Assembly (NCBI GenBank): GCA_023227985.1
Contig: JALOCB010000006.1
Location: 2,631-66,630, forward strand
Reading direction: 5' to 3'
Length of the DNA stretch: 64,000 bases
Source: Candidatus Omnitrophota bacterium
GTDB lineage: Bacteria > Omnitrophota > Gorgyraeia > Gygaellales > Profunditerraquicolaceae
Shown: positions 1 to 64,000 of the stretch, piece after piece
How positions within the stretch are numbered: the stretch's first letter is position 1
Layout: each line of letters starts with the position of its first letter
Made by a program: the position numbers and the translations under genes
Notes under the pieces: model-generated
Seen by the model: the letters and a program-made list of their open reading frames with translations, nothing else
Database searches by the model: none
What the model was told of the DNA's origin: nothing

Positions 1-144
1 CTTGTTCTTGCCGGTAAAAAACGGGTGGCACTTCGAACAGATCTCTACGCGGATGTTCGGTTTGGTCGAGCGGGTATGAATGGTCTCCCCGCAGGCGCAA
101 ACTATGGTACAGTCTTTATAACCAGGATGGATCTTGTCTTTCAT
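1..144 (-). CDS. rpmE: 50S ribosomal protein L31, N-terminal part; the gene runs off the left edge of the window
   Basis: Not in the ORF track because it is truncated. The reverse complement of 1..144 reads [48 protein letters not shown]. This matches the L31 signature (CxC...[10 protein letters not shown] zinc ribbon). The start ATG is complementary to 142..144, with an AAGGAG SD 8 nt upstream. Confidence 0.85.
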
Positions 145-240
145 TTCAGTTCTCCTTAATGAGCGGATTGCTTATGGAGCACTAGCCTATATTCTCTGCG
201 ACATAAGCAATAGGCCCTTGGCCGTCCGCGAATTAACCCC
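145..240 (-). promoter_or_regulatory. Conserved structured 5' leader, copy A, upstream of rpmE
   Basis: It shares sequence blocks with the glgA leader at 3525..3615: ctccttaatgagc, cttatggagc, gcgacataag and gcgaattaa(c/t)cccc. The spacing to the ATG is identical (motif begins 8 nt after the start codon on the plus strand). Stem arms ttgcttatg (168..176) and cataagcaa (202..210) enclose a 25-nt loop. Confidence 0.6.
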
Positions 241-293
241 GGAGCATTGATTTGCCCGCTGACTTTGCGGACAAGCCTGCCGGGGGCACAACT

Positions 294-1565
294 TTATTTC
301 TGGTTCATCGATCCCAAGAAATCCTCATTGGTTTTGGTTTTTACCAGTTTTTCGATCAGAAGCTCCATGGCTTCCACATTATTCAACTCGTTCAAGACCT
401 TGCGCAGTATCCATACCTTGGTCAACTCGTCGGGCTTCAAAAGCAGCTCTTCATGGCGGGTATTCGAGCGCTTGATGTCGATGGCCGGATATATCCTGCG
501 CTGAAAGAGGTTTCTATCCAGTTGCAGTTCCATATTTCCGGTGCCCTTGAACTCTTCGAAGATAACCTCGTCCATACGGCTGCCGGTATCAACCAGCGCC
601 GTGGCGATAATAGTCAGGCTTCCGCCCTCTTCTATGGCCCTGGCTGCCCCGAAGAAACGCTTGGGTTTTTGCAGCGCGTTGGAATCAATACCCCCGGAGA
701 GAACCTTGCCGCTGTGCGGGACTACCGAGTTGTACGCGCGGGCGAGCCTGGTGATACTGTCCAGGAGCACGACCACGTCCCTTTTATGCTCGACCAGCCT
801 TTTCGCCTTTTCCAGGACGATCTCAGCCACCTGGATATGTCTTTCCGGCGGCTCGTCGAAAGTTGAGGATATGACCTCGCCTTTTACGTGGCGCTGCATA
901 TCCGTGACTTCCTCAGGGCGCTCGTCGATCAACAGGACGATCAATATAATATCCGGATTATTCGCGGTTATGGCATTGGCGATCTTCTGCAAAAGCACTG
1001 TCTTTCCGCTGTACGGCTGGGCGACGATCAAGCCGCGCTGGCCCTTGCCCAACGGGGTAAGCAGCCCCATGATCCTGGTAGATACCTCGTTCGGGGTAGT
1101 CTCCATGTTAAAACGCTCCCTGGGATAAACCGGGGTAAGGTTATCAAAATTAACCTTTTCCTTGGCATCCTCGGGATTCTCGAAATTAACCGCCTCAACC
1201 TTCAAAAGCGCGAAATATTTCTCGCCTTCCTTGGGGGGGCGGATCTGTCCGGAAACCGTGTCGCCTGTCCTCAGATCGAATTTGCGGATCTGCGAAGGCG
1301 AGATATAAATATCGTCCGGACATGGAAGATAATTATAATTCGGCGACCTGAGGAACCCGAACCCTTCGGGAAGGATCTCAAGGACCCCCTCGCCGAACAT
1401 CAAGCCCTCTTTCTCGGCCTGCGCCTGTAAAACCTTGAAGATCAAATCCTGCTTTTTCAAACCGCTGAAGCCGCTGACGTTCAGTTCCTTAGCCAGTTTG
1501 TTCAGCTCGGTGATCTTCATTTCTTTTAGATTACTAATGTCTAACTTCTCCACAACAACCTCCAT
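294..1565 (-). CDS. rho: Transcription termination factor Rho
   Basis: The N-terminal domain ([13 protein letters not shown]...LIFKVLQAQ) is followed by an OB/RNA-binding domain. The ATPase core has a Walker A (AQPYSGKT) and the C-terminal motif [19 protein letters not shown]. The true start is probably the MKITEL methionine at about 1520, which would remove the overlap with coaE. Confidence 0.93.
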
Positions 1566-2155
1566 ATTAGCGCTACTTGTTTTCTGGTTTTCTCAATTGT
1601 GCCGCTGTTATCTATTACAAAATCCGCTAAACGGACCTTAGACTTTAAGGACAATTGCGCGCCTATCCTTTTTAAGATCTCTGGTCTAGACAGGGATGTT
1701 TTTTGGGCAAGCCTTTTCAATTGCCTGCCGCGGGAAAGAGCTACCACGATGATCTTATCAACAAGCTTATCCAGTCCTGCTTCGATAAGCAAAGGTGCGT
1801 CCACCACAACAACGTCGTTCTTGGCTGACTTGACCCTCCTTTTAACTTCGCGGATGACCGCAGGATGGGTTATCCCGCACAACCGCTTCAGCGCTTTCGG
1901 ATCGGAGAAAACGATACCGCCTAATTTTCCCCGGTCGATCGCGCCGTTGTTATTCTTCAAGATATCCCTGCCAAAGGCCTTCAAGATCTTTTTATATACC
2001 AACGTGCCTGGCGCGATAAGGCTATGGTTTATCTTATCCGCGTCAATGACGCCGGCGCCGTAACCGGCAAGGATCCCGGCTACAGTGCTTTTACCCGTGC
2101 CGAAACCGCCGGTCAACCCCAGAACGATCTTCTTATTTTCCTTTGGCTCTCTCAT
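1541..2155 (-). CDS. coaE: Dephospho-CoA kinase
   Basis: 204 aa. P-loop [12 protein letters not shown] at the N-terminus. Typical CoaE length and fold motifs. Confidence 0.85.
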
Positions 2156-3548
2156 ACAACTGCACGTATTTCTTGGCAGACTCGTTCCAGGAAAAATTGC
2201 ATTTCATCCCGCTGGCTACCAGTTCCTGCCAGGACTTCTTTGCCTTAAAGGCCTTGACCGCTTTTTTAACGGTGCTGATCAGGTCATCCTTGCTGTACTT
2301 ATCAAAGACAAAACCGTTCTTCGGCGTCACCGTATCCGCCAATCCTCCGGTCTTGAAAACCAACGGTACTGTCCCGTATTTCAGGCTGATCATCTGTCCC
2401 AAGCCGCATGGCTCGTATTTCGAAGGCATCAGGAATATATCCGATCCGGCGTATATCCGGTGAGCGAGACAATCGTCGAATTTCAAAAACAGCGATATAA
2501 CCTTAGGGTATTTCTTAACCATCGCTTCCATAACCTGGTGGTATTTCAGGTCGCCGGTCCCCAGAATGGCCATCTGCAGGTCCATCTTGCAGATCGTGTC
2601 GATCCCTGCAGCAAGGATATCAAAGCCTTTCTGCTGGGCCAGCCGCGAGACAATCCCGAATAAAGGGACATTCTGTTTAACCGGCAGCTTGCACATCTTC
2701 TGCAGGGCCTCTTTATTCTCGGCCTTGCCTTCCATATCCTTGAGCGAAAACCCTTTTACCAGGTTCTTATCGGTTGCCGGGTCCCAGATGGAATAATCCA
2801 GGCCGTTGATTATCCCGAAAAGCGAATTCCTGCGCTGGTTAAGGATGCCCTCCATCCCGAAACCGAATTCTTTGGTCTGTATCTCCTTGCTGTAGGTGTC
2901 GCTTACGGTATTTACGATATCCGAGAATACGATCCCGCCTTTAAGGACATTGACCTTATCGTAGTACTCCAGCTTATTCATGGTAAAGACATCCCAATCA
3001 AGCCCGAGCTTGGGAAATTCTTCCTTGGCGAACAAGCCCTGGTATCCGATATTATGGATGGTAAATATTGTTCTGGTCTTTTTATAAAAGTCGTCTTCGG
3101 CGTAAAGTGTTCTTAAATACACCGGGATCAAGGCTGACTGCCAGTCATGGCAATGAATGATATCCGCATTGAATTTCAGCTCCTTCAATAACTCCAGGGT
3201 CCTGCGGCTGTAATAAGCGAACCTGTCCAGATTGTCCTTATAATCTCCCGACTTATCGCCGTAAAGCTCCTGCCTGTCGAAATACTTATCGCTATCTATG
3301 AAATATACCTTTATGCCTTTACCGATCCGGGAACAGGAGATCCCTTCTTTTAATGTTTTTATTGCCGGGGCTTTCAGATCATGCACTTTTTTATACCCGG
3401 GCATGACTATGATCACTTCCTGGCCAAGTTTTTCCAGGGCTAAAGGCAACGCGCCGCCGACATCGGCCAACCCTCCGGTCTTGGCGAACGGTACTACCTC
3501 ACTTGCGCATATCGCTATCTTCATCCTGACCCTCCTTAATGAGCACAT
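2133..3548 (-). CDS. glgA: Glycogen synthase (GT5, ADP-glucose type)
   Basis: MKIAICASEVVPFAKTGGLADVGGALP is the KTGGL motif. GT-B fold with C-terminal GLGQM/FKTGGLADTV motifs. The likely true start is the MKIAI methionine at 3524. Confidence 0.9.
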   Translation of the reverse strand: MCSLRRVRMKIAICASEVVPFAKTGGLADVGGALPLALEKLGQEVIIVMPGYKKVHDLKAPAIKTLKEGISCSRIGKGIKVYFIDSDKYFDRQELYGDKSGDYKDNLDRFAYYSRRTLELLKELKFNADIIHCHDWQSALIPVYLRTLYAEDDFYKKTRTIFTIHNIGYQGLFAKEEFPKLGLDWDVFTMNKLEYYDKVNVLKGGIVFSDIVNTVSDTYSKEIQTKEFGFGMEGILNQRRNSLFGIINGLDYSIWDPATDKNLVKGFSLKDMEGKAENKEALQKMCKLPVKQNVPLFGIVSRLAQQKGFDILAAGIDTICKMDLQMAILGTGDLKYHQVMEAMVKKYPKVISLFLKFDDCLAHRIYAGSDIFLMPSKYEPCGLGQMISLKYGTVPLVFKTGGLADTVTPKNGFVFDKYSKDDLISTVKKAVKAFKAKKSWQELVASGMKCNFSWNESAKKYVQLYERAKGK

Positions 3549-3615
3549 AACTTATGGAGCTATTAATCACTTGTTACAGCGACATAAGTTATAGGTGCGA
3601 ATTAATCCCCTACGC
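3525..3615 (-). promoter_or_regulatory. Conserved structured 5' leader, copy B, upstream of glgA
   Basis: Paralogous to 145..240. Stem arms taacttatg (3548..3556) and cataagtta (3583..3591) enclose a 26-nt loop. The two arm differences relative to copy A are compensatory (t:a->a:t and g:c->a:t). An AAGGAG SD lies 8 nt before the ATG, as in copy A. Confidence 0.6.
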
Positions 3616-3670
3616 CTTATTTTGCCGTCCAGACCCATGGATTATTCAGGCAAAACAGTACGGGATAAAT

Positions 3671-6220
3671 TCAATTGATCTCCTCCATCTCCAACCAGTT
3701 CTTCCCCTGTTTGATGCTGACCCTTACCGGAACATCCAGCTCAAGGACATGCTCCATCCTCTCCCTGACCAGCCTTACGAATTCATTTATCTCGGCCTTG
3801 CCGACGTCGAAGACCAGCTCGTCGTGGATCTGCAGGATCATCCGGCCTTCCAGCTTTCTATTTTTGATCTCATTATGAATATCCACCATCGCCAGCTTGA
3901 TCAAGTCGCTGGCAGAGCCCTGTATCGGGGTGTTCACCGCCTGGCGCTGGGCAAGCATGCGGATATTCTGGTTCTTATTATTTATCTCCGGCAGATAACG
4001 GCGCCTTCCCAGTATCGTAGTCACAAAACCGTCCTCTTCCGCCTGTTTTATCTCTTTGTCGATAAGATCCTTTACTTTAGGGTATCGGGCGAAATACGCG
4101 TCGATAAAACCCTGAGCCTGGTCAGGAGGTATATTCAGGTCGCGGCTTAACCCGTAAGCGCTAAGTCCGTAAATGATCCCGAAATTTACCCGTTTGGCCG
4201 TATCGCGCATTTCATCGCTGATCGAATCCTCGGGCATGTCATAGATCAAAGACGCTGTTTTCCTATGGATATCGTCGCCCTTCCTGAACGCCTCCAGCAA
4301 AACCTCATCCTTGGACATATGCGCCAGGATCCGTAATTCTATCTGGGAATAATCAAAGGCCAGCAAAACGCTGTCTTCTGAGAAAGCGATCACCGCGGCC
4401 CGGATCTTCCTGCCCAGGTCGGTCTTAACCGGTATGTTCTGAAGATTAGGATTGCTGGAACTCAACCTTCCGGTCTCGGTGCCGGTCTGATTAAATGTGG
4501 TGTGCACCCTGCCGGTCTTATCGTCGACCAATTCCGGCAGCGCGTCAATATAAGTATTTTTAAGCTTGGTCAACTGCCGGTATTCCAAAAGCGCGGCCGG
4601 GAGCTTATGCTTACCGGCAAGCCGGTTCAAAACCTCTTCATCTGTGGACGGCCCGGTCTTGGTTTTTTTCACCACCGGCAATTTGAGCTTCTCAAAAAGG
4701 ACCTCGCGCAGCTGCTTGGGGGAATTTATATTGAACTGGCATCCGCTTATCTCATAAATGTCCGCGATAAGCTCAGCCAGCCTCTTCTCTAACTCCGAGG
4801 AAAGGTCTTTTAAAAGCTTAAGATCGAGTTTTATCCCGGTAAGCTCCATCTGCGCCAAAACCTCGACCAGGGGCATTTCCGTGCCGGTAAAAAGCTTTTC
4901 CAGTGATTTTTCTTTCAGTTGGGACTCTAATTCCGGCTTTAGCTTCTTGATAAGCTCCAACCCCGCTGCCGGCGTTATTGATCCCGGTTTTATCGACCTT
5001 TCGAAATAATCCCAGGCCAGTTCATTCAGGCCGTAATCGGATTTGGACGGGTTGGCCAGATACGCGGCGATCATTGTGTCAAAGAACAAGCCTTCTAATT
5101 CTATACCATCCCGGGCTAAGGCCAGCTTTATCTTCTTAAGGTCATGCCCGGTCTTCTTGATCGAGCTATCGGCCAATGCCGCTTTAAGGTTCGGCCCGAT
5201 ATTCTCCACCTTGAAGAACAGGCTTTTGCAGCCAAAAGCCAGATCCGACTGATCGTTGCCATAGAGAAAAAGCTCGTCCCCGGGCTTTATCAATCCTTTT
5301 ACAACCTTGTCATCAATGACCTCTATTCCTGTACCATCACCAGGCGTTTCCTGGCTGTCGCTGACAGGAAGATTTTTCAGAAGACCTTTGAATTCCAGGC
5401 GTTTAAAAAGCTTGAACAATTCCTGATAATCAGGCTCCGCGGCCTTGACCATACCCAGGTTGAAATCAAGATGCATATTATTATCCAGGCACGCCAACTC
5501 TTTATTCAGCCTGATCTGGTCGATATTAGCCATTACCGCGTCCTTGAGCTTATCCGGCTTTATATCCTCTGCCCTGGCTATCAATTCTTCGACAGAGCCG
5601 AATTCAATCAATAATCCGACGGCCTTTTTCTCGCTGACCCCTGGGATCTTGGGGATATTATCTATAGCATCGCCGCTAAGGGCGATAAGGTCCGGTATCT
5701 GGCGCGGGGCAAGCCCGAATTTCTCTCGGACCTTTTCCGTGTCATAAGTGACGCTTTCTTCTTTCTGGGGATTAAAAACCTCGACCGTTTCTTCCACCAA
5801 TTGCAGAAGGTCCTTATCGGAGCTGACCACTGTGGAATACAAGCCTTCTTCCTTAGCCTTACGGGCTAAGGTCGCGATAATATCATCCGCCTCAAAACCT
5901 TCCTGCTCGAACACCGGGATACGGTAAGCCGCCATGATCTCTTTGATGATCGGGATCTGACTGCTCAGCCCGTCGGGCATGGCCTGGCGCTGCGCCTTAT
6001 ACTCCGCGAATTTTTCCGACCTGAAGGTCTTGCGGGAAACATCGAAACAAACTGCCAGATATTGCGGTTTTTTATCCTTGATGATCTTATTCAGTATGTT
6101 CAAAAATCCGTATATCGCGTTAGTCGGCTGGCCGTAAGAAGTGGAAAGCCCGCGCACGGCGTAAAATGCCCGGTAACAAAAAGCCGTGGCATCGATCAAA
6201 AACAATCTGGGTTTAAGCAT
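3671..6220 (-). CDS. polA: DNA polymerase I
   Basis: 849 aa. N-terminal 5'-3' exonuclease (LFLIDATAFCYRAFYA) and a C-terminal family A polymerase. Motif A is DYSQIELR, motif B is RRxxKxxNFGxxYG, motif C is HDE (QIHDELVF). Confidence 0.95.
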   Translation of the reverse strand: MLKPRLFLIDATAFCYRAFYAVRGLSTSYGQPTNAIYGFLNILNKIIKDKKPQYLAVCFDVSRKTFRSEKFAEYKAQRQAMPDGLSSQIPIIKEIMAAYRIPVFEQEGFEADDIIATLARKAKEEGLYSTVVSSDKDLLQLVEETVEVFNPQKEESVTYDTEKVREKFGLAPRQIPDLIALSGDAIDNIPKIPGVSEKKAVGLLIEFGSVEELIARAEDIKPDKLKDAVMANIDQIRLNKELACLDNNMHLDFNLGMVKAAEPDYQELFKLFKRLEFKGLLKNLPVSDSQETPGDGTGIEVIDDKVVKGLIKPGDELFLYGNDQSDLAFGCKSLFFKVENIGPNLKAALADSSIKKTGHDLKKIKLALARDGIELEGLFFDTMIAAYLANPSKSDYGLNELAWDYFERSIKPGSITPAAGLELIKKLKPELESQLKEKSLEKLFTGTEMPLVEVLAQMELTGIKLDLKLLKDLSSELEKRLAELIADIYEISGCQFNINSPKQLREVLFEKLKLPVVKKTKTGPSTDEEVLNRLAGKHKLPAALLEYRQLTKLKNTYIDALPELVDDKTGRVHTTFNQTGTETGRLSSSNPNLQNIPVKTDLGRKIRAAVIAFSEDSVLLAFDYSQIELRILAHMSKDEVLLEAFRKGDDIHRKTASLIYDMPEDSISDEMRDTAKRVNFGIIYGLSAYGLSRDLNIPPDQAQGFIDAYFARYPKVKDLIDKEIKQAEEDGFVTTILGRRRYLPEINNKNQNIRMLAQRQAVNTPIQGSASDLIKLAMVDIHNEIKNRKLEGRMILQIHDELVFDVGKAEINEFVRLVRERMEHVLELDVPVRVSIKQGKNWLEMEEIN

Positions 6221-6396
6221 TATTCAAGAGGCTTATCATGGGAATAAACAGGAAGCGACGAGGGAATAGAACCACTCACTTTTTAAATTATTTTAAGGTG
6301 TCATTTCAGGTGAATCTTGAAGTAATGGCAGGTTATATCCTATGTAGATAATACCTAATTAGCGCATAGCTGTCAAGCAAAATAATTTCTCCCAAT

Positions 6397-6411
6397 AGGG
6401 GACGGTTCCTC
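6397..6411. repeat. Left arm of a 15-bp perfect inverted repeat (aggggacggttcctc)
   Basis: It is the exact reverse complement of 6577..6591. The pair brackets an AT-rich segment of about 165 bp between the giant-gene stop and polA. Confidence 0.7.
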
Positions 6412-6576
6412 TGCTTCTAACTATCGTATTCACAGTAAGATAACCACACCCTCATTGCCATTAAACAGCTGGAAACTAAATAATATTAACAATATTTTTT
6501 ATTCCGTTGGGGACACCAAACAACAACTTGACAAACAGGTCGTCGTAAATCATTTGCCGACAATAAGTAGTAAACC

Positions 6577-6591
6577 GAGGAACCGTCCCCT
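6577..6591. repeat. Right arm of the 15-bp inverted repeat (gaggaaccgtcccct); overlaps the stop codon of the giant gene
   Basis: Perfect reverse complement of 6397..6411. The TAG stop of the 6590..14779 ORF lies inside the arm. Confidence 0.7.
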
Positions 6592-9500
6592 AGCCGAGTT
6601 GAATAAGGATCTCTTTCAACTGGCCGCAGGTCGGCAAAGCGTCTTCTTCTTCCGCCTTAAGGATATCCGCCACGCAATTAGTAACCGCCTGGATCTGTTT
6701 AGAGCTATCCGGCCTGGCATTGCAGCAGGCGACATATTCCTGGATCTTTAAATACGGCATTGGCCCCTGAACCATTGATGCGCGGATCTCCATCCACTGT
6801 TTATCCAACTCTTCCAGCGCGACCGCTCCGGTAAGATTCGGCATGACCGGTATCCTCACCCCGCCTATTGCCGGCTGGCTAACTATCGGCATTCCGCGGA
6901 AATCAATACCGCCAAGTGGAGCCTGTGTTTTATCCCCACCGTCAAAAACATTATCGCCGTTATTTGTTTCTCCGCTGGGACTGCTTTTGTATTCCCGCAC
7001 ATCCCCGGTGTGTTTATCATTACTATCCCGCTTAACCTTACCCTCAGTATCCCACGCATTAAAACGTTCACCCGTAGGCATTTTGCTGCCGCCGTCCGTA
7101 TTGCTTACCGGTAACCCACTCGGCACAACCACTTGCTTATCAATTCCAACCACTACGATATCATTATTTAATTCATTTATCTTTATTTGTATCGGGAAAA
7201 CGTGATTAACCAGAACGCTTTTCTCACTTTGTTCGACCGAAGGGATAGATAATATTGTAATAGTATCAGAAGGCGTCTCTTTATACCCTATTGTTATCGG
7301 TCCATCAACGGATACATCCCCGATCACAGTCAACCTGCCGACGAAATACGCGGAGAGTTCGCCCCGGCCGATGCGTTTAGCCAGGATCATAGCCAGATCC
7401 CGGGCTTTCTTGTAATCATAAGAACCGATATTTTTGAGATTGTTTTTCAGGCCTTGAGTCGAATATATACCCGTCCCGCCGTCAGAGAGCGGGCCATTCA
7501 ACAAAACCATCATTACGCCGCTTTCGCGATACAGGACTTCTTTATTCTTCAAAATAAAATCCTTACCCGCAGGCAGGGCTATAAGCAGCCGCGCCGCTTT
7601 CAATTGCGCCTCAAAAGAAACTGTATCGTCGGTTAAAATGTCCAGCAAAGGCTTAATCTCCGGAGAATACAACGCCGCCTTCGCGTACAATTCTTGAAGT
7701 TCCGCCGATCCCCCGTCTTTTTTCTGTTTCGCAATATCCATAAGAGCAGTCAGCGCTTCTTCACGGATCGCCGCTTTTATAGTCTGATCTGTGGTAACAA
7801 ACATCAACGGGGTAAACGCAGCCGTACCTATTGCTACCAATGCCCGGCATATCGCGTAACGGTTATTAGGCATAGTTTCCGTTTTTAACGCCGCGATCAA
7901 CGGAGCAACCGACCTTTTATCTTTCCTTTGGGCCAAATCCCTGGCCGCGCTGCCGCGATTCGCTGAATTAGTATCCTTTAATTGATTATGTAAATACGCT
8001 ATGTCTGTTATACTCCCGCCGTCACGAATGTTCTTTTCCGCGAAACTCGCGTCGGTTTTAGCCAGATATCCAACCACAGCGGTAAAAAATCCGGCCATCT
8101 CAGTTTCCGATGCCTGCGCTGTAAGATCAGAAGTGAGCAACACGACCTTACGTTTGTTCTTAATCATTGATTGGACCGTCCCCAGGGTCTGAGCCTTGAT
8201 CATACTATCGGAAAAACCCCGAATATCTTTCAATAGACCGAACTCTGTGGGCTGGATCGCCTGCAAAGGAAGGAAATATGTGGAAAAGAACATATTCTTT
8301 CCATCTTCGATGTTCTGCTGATACGCGTGGTTCTTATCCGGGCCTACCCCCAATTTAGCGGGCATTTTTAGACCGCGGGTGAACACCTCGGCACGGACTT
8401 TTTCAAATATCTCTTTGAGATTATCAGTCATGTTGCCATATGAGGTGAATTCCCCAGCCTCGATCTTATGCTTAAGCAAAAGGATAATTGCCGCATAAAC
8501 AGCAGCAGGATCTTCCATTGTAGAACCGAATGCGCGCACTTGATCATTAATATCATTGATATTTACGGCCCCCATCTGGATCAACGGATCATAATAAAGA
8601 GTTAAAACACCTTTCTTGCTTGACGCCTGGTAGATATTATTAAGAACTTTTTTAACATTCCCTCCGGCGCTTATAATCTCCTTATCCATCAGCTTTGAAG
8701 CGATCTTGTATCCCTCTACCGCCGGCTGATTAACGAAACAGATATCCCACAGATACCCGAATGCTGCTACCGCTCTTTGCATACCGAGCATCAAACCGCC
8801 GATATCTTCAAGATCATTCAATGAGATTTCATACGTTGGGTATCCGTTATCCTCAAGATACTTCCAGAGATTTGCCTGAGGCTTTCTTATGCCCAGATTG
8901 ATACGCAGGAACACACGGTCATTCGAATCAACGGGGTTAAGGACAGAAACATCCAAGTTTTCTTCATCGTAGAACAACGTGATGCCTTTCCCGAACTTTC
9001 CCAAGGATTCCTCGATCAACTGTTCAGCCCACATCGGATATGATTTCAACGCCGCTGGGACAATGATCGTCAGCTTATCTTTATTAAGATCCTTAGCCAT
9101 ATGCAGCATGAAAGCGCCGAGACGGAGAAATGGATCATCTTTGATACTGTTCATCTCGATAGCGTTATCAATAATAGGGACGATCAACTCCGGAGCGACA
9201 ACAGCCATGGGAAGAAGGAACACATTGGTGCCCGGAGCGGTGAATCTTCCGCCGACATCTCCGCGGCCATTAAGCTGGATCTCCCTCTGGCGCATTGCCG
9301 GATTTTCCTGTGCTTCAACTCCCCATGGGGAAATAGTATCGGTAATGAACCAAAGATTCTTCTGCGTATCCAAACCCAAGGTATTATACACATCCTCGAA
9401 ATATTTACGGTGCGCGACAGTTTCGGGAGTTGTAGCCGATTTCGAGATCAGGACTATCGCTGTCTTATCCAAAGCCGCCTTTAAACTGCCTTCCTTTTCC

Positions 9501-12500
9501 GCTATTTCCTTCAACATGAGTGTTATGACCGTAGGGTCGGTAGTCCTCAAACTGTATATATTTTCAGCCGCTTCATTCTTGAACGTATCTTTGACGAACT
9601 GGACGCTCAAGCCCGACCCGCCCATGCCGCAGAAAATAACGTATTTATATTTTTCCTTGAGTTCTTTCCCGTCATTGATCACATCTTCAAGCGTCCTGCC
9701 GGCTGAACCGTCGCGGATCGCTTTAAGATTCGTTATGGTCCAACCCAGCCTGTTCACCCATTCGCCTTTAAGCAGCTCAAAACCAAGTTCGGATAATTTA
9801 CCATTACCGATCTTCTTTACGGCTTCATACGAAGCGCCGTTAGCCGCCCCTTCCAGCTGGCTGGTAAAATCATTAGCTTTAAGTTGATCAAGCAATTTAT
9901 TGACCTCAAAACCATATGCCTCCCCGCCGTCGCGAATGACCGGAGCGTTACGCCTGATATAAGCCAGATCTTCCTTTAACTGCGGCTCGACCCTGGCAAA
10001 GAACCGGTCATTTGTATCTTTGGTGAACGGCCTGTCGCCTATCCGCGCTAACAGCGCTTTTACAGCCGGATCCTTGCTCTTAAACCCGGCAAGAACAGCA
10101 TTGATCTCCGCGTCAGTAAGGAACATCTCGATCTCCGGCGGAAGCCCCTTGTACCTGTCGACAATAACCCTGAGCGCGGCTCTCGTACTGCCGCCATCAC
10201 GAGTTTCAGGAACAGCGGTTTTCAGATATTTTACCGCGTCTTCTGTAGCAGCGAATTTTTCGGCAGCGTTCTTTTCAATATCCTCTATGCCGGCTCCGCT
10301 GAAAAGATCGGATAACGCCTTGGTCTCCTGGGCTTCTATGCGGATGGATTTCGGGTTCAATCCGGGTTTTTCATTCCTTAATTTCAAGAACATCGATAAC
10401 ATCACCTCGGTCAATACCCGCAGGTCTTCGCGGCTGCGCGAATGAGCGCCAAAAGCGATCTTTTCCGAGGTATTCGACCAGCCCCAGTAAAATATCCCTA
10501 GCGGCGTCATAAAATAATAAACGCCCTCGATATCAACCAAAGTGAATGTTTCTTTCTGGCCTTCAAACTTTTCCCAATTTACGTATTCAAAATCTTTATC
10601 ACCGGAAAACGCCTTAGTCACAACATCCCGCCACTCGTTCATCAGGTGTTTCTTGTATTGTTCCTGCATTGAGGTTCTTTGTTCGCTGAGTGAATACCAC
10701 TGGCTGAACGCGCCTTTCTGCCGCAGGTCCTTCAAATAATCATCCAAAAGCCATTTAGGCTGCTGATGTTTTTCCCTGATGGCGGTAAAAGCCTCCAGCC
10801 AGCTGTACATAAAACGCATAGCGTCGTCGATACAAGCCCCGGTATCTATGGTAATGAACGGGTGCAAAGAATATTCCATCTGGTAGTTCTTATATCCTGT
10901 GGCCTTCACAAAATCCTCAACGGAAGCGAACCCTTTTTCTTTGGCGAGTTTCGTCATCAATATTTCTACGGTTTTCTTTTCCTTGGAATGCCCTTTGGTA
11001 TGGATTATCGCAGTACCCCCTAAATAATCCACCAATTCGGCTATAGAAGGTATCATCCGCGAATCATAATAGATTTTTTTATGGTCCTGTCCGTATTTAC
11101 CCAGGGCATACTCGATCACCGGATAAAACAGGATATCGCCTTTATAAAGCTTTCCGGCTATAACAATACCGCAGCGGTCAGTATCAAGGTCGAATGAAAA
11201 GACAACCACATCCGGATTCCTGGCAGACCAGGATAGGATACTCTCATCACCGGCGGATTTAGGATGACCCAGGCATTTGTCATCGTCCCGGGAAGGATCT
11301 GGCAGGCCTTTTGTGCAAGTTGGGTCGGACTGAGCCCTGAAAACATTCACCAGCTTGGAACCCAGGGTACCTTTAACATAATCCACATAGCTGGTCGCTG
11401 AGCCTCCGCCGAAATCCACGGCGATCTTGATATCCATATCCTTGAGTTTGTTAATAAGAGCTGTAAATTCAACGTTCAGCTTTTCCTTATATATATCGGT
11501 GATCTTGCCCTGCAACTCCTGGGTATTGATAAACGCGCCCATATCCTTAGCGTCCATGACCCTCAAACCGCTATCCGCGCTGTCCCCGGCGATCTGCTTG
11601 CCCAGGACCTGGATCATATCCCCGAAAAGCGTGGTCTTGCCGATGATCGGTTTAAACCCGTTTATACCGACCTCTACATGCGAACGAGTAACATAGAACC
11701 CGCCCTGTACACCCAAGCGGGAAACCGTGGTATACAATTGGCCGCTTATACAAGTATCCAGATCTATTACGTTGATCCCGGCAGCACGCAAACCCAAAGC
11801 CAGGTATTTGCGCATTTTCGGGGTTGTCGGTCCATTATCACCGGCTATTATAAAGGTATCGCCTGGTTTTAATCCTTCAGTGCCATGGTGCGAATCAAAC
11901 TTTGATGTTCCCAGGGCAATACCCAGTAAAACCAGCATTTCCGGGGTAAAATATTCGTCGTTGCCGCGGACATCATATTCTTTAAGGACTGAAGACAGTT
12001 TCTTCTTTATCTCCTGCAATCCCTCATAGGTCACGGTTATTGTTTCATCAGGGGTTGTGATAACCAAAGGTTTCTCCGGAGTAATCCTAAATAAACCCGG
12101 GGCCTGTCCGGGGTTTTTTATCTGCCCGTTGATGATCGATTTAGCCTGGCTGATCAATTCGTCGGCCTTTCCGCCGTCGAAATTGGCAGAGACTCCGCCT
12201 TTATCCAGCCTCTGATTGATCTTTGCGGACGCTTCTTCTATCGCTCTTTTCATGAGGATATCGTTGCCTTCCGGCTGGCTGGCGAATGCTTCCAATGTCC
12301 TGCGCTCGCCGGTTCTCTCTCCTAAGACCTTAACCGCATTAAGCCTGATCAACCTGTTATTACCGGTATCTTTAAAAGCTGCGATATATATCCGCTCTAT
12401 ATCCCGATTATTAAGCCCCAATTGTTTTAAAGACATCTCAGCCGCGGGATAAATGTCGTAATTATCACCCAGCACAGTCCAGACCAAATATTCTCTTAAA

Positions 12501-14779
12501 TACGGTATCGCTTTAGCATCTCCAAGCTTGCCCAGGATACGCGCAGCATCCTCTTTATTTCTACGCATAGTCCGCGGATCGCTAATTTCTTTAATATATT
12601 TATTCGCCTGCCACGGGATAACCGTACTTTTCCACAACGAAACGAACGTCCGGATGAAGATATTGGCCGGATCATACTTATTCTCGCGCAGCAATCCGTT
12701 GTCCGCAGCGCCGCCGTCAGGCGTTCCAGGCTCAACAGGTACGCCGAATTTCAGATCGCGCAGGGAAAAATCTCCCATAACGCGGTCAAGCCAAGGCAGA
12801 GCTCCCTTATGCAGAAAGTAACCGATTGCGCCCAAAGACAACCCCACAGATACGCATATCACCAATATTTTTACCGGTAACGGCATGAACATTGAAACAG
12901 CAATACCTATCAAGCCCGAACCCAAACCTGCCCCCATAAGCTTTCTGGTAGGATATTCCTTGCTGGACTGCTCTTTTACAAATGCCTTGAATTCATCGAA
13001 CTCCGCCCGGTTGTTAAAACTGCTCTCAAACTCAGCCTGTATGGAATCCAGATGATTTTCCCAGGTATAACCGGAAATAGCCGCATCAAAATCATCAATT
13101 CTTTCCAGCAGAGCTAAACCACCAAGTTTACGAAGCAATTTTCCCTTTCGTTCAAGAGAAAGAATCCCTGCCCCTTGTGCGCTTCCTCCATCACGATGGG
13201 AATTACCCAGTATTTTCCCGACTTCACTGTAATATTCGCTTGTAAGATCGCGCACAGGGATATCCCTGGCGATCAATTTATAGAAACTATACCCGCCGGC
13301 TATCCCTAACAATGCTGTCACCGCCGACCCCATGATCATCGGCAAAAACACTGGCCCGGTTATCAGTAACGCCCCAAGAGTTAATCCCCCGACAATCGCA
13401 AATGCACCAAGCATAAGCGCGGTGTTGGCTTTCCTGGCAAAAAACCAATCATCCAGGTCTTTTGTATTGATCGCCGCCAGCGCCGTATTAATCTCATTCT
13501 GCGTGTATTTATTATCCTGAATAAGGGTTTTAATCCGCGCCAGACGCCGGTCCACAAAGTCCCGGTCAGCCGAGCGCATCCAATTGATCTCTTGGATGGC
13601 GGAACTGAGTTCATCGGTCCTGGAACGCTTTGGGGCAAAAACGCCGCCGTCACGGGTTTGTTGATCCTTATGTACCGGTTGGTAATTCTTACCCTCAACC
13701 GCCAGAACATCAGCGGGCACGATCGAAGTTTTCTGAGGGATTACCGCGATTTCAGTGACAGTATCAGGTATAAGCATAATACCGCCGCTAAAATATCTGC
13801 GCACGGTTATCCCGTTCAGGCTGTTCACGGTTTCCCGGGTATTATATTCACCGTCAACAAAAGATTTCCGATAGGCATTAAAATAATTATCTTTAGACCA
13901 GGCGCTGCGCGAGGAAAGTCCGGCAAGGTCCTCCTTGTTTATCCGGCGGCTGTATTCCGCAGGCATATTTATGGCATTCTTCTTGAACCATTGGGCCAGG
14001 ACTATGGAATAATATACCTGCCTCAAGGGCGCGTACTCCTTGGCGCTGTTAATTTTTTTGGTTAATTTAGGGAGGATTGCCTCGCGGATCAAACCGGAAG
14101 AATATTCATTCAACTCCTTAAGGCGCGGATCGTCAAATCCATAAGTAGCGGAATTCTTCAGGTGATCCTGCTCCAGCATAACCTTTAAGGTCGCTTTATA
14201 CACATACGCGCTGTCAGCCGACTGCTTGACGATTATCTCGCCCGGAACTATCCAGGGGCGGGTCAAGGTGGGGATATTGATCTTTTGGTTTCCTAAAAGG
14301 CTTTCAGCCTTTTCGTACAGCCTCTTCCAATAGATCTTTCCTTCCCTGGTCTTGGGAGAAGTGGCCATAGCCATATCTTTTTTCAACTGAAGGTCTGCTT
14401 CCAGGAGTATCTTCCCGATATCAGTATTCTCCAATGCCGGGTCAATGATATCACTCTTGCCGTCCGGACGCAGATTAACCCAGAAAGTATTATTAGGCAA
14501 AGTCACGCCGATCTGAAAATATTCCATCAGTTTGGCTATAGACCCCTTAAGCTGCGCCGGCTTAACATTCTTATTGTCGCCTTTATCAAGCAAAAGGGTG
14601 AAATCATCCTTGATCCGGTCATAAACCAGGGACCTCAAATGCAAGGGGCGGAATTTATTGATCGAAGACACGCTGGAGAATGATCCGGAAAGATCAATTA
14701 CGTTCGCAACCTGGGCAAACCCAATTTGCTCGAATAAGAAAACAAAACTTATCAAAAACGCGATTATCTTTTTAAACAT
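6590..14779 (-). CDS. Giant (2,729 aa) secreted/membrane multidomain protein with PGM-like and PGI-like domains, HEAT-type repeats and four predicted TM helices
   Basis: Single uninterrupted ORF. N-terminal signal peptide (MFKKIIAFLISFVFLFEQIGFAQ). Hydrophobic helix pairs at aa ~452-500 and ~614-658. The alpha-D-phosphohexomutase-like region (aa ~935-1320) has DVRG, a TASHNP-like FYVTRSHVEVGINGFK and an FDGDxDR-like FSFDLDTDRCGIV. The PGI/SIS-like region (aa ~1700-2030) has GMGGSG, ISKSATTPET, GGRFT and VNQPAVEGYK, which resembles PGI signature 2. HEAT/PBS-lyase-like repeats lie at aa ~735-850 and ~2260-2410. DGG occurs 11 times. Confidence 0.8.
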   Translation of the reverse strand: MFKKIIAFLISFVFLFEQIGFAQVANVIDLSGSFSSVSSINKFRPLHLRSLVYDRIKDDFTLLLDKGDNKNVKPAQLKGSIAKLMEYFQIGVTLPNNTFWVNLRPDGKSDIIDPALENTDIGKILLEADLQLKKDMAMATSPKTREGKIYWKRLYEKAESLLGNQKINIPTLTRPWIVPGEIIVKQSADSAYVYKATLKVMLEQDHLKNSATYGFDDPRLKELNEYSSGLIREAILPKLTKKINSAKEYAPLRQVYYSIVLAQWFKKNAINMPAEYSRRINKEDLAGLSSRSAWSKDNYFNAYRKSFVDGEYNTRETVNSLNGITVRRYFSGGIMLIPDTVTEIAVIPQKTSIVPADVLAVEGKNYQPVHKDQQTRDGGVFAPKRSRTDELSSAIQEINWMRSADRDFVDRRLARIKTLIQDNKYTQNEINTALAAINTKDLDDWFFARKANTALMLGAFAIVGGLTLGALLITGPVFLPMIMGSAVTALLGIAGGYSFYKLIARDIPVRDLTSEYYSEVGKILGNSHRDGGSAQGAGILSLERKGKLLRKLGGLALLERIDDFDAAISGYTWENHLDSIQAEFESSFNNRAEFDEFKAFVKEQSSKEYPTRKLMGAGLGSGLIGIAVSMFMPLPVKILVICVSVGLSLGAIGYFLHKGALPWLDRVMGDFSLRDLKFGVPVEPGTPDGGAADNGLLRENKYDPANIFIRTFVSLWKSTVIPWQANKYIKEISDPRTMRRNKEDAARILGKLGDAKAIPYLREYLVWTVLGDNYDIYPAAEMSLKQLGLNNRDIERIYIAAFKDTGNNRLIRLNAVKVLGERTGERRTLEAFASQPEGNDILMKRAIEEASAKINQRLDKGGVSANFDGGKADELISQAKSIINGQIKNPGQAPGLFRITPEKPLVITTPDETITVTYEGLQEIKKKLSSVLKEYDVRGNDEYFTPEMLVLLGIALGTSKFDSHHGTEGLKPGDTFIIAGDNGPTTPKMRKYLALGLRAAGINVIDLDTCISGQLYTTVSRLGVQGGFYVTRSHVEVGINGFKPIIGKTTLFGDMIQVLGKQIAGDSADSGLRVMDAKDMGAFINTQELQGKITDIYKEKLNVEFTALINKLKDMDIKIAVDFGGGSATSYVDYVKGTLGSKLVNVFRAQSDPTCTKGLPDPSRDDDKCLGHPKSAGDESILSWSARNPDVVVFSFDLDTDRCGIVIAGKLYKGDILFYPVIEYALGKYGQDHKKIYYDSRMIPSIAELVDYLGGTAIIHTKGHSKEKKTVEILMTKLAKEKGFASVEDFVKATGYKNYQMEYSLHPFITIDTGACIDDAMRFMYSWLEAFTAIREKHQQPKWLLDDYLKDLRQKGAFSQWYSLSEQRTSMQEQYKKHLMNEWRDVVTKAFSGDKDFEYVNWEKFEGQKETFTLVDIEGVYYFMTPLGIFYWGWSNTSEKIAFGAHSRSREDLRVLTEVMLSMFLKLRNEKPGLNPKSIRIEAQETKALSDLFSGAGIEDIEKNAAEKFAATEDAVKYLKTAVPETRDGGSTRAALRVIVDRYKGLPPEIEMFLTDAEINAVLAGFKSKDPAVKALLARIGDRPFTKDTNDRFFARVEPQLKEDLAYIRRNAPVIRDGGEAYGFEVNKLLDQLKANDFTSQLEGAANGASYEAVKKIGNGKLSELGFELLKGEWVNRLGWTITNLKAIRDGSAGRTLEDVINDGKELKEKYKYVIFCGMGGSGLSVQFVKDTFKNEAAENIYSLRTTDPTVITLMLKEIAEKEGSLKAALDKTAIVLISKSATTPETVAHRKYFEDVYNTLGLDTQKNLWFITDTISPWGVEAQENPAMRQREIQLNGRGDVGGRFTAPGTNVFLLPMAVVAPELIVPIIDNAIEMNSIKDDPFLRLGAFMLHMAKDLNKDKLTIIVPAALKSYPMWAEQLIEESLGKFGKGITLFYDEENLDVSVLNPVDSNDRVFLRINLGIRKPQANLWKYLEDNGYPTYEISLNDLEDIGGLMLGMQRAVAAFGYLWDICFVNQPAVEGYKIASKLMDKEIISAGGNVKKVLNNIYQASSKKGVLTLYYDPLIQMGAVNINDINDQVRAFGSTMEDPAAVYAAIILLLKHKIEAGEFTSYGNMTDNLKEIFEKVRAEVFTRGLKMPAKLGVGPDKNHAYQQNIEDGKNMFFSTYFLPLQAIQPTEFGLLKDIRGFSDSMIKAQTLGTVQSMIKNKRKVVLLTSDLTAQASETEMAGFFTAVVGYLAKTDASFAEKNIRDGGSITDIAYLHNQLKDTNSANRGSAARDLAQRKDKRSVAPLIAALKTETMPNNRYAICRALVAIGTAAFTPLMFVTTDQTIKAAIREEALTALMDIAKQKKDGGSAELQELYAKAALYSPEIKPLLDILTDDTVSFEAQLKAARLLIALPAGKDFILKNKEVLYRESGVMMVLLNGPLSDGGTGIYSTQGLKNNLKNIGSYDYKKARDLAMILAKRIGRGELSAYFVGRLTVIGDVSVDGPITIGYKETPSDTITILSIPSVEQSEKSVLVNHVFPIQIKINELNNDIVVVGIDKQVVVPSGLPVSNTDGGSKMPTGERFNAWDTEGKVKRDSNDKHTGDVREYKSSPSGETNNGDNVFDGGDKTQAPLGGIDFRGMPIVSQPAIGGVRIPVMPNLTGAVALEELDKQWMEIRASMVQGPMPYLKIQEYVACCNARPDSSKQIQAVTNCVADILKAEEEDALPTCGQLKEILIQLG

Positions 14780-14828
14780 CCGGCCCCCTGGTTATTAAGT
14801 ACTTTTATAAACATAATTATGATTGGTT

Positions 14829-14873
14829 AAAAAAAACACGGCTTCTGATCATTATCCTTGATCAGAGTCCGTG
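14829..14873 (-). terminator. Rho-independent terminator downstream of the lipoprotein gene
   Basis: On the minus strand, CACGGACTCTGATCA-aggataa-TGATCAGAAGCCGTG forms a 15-bp stem with two mismatches, followed by TTTTTTTT. Confidence 0.65.
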
Positions 14874-15022
14874 GCTTGGATATCTATTTAGGAATTATAT
14901 TATTATACTGCGATACTATAAAATAAATATAACCTATGAAAACTGCTTTGTCAAGTTGCGGCCAAAATTTATTCTATCAGTAAACTACTATATACCAAGT
15001 AGTTACAATACTATACGCTGTT

Positions 15023-15517
15023 TTATTGCCCTTCTTCCAGATATTTTCCCAAAATAGCCCAGGTTTCACTGCCCACAACCCCGTCCGCGTTCAACTGGTT
15101 AGCTCTTTGGAACTCCCGGATCGCGTCTTTTGTCCTGGGGCCTATCTTTCCGTCAACATCCCCATTATAAAATTTCGCGTTCTTTAAGGCTGTCTGGATA
15201 TGTCCGGCATTCGGGACTTTTATGACGGTTTTTTCTTCACGCTGTTTCCGGACCTGGCTATTTATCTTATTCTGCGCGTCTTCTAATTTTGCCTGATTCG
15301 CTTTAAGCGCGGCCTCGGTCTTTTCCTGATCTTCCTGGACCTTAATTTCTAAACTCTGCTGCCTCTTGCTCAAGCTCTTGACCTCGGCGTCCTGGCGCTG
15401 GAATTGGCTCTCCAGCGAGATGATCCGCAATTGAGTCGCCTCCATATCCTGCACGCCCGCACAACCGGATAATAAAACAACGGAAAGGCCAACAAAGGAA
15501 ATAATAGCCAGTTTCAT
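15023..15517 (-). CDS. Lipoprotein with a coiled-coil region and a C-terminal peptidoglycan-binding domain
   Basis: Lipobox LLSGC after the signal peptide. Q/E/K-rich coiled coil. The C-terminal part (LKNAKFYNGDVDGKIGPRTKDAIREFQRANQLNADGVVGSETWAIL) matches a PG_binding_1-like repeat. Confidence 0.7.
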   Translation of the reverse strand: MKLAIISFVGLSVVLLSGCAGVQDMEATQLRIISLESQFQRQDAEVKSLSKRQQSLEIKVQEDQEKTEAALKANQAKLEDAQNKINSQVRKQREEKTVIKVPNAGHIQTALKNAKFYNGDVDGKIGPRTKDAIREFQRANQLNADGVVGSETWAILGKYLEEGQ

Positions 15518-15587
15518 CTCTTTCTCCTTTTTGTCGTTATCCTTCTTAATCTTATTTTATACCTTTGCCGGCCGGTTGTAAATATAC

Positions 15588-17801
15588 TTATATGAGCGGC
15601 TCCATATTCAGGACCGGATGCTTTACCTTTTCCAGGTAAGCTACCAGCTCCTCGGCTGTGGTAACATTGGTCTCATCGGCTATCTGGTCAACCAGGCCGG
15701 GCATACCCAGTTCCCGGCAGCGCGTCTTCAGCTTATCGCCCAGAGCCTCTTTCAATTCCTTTGGCATCCAGACCAGCCGCGGCAGTCCGCCTTCAGCGGA
15801 AAGGAATTTCTTGCTGGCCACATAAAGCTTGCCGATACCCAGGAAACCCGGGGTCTGCACCCCTCCGCCAACCGAGCCGGCCAGCGTGGTAAAAGTCATG
15901 CCCACCGGGGTCATCCCGGGAAAATCGCGGTGCACGATCATTACGCCGTTGGCCTCAGGGACCACAGCCACAATGCATTCAAAACAGCCGCAGGACGACT
16001 GCGGGCTGTCCATCAACGAATACATACTCATCTTCTCTATCGTTTTGTTGGATTTCTCATAAACATAATCGTTTATATTCTTCCACTGCCCCAGTTTTTG
16101 ATCGAGCAATTGGCCTTTTTCCACCGGCTGATTAGGGCCGGTAGGGTTGATCTCATGCGAAGCCTTGCCGTCCAGCCAGGAATAAGCCCCGCACAGGCCG
16201 AGCCTTTCCGCGGAGATCATACACACATGGTTGGGCGCGAAACTCTGGCAAAGCGTGCAGGAATAAAAAGAGTCCACGCTTTCATCGGTCATACCCAGGA
16301 TCCTCTCATCGCGCTGATCGTAGACTTTCTTAGCCTGGGGCAAAAGCTTATCCACATCAGCCTGGCTGGTATAGATTTTTACCTGGATCTTATCCACGAT
16401 AGCGCTGTATTCCTGATGAAGCATAGCGTGCAGGATAACCCCGATATGCTTAAGGCGGAAGCCCTTATTGAACGCCTCCTGAGAAACTCTGATCCAGTTC
16501 ATATCGCGCTGGCCGATATGCATTATACCCTGGGCGTAATTGACGAACCTGTGGATCTGGCGCTCAAGTATAGGCTCGAAATCTTTTTGCATCTTCCGGC
16601 CGGCGACTTCAACCATGATCGCCAAAGGCAGAGATTTCACGCCCTTTCCCATATTATCTATATCCGGTCCGATCACCTCTACCTTCCCGTCCTCAATATC
16701 CTCTATATTCCCGCTGGTAAGGAACTCGAACGAGGCGGAAGCCTTACCGCCGAATTCAGCGAACAATTGTTCCTTGCGCACCCTTTCACCCTCAAAAGCC
16801 GCGGCGTAAGCCACCGGGACATTGATCTGGGCGACCTTAACTTTGATCCCCCTGGTAAGCAGGCATTTGGAAACCAGTTTTTTGTAGTCTTTTTCAGTAA
16901 CCAGGGCCTCATATAAAGTCGTATCGATCTTGGGCAACTGCGGCACATCCAGGTCGGTGATAATGGGCACGCCGAAGGCCAGCGCCCCCAGCCCCGCCGC
17001 CACGATGATCTCATCCACGTGGCTCAAAAGCACGATGAAAGCCGGAACCCTTTTCTGCACATAATCCGCGATACCCTGCCACTGCCCGGGTTTGAAACCG
17101 CCGTAGATGAGCGGCGCTCGGATGGCGAAGTTCACCGCGTAGATTGCCGAGAGATAATCGTCGCCGAGCGGCACAATATAGTTATCCAAGCCGATCTGCA
17201 CTCCTTTTTCTTCGAGCTGTTGGGCGAAGGTTTTGCCGTTGGCGCTGTCCCCGGCTTTATCGGAAGCGCCGGGACTCGCCGGTGCGCTGCCGCAGAGCAG
17301 GCAAACGATGCTGTTAGTCTGGAAATCGCGCACCAGCTTTTCCGCGGAATCCGCGTCCTTTGCCGGGCCGAGAATGACGGCGACGCCCGCGATGCGGCCG
17401 TCTACCAGCTGAATGCCCAACTGCCTCAGTATCTTGTCCGGGATGAAGCCGATTCCTCCCTTGGGATGCTGTTTGGTCGCGGTCAACAGCGCCGTAAGCA
17501 TTTCGATCGCCACCAGCGTGGCGCAGCCCTTGTTCAGCACCGGACCAAGCGCTCCGGGGATAGAAAAGCCGTTTGCGGGCTTGATATTCTTGTTCAGCCC
17601 CTCGGCAGCCGCCAGGATCGGCATACAGTCCCCTACAGTCTTGACCTCGGCGTTGAACAGCCCGTAGATGATGGGCAGGAAATAGTTGGTCTCGGGAAAG
17701 CCGACCGCGGTATCCTTGCCGGCCTTTTCCAGCGTTTGCCTGGTCAATGCCAATACCGCGTCCGCGCCTTTTGTTCCCATTTGAACTAATACCTCAGACA
17801 T
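15588..17801 (-). CDS. acsB: Acetyl-CoA synthase catalytic subunit (CODH/ACS subunit AcsB/CdhC type)
   Basis: 737 aa. Full-length resemblance to AcsB, including the A-cluster region SCGCFECIVAV (Cys-Gly-Cys) and an upstream Cys. Start overlaps the upstream oxidoreductase gene by 8 nt. Confidence 0.85.
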   Translation of the reverse strand: MSEVLVQMGTKGADAVLALTRQTLEKAGKDTAVGFPETNYFLPIIYGLFNAEVKTVGDCMPILAAAEGLNKNIKPANGFSIPGALGPVLNKGCATLVAIEMLTALLTATKQHPKGGIGFIPDKILRQLGIQLVDGRIAGVAVILGPAKDADSAEKLVRDFQTNSIVCLLCGSAPASPGASDKAGDSANGKTFAQQLEEKGVQIGLDNYIVPLGDDYLSAIYAVNFAIRAPLIYGGFKPGQWQGIADYVQKRVPAFIVLLSHVDEIIVAAGLGALAFGVPIITDLDVPQLPKIDTTLYEALVTEKDYKKLVSKCLLTRGIKVKVAQINVPVAYAAAFEGERVRKEQLFAEFGGKASASFEFLTSGNIEDIEDGKVEVIGPDIDNMGKGVKSLPLAIMVEVAGRKMQKDFEPILERQIHRFVNYAQGIMHIGQRDMNWIRVSQEAFNKGFRLKHIGVILHAMLHQEYSAIVDKIQVKIYTSQADVDKLLPQAKKVYDQRDERILGMTDESVDSFYSCTLCQSFAPNHVCMISAERLGLCGAYSWLDGKASHEINPTGPNQPVEKGQLLDQKLGQWKNINDYVYEKSNKTIEKMSMYSLMDSPQSSCGCFECIVAVVPEANGVMIVHRDFPGMTPVGMTFTTLAGSVGGGVQTPGFLGIGKLYVASKKFLSAEGGLPRLVWMPKELKEALGDKLKTRCRELGMPGLVDQIADETNVTTAEELVAYLEKVKHPVLNMEPLI

Positions 17802-18699
17802 TTAAACCTCCTATTGCTTGGCTTATATTATCCGCTAAGCGGACGCTTTCATTTAAAACATCATCCCAATTCTTTGTTTTATCCGGCAAGCCTTGGGCCC
17901 CGGCTGCCGCTCCGCAGGCAAAAACATTTTTCAGGTTAGTACGCAAGTTGGCATCCACGCATACGCCGCCCCCGGATAATTCAATATCCGTGTCTTTTAG
18001 GAAATCTACGGCCGGTTTGGCCGGGCTGTCGAATACAACCACCAAAGAGGCGCCGATGATCTTGCCCTCTTTAAGCTTTATCGCCTGGACCCCGGACTCG
18101 CCGATTATATCAGTCACCTTGCTGTTAATAAACTCCAAATGCTGCATCTGCGCCGGGCCTTCGACAGGCTGTTCGGTCACCGCCTTAACCTCTTTCTGCT
18201 GGCCGGTGATCGCTTTGGCGATCTCTTGCGCCCAGGGATTCCACCCCAGGAAACACACTGTATCCGAAGATAAGAGATATTTGCGCGCCTGTTTAAAATC
18301 GTTTAATGAATCCAACCGGATCACGCCCTCTTTATTTATGCCGGGTATATCCGGCAGCGTTGTTTTAACCCCGGAGCAGATGACCAAAAAGTCATATTCG
18401 GCGTTTCCCCGGGTTTCCTCGTGTTTAAAGTAAACCAGGCGGCGGTTGGTATTAATGCCGTAAACTTTTCTCTCTTTCAGGAATTTTATGTTCTGGCCGG
18501 CGTAATGATCGGCGTTAACAAGGTAAAGCTCTTTTTCTTTGGTCCCGCCTGCCAGATACGCGGGCAGCTTGCGTTTGTCATAACAAGGGGACGGTTCATC
18601 GGTGATCAGGGTTATTTCGCAATCCTTGTTCTTTTGCCGCAAAGAAATAGCCGCTGTATGTCCGGCGATCGACGAACCGATAATAATTATTTTAGGCAT
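17794..18699 (-). CDS. Short FAD-dependent pyridine nucleotide-disulfide oxidoreductase (Nox/CoADR-like, single Cys)
   Basis: N-terminal IIIIGSSIAGHTAA (FAD Rossmann fold). SPCYDKRKLPAY is an SxxxC...LPY-like single redox Cys. A second dinucleotide site is VCFLGWNPWAQEIA. A C-terminal FACGAAAG is present. At 301 aa it lacks the usual dimerisation domain. Confidence 0.6.
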   Translation of the reverse strand: MPKIIIIGSSIAGHTAAISLRQKNKDCEITLITDEPSPCYDKRKLPAYLAGGTKEKELYLVNADHYAGQNIKFLKERKVYGINTNRRLVYFKHEETRGNAEYDFLVICSGVKTTLPDIPGINKEGVIRLDSLNDFKQARKYLLSSDTVCFLGWNPWAQEIAKAITGQQKEVKAVTEQPVEGPAQMQHLEFINSKVTDIIGESGVQAIKLKEGKIIGASLVVVFDSPAKPAVDFLKDTDIELSGGGVCVDANLRTNLKNVFACGAAAGAQGLPDKTKNWDDVLNESVRLADNISQAIGGLNV

Positions 18700-18704
18700 G
18701 TTTA

Positions 18705-19583
18705 TTATAAACCCGCGGCATCCAACACCAGGGGGACTTTTTTATCCCAGCCGATCGGCATTATATGTATCCCCTGGCACATCGGCCGCAATTGTTTGAT
18801 CAGGCGGCTGGCGATAGCCACGGACTGGCTGACTTTATCCTTAGTCTCTTCCATTTCCTTGATCAATTCATCGGGGACAGAGACCCCGGCGACATTCTTG
18901 TTCATAAACCTGGCCATGCCCGCGGACTTCAACAGGACAATGCCCGCCAGGATCGGGACTTTCAGGTGTTTGGTCTTGGAAAGGAAATTCTCAAAGATAC
19001 CCGCATCATATATAGCCTGGGTCTGAAAGAATTCCGCGCCTGCTTCGATCTTTTTTTCCATCTTGATGATCTGCGGCTCGATCGGGTCAGCCCCGGGATT
19101 GACTACCGCGCCTACGCAAAATTCAGGGGCGCTCCCTTCAAGCTTATTGCCGTTCATATCCGCGCCTGCCTGCAACTGTCTGACTACCTGCAAAAGCTGG
19201 ACCGAATCCAGGTCAAATACCGGCTTGGCCTGCGGATGGTCGCCTAATGTCGGATAATCTCCGGTCAGGATCAACAAGTTCTCTATCCCCAATGCAGCGG
19301 CGGAAAGGATATCCGATTGCAAGGCCAAGCGGTTGCGGTCGCGGCAGGTAACCTGGAATACCGGGTCAAATCCTTTTTGCTTGAGCAGGCTGGAAACAGC
19401 CAACGACCCCAGGCGCATTACCGAACTCTGCAGATCAGTCACATTTATCGCGTCAACCCGGGTGCGGATCAACTCCGCGTCTTCCAGCAATTTAACGGTT
19501 TCTATCCCTTTAGGCGGGCCGATCTCGGAAGTAAGAACAAAACTCCCCTGTCTTATCTTTTCTTTAAAGGTCATAAGAAACAC
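18705..19583 (-). CDS. metF: 5,10-methylenetetrahydrofolate reductase
   Basis: 292 aa TIM-barrel MTHFR. Motifs VTCRDRNR, LILTGDYP and the FAD-binding region. Confidence 0.85.
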   Translation of the reverse strand: MFLMTFKEKIRQGSFVLTSEIGPPKGIETVKLLEDAELIRTRVDAINVTDLQSSVMRLGSLAVSSLLKQKGFDPVFQVTCRDRNRLALQSDILSAAALGIENLLILTGDYPTLGDHPQAKPVFDLDSVQLLQVVRQLQAGADMNGNKLEGSAPEFCVGAVVNPGADPIEPQIIKMEKKIEAGAEFFQTQAIYDAGIFENFLSKTKHLKVPILAGIVLLKSAGMARFMNKNVAGVSVPDELIKEMEETKDKVSQSVAIASRLIKQLRPMCQGIHIMPIGWDKKVPLVLDAAGL

Positions 19584-19671
19584 CCCTGTTTATGTTACGG
19601 CTGGTTTCCCGTTCACGCGGGATATTGATTAAGGACTTTATTTTAACCGTAATACGCGTTTTTGTCAAAAA

Positions 19672-20838
19672 TTATTCCTTCAGCCTTAAGCCGGCCACCA
19701 CCTCGAAATGCCCGGTATGCGGGAACATATCCACCGGGATAACCCGCTCCAGCGAATAAGAGCCGCACAAAAGTTTAAGATCTTCCCGCAAAGACATCGG
19801 ATTGCAGGATATATATATGATCCGTTTCAGCCGGATATCCAGAAGGCTCTTCTTGAACTTTTTGCTTAAACCCACGCGCGGAGGGTCAATAACCGCAACC
19901 TGGGCATCTTCAATATAATCGCTTTCCTTAAGTCCGGCGAGGAACGTGTCGGCGTCCAGGCAGGCGAATTCGACATTATCAATTTTATTCAACCTGAGAT
20001 TTTTCTCGGCGTTGGCGATATTGAACGCCGAATTATCGACCCCGATTACCCTGGAAGAATTTCCGGCGAGCTGTAAGGTTATCCCTGCGCTTCCGCAAAA
20101 AATATCCAGGGCCGTGCCCGGCGCGTCTTTTACTTCATCCCGGACCACAGCGTATAACTTTTGGCAGCAATAAGGATTAGTCTGAAAAAAGGTCTTTGGC
20201 CCGATCAGATAATCGATCCCGTTGATGTTTTCCCGGATGTCATCATCTCCGGACAGATGCATCAATTCATCGGTGAGGGCTTTATCCGATAATAATTTAT
20301 TGAAGCAAAGATAGACCGACCGGACATCCGCCGCGGACATTAAGCGTTCGGCCAGAGCAAAGAATTTATTTTTTTCTTTGTCAAAATCCTCCCTGGTCAG
20401 GGCAACGGTTATTACCGCCATTATTGAGCCGTAAGCTTTCGAATGCCGCAAGGAAATATACCTTAACTCACCCGAAGATGTGCGCAGGTCATAAGGAATA
20501 ACTCGGAAGTCTTTTATCCACAGCTTACAGGCATCGAATATCCGGTCAAGCCCCTCTATAAATACACGGCATTCTTTCAGGTCGATGATCTGGGAGAATT
20601 TGGCTTTCTCTCTCTGCCCTATTATCGCTCCGGAGCTGTCCCGGGAGAATACGAATTCCATCTTATTGCGGAAATACCAGATCGGCTGCGAAGGGATTAT
20701 CTCTTTTATTTCGCCGGGGTTAAAACAGGCGAGGAGATTACGGCAATATTTTTCCTTGAATTGGAGCTGTTTCTCATAATCCTGATCCTGCGAATCGCAG
20801 CCTCCGCAGGAATTAAAATGCCGGCAGATATCTCGCAT
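19672..20838 (-). CDS. 23S rRNA (uracil-5-)-methyltransferase, RlmC/RumA family (no TRAM domain)
   Basis: The N-terminal 4Fe-4S cysteines are CRHFNSCGGC. The SAM-MTase core has DIFCGSAGITL, with the catalytic region (ISCNP) near the C-terminus. Confidence 0.75.
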   Translation of the reverse strand: MRDICRHFNSCGGCDSQDQDYEKQLQFKEKYCRNLLACFNPGEIKEIIPSQPIWYFRNKMEFVFSRDSSGAIIGQREKAKFSQIIDLKECRVFIEGLDRIFDACKLWIKDFRVIPYDLRTSSGELRYISLRHSKAYGSIMAVITVALTREDFDKEKNKFFALAERLMSAADVRSVYLCFNKLLSDKALTDELMHLSGDDDIRENINGIDYLIGPKTFFQTNPYCCQKLYAVVRDEVKDAPGTALDIFCGSAGITLQLAGNSSRVIGVDNSAFNIANAEKNLRLNKIDNVEFACLDADTFLAGLKESDYIEDAQVAVIDPPRVGLSKKFKKSLLDIRLKRIIYISCNPMSLREDLKLLCGSYSLERVIPVDMFPHTGHFEVVAGLRLKE

Positions 20839-21007
20839 AAAACTGACCTTACCATTTTTTAAAGATAACGGGAACCTCCAGGGGGATCACATCCTGGATG
20901 GTTTTAACTGCGTGGCGGATAACTGGCAGGAACCGATACGGTTAGCCGGGGCATAGGAGCAGTATTCAGCCAGCGCTATCATACATCTGGCCATTATAGC
21001 AGTATAC

Positions 21008-21844
21008 TTAAAGTTTTGCCGCTTCCACCAGGTTGCGCATAAGCATGGTAACGGTCAAAGGCCCTACCCCTCCCGGCACAGGAGTGATCCAGGAAGCGCG
21101 TTTCTGGGCCTCATCGAACTCCACGTCTCCGACGATCTTATCCCCGACCCGGTTTATGCCGACATCTATGACCACCGCGCCCTCTTTTATCCATTCGCCC
21201 TTGATCAATCCGGCCTTGCCCACCGCGACAATAAGGACCTCGGCGCTCTTGACATGCTCCTCTAATTTACCGGCCTTGGCCGTGCCGATATGGCAGACCG
21301 TTACCGTGGCCAGCTTTTCCAGCAGCAGCAGGCTTAAAGGCTTGCCGACTATCTCGCTGTGCCCGACAATAACAACTTCCTTCCCGGCGAGATCCAGGCC
21401 GGTGGCGCTCAATAATTCCATAACCGCGTTGGCGGTGCAAGGCACTATCCTGGCTTTGCCGAATACGATCTTGCCCATGTTCGCCGGATGCATCCCTTCC
21501 ACGTCTTTATCCGCAGAGATGAAGCCGCTGATCTTCTTATAATCCATATGCAAAGGCAGAGGCATCTGCACGATTATGCCGTTCACCGCCGGATCATTAT
21601 TAAGATTTCCTATATACTCAATGAGTTTTCCTTCGGTAGCCTGGCTATCCAGTTTGTGCAGCTGGTAATCGACGCCTAAAAGCTCGGCGTTCTTCTTCTG
21701 CGACTTTATATATGATTCCGCGGCCGGATTCTCCCCTACCTGCACGCTGGCCAGCTGAGCCTTTTTTCCCGAGCCCAGGATCTTCTGTTTGATACTCTCT
21801 TTTATTTTTTCCGCGATCGGCTTACCCTCTAATAATTTTGCCAA
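21008..21844 (-). CDS. folD: Bifunctional methylene-THF dehydrogenase / methenyl-THF cyclohydrolase
   Basis: 278 aa. Motifs GIIVQMPLP, the HIGTAK/VIVGHSEIVGKP NAD(P) site, and PVPGGVGPLT. Confidence 0.9.
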   Translation of the reverse strand: MAKLLEGKPIAEKIKESIKQKILGSGKKAQLASVQVGENPAAESYIKSQKKNAELLGVDYQLHKLDSQATEGKLIEYIGNLNNDPAVNGIIVQMPLPLHMDYKKISGFISADKDVEGMHPANMGKIVFGKARIVPCTANAVMELLSATGLDLAGKEVVIVGHSEIVGKPLSLLLLEKLATVTVCHIGTAKAGKLEEHVKSAEVLIVAVGKAGLIKGEWIKEGAVVIDVGINRVGDKIVGDVEFDEAQKRASWITPVPGGVGPLTVTMLMRNLVEAAKL

Positions 21845-22379
21845 CTTTAACCTCCATCTGCTGTCTGATTTTTCTCACAACCTTACCCTTTTCGTCCAGC
21901 TCTTTCCTGATCCCCTTTGCCAGTTCCGGGTCGTTAAGATATTTAAGGTTTATATCCACATTGACATACGCGCTGAAAAAAGCCGACTCCAGCAATACCG
22001 CTGCCACCGCCACGTCGCTGATCAGGTTCTGATTGCTCTTTCCCAATATAAGCGGGCAGATATCTATCGCCTCAAAACAAAGCCGGCAGACCATAAGCGG
22101 CACATCCATGGATTTCCGCAGATCCTTGCTGCTATAGGCGGTAACATCCAGATCGACAAGATGCAGGAATTCCAAACGCAGTTTTTCGGATTTATCCAGG
22201 CACTTCTTAAGCTGGCTTTCATATTCGGCGTATTTCGGCTTGCCCACGGTGAAATTAAGCACCATGCTGATCAAAGCTGATCCTAAAGCCGCGCTCATCG
22301 CTGCGGCGGATCCGCCTCCGGGAGCGGGTAATTTCCCAGCCAGATCATCCAGGTATTTTTTAAGGTGATTTCCGTACAT
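21822..22379 (-). CDS. fchA: Cyclodeaminase/cyclohydrolase family protein (FtcD C-terminal-like; methenyl-THF cyclohydrolase FchA-like)
   Basis: 185 aa, all-helical. PAPGGGSAAAMSAALGSAL is the typical motif of the formimidoyl-THF cyclodeaminase family. Lies immediately upstream of folD and overlaps it. Confidence 0.7.
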   Translation of the reverse strand: MYGNHLKKYLDDLAGKLPAPGGGSAAAMSAALGSALISMVLNFTVGKPKYAEYESQLKKCLDKSEKLRLEFLHLVDLDVTAYSSKDLRKSMDVPLMVCRLCFEAIDICPLILGKSNQNLISDVAVAAVLLESAFFSAYVNVDINLKYLNDPELAKGIRKELDEKGKVVRKIRQQMEVKVGKIIRG

Positions 22380-22389
22380 TAGGCTCTCC

Positions 22390-22761
22390 TTATATCTCTT
22401 GGATCTCGAACGCGTTCTTGAGCAGCTCTGTTTTCCAGGAGCCTTGGAACGGGCTTACTGAAACGACATCGAACCTGGCCCCGGCATCTAAAAGTCCTTT
22501 TTCTTTCAGGAAAAGCGTCGCGGCCCGGTATATCTTGCCTTGCTTGCGCCTGTCTATAGCCTCTGCCGGCTCTCCAAACCAGCCGGATAAGCGGGTCTTT
22601 ACCTCAACAAAACAAAACGTATCCTTATCCCGGGCGATAATATCGATCTCGGCGGACATGGTCCGGTAATTCCTGGCCAGGATCTTGTAGCCTTTACGCT
22701 TCAGGAACCTGACCGCCTCATCTTCGCCCTGACGGCCTAAGAGGATATTTTCTTTAGACAC
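22390..22761 (-). CDS. yraN: YraN/UPF0102 family endonuclease
   Basis: 123 aa. Motif GEIDIIA...FVEVK. Confidence 0.7.
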   Translation of the reverse strand: MSKENILLGRQGEDEAVRFLKRKGYKILARNYRTMSAEIDIIARDKDTFCFVEVKTRLSGWFGEPAEAIDRRKQGKIYRAATLFLKEKGLLDAGARFDVVSVSPFQGSWKTELLKNAFEIQEI

Positions 22762-23380
22762 CGGAAAAAGTAGCTCTGTGAATTACGGACTTACCGTATT
22801 TCTTTAATGCGTTCCTGTGGGCCTGCGTAGGATAACCCTTGTGCCGTGAAAACCCGTATTGCGGGAAGGTTTTATCGTATATCCTCATGATCCTGTCCCG
22901 GGTAACTTTTGCCAGGATCGACGCGCTGGCTATGCTCAGGGATTTGGAGTCCCCTTTGATTATGTCGGTGAAAGGAAATCCTATCTTCAATTTGACTAAC
23001 CCATCCACCAGGATATGCACGCGGCCGGGCTCAACCCCGGGCATTTTAGCAAACAGCCCATTAATAGCCTGTTCCATGGCCAAACGGGTGGCTTCCAGGA
23101 TATTGACCCGGTCAATGACCTTTTCGTTCATTATACCGATACCGGATACGGATTTTTCAATGATCTCGGGAAAAGCCTTTTCGCGCTGCAGGCAGGTCAA
23201 TTTCTTGGAATCGTCAATGCGGTTATTGAAAGATGAGGTCTTTAGAAAAACCGCCGCCGCGACTACCGGGCCGGCCAGAGGGCCCCTTCCCGCCTCATCC
23301 ACCCCGATAACCAGGTCCCTGCCTTGTCCCTTAAACTTGCGTTCGTAATAAAGCATATGGCCGGCAGCGCATAAACACAC
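22754..23380 (-). CDS. rnhB: Ribonuclease HII
   Basis: The metal-site motif is GVDEAGRGPLAGPVV. The likely true start is the internal Met at about 23356. Confidence 0.88.
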   Translation of the reverse strand: MCLCAAGHMLYYERKFKGQGRDLVIGVDEAGRGPLAGPVVAAAVFLKTSSFNNRIDDSKKLTCLQREKAFPEIIEKSVSGIGIMNEKVIDRVNILEATRLAMEQAINGLFAKMPGVEPGRVHILVDGLVKLKIGFPFTDIIKGDSKSLSIASASILAKVTRDRIMRIYDKTFPQYGFSRHKGYPTQAHRNALKKYGKSVIHRATFSGV

Positions 23381-23425
23381 ACAAAGATATCCCCACAGCT
23401 TGGATGTAGCGCAGAAAGCGCGGGA

Positions 23426-23785
23426 TTATTTAGCCTTAACTTCCACTGATTTTATCTTCGAGGCGCGTTTTCCAACTTTATTCCTCAGGTAATAAAGCTT
23501 GGCCCGCTTTATCTTTCCTTTTCTTAAGAGCTCGATGCGTTCGATCACCGCGGAATGCAGGAAAAATTTAAGCTCTACGCCTTCTCCCACAGAAACCTTC
23601 CTTACGGTAAAACTGCTCTTGGTCCCGTTGCCTTTCTTGGCGATGACTATGCCCTCAAAAGGATGCAGCCTGATCTTATCACCTTCCGGGATCCGGGTCA
23701 TGATCTTGATCGTATCCCCGACGTTAAAATCCGGGTGTTTCTTTTTGCTCAAATAAGCCTGTTCGACAAGTTTGATCTTATCCAT
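23426..23785 (-). CDS. rplS: 50S ribosomal protein L19
   Basis: 119 aa. [11 protein letters not shown]...[15 protein letters not shown] is conserved L19 sequence. Confidence 0.92.
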
Positions 23786-24500
23786 TTTTAAGGTTCCTTT
23801 CCGTTTTATTGGTTTTTATTTTTTTTAACAAATCCGGCCTGCGTTTTTTCGTTTTCTTGAGCGCCTCGAGCTTGCGCCACTCGGCGATCTTCTTATGGTC
23901 TCCTGACAAAAGCAGCGCAGGGACCTTCATCCCCCGGAAATCAGCCGGCCTGGTATACTGGGGATACTCTAATAGATTACCTTCAAATGACTCAAAATTC
24001 AAGGAATTTTTATCACCCAGGACCCCGGGGACCAGCCGCACCACCGAATCCACCAGGACCATAGCCGGAAGTTCTCCTCCGGTAAGGACATAATCCCCGA
24101 TAGATATCTCTTCATCGGCCAGATCGGTCTTGACCCGCTCATCCACCCCTTCATAATGCCCGCAAATCAGGATAAGATGGCCGCAGGCCGATAATTCCCT
24201 GGCTTTAGGCTGGTCAAAAGTCCGCCCCTGCGGGCACAATAGGATCACTTTTGCCTTCTTATTCCGGCTTACCGCTCTTATCTTGCGAACTGCCGCGAAT
24301 ATCGGCTCAGGGCCCATAACCATACCGGAGCCGCCGCCAAAAGGCCGGTCATCCACCTTGGAATGCTTATCCGCGGAATAATCCCGCAGGTCGTGGATAT
24401 GGATCTTTACCCTGCCTTTTTCCTGGGCCCGTTTGACCATAGACTCGTTCAGGACAGGCGCAAACATGCCCGGAAATATAGTGATGATATCGATCCTCAT
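23778..24500 (-). CDS. trmD: tRNA (guanine37-N1)-methyltransferase
   Basis: [13 protein letters not shown] start. SPOUT knot with [10 protein letters not shown]. The conserved trmD-rplS order is kept. Confidence 0.92.
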
Positions 24501-24518
24501 CTTCTCAGTCCGCTTATC

Positions 24519-25652
<1,134 letters not shown>

Positions 25653-25683
25653 CTAATTAAAGGATATATGTTAACATAAAATC

Positions 25684-26724
25684 ATGTTAAACAAAATAAA
25701 AAATACTGTGGAAGAAGCGCTGAAAAAGCATGTAAGCGATATGGACGGCATTTACCCTTTCAAACGGCTCTCTCCTCTGCTTGGCGAAAGCATAAAAGAA
25801 TACATCGCCAGACCCGGAAAAAGGGTCAGGCCGATGCTTTTTGTCCTGGGATACCTTGCCTTTGCCAAAAAACCCGCTTCCGGGCTGTACCAAAGCGCCC
25901 TCTCGATCGAACTGCTTCACGACTTTATGCTCATCCACGATGATATAATCGATAAATCCGATTCCCGCAGAGGCAGGCCTTCAATGCATAAAATGCTGAA
26001 TAACCGGTTAAGGCTGGATAAAAGCGTTAAATTCAACGGCCAGGACCTGGCGATCGTCGTGGGGGATATCATTTACGCTATGGCCATAAAGAGCTTTTTA
26101 TCCATCAAAGAAAACCCGGTAAGGAAAGAAAAGGCCCTGAATAAACTGTTGGACGCCGTTCTTTATACCGGCGCAGGCCAGTTCATCGAGATAATTTACG
26201 GGATAAAACGGATAGATAAAATAAACAAAAACGACATTTACCGCATATATGACCTGAAGACCGCGTATTATACCTTTGCCTATCCCCTGTCCATAGGCGC
26301 CACCCTGGCCGGAGCTCCGGAAAAACAGATCAAAAAAATATTTGATTACGGTCTTATCCTGGGGCGGGCCTTCCAGATAAAAGACGATATACTGGGGATC
26401 TTCGGCAATGAAGAAGAAACCGGCAAATCATCGCTGACCGACCTGCAGGAAGCCAAAAGGACGCTGCTTATATGGTACGCTTACAATAATTCCCCCAAAA
26501 AAGACAGGTCGCAGATAAGCGCAGTATTTTCCAAGAAAAAAGTGGGCCGGACGGATTTAAGCAGGATGCGACAGATAATACACGGGTCCGGGGCGCTGGC
26601 TTACGCGAAGGGGCAAATATCGACCGCAGCGAAAAAGGCGGATAAGATAATCTCTTCCCTGGGCACCGGGGCGAATATCAAAAAACTGCTATCGGAATTC
26701 TACCGCAACATCCTAAGCCTTTAA
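25684..26724 (+). CDS. Polyprenyl diphosphate synthase (trans-IPPS, FPP/GGPP synthase family)
   Basis: This is the only convincing plus-strand gene. The first Asp-rich motif is LIHDDIIDKSD and the second is FQIKDDILG. Confidence 0.85.
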   Translation: MLNKIKNTVEEALKKHVSDMDGIYPFKRLSPLLGESIKEYIARPGKRVRPMLFVLGYLAFAKKPASGLYQSALSIELLHDFMLIHDDIIDKSDSRRGRPSMHKMLNNRLRLDKSVKFNGQDLAIVVGDIIYAMAIKSFLSIKENPVRKEKALNKLLDAVLYTGAGQFIEIIYGIKRIDKINKNDIYRIYDLKTAYYTFAYPLSIGATLAGAPEKQIKKIFDYGLILGRAFQIKDDILGIFGNEEETGKSSLTDLQEAKRTLLIWYAYNNSPKKDRSQISAVFSKKKVGRTDLSRMRQIIHGSGALAYAKGQISTAAKKADKIISSLGTGANIKKLLSEFYRNILSL

Positions 26725-26730
26725 GCCGGA

Positions 26731-27108
26731 TCAAACGAGGGTATTCTGTTCTATGCAATAAATAAGCTTATCCACGGGAACCGGCTTTGCCAGAAACGGC
26801 CTTCCGGAGATGATCCCATTTTGATCCCTTACTTCTCTTTCCGTAACGATAGCGGTCAAGAATACGATGGGTATGTTCTTCAGATCCTCATCCGATCTGA
26901 GCTTCTGGGATATTTCGCCGCCATCAACATTCGGCATAACGATATCCAAAAGGATCAGGTCAGGCTTGAATTCCTTTACCGTGCGGATGGCATTGACGCT
27001 TTGGCTTTCAGCCCTGACCTCGTATTTGCCGGTTTCCTCCAGGTTCAATTTCACCATCCTGCAAAAACTCTCTTCATCGTCGATTATGAGGATCTTTTTT
27101 CTCGGCAT
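26731..27108 (-). CDS. Single-domain response regulator (receiver only)
   Basis: 125 aa. ILIIDDEE, the phospho-acceptor DLILLDIVMP, and the K in LAKP. Confidence 0.85.
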   Translation of the reverse strand: MPRKKILIIDDEESFCRMVKLNLEETGKYEVRAESQSVNAIRTVKEFKPDLILLDIVMPNVDGGEISQKLRSDEDLKNIPIVFLTAIVTEREVRDQNGIISGRPFLAKPVPVDKLIYCIEQNTLV

Positions 27109-27142
27109 TTTCAGCCTCCCTTTCTCTTAAAGATGCCAAACG

Positions 27143-28408
27143 TTAACCCTGCATACGGAACATAAGCATCGCCTTTATCCCGCCCTCTTTTTTATTCGTT
27201 ATGTCGATCCTTCCCCGGTGCATCTCCATTATATTTTTGACGATAGACAACCCCAGGCCGGTCCCGCCTTTGCCGCGCTTGGTGGTGAAGAACGGGTCAA
27301 AAACTTTGTCAATGATCTCTTGAGGTATCCCTATCCCGGTATCTTCGACCTCGACCAAGACAATTTTTTCTCCCGGCTTAAAGATATCCTCTTTTCTGCG
27401 CCCGGCGCCTCCGGTCATTGCCGGGGCCTTTTCGATGCGCATGCTTATGGTCAGCGTCCCGCCTGAAGGCATAGCGTCCGCCGAGTTCATAAAAAGGTTC
27501 AAAAAAACCTGTTCGATCCTGTTCTTATCGATGTTTATCGGCGGGATGCCCTGCGCAATATCCTCGTTCAACTGGATATGGTTCTTTACAAACTGGTGCT
27601 TTACCAGCAAAAGGGAATTTCCCAGCACTGTTCTCAGGTCATGCGGCGAAACATCCAGTTTGGATAAACTGGCGAAATCCAACAAGCCGGTGATAATATC
27701 ATTGGCCCGCATTACCGCGTCGGTCATGGACTTTAAAGCAAAAGAAATATTCTCGTCATCCAGAGGGACCTTCTTAGTCAGGTATTCAACCCCCTGGCTT
27801 ATTATTGCCAGCGGGTTTTTCACTTCGTGGGCCACGCCGCTGGCCAGGCCGCCAACCACCTGCATCTTAGCCGCCTGGATAAAACGCGACTGGGTTTCCT
27901 GGAGCTCAGAGTAGGCCTGCAACAATTTGGCGTTAGCGCTGGTCAGGTCCGAGGTGCGCAAAGCAACCTGCACTTCCATCTCGGACAAGGCCTTTTTCAA
28001 AGCCTCTTGTATGTGTTTGCGCTCAATAGCGTAACGGATGGCGCGGATAAAATGAAAGACATCCTCCCTGCCCTTGACCAGATAATCCTGCGCGCCGGCC
28101 TGCATCGCCTTGATCGCCGTGGATTCGTCATCAAGCCCGGTAAGCACCAGGACGGGGATCCCGGAAGAACGCGCCTGGACTTTGACCAGCGTGTCAATAC
28201 CTTCGCTGTCAGGAAGAAACAGGTCCAGCAAGACAACATCGATATCGTTTTTTACGAGGCGGTCAAGGGCGGGGGCCAGGCGTTCAAACCATTCTGTTTT
28301 ACAGTCGATCTCGCTTACTTTCGCGAGCATATCCTGTATCAGCCTGGCGACCAAACGGTCATCCTCGATCAAAAGGACCTTAATGCTTATATTCTCTTTA
28401 TCGGCCAT
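27143..28408 (-). CDS. Hybrid REC-histidine kinase (N-terminal receiver, then HisKA and HATPase_c)
   Basis: The receiver domain has VLLIEDD...VLLDLFLPD. The H-box is AHEVKNPL. The G1/G2 boxes are DTGIGIP and GGTGLGLSIV. Confidence 0.88.
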   Translation of the reverse strand: MADKENISIKVLLIEDDRLVARLIQDMLAKVSEIDCKTEWFERLAPALDRLVKNDIDVVLLDLFLPDSEGIDTLVKVQARSSGIPVLVLTGLDDESTAIKAMQAGAQDYLVKGREDVFHFIRAIRYAIERKHIQEALKKALSEMEVQVALRTSDLTSANAKLLQAYSELQETQSRFIQAAKMQVVGGLASGVAHEVKNPLAIISQGVEYLTKKVPLDDENISFALKSMTDAVMRANDIITGLLDFASLSKLDVSPHDLRTVLGNSLLLVKHQFVKNHIQLNEDIAQGIPPINIDKNRIEQVFLNLFMNSADAMPSGGTLTISMRIEKAPAMTGGAGRRKEDIFKPGEKIVLVEVEDTGIGIPQEIIDKVFDPFFTTKRGKGGTGLGLSIVKNIMEMHRGRIDITNKKEGGIKAMLMFRMQG

Positions 28409-28435
28409 AACGACGGGTGCTGCTGAAGGGAGTTA

Positions 28436-29188
28436 TCATTCCAGAAGCGCGGAAACCAGGCATATCCTGACCAGCGCGCAGGTCTCAAGATAATCCAGGT
28501 CAAAAGGCTTAACGATATACTCGCATACCCCGAATTTTTTTGCCTCTTCGAACACGGACTCATCCATTATGCCGGTGATCATGATAACGCCCACTTTGTC
28601 ATCCATCTCCCGGATCCGTTTAAGGGTAAGGAGTCCGTCTATCCCGGGCAATTTCACGTCCAGCAATACCAGGATCGGCTTTTCCGCCTTGAATTTCTCC
28701 AGGCCTTCCTCCCCGCTGGCGGCGGTCACCACGCTAAACCCTTTTTTAGACAAAAAATCGCGGATCAACGAAGATATATTCGGGTCATCATCCACAACCA
28801 GTATCTTTTCCTGGCCGTAGCGTTTATTAGGCTGCAATATCTCGTTAATGGCCTTTACAATGACATCTATGCCCAATGCCTTGCGCAGAAAACCGCTCGC
28901 CCCGGCCAGGCGGGCCCGGCGCTCCAACTCGTCGTCGGCAAAACCGGTCACCATCAACACCTTGGTCTTATGGTCGAAATAACGCAGTTTCTCCAGCAGC
29001 TCGACACCGTCCATATCCGGCATCTTGAAATCCAAAAGCATCAATTCGGGGTTGTGCGTCCGCGCCAATTCCAGGGCCTCTTTGCCGCTATGGGTTGTTA
29101 TCACCTTATAGCCGACTTTGGTCAACGCGTCATAAAGAAGTTCGCGGATCTGAGAATCGTTATCCACCACCAGGATTTTGGATTCCAT
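28436..29188 (-). CDS. Tandem-receiver response regulator (REC-REC)
   Basis: Two complete CheY-like domains: ILVVDND...MLLDFKMPD and ILVVDDD...VLLDVKLPG. Confidence 0.85.
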   Translation of the reverse strand: MESKILVVDNDSQIRELLYDALTKVGYKVITTHSGKEALELARTHNPELMLLDFKMPDMDGVELLEKLRYFDHKTKVLMVTGFADDELERRARLAGASGFLRKALGIDVIVKAINEILQPNKRYGQEKILVVDDDPNISSLIRDFLSKKGFSVVTAASGEEGLEKFKAEKPILVLLDVKLPGIDGLLTLKRIREMDDKVGVIMITGIMDESVFEEAKKFGVCEYIVKPFDLDYLETCALVRICLVSALLE

Positions 29189-29203
29189 ATGCCTTTACGC
29201 TCC

Positions 29204-30040
29204 TTATTTATTGACCGCCGTCACAAAAAGGGAAGTAATGATCTCGTCCAGTTTCTGCAGGTCGCAAGGCTTGAGCAGATAATCGCAGGCGCCTTCCTTA
29301 GCCGCCTCTTCCATAACATGCTCGTCCTGGACCGAAGTAAGCATGATCACTTTTATCGATCCATTGATCTTTTTTATCTGGTTCAACACCATTAATCCGT
29401 CCATCCCGGGCATGCGCATATCCAGGAGCACTACCTGAGGAGCCTCTGTCCTTACCGACATAAGCGCATCCATACCGGAAGAGGAGACATCAACCTTATA
29501 GCCTTTTTTGCCCAAAAAATCCTGCAGGACATTGCGTATCTCCAGATTATCATCCACCACAAGTATGCGTCTGCCGGCATTGGACGCATCCGCCGCCAAG
29601 TGAATGCCGCCTTCTTCAGAGCGCAATACCCCCAATATCGTCTTCACCATAAAATGGGTGGAAAAATCCTTCTTCACCACAGCCGAGACCCTGAGGGCCA
29701 GGACTTTAGCCTGGGCTTCATCAGACTGGCTATCAACGGCAAAAATTATTATATGCGCCTGTTTATCGAATCCCCTGATCTTCCGGGCAGTATCCCACCC
29801 GCTTAATCCGGGCATAGCCTCATTCAGGATTATCAGATCGAACCTCTCCTCGGAAAGGCGGGCCAGGGCTTCTTCCCCCGTAGGGACGCAGGTAACCTCA
29901 TAATTCAAAGAAAACAATATCTCGTATAAAAGGTTTCGCGCATCCAGATCATTATCAGCTATCAGTATTTTTTCCTTCCACATAGCTTTATTTATCCTCG
30001 TTCTCCCCCAATTTTTCCTTAACCTTAGCCAATATCTCAA
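29204..30040 (-). CDS. Tandem-receiver response regulator (REC-REC)
   Basis: Two receiver domains: ILIADND...IILNEAMPG and ILVVDDN...VLLDMRMPG. The probable true start is MWKEK at about 29983, which removes the overlap with the next gene. Confidence 0.8.
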   Translation of the reverse strand: MRYWLRLRKNWGRTRINKAMWKEKILIADNDLDARNLLYEILFSLNYEVTCVPTGEEALARLSEERFDLIILNEAMPGLSGWDTARKIRGFDKQAHIIIFAVDSQSDEAQAKVLALRVSAVVKKDFSTHFMVKTILGVLRSEEGGIHLAADASNAGRRILVVDDNLEIRNVLQDFLGKKGYKVDVSSSGMDALMSVRTEAPQVVLLDMRMPGMDGLMVLNQIKKINGSIKVIMLTSVQDEHVMEEAAKEGACDYLLKPCDLQKLDEIITSLFVTAVNK

Positions 30041-30371
30041 AGAGGTCTATGGGTTTATACATTACGTCTTTTTCATTATAACCCAATCCCAACAACTCAT
30101 CAATATCTTTCTGGAGACCTATTGACCCGCTTAAGATTATGACCGGCAGCTTTATCCCCGCGTCATTCAATCCCCTCAAAACATCCATGCCGGTCATTTT
30201 AGGCATGCGCATATCTATGATCAACAGGTCCATCTTGTCGCCGGACTTTAATATATTCAGCGCCTTGTCGCCTTCCAGGTTTTTAAAAACTTCAAACCCT
30301 TTCTTGCGCAAAAAGACGTCGATTATATTCACTATCTCCTGCTCGTCATCTACTACCATTATTTTAGGCAT
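29988..30371 (-). CDS. Single-domain response regulator
   Basis: 127 aa. IMVVDDEQE...LLIIDMRMPKMTG. Confidence 0.85.
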   Translation of the reverse strand: MPKIMVVDDEQEIVNIIDVFLRKKGFEVFKNLEGDKALNILKSGDKMDLLIIDMRMPKMTGMDVLRGLNDAGIKLPVIILSGSIGLQKDIDELLGLGYNEKDVMYKPIDLFEILAKVKEKLGENEDK

Positions 30372-31107
30372 TGCTACCTCCTTCTGGCATTGCCGGCAGT
30401 GTTATGCTGGCTGCCGTCCCTTTCCCCGGAGAGCTTTTCAGATCCAACTCTCCTCCGTGCGCCTTGACTATGCTATAACTTACCGAAAGGCCCAAACCAA
30501 CGCGTTTTTCTTTAGTGGTAAAAAAAGGCTCGAACAACCTGGCCATAACTTCGGCGGACATTCCCGGCCCTGTATCTTCAAAGGTTATCTTCACATTTTC
30601 CCCGGACCGGCAGGTAGACACCTTTATCTGCCCCCCCTTAAACATAGCATCCCGGCTGTTATTCAACAAATTGATAAACACATCCTGCATATGTTTTTCG
30701 TCTATATTAACCTCCGGTAAGCCTACGCCGTAATTTTTCATTATTTTGACATTATCCATAGAAAACTGGGGTTCAATAAGGCTGATCAGCCCTTCCAGGC
30801 TTTTATTTATATCCGCGCGAACTGTCCGGTCCTTCGAAGGCCGGACAAAACCAAGAATTCTTTGTATTATATCTTTTGCCCTTTGGCTTTCCTGGAAGAT
30901 CGCCTGAAGGTTCTTCTTTAATTCCTCGTTATCGATCTTTTCCATCAATGACAACTGAGCCCTGCCCGAAATAACCATTAAAGGGTTGTTCACATCATGG
31001 GCCATAACCTCCACAAATTTACCAAACTGGGCGAACCTCTGCGAATTCTCGCGCTTTTTACGCCGGGCTATATCCCGGTTAATAGAAATAAAATCAAATA
31101 ATCCCAT
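30364..31107 (-). CDS. Cytoplasmic histidine kinase core (HisKA and HATPase_c only, no sensor or TM)
   Basis: The H-box is MAHDVNNPL. The N, G1 and G2 boxes are NLLNNSRDAM, DTGPGM and GLGLS. Confidence 0.85.
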   Translation of the reverse strand: MGLFDFISINRDIARRKKRENSQRFAQFGKFVEVMAHDVNNPLMVISGRAQLSLMEKIDNEELKKNLQAIFQESQRAKDIIQRILGFVRPSKDRTVRADINKSLEGLISLIEPQFSMDNVKIMKNYGVGLPEVNIDEKHMQDVFINLLNNSRDAMFKGGQIKVSTCRSGENVKITFEDTGPGMSAEVMARLFEPFFTTKEKRVGLGLSVSYSIVKAHGGELDLKSSPGKGTAASITLPAMPEGGSNA

Positions 31108-31108
31108 A

Positions 31109-31471
31109 TCACCCCAGAAATTTAACGATTTTTGCCGCCATCTCAGCGGAATCGAACGGTTTCAACATATAATCGTCCGCCTTGCAAAGTTTAACCTTCT
31201 CCACAACGCAATCGGAACTGGCAGTAACCAGGATAACAGGTATCCCCCTAAGACCCTCGTCAGCCTTCATCTGAATGCATACCTCTGTTCCTTCCATAAC
31301 AGGAAGGCGCAGGTCCAACAATACCAAGTCGGGTTTCTTCTCTCTGATCAGCTCTAAGCCTTCTTTGCCGTTTACCGCCACATAAACCTCATAGCCCATC
31401 TTTTTCAGCCTGAAAACCTCAACCTTCAACACATCAGGCTCATCATCCACAACCACGATTTTTTTCGCCAT
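31109..31471 (-). CDS. Single-domain response regulator
   Basis: 120 aa. IVVVDDEPD...VLLDLRLPVMEG. Confidence 0.85.
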   Translation of the reverse strand: MAKKIVVVDDEPDVLKVEVFRLKKMGYEVYVAVNGKEGLELIREKKPDLVLLDLRLPVMEGTEVCIQMKADEGLRGIPVILVTASSDCVVEKVKLCKADDYMLKPFDSAEMAAKIVKFLG

Positions 31472-31482
31472 TGTTCCCTTCT

Positions 31483-31497
31483 CAAGACCCGGTCTTG
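31483..31497. repeat. 15-bp palindrome CAAGACCCGGTCTTG, copy 1
   Basis: Perfect palindrome around a central C. Lies in the 27-bp gap between the hybrid HK stop and the REC start. Confidence 0.7.
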
Positions 31498-31498
31498 A

Positions 31499-34288
31499 TC
31501 ACAAAAGATAATTCAGCCACTTTTCCAACAGCTTTATATCAAAAGGCTTGCCGATCATCGGCAAGGCTTCCTTTTTAATATACTCTTTTATACGGTCGAT
31601 TTTTACCTCGTATCCGGAGATTATCAAAAGCGGGATATCCTTGGTCCTTACACTGCCTTTAAGCCTGCCGATCACCTCGTAACCGCTCATCCTGGGCATC
31701 TTAATATCGAGTATTATCAGGTCCGGCGGCTGGGCTTCTATCAGGGCCAAAGCCTCTTCGCCTCCGGCAGCCTCGGTGATATTGCTATAACCGAACTTCT
31801 CCAGTATCTTGCGCAATGTGCTCAAAACCTCGGGTTCATCATCCACCAGCATTATCCTGCTTCTTGATCTTTCCTCCTGCGTATTAACCACGGATCTATA
31901 CGCCTTATCCAGCAACTCCTCCACGGTTTTAGCCTCATCCGGAAAAACAACGTAGCTGCTGGAAAATTGCGCCTTTAACTCTTCATCTATCTTAAAAATA
32001 GTTTCTTTAACTGCCGCGCGCAGCCTTAACTTAAGCCCCTGGGCTTCCAGCCTGGGAATAAGGCTGGACACAAACAGTTCATTCTCTACCCTGCGGATCA
32101 CCAGATCAGAAACGCCTATCTGGCCTTTTAAAGATTCCTGGATCTCCCGGCAAATAGCCTCTGTTTTATCCGAACCTGCCCGGATTTTGATCTGCCCGTA
32201 ATTATCCCACCGCAAAACGAATAAACCGAAAACAAAATACGCTTTTTCTATCGCGTCTTTGCCCTGCTTTATGCTCTCCTCCAATATCTTTTCTATGCCG
32301 TACCTGGGGAGCGTAAAAATAAATTTGGTTCCGGCGCCGACCGCGCTTTCAACATAAATGGCCCCGCCATGCTTTTCAATGATCTCCTTGGATATAGCCA
32401 AACCCAGCCCTGTGCCGCCTTTCCTTTCTTTAACATCTCCCAACTGCTCGAAGCTCTGAAAAAGCCGGGGAATATCTTCCTGCTTAACCCCGGGCCCGGT
32501 ATCTTCCACTGTAACGCATACGGCGTTCCCTTTCTTTGTGGTAGCCAAAATGATGCTTCCTTTTTCAGTGAATTTAATGGCGTTATTCACCAGGTTGGTT
32601 ATGACCTGGATGATCTTGTCGCGGTCAAACCTGAATACAGGCAGGTTCTCGTCAAGTTTGATCACCAGGTCCAGCCCCTTGGCTTTTATCAGGGCGGTCA
32701 TTGTCCTCTCGATCTCCAGGGCCACTTCATTGATATCGTTGTCCTGGAAATTGAACTGGGCCTTGCCTGCATCCAGCTTCTGGAAATCAAGGACATCGTT
32801 TATCAGGCGGGCCAAACGGTCCACATTCCTCTTAGCCGTATCCAGAAAATCTTTTTGCTCAAGGTTAAGCTCTCCGGCCGATCCGTCCAGTACAATATTT
32901 ATGCCCTCCTTGATCGCGGTCAGCGGGGTCCTTAACTCGTGGGAAACGATAGAGGTGAATTTTGATTTTGTTTCCATTGCCTCTTTAAGCCTTGCCTCCG
33001 CTTTCTTGCGCCCGGTAATATCCCGGATGGATTCAATAGCGCCGATAAAATGCCCCATATCGTCAAAAAGAGGAGCGGCCACTACCCAGAGATATGCGCC
33101 TTTTCCCTGGTAAAAGCCGGGGATGAACGTTTCCGCAAACAGATTATTCCCTTTTTTCTCTATAAAATCGTATTTCTTGCTTAATTTCGAATTATGCTGG
33201 AAGACAAAATCGATCATTACCGGCCGCGCCTGCCCGTAAAAAGGCACGGCATAGGCGTAATCGCCTTTGCCGATCATATCCTTCTTGGATACCCCGGTCA
33301 TATCCTCTAAAGCCCGGTTCCAGGCAATCACCTTTTTTTCCTGGTCTATAACAAAGGTGGCGTCAGGCAGGAATTCGATTATATCCAGGAGCTTGCGGTT
33401 GCTCGACTGAAGCCCTTCTTCGGCCCTTTTACGGCTGGTTATCTCCTGGAGCAAAACGCGGTTAAGCCTGCCCAGTTCCGCGGTCTTCTGTTGTTCTATA
33501 GCCACTAATTTCTGCTCTTTTTCTATGGCCAATCTCAGATCATCGCTCATCTTGTTGAACAGCCCGATCAACCTGCCGATCTCATCCTCCTTCTTGGGAA
33601 TTATCTTATGGCTGAAATCACCGTGGGCTACCAGGTTCATCCCTTTTCCCAGGTCTTTGATCGGCCGGATTATTGCCTGCAGCAGAAAGAAAAAAGTCAG
33701 GATTATGATGACCATTAGCCCGAACAGGGAAAGATAGATATTGCGTTTCCAGGTAGCCTTTTCCTCTGCGAGCTTATCCTTCCAATCCAGGACTATTCTC
33801 AAGACCCCGAGAACTTTTTTATCCCGGCCATGGCAGCCAAAACAGTTTTTTTCATTAAAAATCGGTATGCTCTTGGCAAAGACGCTCTCTCCTGTTTTCT
33901 TGCGTATCTCCACTCCCTGGATCTCTTCGCCCCTTAAAAGCCTGTCCAGATACTTAACCTGGGGCTTTTCGCCGATCCGGCTCTTATCCGTGCTTCTTTT
34001 AATGACCCCCAGATAATCCGTCAAATGGATGTCATTGACCTCTTTTAAATTACGGTAATTGTCGAATTGCAGTTGGATTATATCCTGGTCGCCGCCCAGC
34101 ATAGGATGGCGCATCGCGGTCAGAATAACGTTCGAGAAGGTGCTTCCTTCGTTGACGCTGTGCGTCAGCATTATCCTGTTCTGGTTACTTATGTTCATCA
34201 CGGTCATTATGCCCAGTATAGAGAATAATATGAAAAAGAGCATTATTATGCTGCGGGCGCTCAAGGAGTTATTTATATTTTTTATCAC
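31499..34288 (-). CDS. Hybrid sensor histidine kinase: TM, periplasmic CxxCH domain, TM, HAMP, PAS, HisKA, HATPase_c, unknown module, C-terminal REC
   Basis: 929 aa. Two TM helices flank a periplasmic region of about 140 aa that contains NCFGCHG, a c-type heme-binding motif. HAMP is followed by a PAS-like region (FVIDQEKKVIAWNRALEDMTG). The H-box is SHELRTPL. G-boxes are DTGPGV and GGTGLGLAIS. The C-terminal receiver is IMLVDDEPE...IILDIKMPRMSG. Confidence 0.85.
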   Translation of the reverse strand: MIKNINNSLSARSIIMLFFILFSILGIMTVMNISNQNRIMLTHSVNEGSTFSNVILTAMRHPMLGGDQDIIQLQFDNYRNLKEVNDIHLTDYLGVIKRSTDKSRIGEKPQVKYLDRLLRGEEIQGVEIRKKTGESVFAKSIPIFNEKNCFGCHGRDKKVLGVLRIVLDWKDKLAEEKATWKRNIYLSLFGLMVIIILTFFFLLQAIIRPIKDLGKGMNLVAHGDFSHKIIPKKEDEIGRLIGLFNKMSDDLRLAIEKEQKLVAIEQQKTAELGRLNRVLLQEITSRKRAEEGLQSSNRKLLDIIEFLPDATFVIDQEKKVIAWNRALEDMTGVSKKDMIGKGDYAYAVPFYGQARPVMIDFVFQHNSKLSKKYDFIEKKGNNLFAETFIPGFYQGKGAYLWVVAAPLFDDMGHFIGAIESIRDITGRKKAEARLKEAMETKSKFTSIVSHELRTPLTAIKEGINIVLDGSAGELNLEQKDFLDTAKRNVDRLARLINDVLDFQKLDAGKAQFNFQDNDINEVALEIERTMTALIKAKGLDLVIKLDENLPVFRFDRDKIIQVITNLVNNAIKFTEKGSIILATTKKGNAVCVTVEDTGPGVKQEDIPRLFQSFEQLGDVKERKGGTGLGLAISKEIIEKHGGAIYVESAVGAGTKFIFTLPRYGIEKILEESIKQGKDAIEKAYFVFGLFVLRWDNYGQIKIRAGSDKTEAICREIQESLKGQIGVSDLVIRRVENELFVSSLIPRLEAQGLKLRLRAAVKETIFKIDEELKAQFSSSYVVFPDEAKTVEELLDKAYRSVVNTQEERSRSRIMLVDDEPEVLSTLRKILEKFGYSNITEAAGGEEALALIEAQPPDLIILDIKMPRMSGYEVIGRLKGSVRTKDIPLLIISGYEVKIDRIKEYIKKEALPMIGKPFDIKLLEKWLNYLL

Positions 34289-36390
34289 TGCTTCCTCCTT
34301 AAGAGCATTTTTACCCGCGCCAGCAGCTTATCGCTGTCAAAAGGTTTGGTCAGGTAATCGTCCGCCCCGGCGTCAAGGCCCTGCAGCTCGCTTTCCTTAT
34401 CCTCCCTGGCGGTCAAAAGGATGACCGGGATCACCGCGGTCTCCAGTTTCGACCGTAAAGCCTTAACCTCTTCAAACCCGTTCATTTTGGGCATAGTAAC
34501 GTCGCTAATGACCAGATCCGGCTTTTCCTTATTACAGAACGCCACTGCCTCCTGACCATCCCTGGCCTTGACCACCCGATAGCCCGCGTCGGTGAGCCTT
34601 TTTTCCAGGATCTTCAGTATATCTTCCTCATCGTCTACAATAAGTATCTTTATATCCTTGCCGGCCTGCGCCGACCTAAGGACAGCTTCTTCCTCCGAGG
34701 CGGCGCCGACTATGTTGAAGATCTCTTCCAGAGTAGTGATCCCCGCGGATACTTTCTCCAGGCCTGCTCTGGCCAAAGTCTTCAGGCCGCTCTTCTTTGC
34801 CTCCGACAGAATCTCGTCTTCCGCGAACCTCTGGGCGATCATCCCCCGTATCTTTTCGCTGATCCTGAATATCTCAAAAATCGCGGTCCTGCCCAGAAAA
34901 CCGGTGAATCCGCAATAGCTGCAGCCCGAACCATGATAGAACTCCTTTATACCAAGCTGGTCTATATGGCTTTTAAATAGGCTTAACAAGTGCCCATCCG
35001 GTTGATATTTCTCTTTGCAATGCGGGCAGATCATCTTGACCAGCCTCTGGGCCACGACAAGGATCAACGCAGAAGATATCAGATACGGCTCCAGACCTAT
35101 ATCCACCAAACGGGTTATTGAGGCAACCGCGTTATTCGTATGCAGCGTGGATAATACCAGGTGCCCGGTCAAAGAAGCCTGGAAAGCCATTTCTGCTGTC
35201 TCCTTGTCCCTTATCTCGCCTATCAGGATAACATTCGGGTCCTGCCGCAGAATGCTCTTTAAGGCGTTGGCAAAAGTAAGATCCTTGACCGGATTTACCT
35301 GCATCTGGTTCAAGCCATCGATCAGATATTCTATGGGGTCTTCTATAGTAATTATATTATTTTTCTCTGTTTTAACGACATTAAGAGTGGCATAAAGAGT
35401 GGAAGTCTTGCCCGACCCTGTGGGCCCGGTGACCAGGATCAACCCTTGAGCGGCAGTGATCGCCTGTTTATAGATATCCAGATCCGGGCCTTGAAAACCC
35501 ATACTTTCCAGCCCGGTTTTTGCCGCCTGAATATCCAACAACCTCATCTCGATCTTTTCCCCGTAAAAAGTAGGTATAGTCGAGACCCGCAGATCGACCT
35601 TCCTGCCGTTGACCGATATCTTAATCCTTCCATCCTGGGGCTTGCGGTTCTCCGCGGTATCCAACTGCGCCAGGACCTTCAAACGCGCGGCCAGCGAAGA
35701 ATGCAGGCTGACCGGAAGGTCCATAATATTGCGCAGGTCGCCGTCTATCCTGTACCTGACCTTGACCGTCTTCTCCTGAGACTCGATATGGATATCGCTG
35801 GCCCTTTGTTTTACCGCGTCGCTCAAAATAAGGTTGCAAATCTTTACTGCCGGGACATCTTCGGATCTTTGCGCCCGCTCATCCAAAAAGAATTCAGACG
35901 CGTCTTCGGTAACGATCTCGACCTTATCCGCTCCCATGACATTCTTCAGGATGTCATAAATATTATCCTCCGCCTGATAATATTTCTTAATGTGATTGTT
36001 TATCTCGCTCTTGGCGGCCAGTAGCGGCTTTACGCTCATTCCCGTGTTCAACCTTATATCATCCAGGGCCATAATATCCTGGGGATCGCTCATCGCCAAT
36101 ACCAGCGCGTCACCCTCCTTGCGCAAGGGCAATATCCCGTAACGCATAGCCAGTTCATACGGGACCAGCCTGACAGCAGAAGGGTCTATTGTTTCCTTGC
36201 TCAACTGCGTAACAGGCATATTGAATATCTTGGATGAAGCGCTGACCAGCTGCTCCTCCGCGATAAAACCCATCTCCACTAATAATTCCTGAAGCGGCTT
36301 CTTAGCGCCGATGCGCTTGATCCTGGCGTCGTTAAGCTGTTCCGCCGTTATGAGCCCTTCCCTGATAAGCTCGTCGATCAAAACAGTCAT
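34285..36390 (-). CDS. GspE/PilB-family secretion ATPase fused to a C-terminal receiver (REC) domain
   Basis: 701 aa. T2SE N-terminal domain. Walker A is GPTGSGKT. Asp and His boxes are ILIGEIRD and LVLSTLHTN. A tetracysteine motif is CPHC...GSGCSYC. The C-terminal receiver (aa ~583-701) is ILIVDDEED...LVISDVTMPKMNG...YLTKP. Confidence 0.85.
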   Translation of the reverse strand: MTVLIDELIREGLITAEQLNDARIKRIGAKKPLQELLVEMGFIAEEQLVSASSKIFNMPVTQLSKETIDPSAVRLVPYELAMRYGILPLRKEGDALVLAMSDPQDIMALDDIRLNTGMSVKPLLAAKSEINNHIKKYYQAEDNIYDILKNVMGADKVEIVTEDASEFFLDERAQRSEDVPAVKICNLILSDAVKQRASDIHIESQEKTVKVRYRIDGDLRNIMDLPVSLHSSLAARLKVLAQLDTAENRKPQDGRIKISVNGRKVDLRVSTIPTFYGEKIEMRLLDIQAAKTGLESMGFQGPDLDIYKQAITAAQGLILVTGPTGSGKTSTLYATLNVVKTEKNNIITIEDPIEYLIDGLNQMQVNPVKDLTFANALKSILRQDPNVILIGEIRDKETAEMAFQASLTGHLVLSTLHTNNAVASITRLVDIGLEPYLISSALILVVAQRLVKMICPHCKEKYQPDGHLLSLFKSHIDQLGIKEFYHGSGCSYCGFTGFLGRTAIFEIFRISEKIRGMIAQRFAEDEILSEAKKSGLKTLARAGLEKVSAGITTLEEIFNIVGAASEEEAVLRSAQAGKDIKILIVDDEEDILKILEKRLTDAGYRVVKARDGQEAVAFCNKEKPDLVISDVTMPKMNGFEEVKALRSKLETAVIPVILLTAREDKESELQGLDAGADDYLTKPFDSDKLLARVKMLLRRKQ

Positions 36391-36394
36391 ATTG

Positions 36395-36769
36395 TTAGGT
36401 CCTTGGTTTATCCAACAGCGCCTTAATGGCAGCCATCAGGGCTTGGGGGTCATAAGGTTTTTCGATATAGGCATCAGCCCCGTCGCTAAGGACCTTCTTC
36501 TTGTATTCCGGGTCCGTCACTCCGGTAAGCACAATGACCGGGATGTATCTGACCTGATTGGATAATCTAATGTTCTTTAAGACCGCCTGTCCACCGCCCG
36601 CGGGCAGCATCAGATCCAGGATGATCAAATCAGGCGGGGTTTTATGGATCATTGCTATACCCTGATAAGCGTCCTGAGCCGCCATTACCTCAAAGCCCTC
36701 CTGGGCCAACCTTTTATGCAATACCTTCACAACATCCAGGTCGTCCTCAATGATCATTATATTGCGCAT
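36395..36769 (-). CDS. Single-domain response regulator
   Basis: 124 aa. IMIIEDD...IILDLMLPAGGG. Confidence 0.85.
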   Translation of the reverse strand: MRNIMIIEDDLDVVKVLHKRLAQEGFEVMAAQDAYQGIAMIHKTPPDLIILDLMLPAGGGQAVLKNIRLSNQVRYIPVIVLTGVTDPEYKKKVLSDGADAYIEKPYDPQALMAAIKALLDKPRT

Positions 36770-36795
36770 CTCTATTTGATCCTTTTTTTAAAAGC

Positions 36796-36836
36796 AAACA
36801 AAAAGGGAACGGATCGTTTAAAAGCGTTCCGTTCCC
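36796..36836 (-). terminator. Rho-independent terminator downstream of glgP
   Basis: On the minus strand, the stem GGGAACGGA...TCCGTTCCC is followed by a T-rich tail (TTTTTGTTTGC). Confidence 0.6.
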
Positions 36837-36878
36837 TCAAAAATCCCGCGTTTCTCATAAATACCACCGTGGCTTGCG

Positions 36879-39362
36879 CTATTTTTCGCAGGGTATATTG
36901 ACCGGCACATTCCAGATATCCCTGGCGTATTCCTGTATCGTCCGGTCGCTGGAGAACCTGCCGCACTTGGCGACGTTGAAGATCGACTTCTCCAGCCACA
37001 GCCGTTTATTGCGGTAAAGCTCGCTGACCTTGTCCTGCGCCTGGCAATACGGATCGAAATCGGCGCAGAGGAAATAACGGTCGTAATAAAGCAGGCTTTC
37101 CACTATCGGGACGAACAACCCGTAATTGACGTGCGAAAAAAAGTTGCTCTGGATAAGACGGATGATCTCTTTAAGCACGGGCGAACGGTCGATATATTCC
37201 TGCGGATTGTACCCCCTGGCCTGCAGTTTGCCGACCTCTTCCACGTTAAGTCCGAAGGTGAATATATTATCCTCGCCCACTGCCTCGGCTATCTCGATAT
37301 TCGCCCCGTCCAGCGTGCCGATGGTCAACGCCCCATTCATCATAAATTTCATACAGCCGGTCCCCGACGCCTCTGTCCCGGCGGTGGATATCTGTTCGGA
37401 AAGATCGGATGCCGGGAATATTTTCTCAGCCAGGGATACCCGGTAATTCTCCAGAAAGACCACTTTTATCCGGTCATTGACGGTCTTGTCCTGATTGATC
37501 ACCTCGGCCACGCTGCTGATGAATTTAATGATCATCTTCGCCATATAATAACCGGGGGCTGCCTTGCCTCCCAGGATGAATGTCCTGGGCACGATATCCG
37601 CGTTAGGATCGTTCTTTATCTTAAGGTACTGCGAGATAATAAACAAGGCGAAAAGAAGCTGGCGTTTATATTCATGGATCCTTTTCACCTGGACATCGAA
37701 CATAGATTCGGTATTTACCGCTATTCCGGTGGTCTTGTGGATATAATCCGCCAGGAAATGCTTGTTCTCCAGCTTGACCTCGTCCCACTTGTTCCGAAAG
37801 GCCTGTTCCATCTTGAAAGGAAGGAGCTTCTCAAGTTGGCACAGGTCCACTGTCCATTTCTCGCCGATAACCTCCGAGATCAGCGAAGAAAGACTGGGAT
37901 TGGCCTTCTGCAGCCATCTCCTCTGGGTGACGCCGTTGGTCTTGTTATTGAATTTTTCCGGGGATATCTCGTAGAAATCCTTAAAAAGATGCTCTTTCAA
38001 AAGTGTGGAATGCAGGCTGGAGACGCCGTTGACCGAATGCGACCCGATCAACGACAAATAGGCCATGCGGATCTTCTTGGGATCGCCTTCCTCGATTATC
38101 GACATCCTGCGCAGCCGGTCGGTATCCCCGGGGAATTTTATCGCCACATCCCGAAGAAAACGCATATTTATCTCATAGATCAACTGCATGTGCCGGGGGA
38201 GCAGTTCCTCGAACATCGGCACGCGCCAACTCTCCAGCGCCTCAGGCATAACCGTATGATTGGTATAAGCGAAAGTCTTTACGGTGATATCCCAGGCGGT
38301 TTCCCATTCCATGTTCTCCTCATCGAGCAGTATGCGCATCAGCTCGACGATGGCCAGCGAAGGATGGGTGTCGTTCAACTGGATGCACACTTTATCCGGC
38401 AAATGAACGAGGTCTTTATTTTCCGTCTTGAACCTGCGGATTATATCCGCGATCGACGCGGCGGTGAAAAAATATTCCTGTTTTAAACGCAGCTTCCTGC
38501 CCTGGCTTACCGCGTCATTGGGGTAAAGGACCTTGGAGATGTTCTCCGAGAGCATTTTATTGTAAACCGCGTGCTCATAATCGCCGTCGTTGAAATATTT
38601 AAGGTCGAATTCCTCGGTGCTGCGCGCCGACCACAGCCTTAAGGTGTTGACGATATCGGTCTTATAACCCGGGACAGGGATATCATAAGGCATAGCCAGG
38701 ACGTCCTCGGTATCCGCCCATTTTGCCCTCAACCTTCCCTTGGAGTCGGTGAACATATAGGTATGGCCGTAAAAGCGGATCTTAACCATGTATTCGGGGC
38801 GGGCAAACTCCCAGGGATTACCCCTGTTCAACCACTCGTCGGGAAATTCCACCTGATGGCCGTTGATTATCCTCTGATTGAATATCCCGTATTCATATCT
38901 TATGCCGTAACCGTGCGCCGGTATGCCCAGCGTCGCCATAGAATCCAGGAAACAGGCGGCAAGCCTTCCCAGACCGCCGTTGCCCAGTCCGGCGTCGCTC
39001 TCGCAGTCGCGGATATCCTCGATATCAAATCCCAGGGCCTCCATGCATTCCTTAACCTGATCGATGATCCCGAGGTTCAGCATGTTATTGCCTAAAAGCC
39101 TGCCGATCAGGAATTCCATTGATAAATAATAAACCCGTTTCACGTTCTCGGTATGATAGCGCTGCTGGGTATTGATCCAGCGCTCGATCAGCCTGTCGCG
39201 TATGGCTATGGCCAGGGCGGTGAAATTGTCGTTCAGGGTGGCGTTGTATTTATCCTTGCCCAGGGAATACTCGCGCTTGGAAAAAAAAGAACGCTCGATC
39301 CCCGCCTTAGTCATGTCTTTATGGACGTTCACCCATTTCGGTTCGATCTTTTTCGCGGCCAT
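36879..39362 (-). CDS. glgP: Glycogen/alpha-glucan phosphorylase (GT35)
   Basis: 827 aa. The PLP-binding region EASGTGCMKFMMNGALTIGTLDGANIEI is present, with full-length GT35 resemblance. Confidence 0.93.
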   Translation of the reverse strand: MAAKKIEPKWVNVHKDMTKAGIERSFFSKREYSLGKDKYNATLNDNFTALAIAIRDRLIERWINTQQRYHTENVKRVYYLSMEFLIGRLLGNNMLNLGIIDQVKECMEALGFDIEDIRDCESDAGLGNGGLGRLAACFLDSMATLGIPAHGYGIRYEYGIFNQRIINGHQVEFPDEWLNRGNPWEFARPEYMVKIRFYGHTYMFTDSKGRLRAKWADTEDVLAMPYDIPVPGYKTDIVNTLRLWSARSTEEFDLKYFNDGDYEHAVYNKMLSENISKVLYPNDAVSQGRKLRLKQEYFFTAASIADIIRRFKTENKDLVHLPDKVCIQLNDTHPSLAIVELMRILLDEENMEWETAWDITVKTFAYTNHTVMPEALESWRVPMFEELLPRHMQLIYEINMRFLRDVAIKFPGDTDRLRRMSIIEEGDPKKIRMAYLSLIGSHSVNGVSSLHSTLLKEHLFKDFYEISPEKFNNKTNGVTQRRWLQKANPSLSSLISEVIGEKWTVDLCQLEKLLPFKMEQAFRNKWDEVKLENKHFLADYIHKTTGIAVNTESMFDVQVKRIHEYKRQLLFALFIISQYLKIKNDPNADIVPRTFILGGKAAPGYYMAKMIIKFISSVAEVINQDKTVNDRIKVVFLENYRVSLAEKIFPASDLSEQISTAGTEASGTGCMKFMMNGALTIGTLDGANIEIAEAVGEDNIFTFGLNVEEVGKLQARGYNPQEYIDRSPVLKEIIRLIQSNFFSHVNYGLFVPIVESLLYYDRYFLCADFDPYCQAQDKVSELYRNKRLWLEKSIFNVAKCGRFSSDRTIQEYARDIWNVPVNIPCEK

Positions 39363-39382
39363 ACTATCCTTTCATCAGATAT

Positions 39383-40375
39383 TTACAGGATCAACATCGC
39401 GTCGCCGTAACTGTAGAACCGGAATTTATCCTCGACGGCTTTCCGGTACGCCCTCTTGGCCAGCTCTTCTCCGGCGAACGCGCAAACCAGCATAAAGAGC
39501 GTGGTTTTGGGAAGATGAAAATTGGTCAATAACCGGTCGACCATCCGGAACTTATACCCCGGATAAATAAACAGGCTGGTATCGCCCTGCGCCATCCCCT
39601 GCCCGGCGTAAGTCTCCAGGGCGCGGCAGCTGGTAGTCCCCACAGCGCAGATACGCCCGTTATTCTTCCGGCACTTGTCCAAAAGGACAAGAGTCTCATC
39701 CGGAATGCTGAAATGCTCCGTGGACATCGGATGTTGCGTGATATCCTCGCATTTCACGGGTTTAAAAGTTGCGTGCCCGACGTGCAGGGTAACGTATCCC
39801 AGTTCAACCCCTCCCGCCTTGATCTTATCCAGAAGCCCTTCGGTGAAATGCAGCCCCGCCGTAGGCGAAGCGACCGATCCTTTTTTGCTGGCGTAAACAG
39901 TCTGATAATAAAGCTTATCCAGCTCTTCCGGCTCCCGTTTAATATACGGAGGCAGAGGTATAACACCTAAATTATATACCTGTTCTTCATCGCAATCAAG
40001 GAATGTCACTTCATTCCTGCCGCTTATCGAACAGAAGATATCCTTATTCTTGAATACTATCTTTTCCCCAAGCTTCAGCCTGCCGGGCTTGAGCAACGCC
40101 TCAAATGTAAGCCCGGATTTACGGCTTAAAAGGAACACCTCAACCTTGCCGCCGCTGAGCCTGTGGCCTTTCAAACGGCAGGTAAGGACTTTGGTATTGT
40201 TCAGCGCCAGCAGGTCGTTCTTAGCCAGAAAATCCGCTATCCTGGAGAATCTGAATTCCCGGATACTTTCGTCTGCACGGTCAACGACCATTAACCGGCA
40301 GCTTGCCCGGTCTTCCAAAGGATACTGGGCAATAAGCTCCTTCGGCAGTTCATAATCAAAATCCGCCAATTTCAT
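39383..40375 (-). CDS. queA: S-adenosylmethionine:tRNA ribosyltransferase-isomerase
   Basis: 330 aa. MKLADFDYELPKELIAQYP is the canonical QueA N-terminus. Confidence 0.9.
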   Translation of the reverse strand: MKLADFDYELPKELIAQYPLEDRASCRLMVVDRADESIREFRFSRIADFLAKNDLLALNNTKVLTCRLKGHRLSGGKVEVFLLSRKSGLTFEALLKPGRLKLGEKIVFKNKDIFCSISGRNEVTFLDCDEEQVYNLGVIPLPPYIKREPEELDKLYYQTVYASKKGSVASPTAGLHFTEGLLDKIKAGGVELGYVTLHVGHATFKPVKCEDITQHPMSTEHFSIPDETLVLLDKCRKNNGRICAVGTTSCRALETYAGQGMAQGDTSLFIYPGYKFRMVDRLLTNFHLPKTTLFMLVCAFAGEELAKRAYRKAVEDKFRFYSYGDAMLIL

Positions 40376-40437
40376 TTAAATAAGCGCCTTTGCTGTAATA
40401 ACATTATACCACAACACTTTGCTTCAATTTAACTAAA

Positions 40438-41610
40438 TTACCCCGGGCTCAAGCTGGTCAACGATACAATTTCGGAATCCGGATAATAAAACCCCAGTAT
40501 ATCGCGGTAAAGCCCGCCAAGCTTTGCCTGAAAATACGCCCCCCACTGGCACAAACCGACCCCATGGCCCCAGCCCAGGCCTGAGAATTCCAAACCGCCA
40601 AAGCCCGGCTTCACCGTAAAATTGGCGCTGCGGATAATATCCGGCCCGATAATATTGCGGAAATCCTTCGCTTGCATCTTGATCCCTGCGGCATCGGTAT
40701 CAACCTGCAGGTCAATAGCCCGGTTCGAACGGTCCCGCTGCAGGACGCGGATGGATTTCACCCGGTTTATTTTATATCCTGCCTTGACCAGGCTATCTCT
40801 GATGCCGGCCTTATTCAAACCCGCGCGCCAGCTAAAATGCGGGGAATCCCCGCAATAATAACAGGCTACGCCTTTTAATGGCGGGATATTTATATCCCAT
40901 AAAAGAGAAGCGTCCTCTGTGTGCCCGGCGCAGGTAGAATGATAAAATGCCGGAAATATCTTCCCTTTGTAAACCAGCACCTCGTTCTTGGTCTGGTCTA
41001 CCGCGTCATTTATGCGGTAGCGCTCAGCTTGCTTCCCGCCGTAGACCTGAGAATAGACATCGCTGGTCACATCAAAATCCTTGTTCTTATTCTGTTCGAT
41101 CTGATAAAGGGCGAATGTCCTGAAAACAATCGCCTGCGCCTTTAATGCCTCCGCCGGCCAGTAATGCGACACCTCCCTGACCGCTATGCCTTTGACATAA
41201 TCCTCCAAACCCAGATAATTAACGGCGCTGAGCCCTAAACTGCTCTTGCGGATTATCCGGACCCCCCCTCGGTATCTCCGGTTATTTATCAAGATCTCAG
41301 CGCTGCCCCCGGGTTTTATAAATACGGAATCCGTGTTGATATTTTCACCCGGCCAGACAAGCCCGGATTTTCCGGCGAACACCGCGGCATCAAGGTCCTG
41401 TCCGGCGAACAATCTTTTACCGCTGTTGACGTCAAAAACCTCATATCCGCCAACGGCCTTTATCTTCAACTCCGGGGCGCTGCTAACAATCCGCACCCGT
41501 ATCTCATTAGAAGATTGGCACCGCGCGCAGGATGGAGCGGCGAATTGCCAGGCCAGAATCGCGGCTGTAATAATTTGTGCTAATAATAGGCGTTTTACCG
41601 GCGGGGCCAT
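40438..41610 (-). CDS. SpoIID/LytB-domain protein (amidase enhancer family)
   Basis: Signal peptide. Motifs YHSTCAGHTE and GHGVGLCQWGA are typical of SpoIID/LytB. Confidence 0.8.
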   Translation of the reverse strand: MAPPVKRLLLAQIITAAILAWQFAAPSCARCQSSNEIRVRIVSSAPELKIKAVGGYEVFDVNSGKRLFAGQDLDAAVFAGKSGLVWPGENINTDSVFIKPGGSAEILINNRRYRGGVRIIRKSSLGLSAVNYLGLEDYVKGIAVREVSHYWPAEALKAQAIVFRTFALYQIEQNKNKDFDVTSDVYSQVYGGKQAERYRINDAVDQTKNEVLVYKGKIFPAFYHSTCAGHTEDASLLWDINIPPLKGVACYYCGDSPHFSWRAGLNKAGIRDSLVKAGYKINRVKSIRVLQRDRSNRAIDLQVDTDAAGIKMQAKDFRNIIGPDIIRSANFTVKPGFGGLEFSGLGWGHGVGLCQWGAYFQAKLGGLYRDILGFYYPDSEIVSLTSLSPG

Positions 41611-41855
41611 AACCAGAAGATTATTGAGACTATAACGCTGATCAATATTGAGGTGGAAAGCGGGAAATAAAGAGTAAAATTCTTTTTCTGGACCAGTATA
41701 TCTCCGGGAAGTTTGCCTAAAAACGGGATGCGCTGCATAAAAGCAAGCGACACCCCCAAGCCAACCAGGATGATCCCGAAAATTATTAAAACCTTGCCCA
41801 ATCCCTGCATCTCATTCCCCCGCTTAACGCTCCAAGACCCGGTCTTGCATCTCAT
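41595..41855 (-). CDS. Small membrane protein (DUF2905-like)
   Basis: Two TM helices. The likely true start is MQGLGKV at about 41810. Confidence 0.5.
   Translation of the reverse strand: MRCKTGSWSVKRGNEMQGLGKVLIIFGIILVGLGVSLAFMQRIPFLGKLPGDILVQKKNFTLYFPLSTSILISVIVSIIFWLWPRR
41833..41847. repeat. 15-bp palindrome CAAGACCCGGTCTTG, copy 2
   Basis: Identical to copy 1. Lies in the ruvB / small-membrane-protein intergenic gap. Confidence 0.7.
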
Positions 41856-41872
41856 TGACCAGCAGCGTGTTG

Positions 41873-41887
41873 CAAGACCGGGTCTTA
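41873..41887. repeat. Near-palindrome CAAGACCGGGTCTTA, copy 3 (degenerate)
   Basis: Preceded by GTTG, as is the copy at 48279. It lies 25 bp from copy 2. Confidence 0.55.
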
Positions 41888-42985
41888 AAACAGTTCCTCT
41901 TGTTTTTCTTTAGTATAAGTTATTCCGAGATGTTCGTAGGCGAGTTTGGTGGCCAGCCTTCCCCGGGCAGTGCGCTTCAAATACCCTGCCTTGAGCAGAT
42001 AAGGCTCGACCGTGTCGGCGATAGTATCCACTTCTTCGTTCAATGAGGCAGCCAGAGACTCTATGCCCACCGGGCCTCCGTCAAAAGAACTGATCACAAG
42101 CTTAAGCACCTTGCGGTCCATATCGTCAAGGCCGGATCTGTCTATTCTCAAATCATCCAGGCTTTTGGCGGCTATCGCCTGATCGATCTTGTCTTTATTC
42201 GCCACCTGGACGTAATCGCGCACCCGGCGTAAAAGCCGGTTAGCCACACGGGGAGTGCCGCGCGCCCTGCGGCTTATCTCCAGGGCGGCTTCCTGGTCGA
42301 TCCTGATATTCAACAGCTTGGCCGAACGGCTGACGATCTCAGCCAGGTCCACCACATCGTAGAAATCAAGGTGATGAAAGATCCCGAACCTGCTCCTTAA
42401 AGGGGAGGATAAAAGCCCTGACCGGGTCGTCGCTCCCACCAGGGTAAAAGGCTTGAGATGGAATTTTATGGTCTTGGCGTACGGGCCTTTATCGATGATG
42501 AAATCTATCTCTGAGTTCTCCATCGCCGGATAAAGGAATTCCTCCACCACCTTGGAAAGCCGGTGTATTTCGTCGATGAACAGGATATCCCCTTTTTCCA
42601 GATTGGTCAGGATGCCGATCAGGTCTCCCGCTCTTTCTATAGCCGGGCCGCTGGTGGCGGTGATCTTGGAATGCATCTCGTGGGCGATGATATGCGAAAG
42701 GCAGGTCTTTCCCAGGCCCGGAGGACCGGATAAAAGCACATGCTCAAGCGGCTCTTTCCTTTGTTTGGCCGCGGCCAGGCAGACCTTGAGGTTATCGACG
42801 ATCTCTTTCTGGCCGATGAACTCGCCCAGCTTTGTGGGGCGCAGAGATATAATTAAAACAGTATCCTCTTCCGTCTCCTGGTTCTCGCGCAAAAGGAACG
42901 CCGGGACAGCCTCAGGATCAGGCCCCAGATAATTGAACTTGGCGCTGTCCGGCCTAATTGCTCTGGCTTTCGGTTCTCTGGTCAT
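41885..42985 (-). CDS. ruvB: Holliday junction branch migration helicase RuvB
   Basis: AAA+ domain with Walker A GPPGLGKT, Walker B ILFIDEIHRL and the sensor region. A winged-helix domain lies at the C-terminus. Confidence 0.93.
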   Translation of the reverse strand: MTREPKARAIRPDSAKFNYLGPDPEAVPAFLLRENQETEEDTVLIISLRPTKLGEFIGQKEIVDNLKVCLAAAKQRKEPLEHVLLSGPPGLGKTCLSHIIAHEMHSKITATSGPAIERAGDLIGILTNLEKGDILFIDEIHRLSKVVEEFLYPAMENSEIDFIIDKGPYAKTIKFHLKPFTLVGATTRSGLLSSPLRSRFGIFHHLDFYDVVDLAEIVSRSAKLLNIRIDQEAALEISRRARGTPRVANRLLRRVRDYVQVANKDKIDQAIAAKSLDDLRIDRSGLDDMDRKVLKLVISSFDGGPVGIESLAASLNEEVDTIADTVEPYLLKAGYLKRTARGRLATKLAYEHLGITYTKEKQEELF

Positions 42986-43712
42986 AAGGTATGATATTGT
43001 TCTGGTTCCGGGCTATCTCTATTTCGCCGAAGGCCTCGCACTGCAGGGCGCGGATCTCCCTGAGCTTGACCAATTCCAGTATGGATAGGAATGTGACGAT
43101 TATCTCTATCTTTGTCTTGGCCTGGGTGAATAATTCCGAAAGCTTCACGGAGTTCTTCAATAACAGCAGATGAAGTATCTGATGGATCTTGTCTTCAATG
43201 CTGTATTCGTCCTTGATCACGTTGTAAAAAATATCTTTAGGAGTTTCTTCAAGAGCCTGGGAAAACGCGGTGATCAAATCAAAAATGCTTGCTTCGAAAT
43301 ACACCGGCGCGGTCTCCGGCAGGTCTTTCTCCTGAAGTTTCGGCCTTTTGAATATATCCTGCTGTTTTATCTCGCGCTGCCTTAATTCCTGGGCGATCTC
43401 TTTGAAACGCTCGTATTCCAACAGCTGTTTGACCAGCTCATCCCGAGGATCGACCGCATCATCCTGCGCCTCTTCGGATTCAACCGCCGGCAAAAGCATT
43501 TTGGACTTAATCTGCATAAGCGTGGCGGCCATAACCAGAAATTCGCCGGCGATGTTCAGGTCCAGGCACTTCATCAGCTCAAGGTAAGACAAATACTGCT
43601 CGGTGACCTTGGCGATCGGGATATCATAGATATTCAAATGGTCGCGCTTGACCAGGTACAAAAGAAGGTCAAGCGGGCCTTCAAAGAGCTCCAGTTTTAT
43701 TTTATAGTTCAT
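42954..43712 (-). CDS. scpA: Segregation and condensation protein A
   Basis: 252 aa. LELFEGPLDLLLYLVKRDHLNIYDIPIAKVTEQYL is the canonical ScpA N-terminus. Confidence 0.85.
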   Translation of the reverse strand: MNYKIKLELFEGPLDLLLYLVKRDHLNIYDIPIAKVTEQYLSYLELMKCLDLNIAGEFLVMAATLMQIKSKMLLPAVESEEAQDDAVDPRDELVKQLLEYERFKEIAQELRQREIKQQDIFKRPKLQEKDLPETAPVYFEASIFDLITAFSQALEETPKDIFYNVIKDEYSIEDKIHQILHLLLLKNSVKLSELFTQAKTKIEIIVTFLSILELVKLREIRALQCEAFGEIEIARNQNNIIPYDQRTESQSN

Positions 43713-44698
43713 ATGCCTAAAGCCGTCCTTACCTGGCGCATTGTTTCCTCGGCGGTCTTTGCCGCACGCCTGTTCCCGTCGGCCAGTATATCGGTTAATT
43801 TCGTTTTATCGCGCAGCAATTCCTGCCGTTTGGCGTAAAAAGGCGCCAGGTATTCCGTCAACTTTGACGCCAGGTTCTTTTTGCAATCCGTGCAGCCCTT
43901 TGACGCGTTAACGCACCAATCTTTCACCTCATCCATGGCCCCCGGAAAAAATGTGGAATAATACGAGAAGACATTGCAGATATCCGGATGGCCTTTATCC
44001 GAAAGCTTTATCCTTTTCGGATCGGTGATCATAGTCTGGACCTTTTTCTTTATGGTCTCCTGCGTATCCGAAAGGTTTATCGTATTGTTATAGCTTTTGC
44101 TCATCTTCCTTCCATCCAGACCCAACAGCCTGGGTGTTTGGGTAAGTATGGCGTCGGGATAAGGCAATACCTCTTTGTGATAAAGGCCGTTGAACCGGCG
44201 GCTGATCTCCCGGGTAAGCTCCAAATGCGGGAGCTGATCCTCTCCGACCGGGACTTTATCCGCTTTATATACCAGGATATCCGCGGCCTGGAGCACCGGA
44301 TACCCAAGGAAACCGTAAGTATGCAGGTCGCGGGTCTGGATCTGGCGCAGTTGCTCTTTATAGGTCGGGCATCTTTCCAGCCAGCCCAAAGGCGTAAAGC
44401 AGGAAAATATCATAAAAAGGTCCAGATGCTGGTGGACCTGGGATTGGACAAAAATGGTGGATTTTTCCGGGGAGATGCCGAAGCTCAGCCAATCGACGAG
44501 ATTATCCAGGGTATACTCGGATAAAACTTTCGGATCCTCATATTCGCCCATCAGCGCGTGCCAATCGGCAACCATAAAGAAACAATCGTATTCCTGCTGC
44601 AGCTTTATCCAGTTTTCCAGGGTGCCGACCAAATGGCCCAAATGAAGTTTGCCGGTGGGACGCATCCCGCTGAGGATTCTTTTTTTCTGATGCGACAT
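43709..44698 (-). CDS. trpS: Tryptophanyl-tRNA synthetase
   Basis: Class I aminoacyl-tRNA synthetase. The HIGH motif appears as GKLHLGHLVG. KMSKS is present (GRKMSKS). Confidence 0.93.
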   Translation of the reverse strand: MSHQKKRILSGMRPTGKLHLGHLVGTLENWIKLQQEYDCFFMVADWHALMGEYEDPKVLSEYTLDNLVDWLSFGISPEKSTIFVQSQVHQHLDLFMIFSCFTPLGWLERCPTYKEQLRQIQTRDLHTYGFLGYPVLQAADILVYKADKVPVGEDQLPHLELTREISRRFNGLYHKEVLPYPDAILTQTPRLLGLDGRKMSKSYNNTINLSDTQETIKKKVQTMITDPKRIKLSDKGHPDICNVFSYYSTFFPGAMDEVKDWCVNASKGCTDCKKNLASKLTEYLAPFYAKRQELLRDKTKLTDILADGNRRAAKTAEETMRQVRTALGI

Positions 44699-44707
44699 AT
44701 TTCGGTA

Positions 44708-46957
44708 TTATTCCAGTGTCCGGGCGATCTTCTGTATCTGATAGGCCTCGATCATATCGCCAACCATCACGTCGGGATAACCCTTGATCGCCAGCCCGCA
44801 CTCAAAACCCTCTTCGACTTCCTTGACATCGTCTTTGAAACGCTTTAAGGAAGCCAACTCCGCGTTATCCAGGACAACCGCGCCGTTGCGGTTAAGGGTT
44901 ATCGCCGCGTTACGCGGGATCTTGCCTTTTTGGACAAAACAACCGGCGATGGTCCCGGAAGTGGAAAGCTTGAATACCTTGCGCACCTCGACCTTGCCCA
45001 GGAATATCCTTTTCAATTTCGGGGCAAGCATCCCCTCGAGGGCGGCCTTTATATCATTAACCAACTCATATATGACATTGTAAACCCGGACATCCTGGCC
45101 TTCTTTGTCTATCAGGGACTTGGCCAGATCATCCGGGGTAACGTTAAAGCCCAGGATCAAAGCGCCGGAAGCCAGAGCCAGGATCACGTCCGACGAGTTG
45201 ATGCTGCCGGCTCCGTCATGTATTATATTAAGCTTTACCTCCGGAGAATTTATCTTGTTCAGGGCTTCTTTTATAGCCTCTACCGACCCCTGGGCGTCAG
45301 CCTTGATGATAATATTCAATTCTTTGATCTTGCCTTCTTTGATCTGGGAATACAGGTCTTCCAACCCCAGCCTTTTCACCGGGGTCATCTGCCTTTGTTT
45401 TTCCTTTTCCTGGCGTTTAAGCGCCAGTTCCTTGGCGGTTTTCTCGTCTTCGATCACAAAGAACTGTTCGCCGGCCTCGGGGATGCCGGTAATGCCTAAA
45501 ACCTCCACCGGCGTGGACGGGCCAGCCTGGGTCAAAGGCCGGCCGTGATCGTCGAACATCGCCCGGATCTTTCCGTAAAAACCGCCTACGATTATATTCT
45601 CATTAAGATGGACTGTGCCTGCCTGGATCAAAAGCGTGGCTACCGGTCCTTTGCTTTTTACCATCTTCGCTTCCAGAACAACGCCTTTACCCTGCCGGTG
45701 GGGGTTCGCCTTTAACTCCAGCATCTCCGCCTCCAGGATAATCATTTCCAGCAGCGTATCTATCCCCTGGCCGGTCTTGGCCGATACCGGGACGGTTATG
45801 GTCTTGCCGCCCCAGTCTTCCGCCATAAGCCCTACTGCCGATAATTGTTTTTTCACCTTATCCGGATCAGCCTGCGGCTTATCGATCTTGTTCAAAGCCA
45901 CAATTATCGAAACTCCGGCTGCCTTGGCATGATCGATGGCCTCCTGGGTCTGGGGCATTATCCCGTCGTCCGCGGCGACCACCAGGACCACGATATCAGT
46001 GACCTTTGCTCCCCTGGCGCGCATAGCGGTGAACGCCTCATGCCCCGGGGTATCCAGAAAAGTTATATTGCCTTTCGGCAGGCTGACCTTGTACGCCCCG
46101 ATATGCTGGGTAATCCCTCCGTGCTCGGATTCAGCCACCTTACTGTTGCGGATGGCGTCGAGTATAGACGTCTTTCCGTGGTCAACATGCCCCATTATGG
46201 TTACTATAGCGCAGCGGTGCTTAAGGGTTTCGGGCAGGTCAGGCTTGTTATGGCCGATCAACGCGGTCTCTTCCTGGCCCAACGCCTCTTTGATCTTAAA
46301 TCCGTATTTTTCGCAGACTTTCTCCACTACTTCTTTAGCCAGGTTCTGATTGATCCCGGCCATTACCCGCATACCCATAAGCGTCTTTATCAATACCGAA
46401 GGCTTTTCCTGAAGTTTAACGCTGAGGTCCTTTACCGATATAGGCAGTTCCATTTCCAGGTCTTTAAGAACAGGCTGTATTGCCTGAGGCTGCGCGGGGA
46501 TCTCCGGCTTAGCTTCGACGACCGGCGCCGCCGGCTTACTTACTTCTTCTTTATGATGCGCTGCCGGATGTGCGGCGGTATGCTCTGCCTTATGATGCGC
46601 ATGAACAGGCGCGGACTCGGATCTCGGCTGAGGCTTGGCCTCTGCCGGATGATGCGCTTTTGGATGCTCCGCATGATGGGCGACATGCGCTTTTAATTCA
46701 TGCGTATCATGCGTTTTTTTCTCCGGCTCAACAGTGGCAGCCTTAGCCGCGTGCTTAATAGGTTCTTTTTTCTTGCTAACCGCGGGTTTGTGCAACGGCT
46801 TAAGCGTTTCTTTGGCCTTTTCCGGAGCATGCCCTGCGGCCTTTACCGCAGGTCTGGCCTTGGCCGGCTTGTGCTCTACTTTTGCCGCAGGCTTGGCTTT
46901 AATCTCTTTGGCCTTTTTGACCGTTGTCTTGGCTTTTTCTTTTTTTAATTTATCCAT
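44708..46957 (-). CDS. infB: Translation initiation factor IF-2
   Basis: GTPase domain with G1 [17 protein letters not shown] and NKID. C-terminal beta-barrel domains. The N-terminal region of about 190 aa is K/A/P-rich with a His-rich segment ([13 protein letters not shown]...HAHHKAEH). Confidence 0.95.
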
Positions 46958-46989
46958 TTATCCGCTTTCTAAAATAAACAGCTGGTCTA

Positions 46990-48219
46990 TTATTTAAGAA
47001 GCTTCTTGGCTTCCTTGATCATCTTCTCGGCTTTTTTCTCGCCTATTCCTTTTACCTGGGTAAGGTCTTTTACTTCAGCCTTGGCGATATCTGCCAGGGA
47101 CTTGAAACCCGCCTCTTTAAGCAACTCCCGGGTCTTTTCTCCCACGCCGGATAATTCCTCTAAAGAAGGGGCTTTATCCGTTCCCTTTTCTTCCTTGTCT
47201 GACTCAGCCTTGACTGCAACGGCCTCCGCTGCGGCCGCTTCTTTATTCCTGGCGTCTTGCGCCGCTGCCGCTGCCTCCAAAGAAGCTTTAGTCCGCACAT
47301 CCAGCTCCCAACCCACCAGTTTCGAGGCGAGCCGGACATTCTGCCCGTGTTTTCCGATAGCCAGAGAAAGCTGATCGTCAGCCACGGTTATTTCGACGCG
47401 CTTGGTCTCTTTATCCAGCTTCATCTCGCCCACTTCAGCGGGCAAAAGAGCGGCCTTGATATATTCCCGGATGTCTTCGCTGTAACGGACAATATCGATC
47501 TTCTCGCCGGAAAGCTCGTTGACTATATTCTTGACCCGGCCTCCGCGCATACCCACGCAGGCGCCGACCGAATCCACCTTATCGTCCTTGGACCAGACAG
47601 CTATCTTGGTCCTTTCCCCTGCCTGGCGCGAGATAGCTTTGATCTCGACGATCCCCTCGTATATCTCCGGGACCTCCAGCTCAAAAAGCTTTTTCACGAA
47701 ATTCGGGTGTTTGCGCGATAATATTATCTGCGGGCCGCGGTTCTCTTTCTTGACCTCCGCGACAAAAGCGCGGATACGCTGTCCCTGCTTGAATTCCTCT
47801 TTCGGCGACTGCTCGCTCTTTAAGAGAAGGCCTTCGGCCTTGCCTAAAAGGTCGATCACGATATTGCCTTTCTCAAAACGGTAAACCGTGCCGCTGATGA
47901 TCTCCCCGACCTTGCCCTGGAATTCCCCATAGACAACGTCCTTCTCCGCTTCGCGGATCTTCTGAATGATCACCTGGCGCGCCGCGCTCGCGGCAATCCT
48001 TCCGAAATCCTTAAGGGTGATCTCTTCGGTATTCTTGAACACGCGGATCTCCCCGGAAACAGGTTCCAGGACCACCTTAAGCTCTTCATTAAGCTTCACG
48101 TCTACATTACGGCGCACCGCACTCAAAAGGGCCGTTTCCACAGCCACGATCAAAACTTCTTTTTTTATCCCTTTTTCACGTTCAATCTGCTCTATTATAG
48201 CGATCAATTCTTTACTCAT
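46990..48219 (-). CDS. nusA: Transcription termination/antitermination factor NusA
   Basis: N-terminal domain, S1 domain and two KH domains. An acidic C-terminal region carries helix-hairpin-helix motifs. Confidence 0.93.
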   Translation of the reverse strand: MSKELIAIIEQIEREKGIKKEVLIVAVETALLSAVRRNVDVKLNEELKVVLEPVSGEIRVFKNTEEITLKDFGRIAASAARQVIIQKIREAEKDVVYGEFQGKVGEIISGTVYRFEKGNIVIDLLGKAEGLLLKSEQSPKEEFKQGQRIRAFVAEVKKENRGPQIILSRKHPNFVKKLFELEVPEIYEGIVEIKAISRQAGERTKIAVWSKDDKVDSVGACVGMRGGRVKNIVNELSGEKIDIVRYSEDIREYIKAALLPAEVGEMKLDKETKRVEITVADDQLSLAIGKHGQNVRLASKLVGWELDVRTKASLEAAAAAQDARNKEAAAAEAVAVKAESDKEEKGTDKAPSLEELSGVGEKTRELLKEAGFKSLADIAKAEVKDLTQVKGIGEKKAEKMIKEAKKLLK

Positions 48220-48278
48220 TTAATTTCCTCATCTCTTGCAAATCCGGGCCTTAGAACTCCTTGTCCGTAAACAAGTTG

Positions 48279-48293
48279 CAAGACCCGGTCTCG
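48279..48293. repeat. Palindrome-like CAAGACCCGGTCTCG, copy 4 (one mismatch)
   Basis: Lies in the rimP-nusA intergenic gap. It shares the GTTGCAAGACC 5' context with copy 3. Confidence 0.55.
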
Positions 48294-48295
48294 GT

Positions 48296-48760
48296 TTATT
48301 CAAGGATACGCCTGGCTTTGTTAATTTTAGCCAGGGGTATCCGGACAGCCTCTTCTTTTACCGTCAGGATATCCACTGCTTCAGGATCAGCCTGGCGCAC
48401 AACCCCATCGTGCTCTATTTTACCATTAACCGGCTCAGATAGAAAGAACTTTACTTTTTTATTTACAACCCGGCAAAAATCCGCTGTTGTACGCAAAACC
48501 CGGTCCAAACCCGGAGAACTCACCTCCAGGACAAAGCTCTCTTTTATCAGATCGCCCTCTTCCAGGATCCTTCCTAACGCCCGGTTGGCCTCGGCGCATT
48601 CATCCATATTTATCCCGCCTTCAGGCTTATCCGCGAAGACGCGCAAAGCCAGTTTCGGGCCTTCATAGCGGCAGATCAATTCCACCAGATCAAATCCAAG
48701 GGACTCCAGCCTTTCCCGGATAATTTTTTCCAGATCAGCCGCTATCTCAAGCTTGCCCAA
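48296..48760 (-). CDS. rimP: Ribosome maturation factor RimP
   Basis: 154 aa. The conserved rimP-nusA-infB gene order is kept. N-terminal RimP fold motifs are present. Confidence 0.8.
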   Translation of the reverse strand: MGKLEIAADLEKIIRERLESLGFDLVELICRYEGPKLALRVFADKPEGGINMDECAEANRALGRILEEGDLIKESFVLEVSSPGLDRVLRTTADFCRVVNKKVKFFLSEPVNGKIEHDGVVRQADPEAVDILTVKEEAVRIPLAKINKARRILE

Positions 48761-50002
48761 TTATTCCACCCCAAAAAGCTTGAGGATGTTTTCCGGTGTA
48801 TCGATAATCTTATCCTGGCCCCTGCGGTCCTTCAATTCGACCATCCCTTTTTTCACGAATTCTTTTCCGACAATGATCTGCTTCGGTATGCCCACCAGGT
48901 CAGCGTCCTTGAATTTCACGCCTGCCCGCTCATCGCGGTCATCCAGGAGCACGCTTTTTCCCTTGCTGCCCAGCGCATCGTAAAGCTTGCGGGCCTGGTT
49001 CAGTATATTCTCGTCGGTAACATCCAAAGGCGCCACTATGATATCATACGGGGTTACTTCATCCGGCCAGATGATCCCGTTCTGATCATGATTCTGCTCG
49101 ATTATCGTGGAGATCAGCCGCGAAACGCCGATCCCGTAGCAGCCCATGATCAAAGGATTAAGGCTGCCCTTGGCGTCCAGAAAATTCGCGCCCAATGCCG
49201 CGCTGTATTTGGTCCCTAATTTAAAAATATGGCCGACCTCGATAGTATTCACTCTTTCGGATTTCGCTTTGCATTTCGGGCAGGCGTCCGCTGCGCCTTC
49301 TTTATAAGGGAACGCGGTTTTACAATCCGGGCAGACAAAGACCAGGTCCTCGCCGCAGGATGCCGGAACCATGAACTCATGCGAGACATTGCCTCCCATC
49401 ACCCCGGAATCCGCTTCCACCGCCAGGCAATCAAGCCCGCAGCTTTTGAAAATATTCTTGTAAGCGCTAAACATCGCCTGATAACTTTTTTCCAGGCCAT
49501 CCTCGTCCTGGTCAAAGCTGTACGCGTCTTTCATAATGAACTCGCAGGCCCTAACCAGGCCGAATCGCGGCCGCAGCTCATCCCGGAACTTTGTCTGTAT
49601 CTGATAAAGCGTGAGCGGCAATTGCTTATAGCTGGAGATATGGTTCTTAGCCAGGTCGGTAATGATCTCCTCGTGCGTGGGGCCAAGGCAGACATTCCGT
49701 CCCCTGCGGTCGGTAAACCGGATCATTACCTCGCCTATAGTCTTATCCCTTCCTGTCTTGACCCACAGGTCCAACGGCTGAAGCGCGGGCAAAAGCAATT
49801 CATTAGCGCCGGCGGCGTTCATTTCCCGGCGGATTATCCCCTCTATATTCTTAAGCACCTTAAGCCCCAGGGGAAGATAAGAATATGCCCCGGCCATAAG
49901 CATGCGGGCAAGCCCGGCCCTTAGCATCAACTGATGGCTGACTGATTCCGCTTCCTGCGGCGCCTCTTTTAATGTCGGGATGAACGATCTTGACCAGTAC
50001 AT
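48761..50002 (-). CDS. proS: Prolyl-tRNA synthetase, short bacterial form lacking the INS editing domain and carrying a zinc-ribbon-like insertion
   Basis: Class II motifs are present. The anticodon-binding domain lies at the C-terminus. At 413 aa there is no room for the INS domain. The insertion CPDC...(13 aa)...CPKC lies at aa 224-244. Confidence 0.8.
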   Translation of the reverse strand: MYWSRSFIPTLKEAPQEAESVSHQLMLRAGLARMLMAGAYSYLPLGLKVLKNIEGIIRREMNAAGANELLLPALQPLDLWVKTGRDKTIGEVMIRFTDRRGRNVCLGPTHEEIITDLAKNHISSYKQLPLTLYQIQTKFRDELRPRFGLVRACEFIMKDAYSFDQDEDGLEKSYQAMFSAYKNIFKSCGLDCLAVEADSGVMGGNVSHEFMVPASCGEDLVFVCPDCKTAFPYKEGAADACPKCKAKSERVNTIEVGHIFKLGTKYSAALGANFLDAKGSLNPLIMGCYGIGVSRLISTIIEQNHDQNGIIWPDEVTPYDIIVAPLDVTDENILNQARKLYDALGSKGKSVLLDDRDERAGVKFKDADLVGIPKQIIVGKEFVKKGMVELKDRRGQDKIIDTPENILKLFGVE

Positions 50003-50017
50003 TATGATTACTCCCTG

Positions 50018-51103
50018 TTAAAATTTATTTATCTCGTCGAGCAGCGCGTCCACGCATTTTTTCGCCGGGATCTTGCGCATCGGCTTGCCCTTTTTAAAGA
50101 ACAATCCGTCTTTCCTGCCGAAGGCGATGCCCAAGTCGGCGTGCTTCGCTTCTCCCGGCCCGTTGACCACGCAGCCCATCACCGCGACTGTAATTGGTTT
50201 GGCCGGAAGTTGCGGCGCAGAAGCGCGCACTTGGCCATCCAATCGGCAAAGGTGACCGCCGTATGCGAAAAGTTTCCGTTCCAGTTCCTTGACCATCCTT
50301 ACCAGGTCCACCTCGCACCTGCCGCAGGTAGGACAGCTGATCACTTCCGGGCCGAACCTTCTCAAACCCAAAGACTCCAGCAACAACCTGGCTGACTTTA
50401 CCTCTTCCTCGGGTTTATCGGTGAGGGATATCCTTATTGTATCACCGATCCCCTCCAATAGCAAAGCCCCGATAGCCACAGCCGACTTCAACAACCCCTT
50501 AGCGGCCAGACCGGTGGCAGTCACGCCCAGATGCAAAGGATAACCGCAGGCAGCAGATATCAAGCGATACGCCTTTATGGTATCAGCGGGGTTCTGGGCC
50601 TTTGCCGAGACGACGATATCCCGAAAACCGAACCCTTCCAACATGCCCAGATATTCCCTGGCGTATTTGGCCATCCTGGACGCCTGATCGCCAGAGCCGC
50701 CCACTGACCCGGAATTCAACCCCACGCGGATGGGGATGCCGGCTGACTTTGCCGCGCTGGCCACTGCCTTGATCTGTTCTTTCTTTCGGATATTGCCGGG
50801 ATTAAGCCGTATCTTGTCCGCGCCGCTGTCTATCGCCGATAACGCCAGGCGCCAGTCAAAATGTATATCCGCCACCAAAGGTATATGTATATTTTTCTTT
50901 ATCCGGCTGATCGCCAAGGCGTCATACCGGTCTTTTACCGCTACCCGGATAATCTCGCATCCCGCTTTTTCCAACCTTAGTATCTGCCTCACTGTGGCAG
51001 GGACATCGGCAGTCCTGGTTTTAGCCATAGACTGTATGGCCACCGGATTATTCCCGCCGATCCTGACATTGCCTATTTTTATTTCCCGGGTCTTTCTGCG
51101 CAT
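50018..51103 (-). CDS. ispG: 4-hydroxy-3-methylbut-2-en-1-yl diphosphate synthase
   Basis: TIM-barrel. C-terminal 4Fe-4S cysteines are CPTCGRC...GCVVNGPGE. Confidence 0.92.
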   Translation of the reverse strand: MRRKTREIKIGNVRIGGNNPVAIQSMAKTRTADVPATVRQILRLEKAGCEIIRVAVKDRYDALAISRIKKNIHIPLVADIHFDWRLALSAIDSGADKIRLNPGNIRKKEQIKAVASAAKSAGIPIRVGLNSGSVGGSGDQASRMAKYAREYLGMLEGFGFRDIVVSAKAQNPADTIKAYRLISAACGYPLHLGVTATGLAAKGLLKSAVAIGALLLEGIGDTIRISLTDKPEEEVKSARLLLESLGLRRFGPEVISCPTCGRCEVDLVRMVKELERKLFAYGGHLCRLDGQVRASAPQLPAKPITVAVMGCVVNGPGEAKHADLGIAFGRKDGLFFKKGKPMRKIPAKKCVDALLDEINKF

Positions 51104-51114
51104 CGCTTAGTATC

Positions 51115-52203
51115 CTATCTTATAAAGAATTTAGCCGCTTTATCGATAAAACCGAATTTTACCAGATCATTCACAAAGACCAAAGCCGCCAGCAGGATAA
51201 TAAAGCTGAAACCCACCTGATTAAATATATTTTCGGATCTTTTGCTCAGGTATCTCCCGCGGGCCTTTTCCAATCCCAGCAACACCAGATGTCCGCCGTC
51301 CAAAGCCGGCAAAGGCAAAAGGTTGAATATCCCCAAGCTTATGCTCAATAACGCCATAAAATTCATCACCGCGACCACTCCCAGCTTAGCCACCTCCGAG
51401 GTCACAAAGAACATCCCCAAAGGCCCGGTCACCGAGTCTTTCATCGATATCTTCTGGGTGAGCATCAGCCAGAACGCCTTATAAGTCAATACGGTAAGCT
51501 CCCCGGTCTTCTCAACAGCCTTCGGCAAAGAGCGGAATAAGCCGTATCTTACCTTTATACTCTCGTCCATCTTGGGCTTTATGCCGATCAGGCCGACACT
51601 GCGTTTCTGGCCGAGGATATCGGAGAGCTCATTATTCTGTATCTTCACCTGGAACTTATACTCCTTGTCCTGCCGCAATACAGTCACCTCTATCGATTCC
51701 TGGGATTTCTGGGCCTGGATGCTCTTTTGCAGCTCTTCCCAGAGAGTGACCTTCGTACCTTCGACAGCGATGATCTTATCGCCTATTTGTATGCCTGCCT
51801 GCTGCGCGCCCATACCATCCAAAAGCCCTCCCACCTTGGCGGTAAGGCTGGGATATCCGGCTGCAAATATAACCCAGAAAAATAAGATGCCCAAAAGGTA
51901 GTTAAGCGCCGGCCCGGCGAATATTATCCAGAACCTGCGCGATACCGGCTTAGAAAGGTATTCATCGGCCTTGCCTTTATATTCGTCGAGATTATCCCCG
52001 GCCAGTTTGACGTATCCTCCCAAAGGTACGGCGCAGACCATATATTCGGTTTGTTTGCCTTTGTAAGACGCCAGCTTCGGCCCGAATCCCAGGGAAAAAG
52101 TCTCCACCCTCACCCCTGCCTTGCGGGCGGCTATAAAATGGCCGAACTCATGGACCATTACCAGGACACTCAATATCGCTATGAAAAGCATCAATGAAAA
52201 CAT
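51115..52203 (-). CDS. rseP: RIP site-2 zinc metalloprotease RseP
   Basis: HEFGH lies in the first TM helix. A PDZ domain is present. The C-terminal TM carries LDGGH. Confidence 0.9.
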   Translation of the reverse strand: MFSLMLFIAILSVLVMVHEFGHFIAARKAGVRVETFSLGFGPKLASYKGKQTEYMVCAVPLGGYVKLAGDNLDEYKGKADEYLSKPVSRRFWIIFAGPALNYLLGILFFWVIFAAGYPSLTAKVGGLLDGMGAQQAGIQIGDKIIAVEGTKVTLWEELQKSIQAQKSQESIEVTVLRQDKEYKFQVKIQNNELSDILGQKRSVGLIGIKPKMDESIKVRYGLFRSLPKAVEKTGELTVLTYKAFWLMLTQKISMKDSVTGPLGMFFVTSEVAKLGVVAVMNFMALLSISLGIFNLLPLPALDGGHLVLLGLEKARGRYLSKRSENIFNQVGFSFIILLAALVFVNDLVKFGFIDKAAKFFIR

Positions 52204-52204
52204 A

Positions 52205-53368
52205 CTATCCGGCCTTCCTTAATTTACCGGCTATCTCCAGGCTTATCCTCCTGGCCCAGTCCGAGCTATCCAGGATATCTTCAATACCGGGATCGCTTAT
52301 GCCTTTATGCCGGGTAAGAACACGCCCCACAACCTCCGGAATAGAAATAAAATCCATCTTCCCTTTAAGAAACTCCTCCACCGCCGCCTCATTCGCCGCG
52401 TTCAATACGCAGGGATATGTCCCGGACTTGCGGGCCGCCTGATACGCCATCCTTAAACAAGGGAATCCCCGCGTATCCGGCTCGCTAAAATTCAAGCTCC
52501 CGGTCTTTATCAGGTCCAGTCCGGGCAGGCCGCTATTCAGCCTGTCGGGATATGAAAGCGCGTATTGGATAGGGATACGCATATCCGTTATCGACAACTG
52601 GGCCATGACCACGCCGTCAACGAACTCCACCATCGAATGGATTATCGATTCAGGATGAATTACTACTTTTATCTTATCCGCGCCAACCCCGAATAAAGCC
52701 ATCGCCTCCAGGACCTCCAGTCCTTTATTCATCAGCGTCGCGGAGTCCACGGTTATCTTCCTGCCCATCTTCCACCGCGGATGGCTCAATGCCTGCTTCA
52801 GAGTGATCTTTTTCATCCGGCTGCGGTCAAACCCCAAAAACGGCCCGCCGGAAGCGGTCAGGTATATCCGCCGCAATTTGGCAATATCCCCGCCTTCCAG
52901 GCACTGCCATATCGCCGACTGCTCGCTGTCGATCGGGATGATCCGCACCCCGTACTTTTCCGCCCTTTTACGGACGATCCCCCCGGCCATAACCAGGGCT
53001 TCTTTATTGGCTGTAGCCACTTCTTTTTTATTGTCGATCGCCGACAATAACGGGCGCAGCGCAGCGGAACCGCTGATCGCCAAGACCACCATATCCACGT
53101 CCCGGGACTTACAGATATGCTCAACGCCCTGCGGGCCGCATAGAACTTTTACCCTGGTTCCAGCGACTTTACGCAGTTGGGCGGCCTTGCCGGGGTCATT
53201 AACGCAGACCTGTTGCGGCCGGAACTCCTTTATCTGGCGGACAAGGTCCGCGGTATTATTATTCACGCTTAAGGCCGCGGCCGAGAACTTATCCGGAAAA
53301 GCCCGGATAATATTCAAGGTATTGCGGCCTATGGAGCCGGTCGAGCCTAATACAGCTATCCTTTTCAT
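52205..53368 (-). CDS. dxr: 1-deoxy-D-xylulose-5-phosphate reductoisomerase
   Basis: LGSTGSIG is the NADPH-binding motif. Full-length Dxr resemblance. Confidence 0.93.
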   Translation of the reverse strand: MKRIAVLGSTGSIGRNTLNIIRAFPDKFSAAALSVNNNTADLVRQIKEFRPQQVCVNDPGKAAQLRKVAGTRVKVLCGPQGVEHICKSRDVDMVVLAISGSAALRPLLSAIDNKKEVATANKEALVMAGGIVRKRAEKYGVRIIPIDSEQSAIWQCLEGGDIAKLRRIYLTASGGPFLGFDRSRMKKITLKQALSHPRWKMGRKITVDSATLMNKGLEVLEAMALFGVGADKIKVVIHPESIIHSMVEFVDGVVMAQLSITDMRIPIQYALSYPDRLNSGLPGLDLIKTGSLNFSEPDTRGFPCLRMAYQAARKSGTYPCVLNAANEAAVEEFLKGKMDFISIPEVVGRVLTRHKGISDPGIEDILDSSDWARRISLEIAGKLRKAG

Positions 53369-53372
53369 CCGT

Positions 53373-54173
53373 CTAAAAATGTTTTAATACGATATTTATA
53401 TAGAAGTAAAACACCGGGGCGGTAAAAAGCAGGCTGTCGATCAGATCCAGGACACCTCCCATTCCCGGGATCGTGCCCGCGGAATCCTTGACCTGGCAAT
53501 CCCTTTTCATCAGCGACTCGGAAAGGTCTCCCAACTGTCCCAATATATTCAGGAACACCCCGATCAACAGCATATCCCAGTATGAAAAAGGCAGCATCGA
53601 CTTACAGACCAACGCGCCCAGTATGCTGAAAACCATACCGCCGACCGCCCCTTCAACCGATTTCTTGGGGCTGATCCTGGGCATCAACGGCGTCCTGCCG
53701 AAACGAGAACCGACCAGGTATGCCCCGATATCCCCCAGCTTCGTTACCGCCAGGACAGTGACAAGCAGGCCTATGCCGTCGGGCAAAAGGCGGATCTTGA
53801 TCAAAAAGCTCAAGAACCATGAAACATAAAGTATCCCGAAAAGAGTGGTGGAGATCCCCACTACCGCCCCGGAATTCTGGCGGCGCTTTAACTGCATTAT
53901 GATCAGGAACAACAAAGCCAGGACAATGAACGACAACTCCCATTTCCTGGTAAGCTCGAAACGAAAGATGATCGAGAAAGGGATGATCGCGCCCATGCCG
54001 ATACCGAAATACTTGTATATGCTTATACCCTTGTTCTCCAGCATGGTATAAAACTCATACAGGCCCAGGACAGTAAGGGTTATGATCACCGCGGTCAACA
54101 TCCATTGGTTGAATATGGCCGCGGCTACCAGGCCCGCGAGAACTATGGAACTTATTATCCTCTTGATCAACAT
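53373..54173 (-). CDS. cdsA: Phosphatidate cytidylyltransferase
   Basis: Polytopic membrane protein with the C-terminal CTP-transferase signature region. Confidence 0.85.
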   Translation of the reverse strand: MLIKRIISSIVLAGLVAAAIFNQWMLTAVIITLTVLGLYEFYTMLENKGISIYKYFGIGMGAIIPFSIIFRFELTRKWELSFIVLALLFLIIMQLKRRQNSGAVVGISTTLFGILYVSWFLSFLIKIRLLPDGIGLLVTVLAVTKLGDIGAYLVGSRFGRTPLMPRISPKKSVEGAVGGMVFSILGALVCKSMLPFSYWDMLLIGVFLNILGQLGDLSESLMKRDCQVKDSAGTIPGMGGVLDLIDSLLFTAPVFYFYINIVLKHF

Positions 54174-54203
54174 ACAAACCCCGATCTTGGCTTGATCATC
54201 CGG

Positions 54204-54914
54204 TCATACAGAACCGAACTTCCTCTGCCGCTTGCGGTATTCCTCTATCGCCGCCTCCAGGTCCTTCCTGCGGAAATCCGGCCAGGATTTTTTGGTAAAA
54301 TACATCTCCGCGTATGACAATTGCCACAGCAGGAAATTACTCAACCGGATCTCGCCGCTGGTGCGGACCAACAGGTCCGGATCCGGGATACCGCAGGTAT
54401 AAAGATACTCCCCGAAATTATTCTCGTCGATATCTCCCAGCTCCGCCTTGCCCTTTTTAAAAGCCTCCGCGAATTTCTTTACCCCGTCCACGATCTCCTG
54501 CCGGGAACCGTAATTCAAGGCCAGGACCAGGGTCAGCCCGGTATTATCCCGGGTCTTCTCGGCCGCCTTAGCCATCTGGTCCAGGACCTTCTGCGGCAGC
54601 GGCTTTTGCTTTCCGATGACCTTGAACCGGATATTATCCTTATGCATCCGGTTCATCTCCTTGCTCAGGAAACTCTCGAAATAACGCATAAGCATGTCCA
54701 CTTCGGGCTTTGGGCGCGACCAGTTCTCAGTGGAAAACGCGTACAGGGTCAGAAATCCCACGCCCAGGTCATTGCAGGCATTAACGATATCCTTGACCCG
54801 AAACGCCCCTTCGCGATGGCCAAGGACCCTGGGCAGCTTCCTGGCCTGCGCCCAGCGGCCATTGCCGTCCATTATGATCGCGATATGCCGCGGGATATCT
54901 CTTTCTTTAGTCAT
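54204..54914 (-). CDS. uppS: Undecaprenyl diphosphate synthase (cis-IPPS)
   Basis: HIAIIMDGNGRWA and ENWSRP motifs. Confidence 0.93.
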   Translation of the reverse strand: MTKERDIPRHIAIIMDGNGRWAQARKLPRVLGHREGAFRVKDIVNACNDLGVGFLTLYAFSTENWSRPKPEVDMLMRYFESFLSKEMNRMHKDNIRFKVIGKQKPLPQKVLDQMAKAAEKTRDNTGLTLVLALNYGSRQEIVDGVKKFAEAFKKGKAELGDIDENNFGEYLYTCGIPDPDLLVRTSGEIRLSNFLLWQLSYAEMYFTKKSWPDFRRKDLEAAIEEYRKRQRKFGSV

Positions 54915-54949
54915 AGCAAAGTCTGATCCGGGCTGAACGTCCGTGATCG

Positions 54950-56530
54950 TTATTTATGCACCCGGTAATCTATATCGGGGAAAATGTTGTCGCTGTATTC
55001 TATTTCGCCGAGCCATTCCTCGTCTATAGAGTTGGATCTTATATCCTCATATAGGCGCGTGAACCGCAGCAGATGCTCTTTCGTCCTTTTGACCGCGTAG
55101 CTTATATGCGTGCCTGTGCCCAGGATAAAAGCCCAATCCGAGCTCTGAGCCAGAAGCAATTCCCGCAAGGCCTGGTTCAAAGCCCTCCGGGTCAGCCCGT
55201 TTTTGTCCGGGTAACTCCTTACCAGTTCGGTCATCCTGTCCGAGGCTGTATGCAGATGCCGGTAGACCCAATCGTTAGTCCCCTGCAGCCACATCTCGCT
55301 GTAACCCTTATAACCCCAGCTCGACATAGACGGGACGATCACCTGGTTTCGCGGGTTCTCCGCGAGATACTCCGAAGGGGTGATCAAGCGTATGGTATCC
55401 TGGTCGCAGGCGATCTTCCTGATCAGAAAATCGATCCACTGCGGGCCTTCATACCACCAATGGCCGTATAACTCCGCGTCATAAGGAGAAACTATGATCG
55501 GCTTCTTACCCATAAGGTCGTAAAGATATTCAACCTGTTTCTGCCGGTTGAACATAAAATTACCGGCGTGGCTTGCCGCCGTATCCCTGGCCCAATCCGG
55601 CATATAAGGCTGTTTTTCGTTGCCCGGTCCGGTGATCCGGTAATATTTTATCCCGGTATTTATCCTTACCCCGTCAGGGTGGATATACGGCTTGATATAA
55701 TCGAACTCCAGGTCAAAACCTATGTCCCGGTAGAATTCGCGGTAATTGTAATCGCCGGGATAGCCCTCTATAGACGACCATACCTGTTTGGAAGACTCCA
55801 GGTCCCTGCCGAAACAGGCTACGCCTGTGCCCTTACAATAGACCGGGGCAAAAACCCCGTATTTCGGCCTGGGCGTGCCGTGCAATACCCCGTGCGAATC
55901 GGAAAAGAAATATTTTATCCCCGCGTTCTTGAGAAACTCGTCATGGCCCGGCATATATCCGCATTCCGGCAGCCATATGCCACGGGGTTTCCTGCCGAAT
56001 ACGCCCTCATAATGGCTCACCGCCACCCGCAGCTGCGCACGCACAGATTCCTTGCAGACATCCATAAGCGGAAAATACCCGTGGGTCGCCCCGCAGGTAA
56101 TGATCTCCAGCTTTCCCATATCCTGCAGGTTCTTAAAAGCCAGGACCAGGTTCTTCCGGTATTTCTCAAAGGTATCCCGGCTGCGGCAAAAATGGTTCAG
56201 GTACATTGTCGCCAGCGACTGGAACTGCGGCTGCCAGGCGGTCCTTTCAATCTCTTTATGCGACAATTCGATCAGCCTGTTTATATGCTTTGAATAGCGC
56301 TCCTGAAGGAGCGGGTCGGATAGCATCGAGATCAATGTCGGGGTCATGGATATAGTTATCCGGAAGTCGATCTTATCCTCGACCAGCTTCTCAAAAACCC
56401 AGAGCAAAGGTATATATGTTTCGGTCATTGCCTCATAGAGCCAGTCTTCCTCCAGAAAATCCTCATGCTCCGGATGCCTGACAAAAGGAAGATGGCTGTG
56501 CAGGACCAGACAAAGGTAACCTTTATTCAC
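54950..56530 (-). CDS. GH57-family 1,4-alpha-glucan branching enzyme
   Basis: 526 aa. N-terminal GH57 motifs (LVLHSHLPFV...WLPECGY) and a helical C-terminal domain typical of GH57 GlgB-type enzymes. Confidence 0.8.
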   Translation of the reverse strand: MNKGYLCLVLHSHLPFVRHPEHEDFLEEDWLYEAMTETYIPLLWVFEKLVEDKIDFRITISMTPTLISMLSDPLLQERYSKHINRLIELSHKEIERTAWQPQFQSLATMYLNHFCRSRDTFEKYRKNLVLAFKNLQDMGKLEIITCGATHGYFPLMDVCKESVRAQLRVAVSHYEGVFGRKPRGIWLPECGYMPGHDEFLKNAGIKYFFSDSHGVLHGTPRPKYGVFAPVYCKGTGVACFGRDLESSKQVWSSIEGYPGDYNYREFYRDIGFDLEFDYIKPYIHPDGVRINTGIKYYRITGPGNEKQPYMPDWARDTAASHAGNFMFNRQKQVEYLYDLMGKKPIIVSPYDAELYGHWWYEGPQWIDFLIRKIACDQDTIRLITPSEYLAENPRNQVIVPSMSSWGYKGYSEMWLQGTNDWVYRHLHTASDRMTELVRSYPDKNGLTRRALNQALRELLLAQSSDWAFILGTGTHISYAVKRTKEHLLRFTRLYEDIRSNSIDEEWLGEIEYSDNIFPDIDYRVHK

Positions 56531-57593
56531 GAGCGAACTCCTTTACCAGGTTGCTTGCCCTGGTTTCCCTGGAGACTATCGGTGTGATCGTGCGCTCCTC
56601 TATCTTATCGTTGGAGACCGCCTTTACCGGTATGGCCTGCTTGCCGTCGGGCAAGGCGTAACGCATAGTGAACGTCCCGTCCGGCCTCAGCTTTATGGGC
56701 TTGCCCTGGATAGTCACCGCCGCGTCCGGCTCGGTAGCGCCATAGACGATAAGCTCGCAGTCCACGGTCAGCCGGAACTTCCTGTCCTTCGATTTCTTCA
56801 TCACCGGGCTTCCGGAAGAAGTCATCCCCGGAGAAGATAATATCCCGGAAAAAAGCGCGCGTTTGAACCTTTCCTGCCAGGCCTTGCCTATAGGAGAGCT
56901 GTGGCCCAGGCCGAAACCCATGCCGTAAAGCCTGCCGAACATCTCCTCGGGTATCATCCATTCCTCATCGGTAATCCAGGACGGGCCGTCTAACGGGGTA
57001 GACACTGTATTTGAACGCAGGATGGTAATGAAGTCGCCGTTGGCCAGCTTCAAGCCGTAATCGACGCACCAGGACCTTCCGGGCCCGCCGGTATCGATAT
57101 ACCAGCTGGTGGACTCGTGATGCACCTCGATATCGAAGAATTTGTGGCTGTTCTTTCCGTTAAAATTTATCTGGCTGACATCGTAGACCCGCAGGACTTT
57201 TTTAGCGCTGTTAAAAAGGTCCTTCAGCCGCTCGCGCAGGCTGCTCCAGGTATTCGCGGCCACTTCCCAGTAGCAGTGCAGCCACCAGGGGTCGCGCACC
57301 TGCAAAGCCATCATATCCTTATTGTATTGCCCGGGCAGCTCCGCCGGTAACGAGCGCCTAAATTTCTTGACCTGAGGATGGGAGAATTTGCTCTTTTCCA
57401 CAGCCATCTCCTGCACGCCTAAAAGCTCCTTGCGCATCTCTAACGGGAATGCCTGCACCGATGCCACCACCGGCGGCTTTGCCTTTTTTTTGCGCGAGAC
57501 CGTCTTTTTGGTTTTGGCCGAAACGGAAACTTTCTTTTTCAGCACCGCTTTCTTTATCTTGTCTTTGATCCTGCGAAGCACTGCCATACCCAC
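56523..57593 (-). CDS. DUF4912-like protein with a basic N-terminal tail; recurrent neighbour of GH57 genes
   Basis: Lys-rich N-terminus followed by a conserved W-rich domain (DPWWLHCYWEV). Its stop overlaps the GH57 gene start by 8 nt. Confidence 0.55.
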   Translation of the reverse strand: MGMAVLRRIKDKIKKAVLKKKVSVSAKTKKTVSRKKKAKPPVVASVQAFPLEMRKELLGVQEMAVEKSKFSHPQVKKFRRSLPAELPGQYNKDMMALQVRDPWWLHCYWEVAANTWSSLRERLKDLFNSAKKVLRVYDVSQINFNGKNSHKFFDIEVHHESTSWYIDTGGPGRSWCVDYGLKLANGDFITILRSNTVSTPLDGPSWITDEEWMIPEEMFGRLYGMGFGLGHSSPIGKAWQERFKRALFSGILSSPGMTSSGSPVMKKSKDRKFRLTVDCELIVYGATEPDAAVTIQGKPIKLRPDGTFTMRYALPDGKQAIPVKAVSNDKIEERTITPIVSRETRASNLVKEFARE

Positions 57594-57659
57594 CTCCTTT
57601 TAAAAGAAAGGAAACCCCTCTCTTTCAATCAAACAGTCACAAGTTGTCGAACGCTGACG

Positions 57660-58037
57660 CTACTTTTTCGGTTGCCGCCCTGCCTTAACGGCGGTTGCGT
57701 CCTTCAATTGTTCTTCCAGCGAATCTTTGAGCCCGGTAAGCTTTTCTATCCCGGCCCTGAGATCCTGGTTGATCTTACGCTCCTGTTCCAGCGACTTCTG
57801 GACGGAATCAAAACCGGTCTTTGCCGATTTAAGGGCATCTTCGGCTTTTTTAAGTTTATTCTCCAAAGCGCTGTTTTCCTTTTGAAGGCTGTATGCCTTT
57901 TCCTGGGCATCGAACCGGATGAACATTTCCTTATCCCGCGCTATCTTAGTCCGCCGGGATTTTGAGTAAGAATGGACCATGCCGGCCAGGAATAATACGT
58001 TTACTGCGATCAAAACGAAAACGATCCGGTTTTTCAT
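57660..58037 (-). CDS. Membrane-anchored coiled-coil protein
   Basis: N-terminal TM helix followed by an E/K/Q-rich coiled coil. No enzyme motifs. Confidence 0.5.
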   Translation of the reverse strand: MKNRIVFVLIAVNVLFLAGMVHSYSKSRRTKIARDKEMFIRFDAQEKAYSLQKENSALENKLKKAEDALKSAKTGFDSVQKSLEQERKINQDLRAGIEKLTGLKDSLEEQLKDATAVKAGRQPKK

Positions 58038-58081
58038 ATCTTCTCCCGCATCCCCTCTTGGACTGCGTTTATTTATTATCC

Positions 58082-59371
<1,290 letters not shown>

Positions 59372-59377
59372 TTATTT

Positions 59378-60619
59378 TTATGCCTGCATCGTGAATATCC
59401 TACGGGCGATATCCGGATATTTGGCTATGAACTTCAATTCATCGTCTACCAGAGGCCTCTGGTTATGGACATTGGCGTACCGCGCCAGCTCCAGTATATC
59501 AGCGGCTTCTTTGTTATCCTTAAAAACAAGCTCCAGCTTGTCGTAAACGTTCCTGAAACCCTTGATCCCGGAATATTCCCCTACGGTTATCTTGCGCCCG
59601 GTCTCGATTATCTCCGGATCGCCGCGGCCCAGCTCTTCATATTCATAAAGCTCGTAGTTACGCCTGTCTTTGAGCGCCCCGTCCGCGTGTATCCCGGATT
59701 CATGGGCAAAGGCATTGGAGCCCACGCCGGGCTGATTTATGGGTATGGGTATACCAAAGGCGTATGACGCGTATTTACAGATCTTCCAGGCCACCTTAAG
59801 GTTGATCTTCTCATCGAGCATATACTTGTCGCGCATCTGGCTGCCATATTTGATCGCCAGTATCACCGCCACCAGATCGGCGTTGCCGGCGCGCTCGCCC
59901 ATTCCGTTCACGCAGGTATTTATATACGCGTCCTGGCCGGCGTCATTAGCCGCCATAGCCCCGCAAACTGAATTAGCCACGACCATACCCAGGTCATTAT
60001 GACAATGCACCTCGATAGGCAGGCAAACCTCTTCAGCCAGCTTCTTGATCCGTTCATAGATGCTGAACGGCGAATCAAACCCCAGGGTATCGCAGTATCT
60101 TACCCTGTCGGCTCCGGCTTTCTTGGCGGCTTTTGAAAATTCCACCAGGTATTCGATCCGGGTGCGCGAGGCGTCCTCGGCATTGACCCCGATGGATTCA
60201 GCCCCAAGCTTCCTTGCCGTGGCCACCGCGTCTTCCATCTCCTTGATCACCGACGAGTGGTCTAATTTGCCTTTGAACTTGTGCACGATCATCTGGTCGG
60301 AAGTCGATATCGAAAGGTTCAAATGCCTGAGCCCGGGGACCAGTTTGAACGCCTGCTTGACATCTTCCGAAGTAGCCCTCAGCCATCCGCTCAGGCGGAT
60401 ATTGGAAAAAACCTTACGCCGGGCCAGCTCCAGGTTGGCGTTAAGATAATTCGTCTCGTGGCGGGTAAGGGGGAACCCGAACTCCGACTGGAAGAAACCC
60501 ATTTCATCAAGATATAAATTGAGCATGGTCTTCTGCAGTTTGGAAAGGCAGATCCGGGAAGTCTGCACGCCGTCACGATTAGTTACATCGATCAAATAGA
60601 TCTTGGGTTTAGCGGTCAT
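59378..60619 (-). CDS. HMGL-like acyltransferase of the homocitrate / 2-isopropylmalate / citramalate synthase family (short form without a C-terminal regulatory domain)
   Basis: DVTNRDGVQ near the N-terminus, plus VHCHNDLG and HESGIH motifs of the DRE-TIM metallolyase family. 413 aa. Confidence 0.75.
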   Translation of the reverse strand: MTAKPKIYLIDVTNRDGVQTSRICLSKLQKTMLNLYLDEMGFFQSEFGFPLTRHETNYLNANLELARRKVFSNIRLSGWLRATSEDVKQAFKLVPGLRHLNLSISTSDQMIVHKFKGKLDHSSVIKEMEDAVATARKLGAESIGVNAEDASRTRIEYLVEFSKAAKKAGADRVRYCDTLGFDSPFSIYERIKKLAEEVCLPIEVHCHNDLGMVVANSVCGAMAANDAGQDAYINTCVNGMGERAGNADLVAVILAIKYGSQMRDKYMLDEKINLKVAWKICKYASYAFGIPIPINQPGVGSNAFAHESGIHADGALKDRRNYELYEYEELGRGDPEIIETGRKITVGEYSGIKGFRNVYDKLELVFKDNKEAADILELARYANVHNQRPLVDDELKFIAKYPDIARRIFTMQA

Positions 60620-60631
60620 TTCAACACCTCT

Positions 60632-62377
60632 TTATTTAGCCGTTATTATTTTGCGCAACTCCTCTTTCGAGGGGACATTCACCGAGCTGAATACCTCCTG
60701 GTTATCCAGAAGGTACGCCGGACCATGCATTATCTTCAGCTCTTTAGTGAGCGCGGTATTCTCCAGAAGCAGCGCCCTTCCTTCTTCGCCCCGGGCGCAT
60801 TTTTTTACCGCCGCGCTGTCCAGGATGCCCAGGCAGTCATCCCACCAGGAGCTTTCTATATCCTTCTGGCGGCAGGATAAATAATCCCAGGCGTAACCGG
60901 GATAATATTTCTGCACGCAGACCGTCCTTAAGCACTCCTCTATCTCAGACTGGCCCTGGGGGGCGGTCAATTTACCATCCTTGGATTCGCCGGCCAGCAA
61001 ATGTATCCGCGGATTGAACTCCTTGATATTTTCCAGCAATTTCCCGGTGTTCGGGTCATATAAACTTATAAAGACATCCAGATTGTCAGCCGCCTTTTCG
61101 CGGTTCAGGAAATACCCCACCCCGGCAGCCTGGGGCTTTATCATATAATAGCCGCCGTTCTCCTCAAGGTTAACTTTAAGTTTATCGAAATCCTTCTCTT
61201 TTTCGGCCGACCTGTCCAGCAAATAAGCCGGCAAGGTCTCCAGCTTCAGGCCGCGGATCAGCTCAGCCGCCTTTTCGCCGGGATAATATTCATAGGACAC
61301 CTCCAGCCCGGGCATTTGGTTTTTAAGCATCTTGATCACCCGCTGCGTATCGCAGGTCCGGCAAACAGCCGGGGTAACGATCAAAAGCCCGACCTTGTTC
61401 GGTTCGATAAACTGGCAGGAGGCATTGATCGCGCCGGGGTCCCGGCATATACCAAGCATCCCCGCTTTGCGGCAATTATCGTCTTTAAAACACCGCGGCA
61501 GAATATCCTGGATTTGCTTATCATCAGCCACCTTATCCGAAAGCCGCAGTTCATCCACCCGGGAATCCGTTATCTTTTCGCCTTGCAGGACCAACGTGGC
61601 TTTTACCAGTTTTCTCCCCTGCCAGACCGGCCTTAATAACAAAGTAGAATCGACCATGGTCGCGGGCTCTTTTTGTTGGCGGTTAGCGCCCACGACAAGG
61701 ATATCGATCATTCCGGGAAGCTCTTTAAGCAACGCCTTATCTTCTTTTTCGCCCAAATTGCTTAAAACGACGATAATATCAGTTTTTTTCTGTTTTAATT
61801 CCAGGACGGTCCGCTTAAGCGCGTCCAGCGCCGGGTCGATCTTAAGCCCTCCGGCTTTCGCCGCGCTGAAAGGAGAAATCAAACCGGTTATCCCGATCTG
61901 CCTTTTCCCGACCCTCTTTAATACATACGGCGCCACTTTTTCCGACACCAGGTTGCAGGAAACCAACGGTATCTTTACCCGGTCAAGCTCTTCTTCCATA
62001 ACCTGCCTGCCGAAGCTGAACTCGCTGTCCCCGATGCCGACAGCGTCGTAACCGATAATATCCATAGCCTTCAGATTTATCCCGTTGCGCCTGCGGTCCA
62101 ACTCGGGATTCTGGGCATATTCATCCAGGATCCCCCCGGCAAAAAAATTCCCGCTGTCCAAAACCAGGATATTCGGGTCTTTAGACCTTAGCTCCTTGAT
62201 CAAACCCGCCCTGCGGCTTACTCCGCCGTCAGGCTCTTTAGGGCAGCTACAGGTATAGATCATAGAATGGGTCTGTCCGGTCAAAAGCAGGGTTATTTCT
62301 TCGGCCAAGGCGTTGCCGCGGCCGAAGATCGCGATCAATGCTCCGCACAACGGTAACACAAGCCAGGACTTTTTCAT
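60632..62377 (-). CDS. Secreted 5'-nucleotidase/metallophosphatase-like protein with a degenerate metal site, fused to two thioredoxin/DsbA-like modules
   Basis: Signal peptide. The N-terminal half matches the 5'-NT domain layout but the usual metal ligands are substituted (TGQTHS, DSGN, GDSEFS). The C-terminal half has CRTC (CxxC) and the paired cis-Pro-like loops LPAYLLD and GPAYLLD. Confidence 0.5.
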   Translation of the reverse strand: MKKSWLVLPLCGALIAIFGRGNALAEEITLLLTGQTHSMIYTCSCPKEPDGGVSRRAGLIKELRSKDPNILVLDSGNFFAGGILDEYAQNPELDRRRNGINLKAMDIIGYDAVGIGDSEFSFGRQVMEEELDRVKIPLVSCNLVSEKVAPYVLKRVGKRQIGITGLISPFSAAKAGGLKIDPALDALKRTVLELKQKKTDIIVVLSNLGEKEDKALLKELPGMIDILVVGANRQQKEPATMVDSTLLLRPVWQGRKLVKATLVLQGEKITDSRVDELRLSDKVADDKQIQDILPRCFKDDNCRKAGMLGICRDPGAINASCQFIEPNKVGLLIVTPAVCRTCDTQRVIKMLKNQMPGLEVSYEYYPGEKAAELIRGLKLETLPAYLLDRSAEKEKDFDKLKVNLEENGGYYMIKPQAAGVGYFLNREKAADNLDVFISLYDPNTGKLLENIKEFNPRIHLLAGESKDGKLTAPQGQSEIEECLRTVCVQKYYPGYAWDYLSCRQKDIESSWWDDCLGILDSAAVKKCARGEEGRALLLENTALTKELKIMHGPAYLLDNQEVFSSVNVPSKEELRKIITAK

Positions 62378-62400
62378 ATGACCGACCTCTTTTAAAACGC

Positions 62401-63987
62401 TTATAATTTTACCAATTTTACCGCCAGGATATTCTCCATAGCCTTGATCTTTTCCAGCAGTTCCGCCGATATCGGGCTATCCACGTTGAAGATGCTCACC
62501 GCTTCCCCGCCCGGAGTGTTCCTGCCGAAGATCATTGCCGCGATATTTATGTTATGCTTGCCCAGCAACATACCCACGTTCCCGATGATCCCGGGCCTGT
62601 CCATATTCTTCATCACGATCATATAACCGGACGGCGTGGCTTCAACGTAAAAATCATCTATCTTCACGATCCGCGGCTCCCGTTTGGGGGAAAGCGTGGC
62701 CGCTACAACGCGCGACTCCTCATCGGTCTTGACCACCAGCGAGACCAGGTTCACAAAACCCTGGTCAACGGAGGTCTTTGTCTGCCTTACCTGGATCCCC
62801 CGGCTGCGGGCCAAAGGTATGGCGTTTATGAAATTGACCGTTTCTTTCAACACCGGGCTGAGCATCCCCTTCATTATCGCCATAGATAAAGAAGCGGTGT
62901 CGTATTTGGTTATCTCCCCGCTGTACTGGATCTCTACTTCGCTGATCCGGCCCTTGATGATCTGGCTGGAAAAATTACCGAGCTTTTCCGCCATCAGGAT
63001 ATACGGCTGAAGGACTTTGTAAAGCTCCGCGTCTATATTGGGATAATTGGCCGCGTTGCGGATGCCTTTTCCCAGAAGAAAATCGCTGACGCATTCGGCG
63101 ATCTCTATGGCCACGTTCACCTGGGCCTCTTCCGTGGAAGCGCCCAAATGGCAGGAAACGATAACATTATCCAGCTTAAGCAATTCGGAATCAGCGGCCG
63201 GAGGTTCGGACTCAAAAACATCCAGGGCTGCGCCGGCTATCTTGCCTTCTTTGATCGCCTTGACCAGCGCCTGTTCATCGATGATCCCGCCGCGGGCGCA
63301 GTTCAACACCCTGGCCCCTTTTTTCATCATCCCGAACTGCTTATCCGAAATAAGATGCCTGGTATCCTCGGTCAAAGGCACATGCACGGTGATAAAATCC
63401 GATGCGGCCATAAGCTGGTCCAGGTCGACCACCTCTATCCCCAAATCCTCAGCCACCTCGCGGGAAAGATAAGGATCGTAAGCTTTTATCTTCATACCGA
63501 AGGATTGGGCCCTGCGGCTGACTTCCCGGCCGATCCTGCCCAAACCTACGATGCCCAGGGTCTTCTTGTAAAGCTCAATGCCCATGAATTTAGAGCGCTT
63601 CCATTCGCCTTTTTTAGTCGAGGCGTTGGACTGGGGTATGCTGCGGGCCAAAGCCAGAAGCATGCTCATCGTATGCTCGCAGGTGGATATCGTGTTGCCT
63701 GCCGGGGCGTTCATAACCACTATGCCCCTTTCAGTGGCTGCGGGCAGATCCACGTTATCCAGCCCTACTCCGGCCCTGCCGATCACCTTTAACTTAGCGG
63801 CAGCCTGGATTATTTCTTTATTCGCCTTGGTGGCACTGCGCACAATAAGGGCGTCGTAATCTTTGATAACTTCTTTTAACTCTTCGGGTTTCATTCCAGT
63901 TTTAACATCCACCTGGAAATCCTTGATGCCCTTTAAAATAGATAAACCTTCTTCCGACAACGAATCGCTTACTAAGATTTTAAACAT
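62401..63987 (-). CDS. serA: D-3-phosphoglycerate dehydrogenase with C-terminal ASB and ACT domains
   Basis: The NAD site is GIVGLGRIG. The catalytic R/E/H region is present. The C-terminal ACT domain has IAAMIFGRNTPGGEAV. Confidence 0.92.
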   Translation of the reverse strand: MFKILVSDSLSEEGLSILKGIKDFQVDVKTGMKPEELKEVIKDYDALIVRSATKANKEIIQAAAKLKVIGRAGVGLDNVDLPAATERGIVVMNAPAGNTISTCEHTMSMLLALARSIPQSNASTKKGEWKRSKFMGIELYKKTLGIVGLGRIGREVSRRAQSFGMKIKAYDPYLSREVAEDLGIEVVDLDQLMAASDFITVHVPLTEDTRHLISDKQFGMMKKGARVLNCARGGIIDEQALVKAIKEGKIAGAALDVFESEPPAADSELLKLDNVIVSCHLGASTEEAQVNVAIEIAECVSDFLLGKGIRNAANYPNIDAELYKVLQPYILMAEKLGNFSSQIIKGRISEVEIQYSGEITKYDTASLSMAIMKGMLSPVLKETVNFINAIPLARSRGIQVRQTKTSVDQGFVNLVSLVVKTDEESRVVAATLSPKREPRIVKIDDFYVEATPSGYMIVMKNMDRPGIIGNVGMLLGKHNINIAAMIFGRNTPGGEAVSIFNVDSPISAELLEKIKAMENILAVKLVKL

Positions 63988-64000
63988 GTCAAATTCTCCT

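Follow-up and report, generated by a model that had tools for sequence, protein, structure and literature searches.

The leaders of rpmE and glgA in the DNA analysed here, a stretch of 64,000 nucleotides from a Candidatus Omnitrophota bacterium (hereafter the window), share blocks of sequence that can fold into similar hairpins. An earlier note on this DNA suggested that they could be two copies of a riboswitch-like or protein-binding cis-regulator common to the two genes, and the question is whether the likeness indeed reflects shared control of rpmE and glgA or something more general. The Omnitrophota comprise uncultured bacteria of ultra-small size, many of which depend on a host, and to our knowledge nothing is known about their gene-expression signals.

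Two related elements upstream of rpmE and glgA

On the minus strand of the window the genes follow each other in the order polA (3671-6220), glgA (2133-3524), coaE, rho (294-1565) and rpmE (start at 144, truncated by the window edge), with one element before rpmE (copy A) and one before glgA (copy B; see Table 1). The likeness of the two copies far exceeds chance. All four sequence blocks noted earlier were found in the same order in both leaders, and the spacer from GGAG to ATG is 7 nt in each. The stem, TTGCTTATG/CATAAGCAA in copy A and TAACTTATG/CATAAGTTA in copy B, is in both cases lengthened by an A-T pair and encloses a loop that begins with TCGC and ends with GCTC (25 nt in copy A and 26 nt in copy B), and the two stem positions that differ between the copies are both compensated, as had been observed. 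The motif GGACGGC(C)AA, also reported from both leaders at differing positions, was located at 227..218 in copy A and at 3629..3621 in copy B. Since it lies at the P1/P2 junction in the former and in the 3' arm of the upstream central hairpin in the latter, these positions are not homologous.

Table 1. Features of the two elements and their flanks in the window
Feature	Position	Strand	Description
Copy A, right module (Y-shaped hairpin)	156..240	-	GGGGTTAATTCGC...GCTCATTAA, from G240 to A156
Copy A, order of parts			GGGGTTAATTCGC GGAC GGCCaagGGCC TA TTGCTTATG TCGC..25-nt..GCTC CATAAGCAA T CCGC TCATTAA, then GGAG, 7 nt, ATG
Copy A, P0	236-232 with 160-156	-	TTAAT with ATTAA
Copy A, UC/UC loop	231-230 with 162-161	-	
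Copy A, P1	229-226 with 166-163	-	GCGG with CCGC
Copy A, P2	223-220 with 216-213	-	GGCC with GGCC
Copy A, P3	211-202 with 176-167	-	
Copy A, inner UC/UC loop	201-200 with 178-177	-	Followed by GC/GC
Copy A, central GC-rich hairpin module	237..293	-	CCCCCGG...CCGGGG, inner hairpin TTGTCCGC/GCGGGCAA; occupies the stretch between the rho stop codon and the right module
rho stop codon	294..296	-	TAA; left boundary of unit A
rpmE SD, spacer and start codon	142..155	-	GGAG 155-152, 7-nt spacer, start codon 144-142; native flank, outside the repeat
Copy B, right module	3536..3610	-	GGGGATTAATTCGC...GCTCATTAA, from G3610 to A3536; without P2
Copy B, P0	3605-3601 with 3540-3536	-	TTAAT with ATTAA
Copy B, P1	3598-3595 with 3546-3543	-	GCAC with GTGC
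Copy B, P3	3592-3583 with 3556-3547	-	Followed by the inner UC/UC loop, then GC/GC
Copy B, central hairpin module	3605..3670	-	GAATTTATCCCGTACTGTTTTGCC...GGCAAAATAAGGCGTAGGGGATTAATTC; starts right at the polA stop codon TGA (3673-3671)
glgA SD, spacer and start codon	3522..3535	-	GGAGG 3535-3531, spacer, start codon 3524-3522

Both elements reach further upstream than described before, as their central hairpins extend to the stop codons of rho and polA, respectively. The window thus clearly holds two half-units, each composed of a central hairpin and a right module and each beginning at one of these stop codons. A 13-nt mini-hairpin (GGCCaagGGCC) is present in copy A and missing from copy B, and the predicted folds of the whole units have energies of -54.8 kcal/mol (copy A) and -46.0 kcal/mol (copy B). 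A covariance model built from copies in other genomes matched copy A at 148-242(-) with 81.8 bits (E 3e-19) and copy B at 3528-3611(-) with 52.6 bits (E 2e-11), and gave no further match at E<=10 across the 64-kb window. A third apparent copy at 35210-35266 was rejected as a chance match within coding sequence.

At the right boundary of unit A the triplet TAA recurs (158-156), immediately 5' of GGAG. The same SD and spacing precede rpmE in relatives without the element, and the sequence before glgA, GGAGGGTCAGGATG, is identical in the corresponding empty site of another relative (L143). The true start of glgA is the ATG at 3524-3522, which is also the start of the called gene in GCA_028711865.1. 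The start proposed by the ORF finder, an ATG at 3548, falls within the repeat and was rejected. Nor do the GlgA homologues of 469-478 aa owe their greater length to an N-terminal extension translated from the element, since the additional residues are internal.

Each element adjoins the SD, and the gCTCC flank of the stem had been suggested to pair with the SD and possibly hide it, in a riboswitch-like manner. When copy A is folded in silico an upstream CUCC does pair with GGAG, but in the fold predicted for copy B the SD is free of the element's hairpin. The complementarity between CUCC and GGAG amounts to only 4 nt, and CUCC belongs to a UC/UC loop that is found family-wide, with or without an SD; occlusion of the SD by gCUCC has no clear support.

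A family of covarying hairpins in the phylum Omnitrophota

Further copies were sought in one genome per species with the exact pattern GGNTTAATTCGC-N48-78-GCTCATTAA, which specifies 20 bases and does not require an SD. The scan returned at least 120 loci, almost all of them from Omnitrophota; by simple arithmetic about 34 chance matches would be expected over the full collection of 596 Gb. Among the matches listed, only three (L085, L109 and L130) lack the fold, and these score 20 bits or less. The remaining listed matches come from MAGs, one single-cell genome and one complete genome, which are labelled Candidatus Omnitrophota or Omnitrophica or carry unspecific MAG labels such as 'uncultured Planctomycetia'; the listed carriers include Ca. 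Velamenicoccus archaeovorus LiM (NZ_CP019384) and Ca. Zapsychrus, and several of the genomes give three to six loci each. About 100 additional copies were identified when the covariance model was applied to the 8-kb loci. Each of the two leaders is clearly one copy of an intergenic repeat, built of hairpin-forming modules, that occurs in multiple copies and is widespread among the Omnitrophota. The window gave no match at the gathering score to Rfam 15, including the L31 and other ribosomal-protein leaders, which is a further point against a riboswitch; no Rfam family matched the units of L059, L098 or L100 at E<=0.1, and no account of a comparable element came up in a full-text literature search that included Omnitrophota papers. 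Viral contigs gave a single match, which makes phages an unlikely means of spread.

The fold of the right module consists of P0 (TTAAT/ATTAA), a UC/UC loop, P1 (GCAG/CTGC), an optional and variable hairpin P2, P3 of 10 bp, a second UC/UC loop and a GC/GC apical stem. Over 46 aligned copies, 96.0% of the cells were paired versus 29-45% for slid controls, and double changes were seen at 14 pairs, in 126 compensated cells; none of 500 shuffles attained the observed value. P1 and P0 also covary in a set of 150 modules from 77 genomes, where P0 occurs as TTAAT/ATTAA, TAAGT/ACTTA, TAAAT/ATTTA, TCAAAT/ATTTGA and TTCAAT/ATTGAA. In this set the feet T-TC-G...C-TC-A are essentially invariant and G-U pairs are scarce (about 1.7% of cells). 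Short unpaired blocks of the family are conserved over about 90 species. Base pairing is kept in every copy with changes on both arms, as the earlier note had anticipated for a genuine RNA structure, and it is evident that the pairing is under selection well beyond the two positions first noticed. The contention that the leaders represent a functional RNA structure and not a decayed repeat consequently stands as far as the conserved pairing and its many compensatory changes are concerned, but the element is nevertheless a dispersed repeat. The fold energies of the two leaders are ordinary compared to shuffles (z -1.3 and -0.1), which speaks against the riboswitch-like model.

The right module is part of a larger unit in which a left module, the central GC-rich hairpin and the right module are all adjacent, and which measures 138-282 nt when complete (median 191). 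The right module follows the formula GGGN-TTAAT-TC-G[P1-P2-P3]C-TC-ATTAA. The left module, (T)AA-GTGAGG-CC[..ACTTATG-GAGC..GCGA-CATAAGT..]GG-CCGAACTT, has its boundary between (T)AA and GTGAGG, or starts with ATGAAG, and resembles the reverse complement of the right module, the unit ends being RTGAG... and ...CTCAT. The unit accordingly has the terminal inverted repeats and two-fold symmetry of a MITE. The 3' arm of the central hairpin finishes in the GGGN of the right module, and its N covaries with the 5' arm (ATCCC...GGGAT, ACCCC...GGGGT). As judged by a strict pattern, the left-central-right architecture is present at 47 of 122 anchors, many of the others being partial, and inverted palindromic pairs are thus arranged around a central motif as in REP, BIME and REPIN elements. 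TAA directly precedes the left end in 27 of the 47 full units, and the triplet at this position is the stop codon of an upstream co-directional ORF in 19 of 39; that all 47 end in TAA follows from the construction of the search pattern. Units span the space between two genes, from the stop codon of the first (mostly TAA) to the SD or ATG of the second.

The modules also differ in stability between the strands. In predicted folds, 111 of 122 right modules were stabler on the antisense strand (mean difference 4.1 kcal/mol, p=6e-18), and 40 of 47 left modules were stabler on the sense strand. A right module favoured on the antisense strand is unlike a leader optimised for the rpmE or glgA mRNA. 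The GA-type strand has tandem G-A in its internal loops and cGAAg (18), cGTAAg (11) and cGCAg (5) as its hairpin loops, TTC being rare. G-U and A-C mismatches, compared as a possible guide to which strand folds, stood at 39 against 22 (p=0.04) in pattern-selected right modules, the opposite-type modules having been picked by a model that favours G-U. The possibility that the UC/UC loops are 2-bp target duplications of nested hairpin insertions was unsupported, as no empty TTAATTCATTAA site was found in the right context.

Placement of the units and turnover between relatives

Among the 125 pattern matches listed, 76 lie in sense between co-directional genes and about 10 in antisense, and the element is closely tied to the starts of genes. 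The downstream ORF starts either 10-16 nt past TCATTAA, with AGGAGG between, or 0-3 nt past it. The downstream proteins of the matches listed fall into 59 clusters among 64, and their Pfam assignments comprise 107 families among 62 proteins, with none in more than 2. They include gyrA, gyrB, dnaB, mreB, groEL, an EF-Tu GTP-binding-domain protein, L22, S8, type II/IV secretion ATPases and GMP synthase, and this set is without functional theme; the coherence expected of a gene-specific leader is lacking. In L059 a complete unit occupies each of the three gaps of the spc operon segment rplE-rpsN-rpsH-rplF, starting with TAA directly followed by GTGAGGAC at the stop codon and ending in GCTCATTAATG, GCTCATTCAAAGAGGGAG...ATG and GCTCATTAAAATG, respectively. 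Copies also occur reversed and in gene-free clusters: a reversed unit stands immediately 5' of the ribBA start in L100 and L045, with a confirmed FMN riboswitch and its terminator on the other side of the unit in L100, and L098 contains a gene-free stretch of 1.1 kb with several units in both orientations.

A unit of two-fold symmetry that fills the gaps between genes might act as a bidirectional terminator or insulator, in which the central GC hairpin and UUAAUU would stop transcripts from both sides and the GA-type auxiliary hairpin would come first on each strand. Indeed, on each strand the stabler GA-type module precedes the GC-rich hairpin and a U/A-rich tail, and some units adjoin tRNA genes or true terminators of flanking genes. 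However, the units of the spc operon separate consecutive ribosomal-protein genes of one operon, the L100 unit follows a riboswitch terminator on the way to its own ORF, and no promoter-like sequence comes after the unit. The tail past the central hairpin, UUAAUUCG, has only 3-5 U in 8 nt, so that the combination of GC-rich hairpin and U-tract typical of an intrinsic (Rho-independent) terminator is not seen, and a consensus terminator scan at 142-296 and 3522-3673 detected none. We regard this explanation as improbable. A scan of window positions 1-4000 revealed no sigma-70-like promoter. A sigma-70 promoter within the element (TTAATT...TAYRAY, or TTGACA in the central stem) was likewise rejected, because the spacing varies from 6 to >25 nt with the length of P2 and the upstream logo is without a -35 box.

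Some copies seem to bring their own SD. In a subfamily with a purine-rich strand in place of P2, 10 of the 12 copies with an abutting ATG have GGAG(G) at the end of this strand, versus none of the 6 with an external SD. For all copies taken together, an SD-like GGAG is present in 10 of 23 with an abutting ATG versus 7 of 58 with an external SD (Fisher p=0.005). That the internal SD tracks the abutting ATG implies a role in translation, and in the purine-rich copies the P3 hairpin seems to bridge the SD and the AUG.

With regard to the relatives, GlgA and Rho of the window are identical to the proteins of the Candidatus Omnitrophota MAG GCA_028711865.1, just two close relatives were retrieved when metagenomes were scanned with GlgA, and the synteny polA-glgA-coaE-rho-rpmE-prfA is kept in relatives. 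In L005 (92% identity) both elements are present with stems that are different yet fully paired, TGATTTACG/CGTAAATCA before glgA, with a 9-bp extra hairpin at the P2 position, and TAGCTTATG/CATAAGCTA before rpmE; the glgA units of L005 and the window differ throughout and look like independent arrivals or a replacement. The closest relative found, L143 (93% GlgA identity), has an empty polA-glgA junction, TAAGATGGAGGGTCAGGATG, and has retained the rpmE unit, in which an 8-bp hairpin GCCCGCCA..TGGCGGGC stands in place of P1-P2-P3 between unchanged GGGGTTAATTC and TCATTAAGGAGAACTGAAATG. The orthologous central hairpin carries compensatory changes in both L143 and L005. The short hairpin type of this L143 copy is also present in L098. 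In five relatives at 76-80% GlgA identity (L007, L009, L011, L012 and L013) there is no element before rpmE or glgA, and the covariance model found no copy anywhere in their loci; the rho-rpmE spacers of these relatives are 9-18 nt or unrelated sequence, and polA and glgA are 52-61 nt apart or overlap.

Comparison of filled and empty sites demonstrates that the unit is flanked by TAA on either side. The empty rho-rpmE site of L009 and L013 reads TAAGGAGG (junction sequences CAGTAAGGAGG in L009 and CAATAAGGAGG in L013), whereas the window and L107 have TAA[unit]TAAGGAG. Target-site duplication and empty sites are thus found as in MITEs, copy B not being a clean case, as its boundaries are TGA on the left and TAA on the right and therefore show no clean TAA duplication. 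On the other hand, the near-identical copy families of a MITE within a genome are not seen: the median module identity is 0.49 within genomes versus 0.47 between genomes, few module pairs exceed 85%, and about 4 non-tandem pairs reach at least 0.83. Since copies are no more alike within a genome than between genomes, they are unlike a recent burst of a MITE or REPIN and fit old copies under structural selection.

These results clearly demonstrate a turnover of units among close relatives, with gains, losses and exchanges. They also bear directly on the proposed co-regulation of rpmE and glgA. The conserved and compensated stem would suit a riboswitch-like element, but such a leader should be conserved upstream of orthologues, and here it is missing before the orthologous genes of the five relatives and has had its interior replaced by an unrelated hairpin before rpmE in L143, while at least 59 unrelated gene clusters lie downstream of the copies. 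The earlier note had itself held that a scatter of copies like that of a dispersed repeat or MITE would count against its reading; this is essentially what the at least 120 loci show, although the placement of the copies is not random. The riboswitch-like model is largely refuted on these grounds, co-regulation of the two genes by such an element is not supported, and we consider it very improbable that the model will prove correct.

Origin of the units and relation to known repeats

The explanation that we consider probable is that the units make up a modular repeat of REP/BIME- or MITE-like character, which would be transcribed together with its neighbours and sometimes co-opted, and not a riboswitch. 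It is supported by the phylum-wide distribution, the covariation, the larger unit, the lack of a gene theme, the turnover, the clusters in two orientations, the reversed unit in the FMN riboswitch leader, the strand asymmetry and the lack of promoter and terminator signals at the window units. Units of this kind may have spread by transposition or recombination via the invariant T-TC-G...C-TC-A hairpin foot. In the most likely situation, the window units would be co-transcribed with polA-glgA-coaE-rho-rpmE and form in the mRNA a Y-shaped stem ending at the SD. Their effect on glgA and rpmE would then be generic at most, through mRNA stability, processing or ribosome access, and the window copies would probably sense no ligand or gene-specific signal. 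The orientation bias and the subfamily with its own SD point to a part for selection on translation in determining which copies persist, and to the co-option of some of them.

Certain observations sit less well with a repeat. Conservation of short unpaired blocks over so many species is unusual for a selfish repeat, the orientation bias relative to genes is strong (about 76 to 10), the purine-rich subfamily has its internal-SD pattern, and within-genome identity is no higher than that between genomes. On casual inspection no transposase or recombinase partner or autonomous element was noticed in the 8-kb loci, which also weighs against this reading.

The main rival is a host-selected, generic RNA element of Omnitrophota operons, which we judge a tentative alternative. 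It would serve as an intercistronic punctuation or translation device read by a conserved RNase or RNA-binding protein: the left module would shield the upstream 3' end, the central duplex would be cut, and the right module would cap the downstream 5' end or position the SD and AUG, with copies spreading by rare duplication only. The exact placement from stop codon to SD or ATG, the biased orientation, the units within the spc ribosomal operon and the correlation of internal SD with abutting ATG all favour such a role. So do the single-stranded blocks that are conserved alongside covarying stems, as in functional RNAs, and copies that are as diverged within a genome as between genomes; furthermore, the three hairpins abut without linkers, so that stop and start codons would lie close. 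Nevertheless, the right module is systematically weaker in the mRNA sense than in the antisense, G-U pairs are rare, units stand before a gene in either orientation (e.g. ribBA) and accumulate in gene-free DNA, close relatives do without units at the same junctions, and the interior has been exchanged for another hairpin type at 93% protein identity. A more specific form of this idea, which we put forward as a possibility only, is a previously undescribed, phylum-specific gene-expression device in which an Omnitrophota protein or the ribosome would read the invariant U-GA-G/C-GA-A (UC/UC) feet. It would punctuate polycistronic mRNAs, its compact fold joining the stop codon, or an SD ahead of P3, to the start codon, and downstream translation would proceed via a hairpin-bridged ribosome-binding site or by termination-reinitiation. 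In a related possibility, the feet would be sites at which a putative structure-specific recombinase swaps hairpin cassettes. It should be underlined that a repeat and a host RNA device are compatible and not mutually exclusive.

If the family is a repeat of this kind, it is a new and unusually well-behaved one under structural selection, and it bears on whether REP-like elements are parasites or host tools. Structured units of 140-280 nt fill stop-to-start gaps even amid ribosomal-protein genes, and some supply the only SD of the next gene; the family should influence operon expression, mRNA stability and gene calling across Omnitrophota, as the ORF finder that extended glgA into the repeat illustrates. 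It also supplies a ready covariance model for annotating Omnitrophota genomes, and it removes a supposed co-regulator of rpmE and glgA as a false lead.

Among the known systems, integron attC sites resemble the Omnitrophota modules in being structure-conserved, sequence-variable imperfect palindromes between a stop codon and the next ORF, with an outer helix, an unpaired central spacer, an inner helix and a variable terminal structure, and in their strand asymmetry. The Omnitrophota ends, however, are GGGNTTAATTCG...CTCATTAA and not RYYYAAC/GTTRRRY, and the flanks are housekeeping genes in conserved synteny (rho, rpmE, polA, glgA and ribosomal proteins) and not cassettes, so that neither the core sites nor the cassette arrays of integrons are found. 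The MIRUs of Mycobacterium likewise lie exactly between a stop codon and the next start within operons, with boundaries that overlap stop and start codons, but they are direct tandem repeats that encode small coupling ORFs and not hairpins. A small coupling ORF from the RTG at the left end of the Omnitrophota unit to the TAA at its right end was rejected, since in the one unit read a stop ends the RTGAG frame after three codons; the units are therefore apparently without a through-ORF, unlike MIRUs.

The Correia/NEMIS elements of Neisseria and ERIC/IRU of enterobacteria are bacterial MITEs that are co-transcribed with neighbouring genes. Both these and the Omnitrophota units are built as inverted repeats of 100-200 bp, have a short duplicated target rich in A/T (TAA in Omnitrophota), show presence/absence polymorphism between relatives, and form long mRNA hairpins with orientation-dependent effects. 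In contrast to these MITEs, conservation in the Omnitrophota units extends beyond the terminal inverted repeats to the hairpin feet and junctions, the internal hairpins are exchangeable cassettes, and near-identical bursts are not seen; we know of no parent insertion sequence for the unit.

REP, BIME and REPIN elements are repetitive extragenic palindromes of Proteobacteria that are mobilised by RAYT transposases, and REPs have known effects on mRNA stability and on the translation of neighbouring genes. The Omnitrophota units share with them the form of extragenic imperfect palindromes in many copies, the pairing of two inverted palindromic units around a central motif as in BIMEs or REPINs, a location just past stop codons within operons, where they would be co-transcribed, and hairpins with a conserved mismatch. 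However, the Omnitrophota module is a three-way-junction hairpin of 70-100 nt with two UC/UC (GA/GA) loops, whereas a REP is a stem of 20-40 nt, and its ends are RTGAG in place of the 5' GTAG motif. Moreover, REPs cluster round a master sequence, while the Omnitrophota copies are diverged with compensated stems, have a core common to the whole phylum and abut the downstream SD or ATG.

Repeat units inside leaders, operons and gene starts

Copies of the Omnitrophota hairpin repeat lie before ribBA, within the spc operon and before glgA of the window (coordinates are collected in the table; L-numbers denote loci of up to 8 kb). At L100, a repeat unit in reverse orientation comes after the FMN riboswitch and its terminator and precedes the ribBA SD and start codon ATG. 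L045 has the same order of unit and ribBA, with similar upstream sequence, the riboswitch being confirmed by Rfam for L100 alone. Since the L100 unit stands between the riboswitch/terminator and the ribBA SD, the repeat is tolerated within a riboswitch-controlled leader. In the spc operon of L059, three successive intergenic gaps hold one unit each, and the final TAA of a unit is overlapped by the ATG of rpsN (GCTCATTAATG). As for glgA of the window, translation from the first ATG picked by the ORF finder reads MCSLRRVRM..., and annotation by the longest-ORF rule would give the protein 8 false residues.

Positions of repeat units and neighbouring features
Feature	Position	Strand	Remarks
FMN riboswitch RF00050	L100:1824-1991	+	Rfam match, 88 bits
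Repeat unit, reverse-oriented	L100:2027-2107		between riboswitch terminator and ribBA SD
Three repeat units, ~190 nt each	L059:100-1300	-	spc operon rplE-rpsN-rpsH-rplF, Omnitrophica CG1_02_40_15
First glgA ATG of ORF finder, at 3548	window 3525-3548	-	inside repeat (ATGTGCTCATTAAGGAGG)
Gene-free region, 1.1 kb	L098:3900-5030		several units, both orientations
Two identical right modules, 180 nt apart	L037:496-760
AT-rich inverted repeat aaagtcaaaagta...tacttttaactt	L011:6151-6315		rho-rpmE spacer, 79%-identity relative
Very long ORF, 2807-3453 aa	L001:1-6935; L005:1-2011; window >6220 (-)		precedes polA
Right modules with P2 = GCTTCGC	e.g. L028, L032, L047, L072, L074, L094, L095

Clusters, duplications and neighbouring sequences

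The units clustered at L098 are separated by a textbook promoter (TTGACA-N17-TATATT) and then a short hairpin with a T-tract, which together could be a small RNA gene. At L037, each of the paired right modules is followed by a copy of a tRNA gene 3' end (AAATCCCCCTCTCCGCACCA), an arrangement that arose by tandem duplication or else is the scar of an integration event at a tRNA. The inverted repeat at L011 differs from the hairpin-repeat family and is unrelated to it, indicating that the rho-rpmE junction attracts other palindromic insertions too. The long ORF before polA, with HEAT-repeat and phosphoglucomutase domain matches, is present in the window genome and its 92%-identity relative, and is not found at that position in the 76-77%-identity relatives.

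Viral contigs and the P2 sequence

Among 2.9 million viral contigs (IMG/VR), the exact 20-base pattern for the right module matched once, at 4692-4776 of IMGVR_UViG_3300020047_009671 (L134); as this match scores only 18 bits with the covariance model, it is probably due to chance. About a fifth of typical right modules have GCTTCGC as P2, the optional element of their Y-shaped hairpin, and this reads GCGAAGC on the opposite strand. GCGAAGC is the sequence of an exceptionally stable DNA mini-hairpin, and its presence opposite P2, along with cGAAg loops, hints at a single-stranded-DNA stage.

Follow-up and report, generated by a model that had tools for sequence, protein, structure and literature searches.

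The structured element that precedes glgA belongs to a highly abundant and previously undescribed repeat family of the Omnitrophota, and its presence before both glgA (copy B) and rpmE (copy A) is best explained by the spread of a generic element, not by a shared sensor. Copy B, which is non-coding, probably belongs to an Omnitrophota-specific family of mosaic hairpins and is an intercistronic repeat, REP/BIME- or MITE-like, that supplies a ribosome-binding site and exposes it. A search of the literature on Omnitrophota/Omnitrophica repeats or RNA motifs, and on GIY-YIG proteins with MITEs or REPs, which covered few subscription journals, found no description of such a family.

Both copies lie on the minus strand of the window (the whole 64-kb stretch of DNA analyzed), in the polA-glgA and rho-rpmE spacers, with the following features:

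6348..6376, minus strand: promoter-like TTGACA-17-TATTAT 5' of polA (scan, 11/12 matches)
3671-6220, minus strand: polA (Pfam DNA_pol_A)
3671..3673, minus strand: polA stop codon UGA, inside the 5' strand of the copy B P0 extension (ORF list and sequence)
3525-3670, minus strand: spacer B, polA-glgA, 146 nt
3599..3672, minus strand: P0 hairpin of copy B, stem CCC(G)...(G)GGG 3664-3607 (minimum-free-energy folds)
3531..3609, minus strand: core hairpin and Shine-Dalgarno of copy B (match to covariance model R1, 67.9 bits, E = 3.7e-13)
5' strand of this core: GGG-A, UUAAU (3605-3601), UC, GCAC (3598-3595), CU bulge, AUAACUUAUG (3592-3583), UC-GC
Apex of this core: 18 nt, between UC-GC and GC-UC
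3' strand of this core: GC-UC, CAUAAGUUAU (3556-3547), GUGC (3546-3543), UC, AUUAA (3540-3536), GGAGG (3535-3531)
3522..3535, minus strand: Shine-Dalgarno GGAGG (3535-3531), 6-nt gap, glgA AUG (3524-3522) (sequence)
2133-3524, minus strand: glgA (Pfam Glyco_transf_5, E = 4e-84)
1541-2155, minus strand: coaE (Pfam), its start overlapped by the end of glgA and itself overlapping rho
294-1565, minus strand: rho (Pfam), stop codon 296-294
145-293, minus strand: spacer A, rho-rpmE, 149 nt
237..286, minus strand: P0 hairpin of copy A, CCCCCGG...CCGGGG, between the rho stop and the core (fold and sequence)
152..236, minus strand: core hairpin and Shine-Dalgarno of copy A, 5' of rpmE (R1 match 155-236, 19.7 bits; alignment)
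144-142, minus strand: start codon ATG of rpmE (Pfam-identified gene)

The cistrons 3' of copy B run from glgA to coaE to rho with successive genes overlapping, and the site at 6348..6376 is, as judged from the sequence scan, the sole strong candidate promoter for a polA-glgA-coaE-rho-rpmE transcript. Copy B is not an assembly artefact, since the locus is present in two independent NCBI MAGs and its sister-species version in three assemblies; the identical GlgA protein (463 aa) is called in two public MAGs.

The original prediction of a structured leader before glgA was borne out, the predicted range 3525-3615 corresponding to the core hairpin plus the Shine-Dalgarno of a unit that reaches 3672 via P0. 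Both spacers fold better than their shuffled versions (z = -3.3 for spacer B, -2.2 for spacer A), and R1, whose seed came from other family members with copy B excluded, gave exactly two matches on the window with filters off, namely copies A and B. With only two copies in 64 kb, translation starts in this genome do not generally carry the element. The claim that glgA and rpmE have a leader in common, of nearly equal length (about 148 nt), agrees with the two spacers, which have in common the blocks GGGG(A)TTAATTCGC, CTTATGTCGC-N17/18-GCTCCATAAG (2 matches vs 0.00 expected in shuffles), and GCTCATTAAGGAG (2 exact matches). Their fold is the same and the stem differences are compensatory: copy A has ATTGCTTATG/CATAAGCAAT with GCGGA/TCCGC, and copy B has ATAACTTATG/CATAAGTTAT with GCAC/GTGC. 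The core of copy A has the architecture of copy B plus an additional small hairpin, GGCC-AAG-GGCC (223-213), after GCGGAC. Copy B consists of P0 and core, with the third module of the family, X, reduced to its 3' flank; a predicted outer extension of its P0 pairs GAAUU-U-AU (3672-3665) with A-U-UAAUUC (3606-3599), and in the predicted fold this pairing and the UUAAU/AUUAA closure of the core compete with each other.

The exact pattern TTAATTCGC-N36-81-GCTCATTAARGRRR was found in at least 120 stretches of JGI metagenomes, about seven off-family matches being left out of the family set, and the members listed have further conserved positions that it did not specify, namely GGG upstream plus ...CCRTAAGTYATGT ahead of GCTC. 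When 50 minimal members were aligned with MAFFT, 96% of the cells paired and 10 of the 19 pairs varied at both bases (90 cells), a result equalled by 0 of 500 shuffles, while slid controls on the same alignment were only 27 to 45% paired. R1 gave 161 matches in 100 loci (600 kb) and 30 in 26 further loci, with up to six copies per locus, as many as five or six within loci of 13 to 14 kb, and five in one contig of 2.5 kb (six with the original pattern match included). It gave none in about 70 non-Omnitrophota GlgA loci, and the named proteins adjoining the element all belong to Candidatus Omnitrophota. The family had no match to Rfam 15 (cmscan, at gathering score over the window and at E <= 10 over positions 1-4000), and at E <= 1 five element-rich loci had nothing at the elements; what these searches did return lay elsewhere, namely a tRNA, an FMN riboswitch, and some miRNA-like hairpins matched by chance.

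The full unit reads upstream stop codon, X, P0, core, (A)GGAG(G), and a start codon 5 to 10 nt on. The core consensus is GGG-N-UUAAU-UC-GCNC...GNGC-UC-AUUAA, its 3' strand running into the Shine-Dalgarno, and P0 is a CCC...GGG hairpin. X is an inverted twin hairpin, often ahead of P0, that the same covariance model detects on the opposite strand 60 to 300 nt upstream, and its loops are GA/GA, as simple inversion predicts; at locus L150 the modules form a tandem mosaic array. In P0, the two bases that immediately precede CCC and TTAATTCGC covary with each other (paired in 75 of 80 units, 70 of them Watson-Crick, of three types), arm sequences recur across loci, loop lengths span about 20 to 300 nt, and many units have a GAAUUU-type flank. 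The apex and an optional P2 insert vary freely among members. Stems are nearly all Watson-Crick (13 G.U vs 7 A.C in 950 cells), which a DNA-level palindrome fits equally well as an RNA structure.

The genes behind the element are diverse. Among the matches listed, the 77 distinct downstream proteins fell against 405 NCBIfam families with none having more than two members; this summary showed diversity only, and the names come from Pfam. They include translation and chaperone genes (EF-Tu, GroEL, GroES, L20, S20, S13, S15, L19, S6), others such as MetK, GH57, PurH, PFK, GAPDH, ACP, IlvC, AroC, RNase Y, and a T2SS pseudopilin; pseudopilins, response regulators, and small hypothetical proteins are also among the downstream products. 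Among the same matches, only about 6 of some 115 copies precede rpmE (four or five copies) or glgA. The downstream ORF starts about 0 to 16 nt from the module, mostly 5 to 10, a link to the start codon that is partly built in because the search pattern demanded a purine-rich 3' end, although it did not demand an ORF start within that distance. A co-directional upstream ORF was found in 79 of 94 assessable copies (84%, only modestly above what is usual for bacterial gene pairs), its end a median 126 nt away. Since the 3' strand ends in the Shine-Dalgarno, the element is placed so that it could act post-transcriptionally, and to this extent the proposal is supported. A regulator dedicated to coupling glgA to rpmE is not supported, because the module precedes dozens of unrelated genes, and hence the element is no signal linking glycogen synthesis to L31.

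In the predicted fold, the Shine-Dalgarno is left open and is not sequestered. Over 97 members its mean predicted unpaired probability was 0.58, against 0.41 with the upstream part shuffled (Wilcoxon p = 1e-10), and the predicted values were 0.72 vs 0.53 for copy B and 0.60 vs 0.49 for copy A; only the AUUAA 5' of GGAG is able to pair, weakly. AUUAAAGGAGG was considered for extended complementarity to the 16S 3' tail, in loci that carried no 16S sequence. Under our preferred reading, the element would be transcribed within the polA-glgA-coaE-rho-rpmE operon, and its stable, self-contained hairpins would, going by the predicted folds, lock up the sequence 5' of the ribosome-binding site, so that the Shine-Dalgarno stays accessible regardless of the upstream context. 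Position and folds together suggest an insulating, site-presenting module whose hairpins are probably also a processing or stability boundary, with the downstream cistrons expressed independently of polA.

Orthologous spacers are occupied in a patchy way. In the window and in L083, glgA and rpmE are both preceded by the element; L201 has it at rho, L006 and L128 have it at rpmE only, L096 has it in the rho-rpmE spacer, and L086 and L088 have it at none of glgA, rho, or rpmE; many Omnitrophota rpmE genes are also without it. The possibility that the element had been recently transposed fits the glgA copy: copy B is limited to the window species and its 92%-identical sister, and relatives with 62 to 80% GlgA identity have no copy there, their polA abutting or overlapping glgA. 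Copy A is 87% identical to its L083 counterpart, similar to the flanking coding DNA (82 to 89%), while copy B is only 71% identical to that of L083, with P0 hairpins that cannot be aligned. Copy B would appear to have entered the polA-glgA spacer in a recent ancestor shared by the window species and its sister, where it probably took the place of a tight or overlapping junction. A separate observation concerns L096, in which the core is followed by a direct repeat of 16 nt, AGGAGGTAAGAAAATG; the junctions of the orthologous spacers are too diverged to read.

At six loci the P0 arms lie about 265 to 305 nt apart and enclose an ORF of 76 to 96 aa for a GIY-YIG protein (Pfam PF01541, E = 4e-17 to 1.5e-9), and five of these six are flanked by X and core in inverted orientation. 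Homologous genes elsewhere are tightly bracketed by CCC.../...GGG inverted repeats of 17 to 20 nt, and the P0 arms are of the same type. To our knowledge, GIY-YIG is not an established transposase. An alternative is that the family is a purely selfish mobile repeat (REPIN- or MITE-like) moved in trans by the nested nucleases and without host function, its copies persisting because they are tolerated, thanks to a good Shine-Dalgarno on one side and a stop codon on the other. The nested and bracketed nuclease genes, the patchy occupation just described, the replacement of P0 between sister species, the density of copies with their mosaic and tandem arrays and recurrent P0 arms, and the nearly pure Watson-Crick stems are all consistent with it. 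However, every exact GIY-YIG protein looked up had a single genomic context, and the nuclease genes of L211, L214, and L219 have the inverted repeats without a core or X nearby; the nuclease may therefore be tied to P0 alone (in L219 the ORF sits between co-directional housekeeping genes with almost no spacer). The strict orientation and start-codon spacing, together with the conservation of copy A at the level of coding DNA, suggest host constraint, and such bulk in small Omnitrophota genomes would argue for some benefit. On balance we regard a wholly selfish repeat as possible but rather unlikely.

Slightly more plausible, although still tentative, is a joint reading in which the Omnitrophota have an undescribed REP-like system. 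A minimal, stand-alone GIY-YIG nuclease with CCC/GGG inverted repeats, often nested between inverted hairpin modules, would take the role of RAYT, and gene-less derivatives would have colonized the spacers of housekeeping operons. The right module would be the downstream ribosome-binding site and the left one would supply or overlap the upstream stop, so that upstream translation could remodel the GAAUUU-UUAAUUC pairing vs the UUAAU-AUUAA pairing, a relay for translational coupling over about 150 to 250 nt.

That the element is instead an operator for a global trans-acting factor, an RNA-binding protein or small RNA conveying one growth-state signal to housekeeping genes, seems to us unlikely. 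The factor would recognize UUAAUUCGC / GCUCAUUAA, which do not vary, together with the pair of UC/UC internal loops; neither the outer helix nor the tandem loops show any variation, although paired positions could covary, but the invariance of UUAAUUCGC/GCUCAUUAA is not independent evidence because the search pattern imposed both. The module adjoins the Shine-Dalgarno, many targets are translation, chaperone, and central-metabolism genes, and the alternative pairing of UUAAUUC with the upstream GAAUUU could form a switch. Against this, the targets also include the pseudopilins, response regulators, and small hypotheticals, the same genes are without the element in close relatives, and the X twin carries its GA/GA loops instead.

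Less credible still is that P0 is an intrinsic terminator of polA and rho, with the core beginning a new transcript. UUAAUU does follow P0, a hairpin closed by G+C pairs, but the scan that detected the site upstream of polA found no terminator-like or promoter-like (sigma-70-like) site in 145-293 or 3525-3670, P0 loops are often long or contain genes, and GGG-N-UUAAUUCGC runs on without a break, which leaves no space for a promoter between P0 and core. A promoter within P0, some arms having TTGACA 17 nt before TTAATT, was rejected as a general feature, since most P0 families are without TTGACA and their loops vary from about 20 to 300 nt. That a leader specific to L31 autoregulation, or a riboswitch for a metabolite or a metal, was duplicated before glgA to co-regulate ribosome and glycogen synthesis is hardly tenable: the element is structured, adjoins the Shine-Dalgarno, and precedes rpmE in at least four lineages (window, L083, L006, and L128, with L096 as a fifth), but rpmE and glgA are a small minority of the matches listed, no Rfam L31 leader or riboswitch matches at E <= 10, no conserved junction resembles a ligand pocket while apex and P2 insert vary freely, the Shine-Dalgarno is predicted to be exposed, and many rpmE genes do without the element. 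Nothing points to the metal, nutrient, or growth-rate sensing that had been suggested. A gene-specific riboswitch or cis-leader of any other kind was discarded for the unrelated downstream genes, the variable apex and P2 hairpin, the predicted exposure of the Shine-Dalgarno, and the lack of a terminator-like site in the scan. Integron attC sites (RYYYAAC ... GTTRRRY boxes) were also discarded, the ends here being TTAATTCGC and GCTCATTAA and the neighbors core housekeeping genes.

For annotation, such spacers should be read neither as gene-specific riboswitches nor as ribosomal-protein leaders, and mining for structured RNAs in Omnitrophota genomes will meet the family repeatedly. The spread of the element rewires operon junctions: where the overlapping polA/glgA junction was replaced, translational coupling presumably gave way to an independent ribosome-binding site. 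Because it equips unrelated genes with a stable hairpin and a perfect Shine-Dalgarno, a dispersed repeat of this type would amount to a portable cassette for translation initiation that arose in nature. The nested GIY-YIG genes are a testable candidate for the mobilizer of palindromic repeats in a never-cultured phylum, and this route may be a second enzymatic solution beside REP/RAYT.

Among known systems, REPs of Enterobacteria and Pseudomonas are strictly intergenic and co-transcribed with their operons, and RAYT genes lie between REPs in inverted orientation. The family resembles REP/BIME/REPIN elements in being short imperfect palindromes with conserved stem mismatches, present in many intergenic copies, which occur singly, as inverted doublets (X/core), and as mosaics that include linker motifs; its nuclease gene lies between two inverted copies, just as RAYT does. 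However, REPs lie after stop codons and supply no ribosome-binding sites, whereas in the family the core's 3' strand continues directly into a Shine-Dalgarno whose spacing from the start codon is fixed. No RAYT (HUH Y1 transposase) gene was seen in the loci inspected, where the nested gene is a GIY-YIG nuclease, and the 5' GTAG tetranucleotide of REPs is absent, the conserved flank being GGG-N.

RNase III acts on the hairpins of the Correia elements of Neisseria, and these can also carry parts of promoters. Along with ERIC/IRU, RUP, and BOX elements they share with the family a length of 100 to 200 nt, inverted ends, a gene-adjacent and, in the family, probably co-transcribed position, and long hairpins; those elements can alter the expression of neighbors, as the family may. 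The family differs from Correia elements and MITEs in its regular orientation and start-codon spacing and in its nesting, with P0 inside an X/core palindrome and a nested GIY-YIG gene rather than a DDE transposase parent. The seg genes of phage T4, which code for free-standing GIY-YIG homing endonucleases, are comparable as very small ORFs between co-directional housekeeping genes, but the proteins of the family (76 to 106 aa) consist of the catalytic domain with no obvious DNA-binding domain, and their genes are bracketed by inverted repeats and accompanied by many gene-less hairpins. The Rfam L31 leaders (L31-Firmicutes, L31-Actinobacteria, and L31-Gammaproteobacteria, among others) are likewise structured 5' regions adjoining rpmE, although the family matches none of their covariance models and is not limited to rpmE. 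Finally, the ompA 5' hairpin, the cryIIIA STAB-SD, RiboJ, and bicistronic designs also place a stable hairpin 5' of an accessible perfect Shine-Dalgarno (AAAGGAGG), and by this analogy we infer that copy B may act in the manner of stabilizer or insulator hairpins; those are single-gene or engineered devices, whereas the family is natural, dispersed, and conserved in sequence.

The spacers in front of rpmE (copy A) and glgA (copy B) hold a common structured element. They share the blocks GGGG(A)UUAAUUCGC, CUUAUGUCGC-N-GCUCCAUAAG (two matches versus 0.00 expected) and GCUCAUUAAGGAG, the differences between their stems are compensatory changes, and both spacers fold better than shuffles, which together confirm the structured element proposed in the original prediction. 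The range assigned to copy B, 3525-3615, does cover a real structured unit, but this unit extends farther 5', to 3672. It comprises a CCC...GGG hairpin (P0) and a core hairpin whose 3' strand runs into the Shine-Dalgarno:

3673-3671, minus strand: UGA stop codon of polA
3664-3607, minus strand: P0, CCCG...GGGG
3605-3601, minus strand: UUAAU, in the 5' strand of the core, then UC, GCAC and a CU bulge
3592-3583, minus strand: AUAACUUAUG of the core, then UC-GC, an 18-nt apex and GC-UC
3556-3547, minus strand: CAUAAGUUAU, 3' strand of the core, then GUGC, UC and AUUAA (3540-3536)
3535-3531, minus strand: Shine-Dalgarno GGAGG, then six nt and the glgA AUG (3524-3522)

The long helix of the core is broken by two tandem UC/UC internal loops, and GAAUUUAU, an outer extension of P0, is predicted to pair with A-UUAAUUC. 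Copy A has the same build, with a different P0 and an extra small hairpin, GGCC-AAG-GGCC. Both copies also allow pairing between (G/A)AUGA at the start codon and a UCAUU shortly 5' of the Shine-Dalgarno (3522-3542 and 141-162, minus strand); in minimum-free-energy folds this forms a weak hairpin with the Shine-Dalgarno in its loop.

The element belongs to a dispersed family. A pattern combining both outer blocks with a purine-rich tail matched at least 120 stretches in more than 50 assemblies of the JGI metagenomes. With about seven obvious chance matches removed, the matches listed are conserved beyond the pattern's demands at an upstream GGG, on the 5' side at ACA..AACUUAYG and on the 3' side at CCRUAAGUYAUGU, ahead of GCUC. 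When 50 minimal members (59-64 nt) were aligned with MAFFT, the proposed helices were 96% paired, versus 27-45% for slid controls, and 10 of the 19 pairs had two-sided changes, a count reached by no shuffle. A covariance model (R1) trained on other members, copy B not among them, gave copy B 67.9 bits and found only A and B in the window; it had no match in GlgA loci from outside Omnitrophota (about 70 loci, about 650 kb) and gave 191 matches across 126 loci from metagenomes, a single locus holding as many as six. All named proteins beside the element are from Omnitrophota. Rfam 15 had no match at either copy, nor to the elements at element-rich relatives.

The conserved GGG is paired into P0 in 74% of units, and the bases that precede CCC and UUAAUUCGC covary, forming a pair with each other in 75 of 80 cases; 70 of these pairs are Watson-Crick, of three types. 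Many units also carry, farther upstream, an inverted twin of the core (X; consensus AAAUGARGNC-hairpin-GNCYGAAUUUGA), detected on the opposite strand by R1, with GA/GA where the core has UC/UC and often with the stop codon of the upstream gene inside its 5' flank. Tandem or mosaic units exist; at L150 (480-900, minus strand) the order is stop, X, P0, core, mini-ORF AUGAUCUAG, second P0, second core and gene, and the hairpin of X is a P0-like palindrome.

Among the matches listed, almost every copy has a start codon downstream of its GGAG, at a distance of about 0-16 nt and mostly of 5-10 nt. The distribution of the element is generic: the 77 distinct downstream products among these matches gave 405 NCBIfam families with at most two members each. 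Genes confirmed by Pfam include those for translation and folding (EF-Tu, GroEL, GroES, L20, S20, S13, S15, L19, S6), metabolism (MetK, a GH57 enzyme, PurH, PFK, GAPDH, ACP, IlvC, AroC) and others (RNase Y, a T2SS pseudopilin). Since rpmE and glgA together account for only about six copies among the matches listed, the basis for a specific regulatory link between these two genes is gone. A co-directional ORF lies upstream of 79 of the 94 assessable copies, ending at a median distance of 126 nt. In L098 (2408-2530, minus strand, and downstream), several units lie within a riboflavin operon, after an FMN riboswitch scoring 95 bits and, as X and core, before and between the genes; riboswitch and repeat therefore coexist in one leader.

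The genes around the two copies are co-directional, with overlaps among glgA, coaE and rho:

6348-6376, minus strand: near-consensus sigma-70-like promoter TTGACA-17-TATTAT upstream of polA, found by scan
3671-6220, minus strand: polA
3525-3670, minus strand: copy B spacer, polA-glgA, 146 nt
2133-3524, minus strand: glgA
1541-2155, minus strand: coaE
294-1565, minus strand: rho
145-293, minus strand: copy A spacer, rho-rpmE, 149 nt
144-142, minus strand: ATG of rpmE, which continues past the window edge
next after rpmE in gene order, minus strand: prfA

The candidate promoter is likely the start of an operon containing both leaders, and a scan of both spacers found no promoter-like or terminator-like sites. 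Directly upstream of the promoter region lies a 2729-aa ORF (6590-14779, minus strand), and at the matching position the sister locus L083 has a product of 3453 aa that contains HEAT and PGM/PMM domains; Omnitrophota are known for giant genes. Elsewhere (28782-34652), a 28-nt direct repeat, GGGTCATCATCCACAACCAGTATCTTTT, occurs in five copies (71-100% identical, 0.4-2.8 kb apart) and probably represents a coding motif conserved among paralogs.

The element turns over among relatives. The sister species (L083-L085; GlgA 92% and Rho 98% identical) has both leaders. Copy A is 87% identical to its L083 counterpart, in line with the adjoining coding DNA (82-89%), versus only 71% for copy B, where the P0 hairpins are unalignable and the L083 counterpart has the extra small hairpin, which is missing from copy B of the window. 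Three stem positions of copy B differ on both strands, and both versions recur commonly among other family members; replacement or conversion and in-place compensatory evolution are therefore equally likely. In Omnitrophota with 62-80% GlgA identity (L003-L006, L050, L086, L088, L201), polA abuts or overlaps glgA or is separated from it by a short unrelated spacer, and in L201 the element is found at the coaE-rho junction instead. Units occupy the rho-rpmE spacer of the window and of L083, L006, L128 and L096; seven other lineages examined have none there. The rho-rpmE spacer of L086 (6152-6314; 79% GlgA identity) contains an AT-rich long palindrome of AAAAGT-like repeats, unrelated to the family. 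In L096 (590-750), the Shine-Dalgarno of the core serves a 25-codon ORF; rpmE follows about 125 nt later, preceded by a second copy of the 16 nt AGGAGGTAAGAAAATG, a direct repeat that might be a trace of how the element was installed.

We favor an intercistronic module that would insulate and present the ribosome-binding site, because the Shine-Dalgarno is predicted to be more open (0.58 in the ensemble versus 0.41 with the upstream part shuffled, p = 1e-10; 0.72 versus 0.53 for copy B), the leaders have no promoter- or terminator-like sites and a strong promoter-like site precedes polA. Such a module would probably also mark a processing or stability boundary, and at glgA it would have taken the place of a coupled polA/glgA junction. 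A selfish repeat, tolerated and with no host role, is the main rival; it is kept alive by stems that are nearly all Watson-Crick and by the replacement of P0 between copy B and L083. An operator for a global trans-factor is possible, and a specific sensor of L31 or of a metabolite is very unlikely.

Some copies contain a gene. At six loci, the arms of P0 form perfect inverted repeats of 13 nt, separated by about 265-305 nt, and enclose an ORF of 76-96 aa with a GIY-YIG catalytic domain, whose homologs are named Omnitrophica GIY-YIG nucleases; in five of the six, X and core lie in inverted orientation on either side. Homologous genes at three further loci, set between co-directional genes, lack core or X nearby; CCC.../...GGG inverted repeats of 17-20 nt closely enclose them as well:

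L094, 1636-1939: GIY-YIG ORF inside P0
L096, 244-533: GIY-YIG ORF inside P0
L101, 3563-3832: GIY-YIG ORF inside P0
L123, 698-950: GIY-YIG ORF inside P0, frameshifted
L177, 217-620: GIY-YIG ORF inside P0
L178, 2580-2900: GIY-YIG ORF inside P0
L211, 1248-1569: GIY-YIG gene without core or X
L214, 1474-1776: GIY-YIG gene without core or X
L219, 1499-1825: GIY-YIG gene without core or X

The inverted repeats of L211 are nested within a second palindrome, GGGACGTTGCCG...CGGCAACGTCCC, and the gene of L219 is wedged into an RND efflux operon.

The proposed regulatory link between glgA and rpmE is unsupported. Dispersed palindromic intergenic repeats are well known as a kind; this family is absent from Rfam, with no description found in the searchable literature, and it is unusual in that the repeat itself includes a ribosome-binding site and that some copies have a GIY-YIG nuclease nested in them. 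The layout of the nested ORF is like that of RAYT genes flanked by inverted REPs, although the enzyme differs here, and by this analogy a mobile origin is plausible.

What the first reader, a model, noticed from the sequence alone, without database searches (positions are those of the whole stretch)
6590..14779. 8.2-kb gene encoding a 2,729-aa exported/membrane protein that fuses PGI-like and PGM-like domains with HEAT repeats
A single uninterrupted ORF spans 13% of the window. Its translation combines features not normally found together.
- A cleavable-looking signal peptide.
- Two pairs of TM helices at aa ~452-500 and ~614-658.
- HEAT-type helical repeats at aa ~735-850 and ~2260-2410.
- A phosphohexomutase-like block. 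It keeps DVRG, an active-site-Ser-like TRSH and a metal-loop-like FDLDTDR.
- A glucose-6-phosphate isomerase-like SIS block. It has GMGGSG, SKSATTPET and GGRFT, and VNQPAVEGYK matches the PGI catalytic-Glu signature.

Sugar-phosphate isomerase and mutase modules embedded in a giant envelope-associated scaffold are, to my knowledge, not a described architecture. The surrounding genome also carries glgA, glgP and a GH57 branching enzyme. Whether the catalytic residues sit on the cytoplasmic or the extracytoplasmic side is unresolved from sequence.
Basis: partly seen in the sequence, partly recalled or inferred. Interest (0 to 1): 0.88.

Follow-up and report, generated by a model that had tools for sequence, protein, structure and literature searches.

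The report
Modular exported enzyme-string protein of Omnitrophota
The 8.2-kb gene is real and encodes one member of a very large family found almost only in Omnitrophota, in which complete enzymes (here a sugar-phosphate mutase and an isomerase) are strung as swappable cassettes between fixed head and tail domains, joined by a short Asp-Gly-Gly motif at which cassettes are gained and lost.

Summary
The ORF (window 6590-14779, minus strand, 2,729 aa) and every listed feature are confirmed. The same full-length ORF occurs in three independent Omnitrophota MAGs, so it is not a chimera.

The novelty claim fails. Preprints from 2023 and 2026 already report PGI, PGM, HEAT and TM segments in giant Omnitrophota proteins.

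What I did not find in that literature:
- The protein belongs to a family of about 7,700 sequence clusters. All share an N-terminal signal-like segment plus a ~320-aa domain with no known fold. Most also share a C-terminal GGIDFR..P motif plus a four-helix bundle.
- Between these brackets lie cassettes separated by DGG: 11 sites here against 1.2 expected.
- Cassettes are complete enzymes. The PGI cassette is colinear with free-standing ~600-aa Omnitrophota enzymes and keeps 106 of 114 of their invariant residues.
- Cassette order differs between relatives.
- Two strain-level indels run exactly from one DGG to the next, with breakpoints inside the shared GACGGNGG codons.

Strong cysteine depletion plus the signal peptide favour export. 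K/R-rich hairpin flanks argue the opposite. Enzyme activity, membrane side and any cleavage at DGG remain untested.

The parts
6590..14779 (-). Whole ORF, 2,729 aa plus stop codon. It is its own transcription unit.
   Evidence: Identical to MCK9594461.1.
14714..14779 (-). Signal-peptide-like N-terminus, aa 1-22 (MFKK + 12-residue hydrophobic core + EQIGFA). The FEQxGFAQ motif is conserved across the family.
   Evidence: Hydropathy. Q18, G20, A22 and Q23 are at least 90% conserved in alignment A1.
13745..14713 (-). Family-defining N-terminal domain, aa 23-345. The folded core is about aa 41-333; aa 335-376 are disordered.
13193..13642 (-). Cassette aa 380-529: helical region plus hydrophobic helical hairpin (aa 455-495).
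   Evidence: The same cassette type recurs at other positions in P0002 and P0016.
12719..13183 (-). Cassette aa 533-687: helical region plus second hydrophobic hairpin (aa 614-656).
12179..12709 (-). HEAT-repeat cassette, aa 691-867.
   Evidence: Pfam HEAT_PBS and HEAT_2. Recurs as a unit in P0004.
10199..12169 (-). Phosphohexomutase-superfamily (PGM-like) cassette, aa 871-1527. Carries TRSHVEV, FDLDTDR, MEYSLH and WSNTSEK.
   Evidence: Belongs to a rare ~600-aa subfamily that conserves these motifs.
9932..10189 (-). Small helical cassette, aa 1531-1616, function unknown.
   Evidence: Homologous cassette in P0006 at 377-476. No Pfam hit.
8024..9922 (-). PGI-like cassette, aa 1620-2252. It is a complete copy of an Omnitrophota-type ~600-aa glucose-6-phosphate isomerase.
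   Evidence: The ends coincide with the termini of free-standing proteins. 106 of 114 invariant residues are kept.
7718..8014 (-). HEAT-repeat cassette, aa 2256-2354.
   Evidence: Pfam HEAT_2, E 9e-13.
7484..7708 (-). Helical cassette, aa 2358-2432. It is tandemly duplicated in a sister strain.
   Evidence: P0321 carries a 78-aa (234-nt) duplication running exactly from DGG-2355 to DGG-2433.
7097..7474 (-). Uncharacterised cassette, aa 2436-2561.
   Evidence: No Pfam hit. Conserved at 81% in P0006.
6944..7087 (-). Low-complexity linker segment, aa 2565-2612.
6593..6934 (-). Family-defining C-terminal module, aa 2616-2729: GGIDFRGMP motif (aa 2623-2631), a variable linker, then a four-helix bundle (aa ~2655-2729) with 4 Cys.
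13643..13651 (-). DGG junction 1 (aa 377-379). The other ten lie at 13184-13192, 12710-12718, 12170-12178, 10190-10198, 9923-9931, 8015-8023, 7709-7717, 7475-7483, 7088-7096 and 6935-6943.
   Evidence: 11 DGG against 1.2 expected. Only 4 DGG occur in all other ORFs of at least 150 aa in the window. 7 of the 11 are encoded GACGGCGG.

Best explanation
The gene encodes a member of a very large family found almost only in Omnitrophota, built on one plan.
- Head: a Sec-type signal-like N-terminus and a conserved ~320-aa domain of unknown fold.
- Tail: a GG[IV]D[FLM]R..P motif followed by a ~75-aa four-helix bundle.
- Between them: a variable string of self-contained cassettes.

In this lineage, successive segments are separated by Asp-Gly-Gly, usually [KR]-DGG-[ST]. 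The string here runs: two hydrophobic-hairpin cassettes, HEAT, a PGM-like phosphohexomutase, a small helical cassette, a complete ~630-aa Omnitrophota-type PGI, HEAT, and two further small cassettes plus a low-complexity linker.

Shown:
- The brackets and the DGG-delimited cassettes exist.
- The PGI cassette is colinear end to end with free-standing enzymes and keeps their invariant residues.
- The PGM-like cassette keeps its subfamily's Ser-His and Asp-x-Asp-x-Asp-Arg loops.
- Cassettes sit at different positions and in different combinations in relatives.
- Cassettes are gained or lost between near-identical strains, with breakpoints inside the DGG codons (GACGGNGG microhomology).

Inferred:
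- The protein is exported through Sec and held at the membrane by the two hairpins.
- It presents two consecutive hexose-phosphate enzymes (G1P <-> G6P <-> F6P) on HEAT spacers.
- The shared in-frame junction codons let cassettes be duplicated, deleted and exchanged without breaking domains.

Not established: enzyme activity, the side of the membrane, and whether DGG is also a proteolytic site.
For: Family and brackets:
- 119 of 119 relatives share only aa 1-345, and 110 also share the last ~115 aa.
- The N-domain profile finds 7,739 clusters, always at residues ~1-350.
- 424 stretches in GTDB genomes encode it, nearly all in Omnitrophota, with several paralogues per genome.

Junction motif:
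- 11 DGG against 1.2 expected in the query, and 501 against 93 across the family, with K/R at -1 in 53% of sites.
- DGG divides the protein exactly at domain borders.
- BLAST segment ends between relatives fall on DGG sites, and cassette positions and combinations differ.
- All paralogues of a genome either use DGG or lack it.

Strain-level indels:
- P0321 (99.6% identical) has a 234-nt duplication from DGG-2355 to DGG-2433. The junction lies inside GACGG.GG.
- P0040 and P0332 (99.2% identical) differ by 195 aa, from DGG-2858 to DGG-3053. The junction lies inside a shared AAAGACGGCGGCAC.

Enzymes:
- establish the PGM and PGI assignments.
- Free-standing ~600-aa PGIs are 45-51% identical over 97% of the cassette and lack signal peptides. 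Their termini match the DGG borders.
- 106 of 114 invariant residues are kept.
- P0306 fuses the C-terminal part of a PGI to the same PGM-like subfamily.

Export:
- The n-h-c N-terminus is conserved.
- Cys content is 0.34% in the family against 1.25% in neighbouring genes (p 1e-32), and 0.48% against 1.56% in this window.
- All 10 embedded PGI cassettes keep only 2 Cys, although they interleave with free-standing forms in a tree.
- That exported bacterial proteins exclude cysteine is drawn from my own knowledge of the literature, not tested here.
Against: - Sugar phosphates are cytoplasmic metabolites. Other family members carry ATP- or SAM-dependent domains (kinases, HATPase, radical SAM, CheY) that make little sense outside the cell.
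- Both flanks of the hydrophobic hairpins are K/R-rich: 2.2-2.3 per 10 aa against 1.23 background, n = 55. By the positive-inside rule this places the bulk of the protein in the cytoplasm, which contradicts the signal peptide.
- No signal-peptide or topology predictor could be run.
- Only two strain-level indels were examined. Indels elsewhere would be purged by selection, so breakpoints at linkers are partly survivorship.
- The GACGGC codon bias is partly a general codon-context effect. DGG in non-family genes is 44% GACGGC against 77% in the family (p 4e-4).
- About half of the family lacks DGG. Some of those use [AS]SSP[VLI], with little nucleotide conservation.
Confidence: 0.6

Rival explanations
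1. Polyprotein precursor. The string is cut at each [KR]DGG by a lineage-specific protease, for example a double-glycine (C39-type) or ubiquitin-protease-like enzyme. This would release separate PGM, PGI, HEAT and hairpin proteins. The DGG motif would be primarily a processing site.
For: - A short, invariant motif with a preferred basic residue before it sits in small-residue linkers at every cassette border.
- Cassettes equal whole free-standing enzymes.
- The motif type is genome-specific, as expected if it co-evolves with a trans-acting factor.
- Other lineages use a different motif at the same positions.
- West-Roberts et al. proposed cleavage of giant Omnitrophota proteins by C39/S8 peptidase domains and noted that the cleavage points were unknown.
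Against: - No peptidase domain occurs in this protein, and no protease is a conserved neighbour.
- There is no proteomic evidence.
- The motif is also explained as a helix-stop/N-cap hinge and as recombination microhomology.
- About half of the family has no such motif.
Confidence: 0.25
2. Cytoplasmic, membrane-tethered metabolon. The hairpins dip into the inner membrane from the cytoplasmic side. All enzyme cassettes face the cytoplasm and channel G1P from glycogen phosphorylase to F6P. The N-terminal hydrophobic segment would not drive export of the whole chain.
For: - Hairpin flanks are K/R-rich, which by the positive-inside rule places them inside.
- The substrates are cytoplasmic.
- glgA, glgP and a GH57 branching enzyme are in the same genome region.
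- Free-standing homologues are cytoplasmic-type.
- Nielsen & Lui read many such proteins as cytoplasm-facing.
Against: - The N-terminus has a short 12-residue h-region and a GFA|Q site typical of cleaved Sec signals, and it is conserved family-wide.
- With an even number of TM helices, the cargo lies on the same side as the head domain.
- Cysteine is depleted about 3.7-fold relative to neighbouring cytoplasmic proteins.
Confidence: 0.25
3. Prey-directed surface or effector protein, a small relative of the 'Archaeovorins'. It would be displayed on, or delivered from, a predatory or episymbiotic Omnitrophota cell. The hairpins would insert into a target membrane, and the enzymes would process metabolites released from or inside the host cell.
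For: - Same phylum and same domain vocabulary as the giant proteins linked to predation.
- Signal peptide and cysteine exclusion.
- Rapid cassette turnover and many paralogues per genome, as in conflict-related families.
Against: - No adhesin, lytic or toxin domain is present here.
- The gene sits among housekeeping genes with no secretion-system neighbour.
- The lifestyle of this particular MAG is unknown.
- Isomerase and mutase are odd effectors.
Confidence: 0.2
4. The PGM-like and PGI-like cassettes are pseudoenzymes that serve as sugar-phosphate or glycan-binding modules on a structural scaffold.
For: - All NCBIfam scores are far below the equivalog cut-offs (123.6 against 712; 65 against 600).
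- The PGM loop reads TRSHVE rather than TASHNP, and Pfam does not detect PGM domains III and IV.
Against: - The PGI cassette keeps 106 of 114 residues that are invariant in free-standing homologues, including all catalytic motifs.
- The TRSHVEV, FDLDxDR, E.S.H and SNTS.K loops are conserved across the PGM-like subfamily, including free-standing ~600-aa proteins in Deferribacterota (Geovibrio).
Confidence: 0.1
5. Assembly chimera, or frameshifted neighbouring genes read as a single ORF.
For: The ORF is unusually long for a bacterial gene, and the window comes from a metagenome-assembled genome.
Against: - Three independent assemblies carry the same ORF at 99.6-99.9% identity with the same neighbours.
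- Thousands of relatives have the same head-cargo-tail plan.
- Composition is unremarkable.
Confidence: 0.02

Closest known systems
Archaeovorins (giant Omnitrophota proteins; West-Roberts et al. 2023, bioRxiv 10.1101/2023.11.21.568195)
   Same: Same phylum. Signal peptide and TM helices. HEAT repeats are the commonest domain. PGI, PGM/PMM, TIM and FBA domains are occasionally embedded and predicted to lie outside the cell. The function is unknown and cleavage is suspected.
   Different: Archaeovorins exceed 30,000 aa and are defined by glycosyltransferase, glycoside hydrolase, peptidase, methylase and NUDIX content. This protein has 2,729 aa and none of those domains. In the sections and keyword passages I read, that paper describes no conserved head or tail domains and no junction motif, and it says cleavage points are unknown.
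'Multi-enzyme metabolic cluster' class and sugar-metabolism Pfam module of long Omnitrophota proteins (Nielsen & Lui 2026, bioRxiv 10.64898/2026.06.07.730766)
   Same: Many distinct enzyme Pfams tile one SP+TM polypeptide. PGM domains (PF02878-80) are part of a recurring sugar module. The inside/outside question is equally unresolved there.
   Different: Their catalogue covers proteins of at least 10,000 aa and is based on Pfam co-occurrence. It does not define the head/tail-bracketed family of 640 to about 6,400 aa. It does not report the DGG junctions or cassette indels (in the passages I read).
Free-standing ~600-aa Omnitrophota glucose-6-phosphate isomerases (e.g. MFC1620987.1) and the PGI half of bifunctional transaldolase/PGI (NCBIfam NF007080)
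   Same: 45-51% identity over 97% of the cassette. GMGGSG, SKS.T.ET, GGR, QP.VEGYK and GPDKNH are conserved. 26-28% identity to transaldolase/PGI.
   Different: Those proteins are soluble, lack a signal peptide, and some carry a tRNA_bind domain. Here the enzyme is an internal cassette with only the two motif-embedded cysteines.
alpha-D-phosphohexomutase superfamily (PGM/PMM/GlmM)
   Same: Domain I-III homology. The Ser-His of the phosphoserine loop and the DxDxDR metal loop align with solved enzymes.
   Different: The cassette belongs to a rare ~600-aa subfamily of unknown specificity with TRSHVEV in place of TASHNP and a divergent C-terminal part. Its nearest free-standing relatives share only 27-29% identity.
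Sorted exported proteins with an N-terminal signal and a conserved C-terminal sorting module (T9SS CTD, LPXTG/sortase, PEP-CTERM/exosortase)
   Same: The plan is the same: signal peptide, variable cargo, then a short conserved motif plus a conserved C-terminal module shared by many paralogues.
   Different: This is analogy only. The tail here is a soluble four-helix bundle, not a beta-sandwich or a TM helix. No sorting-enzyme gene was found and no NCBIfam sorting-signal model matches.

Membership tests
Head/tail-bracketed cassette family of Omnitrophota (unnamed; defined here) | N-terminal signal-like segment with FEQxGFAQ followed by the conserved ~320-aa domain | tested here: met
   The query is the first row of alignment A1, which has 58% mean column identity. 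The domain sits at the N-terminus in 119 of 119 relatives.
Head/tail-bracketed cassette family of Omnitrophota (unnamed; defined here) | C-terminal GG[IV]D[FLM]R..P motif plus a four-helix bundle at the extreme C-terminus | tested here: met
   Alignment A2 and the AF2 model. Present at or near the C-terminus in 110 relatives.
Head/tail-bracketed cassette family of Omnitrophota (unnamed; defined here) | Cassettes separated by a lineage-specific junction motif (DGG type) | tested here: met
   11 sites against 1.2 expected, all at domain borders.
Archaeovorins (West-Roberts et al. 2023) | Giant size (gene over 90 kb, protein over 30,000 aa) | tested here: not met
   2,729 aa.
Archaeovorins (West-Roberts et al. 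2023) | Consistent content of glycosyltransferases, glycoside hydrolases, peptidases, methyltransferases and NUDIX hydrolases | tested here: not met
   Pfam and NCBIfam find only HEAT, PGM and PGI.
Archaeovorins (West-Roberts et al. 2023) | Omnitrophota origin with HEAT repeats and TM helices | tested here: met
alpha-D-phosphohexomutase superfamily | Phosphoserine loop (T-x-S-H-x-x) and DxDxDR metal loop | tested here: met
   TRSH and FDLDTDR align with 3uw2 and 5kl0.
alpha-D-phosphohexomutase superfamily | Four-domain architecture with a sugar-binding loop (domain III) and a phosphate-binding loop (domain IV) | tested here: inconclusive
   Pfam domain I passes. Domain II scores 22.9 against a cut-off of 29.3. 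Domains III and IV are not detected. NCBIfam alignments reach domain III. MEYSLH and WSNTSEK are conserved in the subfamily, but I matched them to the canonical loops only by eye.
alpha-D-phosphohexomutase superfamily | Mutase activity on a hexose phosphate | not testable with these tools
   Needs an enzyme assay.
Glucose-6-phosphate isomerase (SIS-type PGI) | SIS-domain motifs and the catalytic Glu (in the Q-x-x-V-E-x-x-K motif; QPAVEGYK here) and His | tested here: met
   SKSATTPE, GGRFT and NQPAVEGYK align with 7nss and 1zzg. GPDKNH is invariant in the subfamily.
Glucose-6-phosphate isomerase (SIS-type PGI) | Score above the curated equivalog or Pfam PF00342 threshold | tested here: not met
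   The best NCBIfam score is 123.6 against a cut-off of 712. PF00342 is not reported for the query. This is therefore a divergent subfamily, not a canonical equivalog.
Sec-exported protein with a cleavable signal peptide | n-region with positive charge, 7-15-residue h-region, and a c-region with small residues at -3 and -1 | tested here: inconclusive
   The sequence MFKK / IIAFLISFVFLF / EQIGFA|Q fits by inspection and hydropathy. No SignalP-type predictor was available. Cysteine exclusion supports export, whereas K/R-rich hairpin flanks argue against it.

The most novel reading that the evidence does not exclude
The DGG-type junction may serve two roles in a bacterial combinatorial cassette system.
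- At the DNA level, the shared in-frame GACGGNGG codons would let whole enzyme cassettes be duplicated, deleted and swapped among many paralogues.
- At the protein level, the same motif would be the processing site of a Sec-exported polyprotein.

Together these would give host-dependent Omnitrophota a rapidly reshuffled set of cytoplasmic-type enzymes that work outside the producer's cytoplasm, in the periplasm, on the surface or in prey.
Probability: 0.15. Interest if true: 0.9.

Novelty: new variant of a known kind. Interest (0 to 1): 0.66.

Why it matters
Large multi-enzyme membrane proteins are a hallmark of Omnitrophota, and their function and processing are open questions. The authors of the 2023 study said they could not segment these proteins because cleavage or module borders were unknown.

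The junction motif and the fixed head and tail give three things:
- An objective way to cut thousands of these proteins into cassettes.
- A concrete, testable candidate processing site.
- Direct population-level evidence for how the cassette repertoire changes.

The strong cysteine exclusion, if it reflects export, means that complete glycolytic and glycogen-node enzymes operate outside the cytoplasm of a bacterium. That would be unusual cell biology and is relevant to how ultra-small host-dependent bacteria feed.

Tried and rejected
Searches that returned nothing useful:
- Upstream PG_binding_1 lipoprotein (15023-15517) as a dedicated partner. It is found next to only one other family locus.
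- Any conserved neighbour, such as a protease, transporter or sorting enzyme. The recurrent neighbours are rsmI, glmS, gyrA/B and dnaN, which reflects plain synteny.
- Fold of the tail. Only generic helical repeats and designed bundles match.
- Pfam on separate tiles. Nothing is found for the head, tail, hairpin or small cassettes.

Leads considered and dropped:
- A purely nucleotide-level motif. The GACGGCGG bias is real (90 of 116 sites), but DGG in non-family genes is also often GACGGC (14 of 32). SSP[VLI] junctions show little codon conservation. The motif is therefore selected at least partly as a peptide.
- Assembly chimera, rejected on the evidence.

The literature searches found no description of the head and tail domains or of DGG. 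The search is limited to open-access text.

Full report
**1. The observation.** The ORF listing and translation confirm one uninterrupted ORF on the minus strand, 6590..14779, 2,729 aa with an ATG start.
- It has its own upstream spacer. A terminator-like hairpin closes the preceding gene. An AT-rich stretch follows, and AGGGGG lies about 5 nt before the ATG.
- Base composition is unremarkable.
- Hydropathy finds an N-terminal hydrophobic core (aa 5-23) and two helical hairpins (455-495 and 614-656).
- Pfam finds HEAT_2 (2261-2345, E 9e-13), HEAT_PBS (744-765), PGM_PMM_I (932-1045, E 2e-8) and a sub-threshold PGM_PMM_II.
- NCBIfam finds the PGI half of transaldolase/PGI over 1706-2214 (E 6e-36) and PGM/PMM models over 930-1281 (E 5e-18). 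All scores are far below the equivalog cut-offs.
- In alignments to solved structures, TRSH falls on the catalytic Ser-His loop and FDLDTDR on the DGDGDR metal loop of PGM/PMMs.
- SKSATTPE, GGRFT and NQPAVEGYK fall on the corresponding PGI motifs.
- glgA, glgP and a GH57 branching enzyme are in the window.

**2. Not an artefact.** The exact protein is MCK9594461.1 from an Omnitrophota MAG.
- Two further independent assemblies carry it at 99.9% (MFA5373178.1) and 99.6% (MDD5079824.1) identity.
- For the 99.6% copy, whose locus I read, the neighbours are the same: ACS beta subunit, a 164-aa PG_binding_1 lipoprotein, and polA.

**3. What it belongs to.** A search of 5.8 billion proteins returned 493 significant hits among the 8,000 candidates scored. 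The listed ones are 1,500-4,500 aa, and nearly all that carry a source name are labelled Omnitrophota/Omnitrophica.
- Mapping the hits on the query shows that 119 of 119 share only aa 1 to about 345 (50-60% identity). 110 also share the last ~115 aa. The middle is matched by only a handful.
- The head is always at the N-terminus, and the tail always ends within about 40 residues of the C-terminus.
- A profile of the head finds 7,739 clusters (at 50% identity) among 1.84 billion representatives, 6,438 of them with E at or below 1e-30. The match always lies at residues ~1-350, in proteins of about 450 to 6,439 aa.
- In GTDB species genomes, 424 stretches encode the head. Nearly all are in Omnitrophota MAGs, and the few other labels sit mostly on short contigs. 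Several paralogues occur per genome, some in tandem.
- Complete head-plus-tail members in those loci range from 640 to 3,692 aa.
- The window's own MAG probably has at least one more paralogue, MCK9594094.1. I infer this from the adjacent accession series.

**4. Head and tail.**
- The head has a conserved signal-like start (FEQxGFAQ) and 60-odd invariant residues.
- AlphaFold2 gives a confident alpha/beta model (pLDDT 79, pTM 0.73; aa 335-376 disordered).
- Neither PDB sequences, Pfam nor NCBIfam match the head.
- The tail is a disordered GGIDFR..P motif and a variable linker, followed by a four-helix bundle with pLDDT about 95. The bundle resembles only generic helical repeats.

**5. The junction motif.** DGG occurs 11 times in the query against 1.2 expected, and it is the most frequent tripeptide. 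Only 4 DGG occur in all other ORFs of at least 150 aa in the window.
- The sites divide the protein into 12 segments that coincide with the domains:
  - head;
  - two hairpin cassettes;
  - HEAT;
  - PGM-like (657 aa);
  - a small helical unit;
  - PGI-like (633 aa);
  - HEAT;
  - one further small helical cassette and one uncharacterised cassette;
  - a low-complexity linker;
  - tail.
- Across 120 family members there are 501 DGG against 93 expected. K/R precedes the motif in 53% of sites, and small residues lie upstream.
- About half of the members use DGG. About a quarter instead use [AS]SSP[VLI] at equivalent places. The rest have neither.
- Within a genome, all paralogues either use DGG or lack it.

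**6. Cassettes are complete enzymes.** The PGI cassette has free-standing homologues of about 600 aa in Omnitrophota. Versions of 713-726 aa are fused to a tRNA_bind domain.
- These homologues are 45-51% identical over 97% of the cassette and have hydrophilic N-termini.
- Their first and last residues align with aa 1619-1626 and 2239-2252, which are the DGG borders.
- Of 114 columns at least 95% invariant in 38 free-standing proteins, the cassette keeps 106, including every catalytic motif.
- Embedded and free-standing forms interleave in a distance tree, so capture or release happened repeatedly.
- The PGM-like cassette belongs to a rare ~600-aa phosphohexomutase subfamily. Its nearest free-standing relatives, such as a Geovibrio protein, are 27-29% identical.
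- That subfamily conserves TRSHVEV, FDLDxDR, E.S.H and SNTS.K.
- One protein (P0306) joins the C-terminal part of a PGI directly to this PGM-like type, an independent link between the two activities.

**7. Cassettes move, and DGG is the breakpoint.**
- Between relatives, BLAST segments start and stop at DGG sites: q688-876, q868-1533, q376-536, q1532-1631, q2433-2729 and q2613-2729. The same cassette sits at quite different positions.
- MDD5079824.1 differs from the query by one 78-aa (234-nt) tandem duplication running exactly from DGG-2355 to DGG-2433. The two copies are 229/234 nt identical. The novel junction lies inside the GACGG.GG shared by the two sites.
- P0040 and P0332 (99.2% identical) differ by one 195-aa indel running exactly from DGG-2858 to DGG-3053. 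The junction lies inside a shared AAAGACGGCGGCAC.
- These were the only two internal indels among the near-identical pairs I examined. The other length differences were start-codon calls.
- DGG is encoded GACGGCGG at 7 of 11 sites here and at 90 of 116 sites in 15 other members. The third base of the second Gly codon is free.
- Part of this bias is general codon context. DGG in non-family genes is GACGGC in 14 of 32 cases, against 96 of 124 in the family (p 4e-4).
- SSP[VLI] junctions show little codon conservation.
- I infer that the repeated in-frame junction codons act as microhomology for slippage or unequal exchange. Selection against domain-breaking indels certainly contributes to the pattern too.

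**8. Which side of the membrane?** The evidence conflicts.
- For export:
  - The N-terminus has the n-h-c form of a cleaved Sec signal and is conserved.
  - With four TM helices, the cargo lies on the same side as the head.
  - Family proteins contain 0.34% Cys against 1.25% in neighbouring genes (p 1e-32). This protein has 0.48% against 1.56% for 22 housekeeping genes of the window.
  - All 10 embedded PGI cassettes retain only the two motif-embedded Cys, whereas free-standing homologues have 0-10.
  - That exported bacterial proteins exclude cysteine is established knowledge I bring from memory.
- For a cytoplasmic location:
  - Both flanks of 55 family hairpins are K/R-rich, 2.2-2.3 per 10 aa against 1.23 background. 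By the positive-inside rule this puts the flanks inside.
  - The substrates are cytoplasmic.
  - Other family members carry ATP- or SAM-dependent domains.
- The same puzzle is stated in both preprints.
- I lean towards export, at roughly two to one.

**9. Comparison with what is known.**
- West-Roberts et al. 2023 described 'Archaeovorins' of more than 30,000 aa with HEAT repeats, TM helices and, less commonly, TIM, PGI, FBPase, PGM/PMM and FBA domains. They said cleavage points were unknown.
- Nielsen & Lui 2026 catalogued proteins of at least 10,000 aa and found a sugar-metabolism Pfam module that includes PGM.
- An eLife 2025 paper also notes gigantic multi-domain TM proteins in Omnitrophota.
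- The domain combination is therefore known in kind.
- This protein fails the Archaeovorin definition on size and on GT/GH/peptidase content.
- I did not find described, within the open-access text I could search:
  - the head- and tail-bracketed family;
  - the lineage-specific junction motif;
  - the one-to-one match between cassettes and free-standing enzymes;
  - cassette indels with breakpoints in the junction codons;
  - the cysteine exclusion.

**10. Verdict.** The object is a new variant of a known kind.

Best mechanism (confidence 0.6): an exported, hairpin-tethered string carrying a phosphohexomutase and a PGI on HEAT spacers, built from cassettes that are reshuffled in frame at the DGG codons. 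Whether DGG is also a protease site (polyprotein, about 0.25) and which side of the membrane the enzymes face are the decisive open points. Both are directly testable.

Noticed in passing
window 15023-15517 (-): A 164-aa lipoprotein (lipobox LLSGC) with a coiled coil and a PG_binding_1 domain sits immediately upstream of the giant gene. It is conserved there in the sister MAG (L080) but is not a general neighbour of the family.
   Followed up: yes
window 15588-22454 (-): Wood-Ljungdahl-type genes are clustered: ACS/CODH beta subunit, a pyridine nucleotide-disulphide oxidoreductase, MTHFR, FolD and an FTCD_C cyclodeaminase. A tRNA U5-methyltransferase-like gene is interposed.
   Followed up: no
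window 2133-3548, 36882-39371, 54953-57599 (-): Cytoplasmic glycogen genes are scattered through the window: glgA, glgP, and a GH57 branching enzyme followed by a DUF4912 protein. No free-standing pgi or pgm is present in the 64 kb.
   Followed up: partly
window 27146-36435 (-): A run of signalling genes: a hybrid histidine kinase, a double-receiver protein, a histidine kinase, a 942-aa HAMP/PAS hybrid kinase, and a PilB/MshE-type T2SSE ATPase with a C-terminal receiver domain.
   Followed up: no
window 60635-62476 (-) and 28427-29392 (+): A 614-aa minus-strand ORF has no Pfam family at E <= 1e-5. A 322-aa plus-strand ORF with no hit overlaps minus-strand genes and is probably spurious.
   Followed up: no
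whole window: GC skew is negative in every 2-kb bin, and almost every gene lies on the minus strand. The window therefore appears to lie within one replichore, with genes co-oriented.
   Followed up: no
proteins P0230, P0232, P0234-P0237, P0239, P0241 (related sequences): Free-standing Omnitrophota PGI-like enzymes of 713-726 aa carry a tRNA_bind (PF01588) domain. At least one of them is annotated in NCBI as 'methionine--tRNA ligase subunit beta', which looks like a misannotation.
   Followed up: partly
protein P0306 (930 aa, 13.5-kb contig): The ORF begins with the C-terminal part of a PGI (GQHSFYQLIHQG) and continues into the same rare PGM-like subfamily. This is an independent PGI-PGM-like fusion without the family head, and the ORF is probably 5'-truncated.
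   Followed up: partly
DGG sites of the query and of loci L001-L079: Asp and the first Gly of DGG are encoded GAC GGC far more often than elsewhere (GAC 90% against 37%; GGC 85% against 40%). The second Gly codon is unbiased. DGG in non-family genes shows a weaker form of the same bias, so the cause is only partly explained.
   Followed up: yes
loci L002, L010, L031, L016/L044: Family members occur in tandem arrays: up to four head-domain ORFs within 20 kb, and two genes about 15 kb apart on one contig.
   Followed up: partly
[not shown]
   Followed up: no

Follow-up and report, generated by a model that had tools for sequence, protein, structure and literature searches.

The locus described here raises the question of how AcsB, an acetyl-CoA synthase, is used when its gene has no CODH gene beside it, and what the small flavoprotein encoded between metF and acsB contributes. 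The window, a 64,000-nt (64-kb) stretch of DNA from a Candidatus Omnitrophota bacterium, carries metF, the flavoprotein gene and acsB one after another in the same orientation, all on the minus strand. This gene order and the 8-nt overlap of the last two genes (ATGTCTGA) had been claimed in an earlier note on this DNA and were confirmed by the ORF coordinates.

Gene content of the acsB locus

15588..17801, minus strand: acsB, 737 aa; CODH_A_N, CdhC and ACS_CODH_B_C (Pfam), NF040764 (NCBIfam)
17794..18699, minus strand: FNOR-derived flavoprotein gene, 301 aa; Pyr_redox_2 alone (Pfam)
18705..19574, minus strand: metF, 289 aa from ATG; PF02219
19640..19668, minus strand: promoter-like site TTGACA-17-TAAAAT, 11/12 sigma-70-like matches, just upstream of metF
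19672..20838, minus strand: rlmD/trmA-like RNA uracil-C5 methyltransferase gene, between folD and metF
21008..21844, minus strand: folD (Pfam)
21822..22379, minus strand: fchA (cyclohydrolase, FTCD_C; profile matches)

The longest metF ORF spans 18705-19583 with a GTG start at 19583; the start is likely the ATG at 19574, which is also the one called in the related locus L001. The spacing between metF and the flavoprotein gene is 5 nt. Because a sigma-70-like site, called by consensus match alone, precedes metF and a terminator search inside metF-flavoprotein-acsB gave none that was convincing, a single three-gene transcript is plausible. From the gene spacing we infer co-transcription and a translational coupling of the flavoprotein to AcsB. 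Further upstream, fchA and folD (22379-21008, minus strand) were found as the note had said, and the rlmD-like insertion between folD and metF was confined to the window's sub-clade among the related loci compared.

MetF matched PF02219 (MTHFR TIM-barrel) with 127 bits and the C-terminal half of PRK08645 with 257 bits, and it was a distant match to Thermus MTHFR. It is 65-87% identical to its relatives, with a dN/dS of 0.03-0.07, and among ORFs of 80 aa or more no metV flanked metF, either in the window or in the loci related to it. Among the 57 large ORFs of the window, no Pfam match to Prismane/CODH, CdhD (AcsC/D), Pterin_bind (AcsE), CooC-type CbiA or FTHFS domains was obtained. The canonical acs operon partners (acsA/cooS, acsC, acsD, acsE and cooC) are thus absent from the whole window, as had been stated for the neighbourhood of acsB, and so is fhs.

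In-place loss of cooS and cooF from an ancestral cluster

The locus was compared with 80+ syntenic related loci from Omnitrophota (numbered with the prefix L). In L040, metF is followed by CooS (635 aa), CooF (149 aa), FNOR (421 aa) and acsB within the same rnhB...polA-glgA-coaE-rho frame, and a full cluster that includes acsC-RACo-cooC-acsD-acsE is present in ERZ1426832, L062, L069 and L075. As reconstructed from these loci, the ancestral order is (fhs)-fchA-folD-metF-(cooC)-cooS-cooF-FNOR-acsB. FNOR always abuts acsB in ancestral-type loci, with cooC, cooS and cooF lying between FNOR and metF. In more than 35 species, cooS-cooF are deleted exactly at this position on contiguous contigs, and the clade with a truncated flavoprotein forms a monophyletic group that branches from within cooS-bearing lineages. 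By this synteny, the window's clade, which is probably Velamenicoccia / Profunditerraquicolaceae, lost cooS and cooF from their original site.

The flavoprotein is a relic of the FNOR

18661..18678, minus strand: N-terminal dinucleotide-binding motif GSSIAG (family-typical GxSxxG, kept)
18229..18246, minus strand: degenerate NAD(P)H site GWNPWA; GGGLIG in full-length FNORs
18031..18363, minus strand: ex-NAD(P)H-binding Rossmann domain, flavoprotein residues 113-223 (alignment)
17899..17919, minus strand: degenerate FAD 'GD' motif ACGAAAG; TAGDVCE when intact

The flavoprotein matched Pyr_redox_2 (Pfam, 99 bits), a fold with two dinucleotide-binding domains. Its AF2 model reached a pLDDT of 94.4 and resembled CoADR and putidaredoxin-reductase folds in Foldseek (TM 0.84-0.88). 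The earlier note had described a truncated Nox/CoADR-like protein with a single Cys and no dimerisation domain. The truncation and the missing domain were borne out by the alignment, AF2 and Foldseek, with two Rossmann domains remaining, but the family assignment was not. Nox and CoADR are marked by a redox-active Cys42/43 in an SFxxCGLPY motif and by a C-terminal dimerisation domain. In the window protein, the position of the catalytic Cys (3CGB) aligns with Arg, the score against the CoADR family (NCBIfam) was 89 bits versus a cut-off of 458, and neither Pfam nor AF2 gave a C-terminal dimerisation domain. The Nox / CoA-disulfide reductase label was therefore rejected. The protein holds six Cys residues (27, 39, 108, 149, 247 and 262) rather than one, none of them at the redox position.

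The 301-aa protein is instead orthologous to the 420-450-aa FNOR (COG1251-type) whose gene follows cooF and precedes acsB in related loci. Since FNOR stands next to cooS/cooF at the orthologous position (L035-L067), this descent is established; the window gene itself adjoins neither cooS nor cooF. The window's overlap is the same ATGTCTRA junction as in 14 full-length FNOR-acsB pairs. Across the related loci, FNOR length passes from 420-450 aa to 401-448 aa without cooS, then to about 300 aa, and finally to about 120 aa fused to AcsB. The window protein ends at residue 301, compared with about 421 in FNOR, without the C-terminal Rubredoxin_C-like domain, and in the alignment all truncated forms lack this domain together with the NAD GxGxxG and the GD Asp. 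Conservation of the N-terminal GxSxxG (G8, S10 and G13, at least 90% in the 300-aa family) means that the relic may still bind flavin and keep some redox function. Of the invariant columns in this family, 7/10 fall within the ex-NAD domain, and in about 18 related species that domain (~120 aa) is all that is left, joined to AcsB in a single reading frame. The fusions in L022, L023, L026, L028 and L031 are obligate, having lost AcsB Met1 and its Shine-Dalgarno sequence.

Degenerate cofactor motifs and a length that shrinks stepwise across lineages could also mark a decaying pseudogene without function. In L003, the closest GTDB species, the relic is broken up into two ORFs, and it is split in L059 as well. 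L071 has no flavoprotein gene at this place, metF being followed immediately by acsB, an order also seen in L081; in L076, metF is visible only in part, at the contig end. The split in L003 and the absence from L071 and L081 indicate that some lineages can do without the relic. Decay is nevertheless highly improbable as an account of the gene, given its dN/dS of 0.11-0.15 at dS 0.4-0.9, comparable to rlmD and folD, its homologues, which form 64 clusters with lengths of 289-321 aa in nearly every case, a confidently modelled fold, a reading frame that stays open across 35-50% identity, and the obligatory AcsB fusions. Orthology and substitution pattern identify the flavoprotein as the shortened FNOR from a CooS-CooF-FNOR module, held under purifying selection.

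The note had further proposed this protein as the electron-input partner of MetF. Its gene lies only 5 nt from metF, no metV was seen nearby among the ORFs of the window, and the conserved N-terminal motif would allow FAD binding. We consider such a role very unlikely. No truncated form has kept its NAD(P)H site or the GD Asp, the ancestral-type FNOR is parted from metF by cooC/cooS/cooF, the domain retained in the AcsB fusions is the ex-NAD domain, and no flavoprotein gene stands between metF and acsB in L071 and L081. The conserved linkage (overlap and fusions) is to acsB and not to metF. Most likely the relic partners AcsB, without catalysis of its own or with minimal redox activity, and is not an electron donor to MetF.

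AcsB retains its A-cluster ligands and is remodelled in domain A1

16842..17801, minus strand: AcsB domain A1 (CODH-docking, CO-tunnel), residues 1-320
16191..16259, minus strand: A-cluster [4Fe-4S] ligand motif CTLCQSFAPNHVCMISAERLGLC, AcsB residues 515-537 (translation)
15984..15992, minus strand: Cys-Gly-Cys motif that binds the two A-cluster Ni ions, AcsB residues 604-606

AcsB belongs to the bacterial acetyl-CoA synthase family NF040764 / PRK09529; it scored 979.8 bits against NF040764 (cut-off 800) and has the full three-domain architecture, with N-terminal CODH-binding, middle and A-cluster domains. Its best PDB match was C. hydrogenoformans ACS (1RU3/7ZKJ, E = 8e-208), and acsB dN/dS was 0.05-0.06 against close relatives. 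Both sets of A-cluster ligands are present, namely the Cx2Cx8Cx9C pattern in CTLCQSFAPNHVCMISAERLGLC and the Cys-Gly-Cys. The Cys spacing at the [4Fe-4S] cluster is identical to that of C506/C509/C518/C528 in M. thermoacetica ACS, by the established numbering and the alignment to the PDB match. Five hydrophobic residues line the CO alcove of Mt ACS: G145, I146, V149, F229 and F512 (PMC11321310). The window AcsB retains G129, I130, V133 and, within the A-cluster ligand motif, the Phe equivalent to F512. The equivalent of Mt F229 is Y233; this position is Tyr in the window and 28/35 clade members, and Phe in 25/25 cooS-linked sequences.

Changes between the two groups of loci were concentrated in A1. 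All fixed differences (37/37) and all columns conserved in cooS-linked loci alone (23/23) lie in A1, with none in A2 or A3, and the between-group p-distance was 0.58 for A1, 0.30 for A2 and 0.25 for A3. Of the AcsB domains, A1 evolves most slowly where the locus is cooS-linked (ratio 0.77) and, in cooS-less lineages only, fastest (ratio 1.28), with the 37 fixed changes. Independent cooS-less lineages showed the same A1-specific trend of divergence. By these measures, A1 is the sole AcsB domain remodelled in cooS-less lineages. Remodelling of A1 alone, with the A-cluster ligands and most alcove residues kept, points to a free-standing ACS.

A CODH encoded elsewhere in the genome would leave AcsB in a canonical bifunctional CODH/ACS, with only the gene order changed. 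Unlinking of pathway genes is common in Omnitrophota, since acsCDE are already away from acsB in most loci, including most cooS-containing relatives, and inventories based on MAGs can miss genes. This arrangement is unlikely here, however, because the deletion falls precisely at the cooS-cooF site in all those species, A1 shifts from slowest to fastest only where cooS is gone, and AcsA and CooS/F are reported missing from 24 species including Velamenicoccus archaeovorus (PMC10066038). The in-place deletion, the A1 remodelling and the published inventories (PMC10066038) make it most likely that AcsB works without a CODH partner. The isolation of acsB from CODH claimed in the note is supported. 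Its companion claim, that corrinoid partners are lacking, is shown at the locus; with AcsB-E reported for these genomes (PMC10066038), it probably holds for the window locus only.

Proposed function of AcsB and its partner

We favour, with a probability of about 0.65, the joint reading that the window holds a degraded form of the ancestral Omnitrophota Wood-Ljungdahl gene cluster, which lost cooS-cooF and in which AcsB persists as an acetyl-CoA synthase standing on its own, with the FNOR relic as its partner. With its A-cluster and most of the CO alcove kept and A1 changed, AcsB would join three substrates: CoA, CO from a source other than a CODH of its own, and a methyl group. Formate would supply this methyl group by way of Fhs, FchA/FolD, MetF, AcsE and a corrinoid protein encoded elsewhere. 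Judging from the lost motif, the relic FNOR has given up NAD(P)H binding; purifying selection would keep it, translationally coupled to AcsB or, in relatives, fused to it. That CODH is absent genome-wide and that acsCDE and fhs lie elsewhere is inferred from the family-level inventory (PMC10066038) and the A1 signal.

AcsB could also catalyse the reverse reaction. Were it to run only in the cleavage direction, as in Dehalococcoides, it would draw biosynthetic methyl groups from acetyl-CoA and release CO; the reversibility of the ACS reaction and the CODH-less AcsB of D. mccartyi (PMC7005905) fit such a use. In D. mccartyi, however, its rationale is that metF and acsE are missing, while the window has an intact metF under strong constraint beside acsB, folD and fchA upstream, and Fhs and AcsE reported for the family (PMC10066038). 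Methyl-THF would therefore be obtainable without AcsB, and exclusive cleavage seems quite improbable.

Comparison with known systems

CODH-less AcsB in Omnitrophota is already known from Seymour et al. 2023 (PMC10066038), who reported 24 species, including Profunditerraquicolaceae, without AcsA and CooS/F and with AcsB-E, Fhs, FolD and MetF kept; the V. archaeovorus genome likewise has no AcsA or CooS/F. The partial Wood-Ljungdahl pathway of the V. archaeovorus type, which is proposed to use CO and formate in Omnitrophota (PMC10066038), occurs in the same phylum and probably the same family as the window, and like the window's clade it lacks AcsA and CooS/F and keeps AcsB, MetF and FolD. That study is a gene inventory; the in-place cooS-cooF deletion, the FNOR relic, the AcsB fusion and the A1 remodelling are not in it.

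The likeness to Dehalococcoides drawn in the note is partial. Zhuang et al. 2014, in the summary given by PMC7005905, describe D. mccartyi as having AcsB without any CODH and lacking metF and acsE, with AcsB and AcsCD cleaving acetyl-CoA to give the methyl groups of methionine. The window locus shares an acsB without neighbouring CODH, but its metF is intact and adjoins acsB in the putative operon, and AcsE is reported for the family (PMC10066038).

In Thermodesulfatator indicus and Archaeoglobus, ACS in its free form can fix CO directly (bioRxiv 10.1101/2025.10.29.685450), and a structure of ACS alone exists for the closest solved relative of the window AcsB, that of C. hydrogenoformans (1RU3). 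We propose that the window AcsB resembles the free-form or monomeric ACS of C. hydrogenoformans and T. indicus, as a three-domain bacterial ACS acting without bound CODH. Those organisms nevertheless have CODH genes and are able to assemble the complex, whereas in the window the CODH gene is deleted at the locus and the docking domain has diverged.

The CooS-CooF-FNOR gene module is likewise known (Whitham 2015, Geelhoed 2016, Inoue 2019; PMC6344411). In Omnitrophota it sits inside the WLP operon, directly upstream of acsB, and related loci carry the full module at the position where the window has the FNOR orthologue. Unlike the known module, the window has neither CooS nor CooF, and its FNOR is without the NAD(P)H motif, the GD Asp and the C-terminal domain. 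The gene loss in Omnitrophota is thus published already; what is new is that the flavoprotein is a conserved remnant of the deleted module, with degenerate cofactor sites.

Gene content of the acsB locus

We found acsB arranged as the earlier note had described, isolated with metF and a 301-aa flavoprotein gene, with folD and fchA upstream. The genes of the locus are as follows.

15588-17801, minus strand: acsB, 737 aa, with Pfam CODH_A_N, CdhC and ACS_CODH_B_C in a complete bacterial architecture
17794-18699, minus strand: flavoprotein gene, 301 aa, Pyr_redox_2 as sole domain, overlapping acsB by 8 nt
18705-19583, minus strand: metF as longest ORF; probable ATG start at 19574, the gene callers' choice in the identical MAG contig
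upstream of metF, minus strand: rlmD-like methyltransferase gene, folD and fchA (Pfam)

AcsB scored 980 bits on NCBIfam NF040764 (cut-off 800), and its best solved relative was the ACS of C. hydrogenoformans (E = 8e-208). The end of metF lies 5 nt upstream of the flavoprotein gene, a near-consensus promoter-like site stands immediately 5' of metF, and no convincing terminator was found inside metF-flavoprotein-acsB. A single transcript of the three genes is plausible, co-transcription and translational coupling both being judged from gene spacing only. A GC-rich hairpin, TCCCGCGTGAACGGGA, occurs at 19607-19622, past the promoter-like site and ahead of the start codon, in what is predicted to be the metF 5' UTR.

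Pfam searches of every large ORF in the 64-kb window returned no cooS, acsC, acsD, acsE, cooC or fhs. The remaining genes are housekeeping genes (rho, coaE, glgA, polA, rplS, trmD, tgt, glgP, queA, ruvB, infB, nusA, proS, ispG, dxr, uppS, purA and serA), together with that of a 2729-aa HEAT protein and many response regulators. Identical AcsB sequences were found in Candidatus Omnitrophota MAGs (GCA_041653715.1; MCK9594463.1, MFA5373180.1), and of the 80 best related loci from GTDB species genomes, nearly all belong to Omnitrophota. Two relatives, B70_G16 and UBA6233 (AcsB 72% and 67% identical to the window's, respectively), were placed in Velamenicoccia; Gygaellales; Profunditerraquicolaceae (GTDB f__UBA6249) by Seymour et al. 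2023 (PMC10066038). In that study, 24 species, from Velamenicoccaceae, Profunditerraquicolaceae, DTHP01, FEN-1320 and CAIMPC01, lack AcsA and CooS/F and retain AcsB-E, Fhs, FolD and MetF, and CO and formate were proposed as substrates (PMC10066038). An AcsB without CODH is thus already published for this clade at the level of gene inventory. The absence of corrinoid partners, also claimed in the earlier note, holds for the locus but probably not for the genome, since AcsB-E are reported for the group (PMC10066038).

Several other features of the window and of related loci were observed. The position between yraN and fchA is occupied by fhs (formate-THF ligase) in many relatives (L005, L009, L023, L025, L027, L040 and others); at 21822-22761 of the window, yraN abuts fchA and no fhs is present there. 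A 35-aa ORF at 20887-20994 (minus strand) is what remains of a DMT_6/DUF486 membrane-protein gene; two close relatives (L086, L088) and about ten other loci have this gene intact, at 109 aa, between folD and rlmD or metF. Directly downstream of acsB, L086 (12377-20326) and L088 (12334-20282), whose AcsB is 96-97% identical, carry Rex, a NuoE/NuoF/HydA-type [FeFe] hydrogenase (bifurcating-like), a HydS-like sensor and a SpoIIE phosphatase; this whole block of about 8 kb is missing in the window (15518-15587) and in L087. The HEAT-repeat protein (6590-14779, minus strand), which also has a PGM_PMM_I domain, resembles the 'big ORFs' reported for Omnitrophota and differs in length by strain (2807 aa in L087, more than 3453 aa in L086); its gene is preceded by a small coiled-coil/PG_binding_1 lipoprotein-like gene (15023-15517). 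At 26731-36769 (minus strand), histidine kinases and response-regulator receiver proteins, both stand-alone and tandem, are encoded in a dense block, one member of which is a PilB/T2SSE ATPase that ends in a receiver domain (34285-36390).

Stepwise reduction of a CODH/ACS cluster

Synteny analysis revealed a frame common across Omnitrophota, rnhB-yraN-(fhs)-fchA-folD-...-metF-...-acsB-...-polA-glgA-coaE-rho. In relatives that are more distant, with AcsB 54-62% identical, metF and the flavoprotein homologue, FNOR, stand about 2.5 kb apart. Between these two genes L040 encodes a 635-aa Prismane/CODH protein (CooS) and a 149-aa 2x[4Fe-4S] CooF; its FNOR has 421 aa (Pyr_redox_2 and Rubredoxin_C) and ends in the 8-nt overlap with the acsB start that is also seen in the window. 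CooS-CooF-FNOR is a recognised CODH module, biochemically uncharacterised (PMC6344411). Some genomes hold the pathway in one cluster, fhs-fchA-folD-metF-cooC-cooS-cooF-FNOR-acsB-acsC-RACo-cooC-acsD-acsE. With L040 6362-8269 as query, the 120 best of about 8,000 database matches to Omnitrophota CooS were all at least 85% identical, an unusual conservation, while the adjacent AcsB of those lineages differ by 30-45%.

The loci form a series of five steps: the full cluster; relocation of acsCDE away from the locus; loss of cooS and cooF with FNOR still full length (L053, 448 aa; L032, 401 aa); an FNOR of about 290-308 aa, as in the window and at least 12 species; and about 115-135 FNOR residues in frame with acsB, in ORFs of 843-865 aa in about 18 species. 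In L005 the entire 300-aa form is fused to AcsB. An ATGTCTRA overlap is common to 14 full-length FNOR-acsB junctions and the window, and the C-terminal domain of FNOR was therefore lost by internal deletion with the 3' acsB junction kept. NJ trees place the truncated and fused loci in a single clade nested among cooS-bearing lineages, and the cooS loss of L053 is separate and more recent. The 300-aa and fused forms are intermingled in trees of AcsB and of MetF+AcsB+FolD, and the N-terminal boundary is identical in all fused forms; the trees are too poorly resolved to count independent fusion events, and no convergence is claimed.

Gene order speaks against the proposal that the flavoprotein is a partner of MetF: cooC, cooS and cooF stand between FNOR and metF in ancestral-type loci, and metF directly abuts acsB, with no flavoprotein gene, in L071 and in the same order in L081 (in L076 just a partial metF is visible, at a contig end). 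The FNOR-derived gene is split into two ORFs in L003 (6779-7593; the closest GTDB species, AcsB 76% identical) and L059 (7593-8870), reflecting either true pseudogenisation or MAG assembly error.

The flavoprotein is a retained relic of FNOR

Full-length FNORs have a C-terminal domain and the motifs GNSAAG, LGGGLIGLK (the NAD(P)H site) and AGD. In every truncated form, the window's included, another sequence stands in place of GxGxxG (window: GWNPWA), a deletion of about 14 residues follows the conserved EVK, the GD motif has lost its Asp (window: ACGAAAG) and the C-terminal domain is gone. Judged from these motifs, NAD(P)H oxidoreductase activity of the relic is very unlikely. The N-terminal GxSxxG (GSSIAG) is kept and at least 90% conserved, so flavin binding is possible. 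The earlier note gave the protein a single Cys; we counted six, none of which matches the catalytic Cys of CoADR/Nox. Identification as a thioredoxin-reductase-type FNR was also rejected, because TRX_reduct scored just 26 bits and the best matches were of NirB-N, rubredoxin-reductase, CoADR and FNOR types.

The gene is very unlikely to be a pseudogene. Against three close relatives (dS 0.4-0.9), the relic had a dN/dS of 0.11-0.15, and its neighbours gave 0.14 (rlmD), 0.05-0.11 (folD), 0.03-0.07 (metF) and 0.05-0.06 (acsB); the relic and AcsB are thus both under purifying selection. The database holds 64 homologue clusters, nearly all of 289-321 aa. The AlphaFold2 model is confident (pLDDT 94.4, pTM 0.90) and superposes at TM 0.84-0.88 on CoADR, persulfide reductase and putidaredoxin reductase, but lacks the C-terminal domain of these enzymes.

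What the fused forms keep is the former NAD-binding Rossmann domain (residues ~113-223 in the window's protein), which also holds seven of the ten columns that are invariant in the 300-aa family. Many fused species still have the AcsB Met and its Shine-Dalgarno sequence, AAAGGAGA, inside the reading frame; both are lost in L022, L023, L026, L028 and L031, where AcsB can therefore be made only as a fusion. Since the fusions keep just the former NAD domain, the selected function of the relic appears to be tied to AcsB and to lie in a domain without a recognisable cofactor site.

A probable mark of CODH loss in domain A1 of AcsB

We compared the AcsB domains of 18 cooS-linked Omnitrophota sequences with those of 34 from the truncated clade, which lacks cooS and cooF at the locus. 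A1 (residues 1-320), the CODH-docking and CO-tunnel domain, is the most conserved domain where cooS is adjacent (within-group ratio A1/(A2+A3) 0.77), whereas it is the most divergent in the cooS-less clade (1.28). Between-group p-distance was 0.58 for A1, compared with 0.30 and 0.25 for A2 and A3, respectively. The 37 fixed differences all fall in A1, as do the 23 columns that are conserved solely in the cooS-linked group; A2 and A3 contain none. The shift is repeated in independent cooS-less lineages (L081/L076/L071, L061 and L064) and weakly in the recent L053, and A1 stays conserved in every cooS-linked outgroup. Such a pattern is as expected if the CODH partner is truly gone and not just encoded elsewhere. 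AcsB most likely works without a CODH partner, as the earlier note held; the in-place deletion of cooS-cooF, the A1 signature and the published inventories (PMC10066038) all point this way.

The A-cluster ligands of the window AcsB are intact. Of the five residues assigned to the CO alcove in M. thermoacetica (PMC11321310), G145, V149 and F512 are invariant, I146 is Leu in 20 of 35 clade members, and F229 is Tyr in 28 of 35, including the window (Phe in 25/25 cooS-linked sequences). Since the alcove is largely kept, AcsB is probably still under selection to handle CO. A low-complexity 21-aa insert, SAPASPGASDKAGDSANGKTF, occupies AcsB residues 172-192 in A1 (window 17226-17288, minus strand); C. 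hydrogenoformans ACS has a 19-residue gap over most of this stretch.

Proposed role and comparison with known systems

Following Seymour et al., and since free ACS has been found to fix CO directly, we suggest that AcsB acts as a free-form ACS, making or cleaving acetyl-CoA with CO, CoA and a methyl group. The last of these would be supplied from formate by Fhs, FchA/FolD and MetF and brought by a corrinoid protein and AcsE encoded elsewhere. In this scheme the relic FNOR would partner AcsB structurally, or in some other way that does not involve NAD(P)H. A more novel reading, to which we give a probability of only about 0.3, is an exaptation after CODH loss: the former NAD(P)H Rossmann domain of FNOR would have become a new, non-redox ACS subunit, a covalently fused N-terminal domain in about 18 species, and would stand in for CODH as the protein that supports the remodelled A1 structurally. 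It might, for example, cap the former CODH interface or gate free CO into the tunnel and alcove. If true, a pseudo-enzyme domain was recruited into one of the oldest metalloenzymes.

For the origin and working of CODH-less ACS, the locus offers a stepwise natural series from a full CODH/ACS-FNOR cluster to an AcsB fusion. The series points to a concrete candidate for an accessory protein of free-form ACS, which is relevant to the direct fixation of CO and to the cycling of CO in anoxic habitats. The A1 signature could serve as a sequence-only marker for ACS truly without a CODH partner, which is useful for incomplete MAGs.

CODH-less ACS is on record from Dehalococcoides and from Omnitrophota genome inventories; new here are the finding that the flavoprotein derives from FNOR, as a relic which has been retained with degenerate cofactor sites and which relatives have fused to AcsB, and the signature of CODH loss confined to one domain of AcsB. 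The likeness to Dehalococcoides drawn in the earlier note does not extend beyond the lack of CODH, which is probable here. D. mccartyi, which is without metF and acsE, obtains methyl groups from acetate via AcsB with AcsCD (PMC7005905), whereas metF in the window shares the putative operon of acsB, so that this rationale for methyl supply does not apply here.
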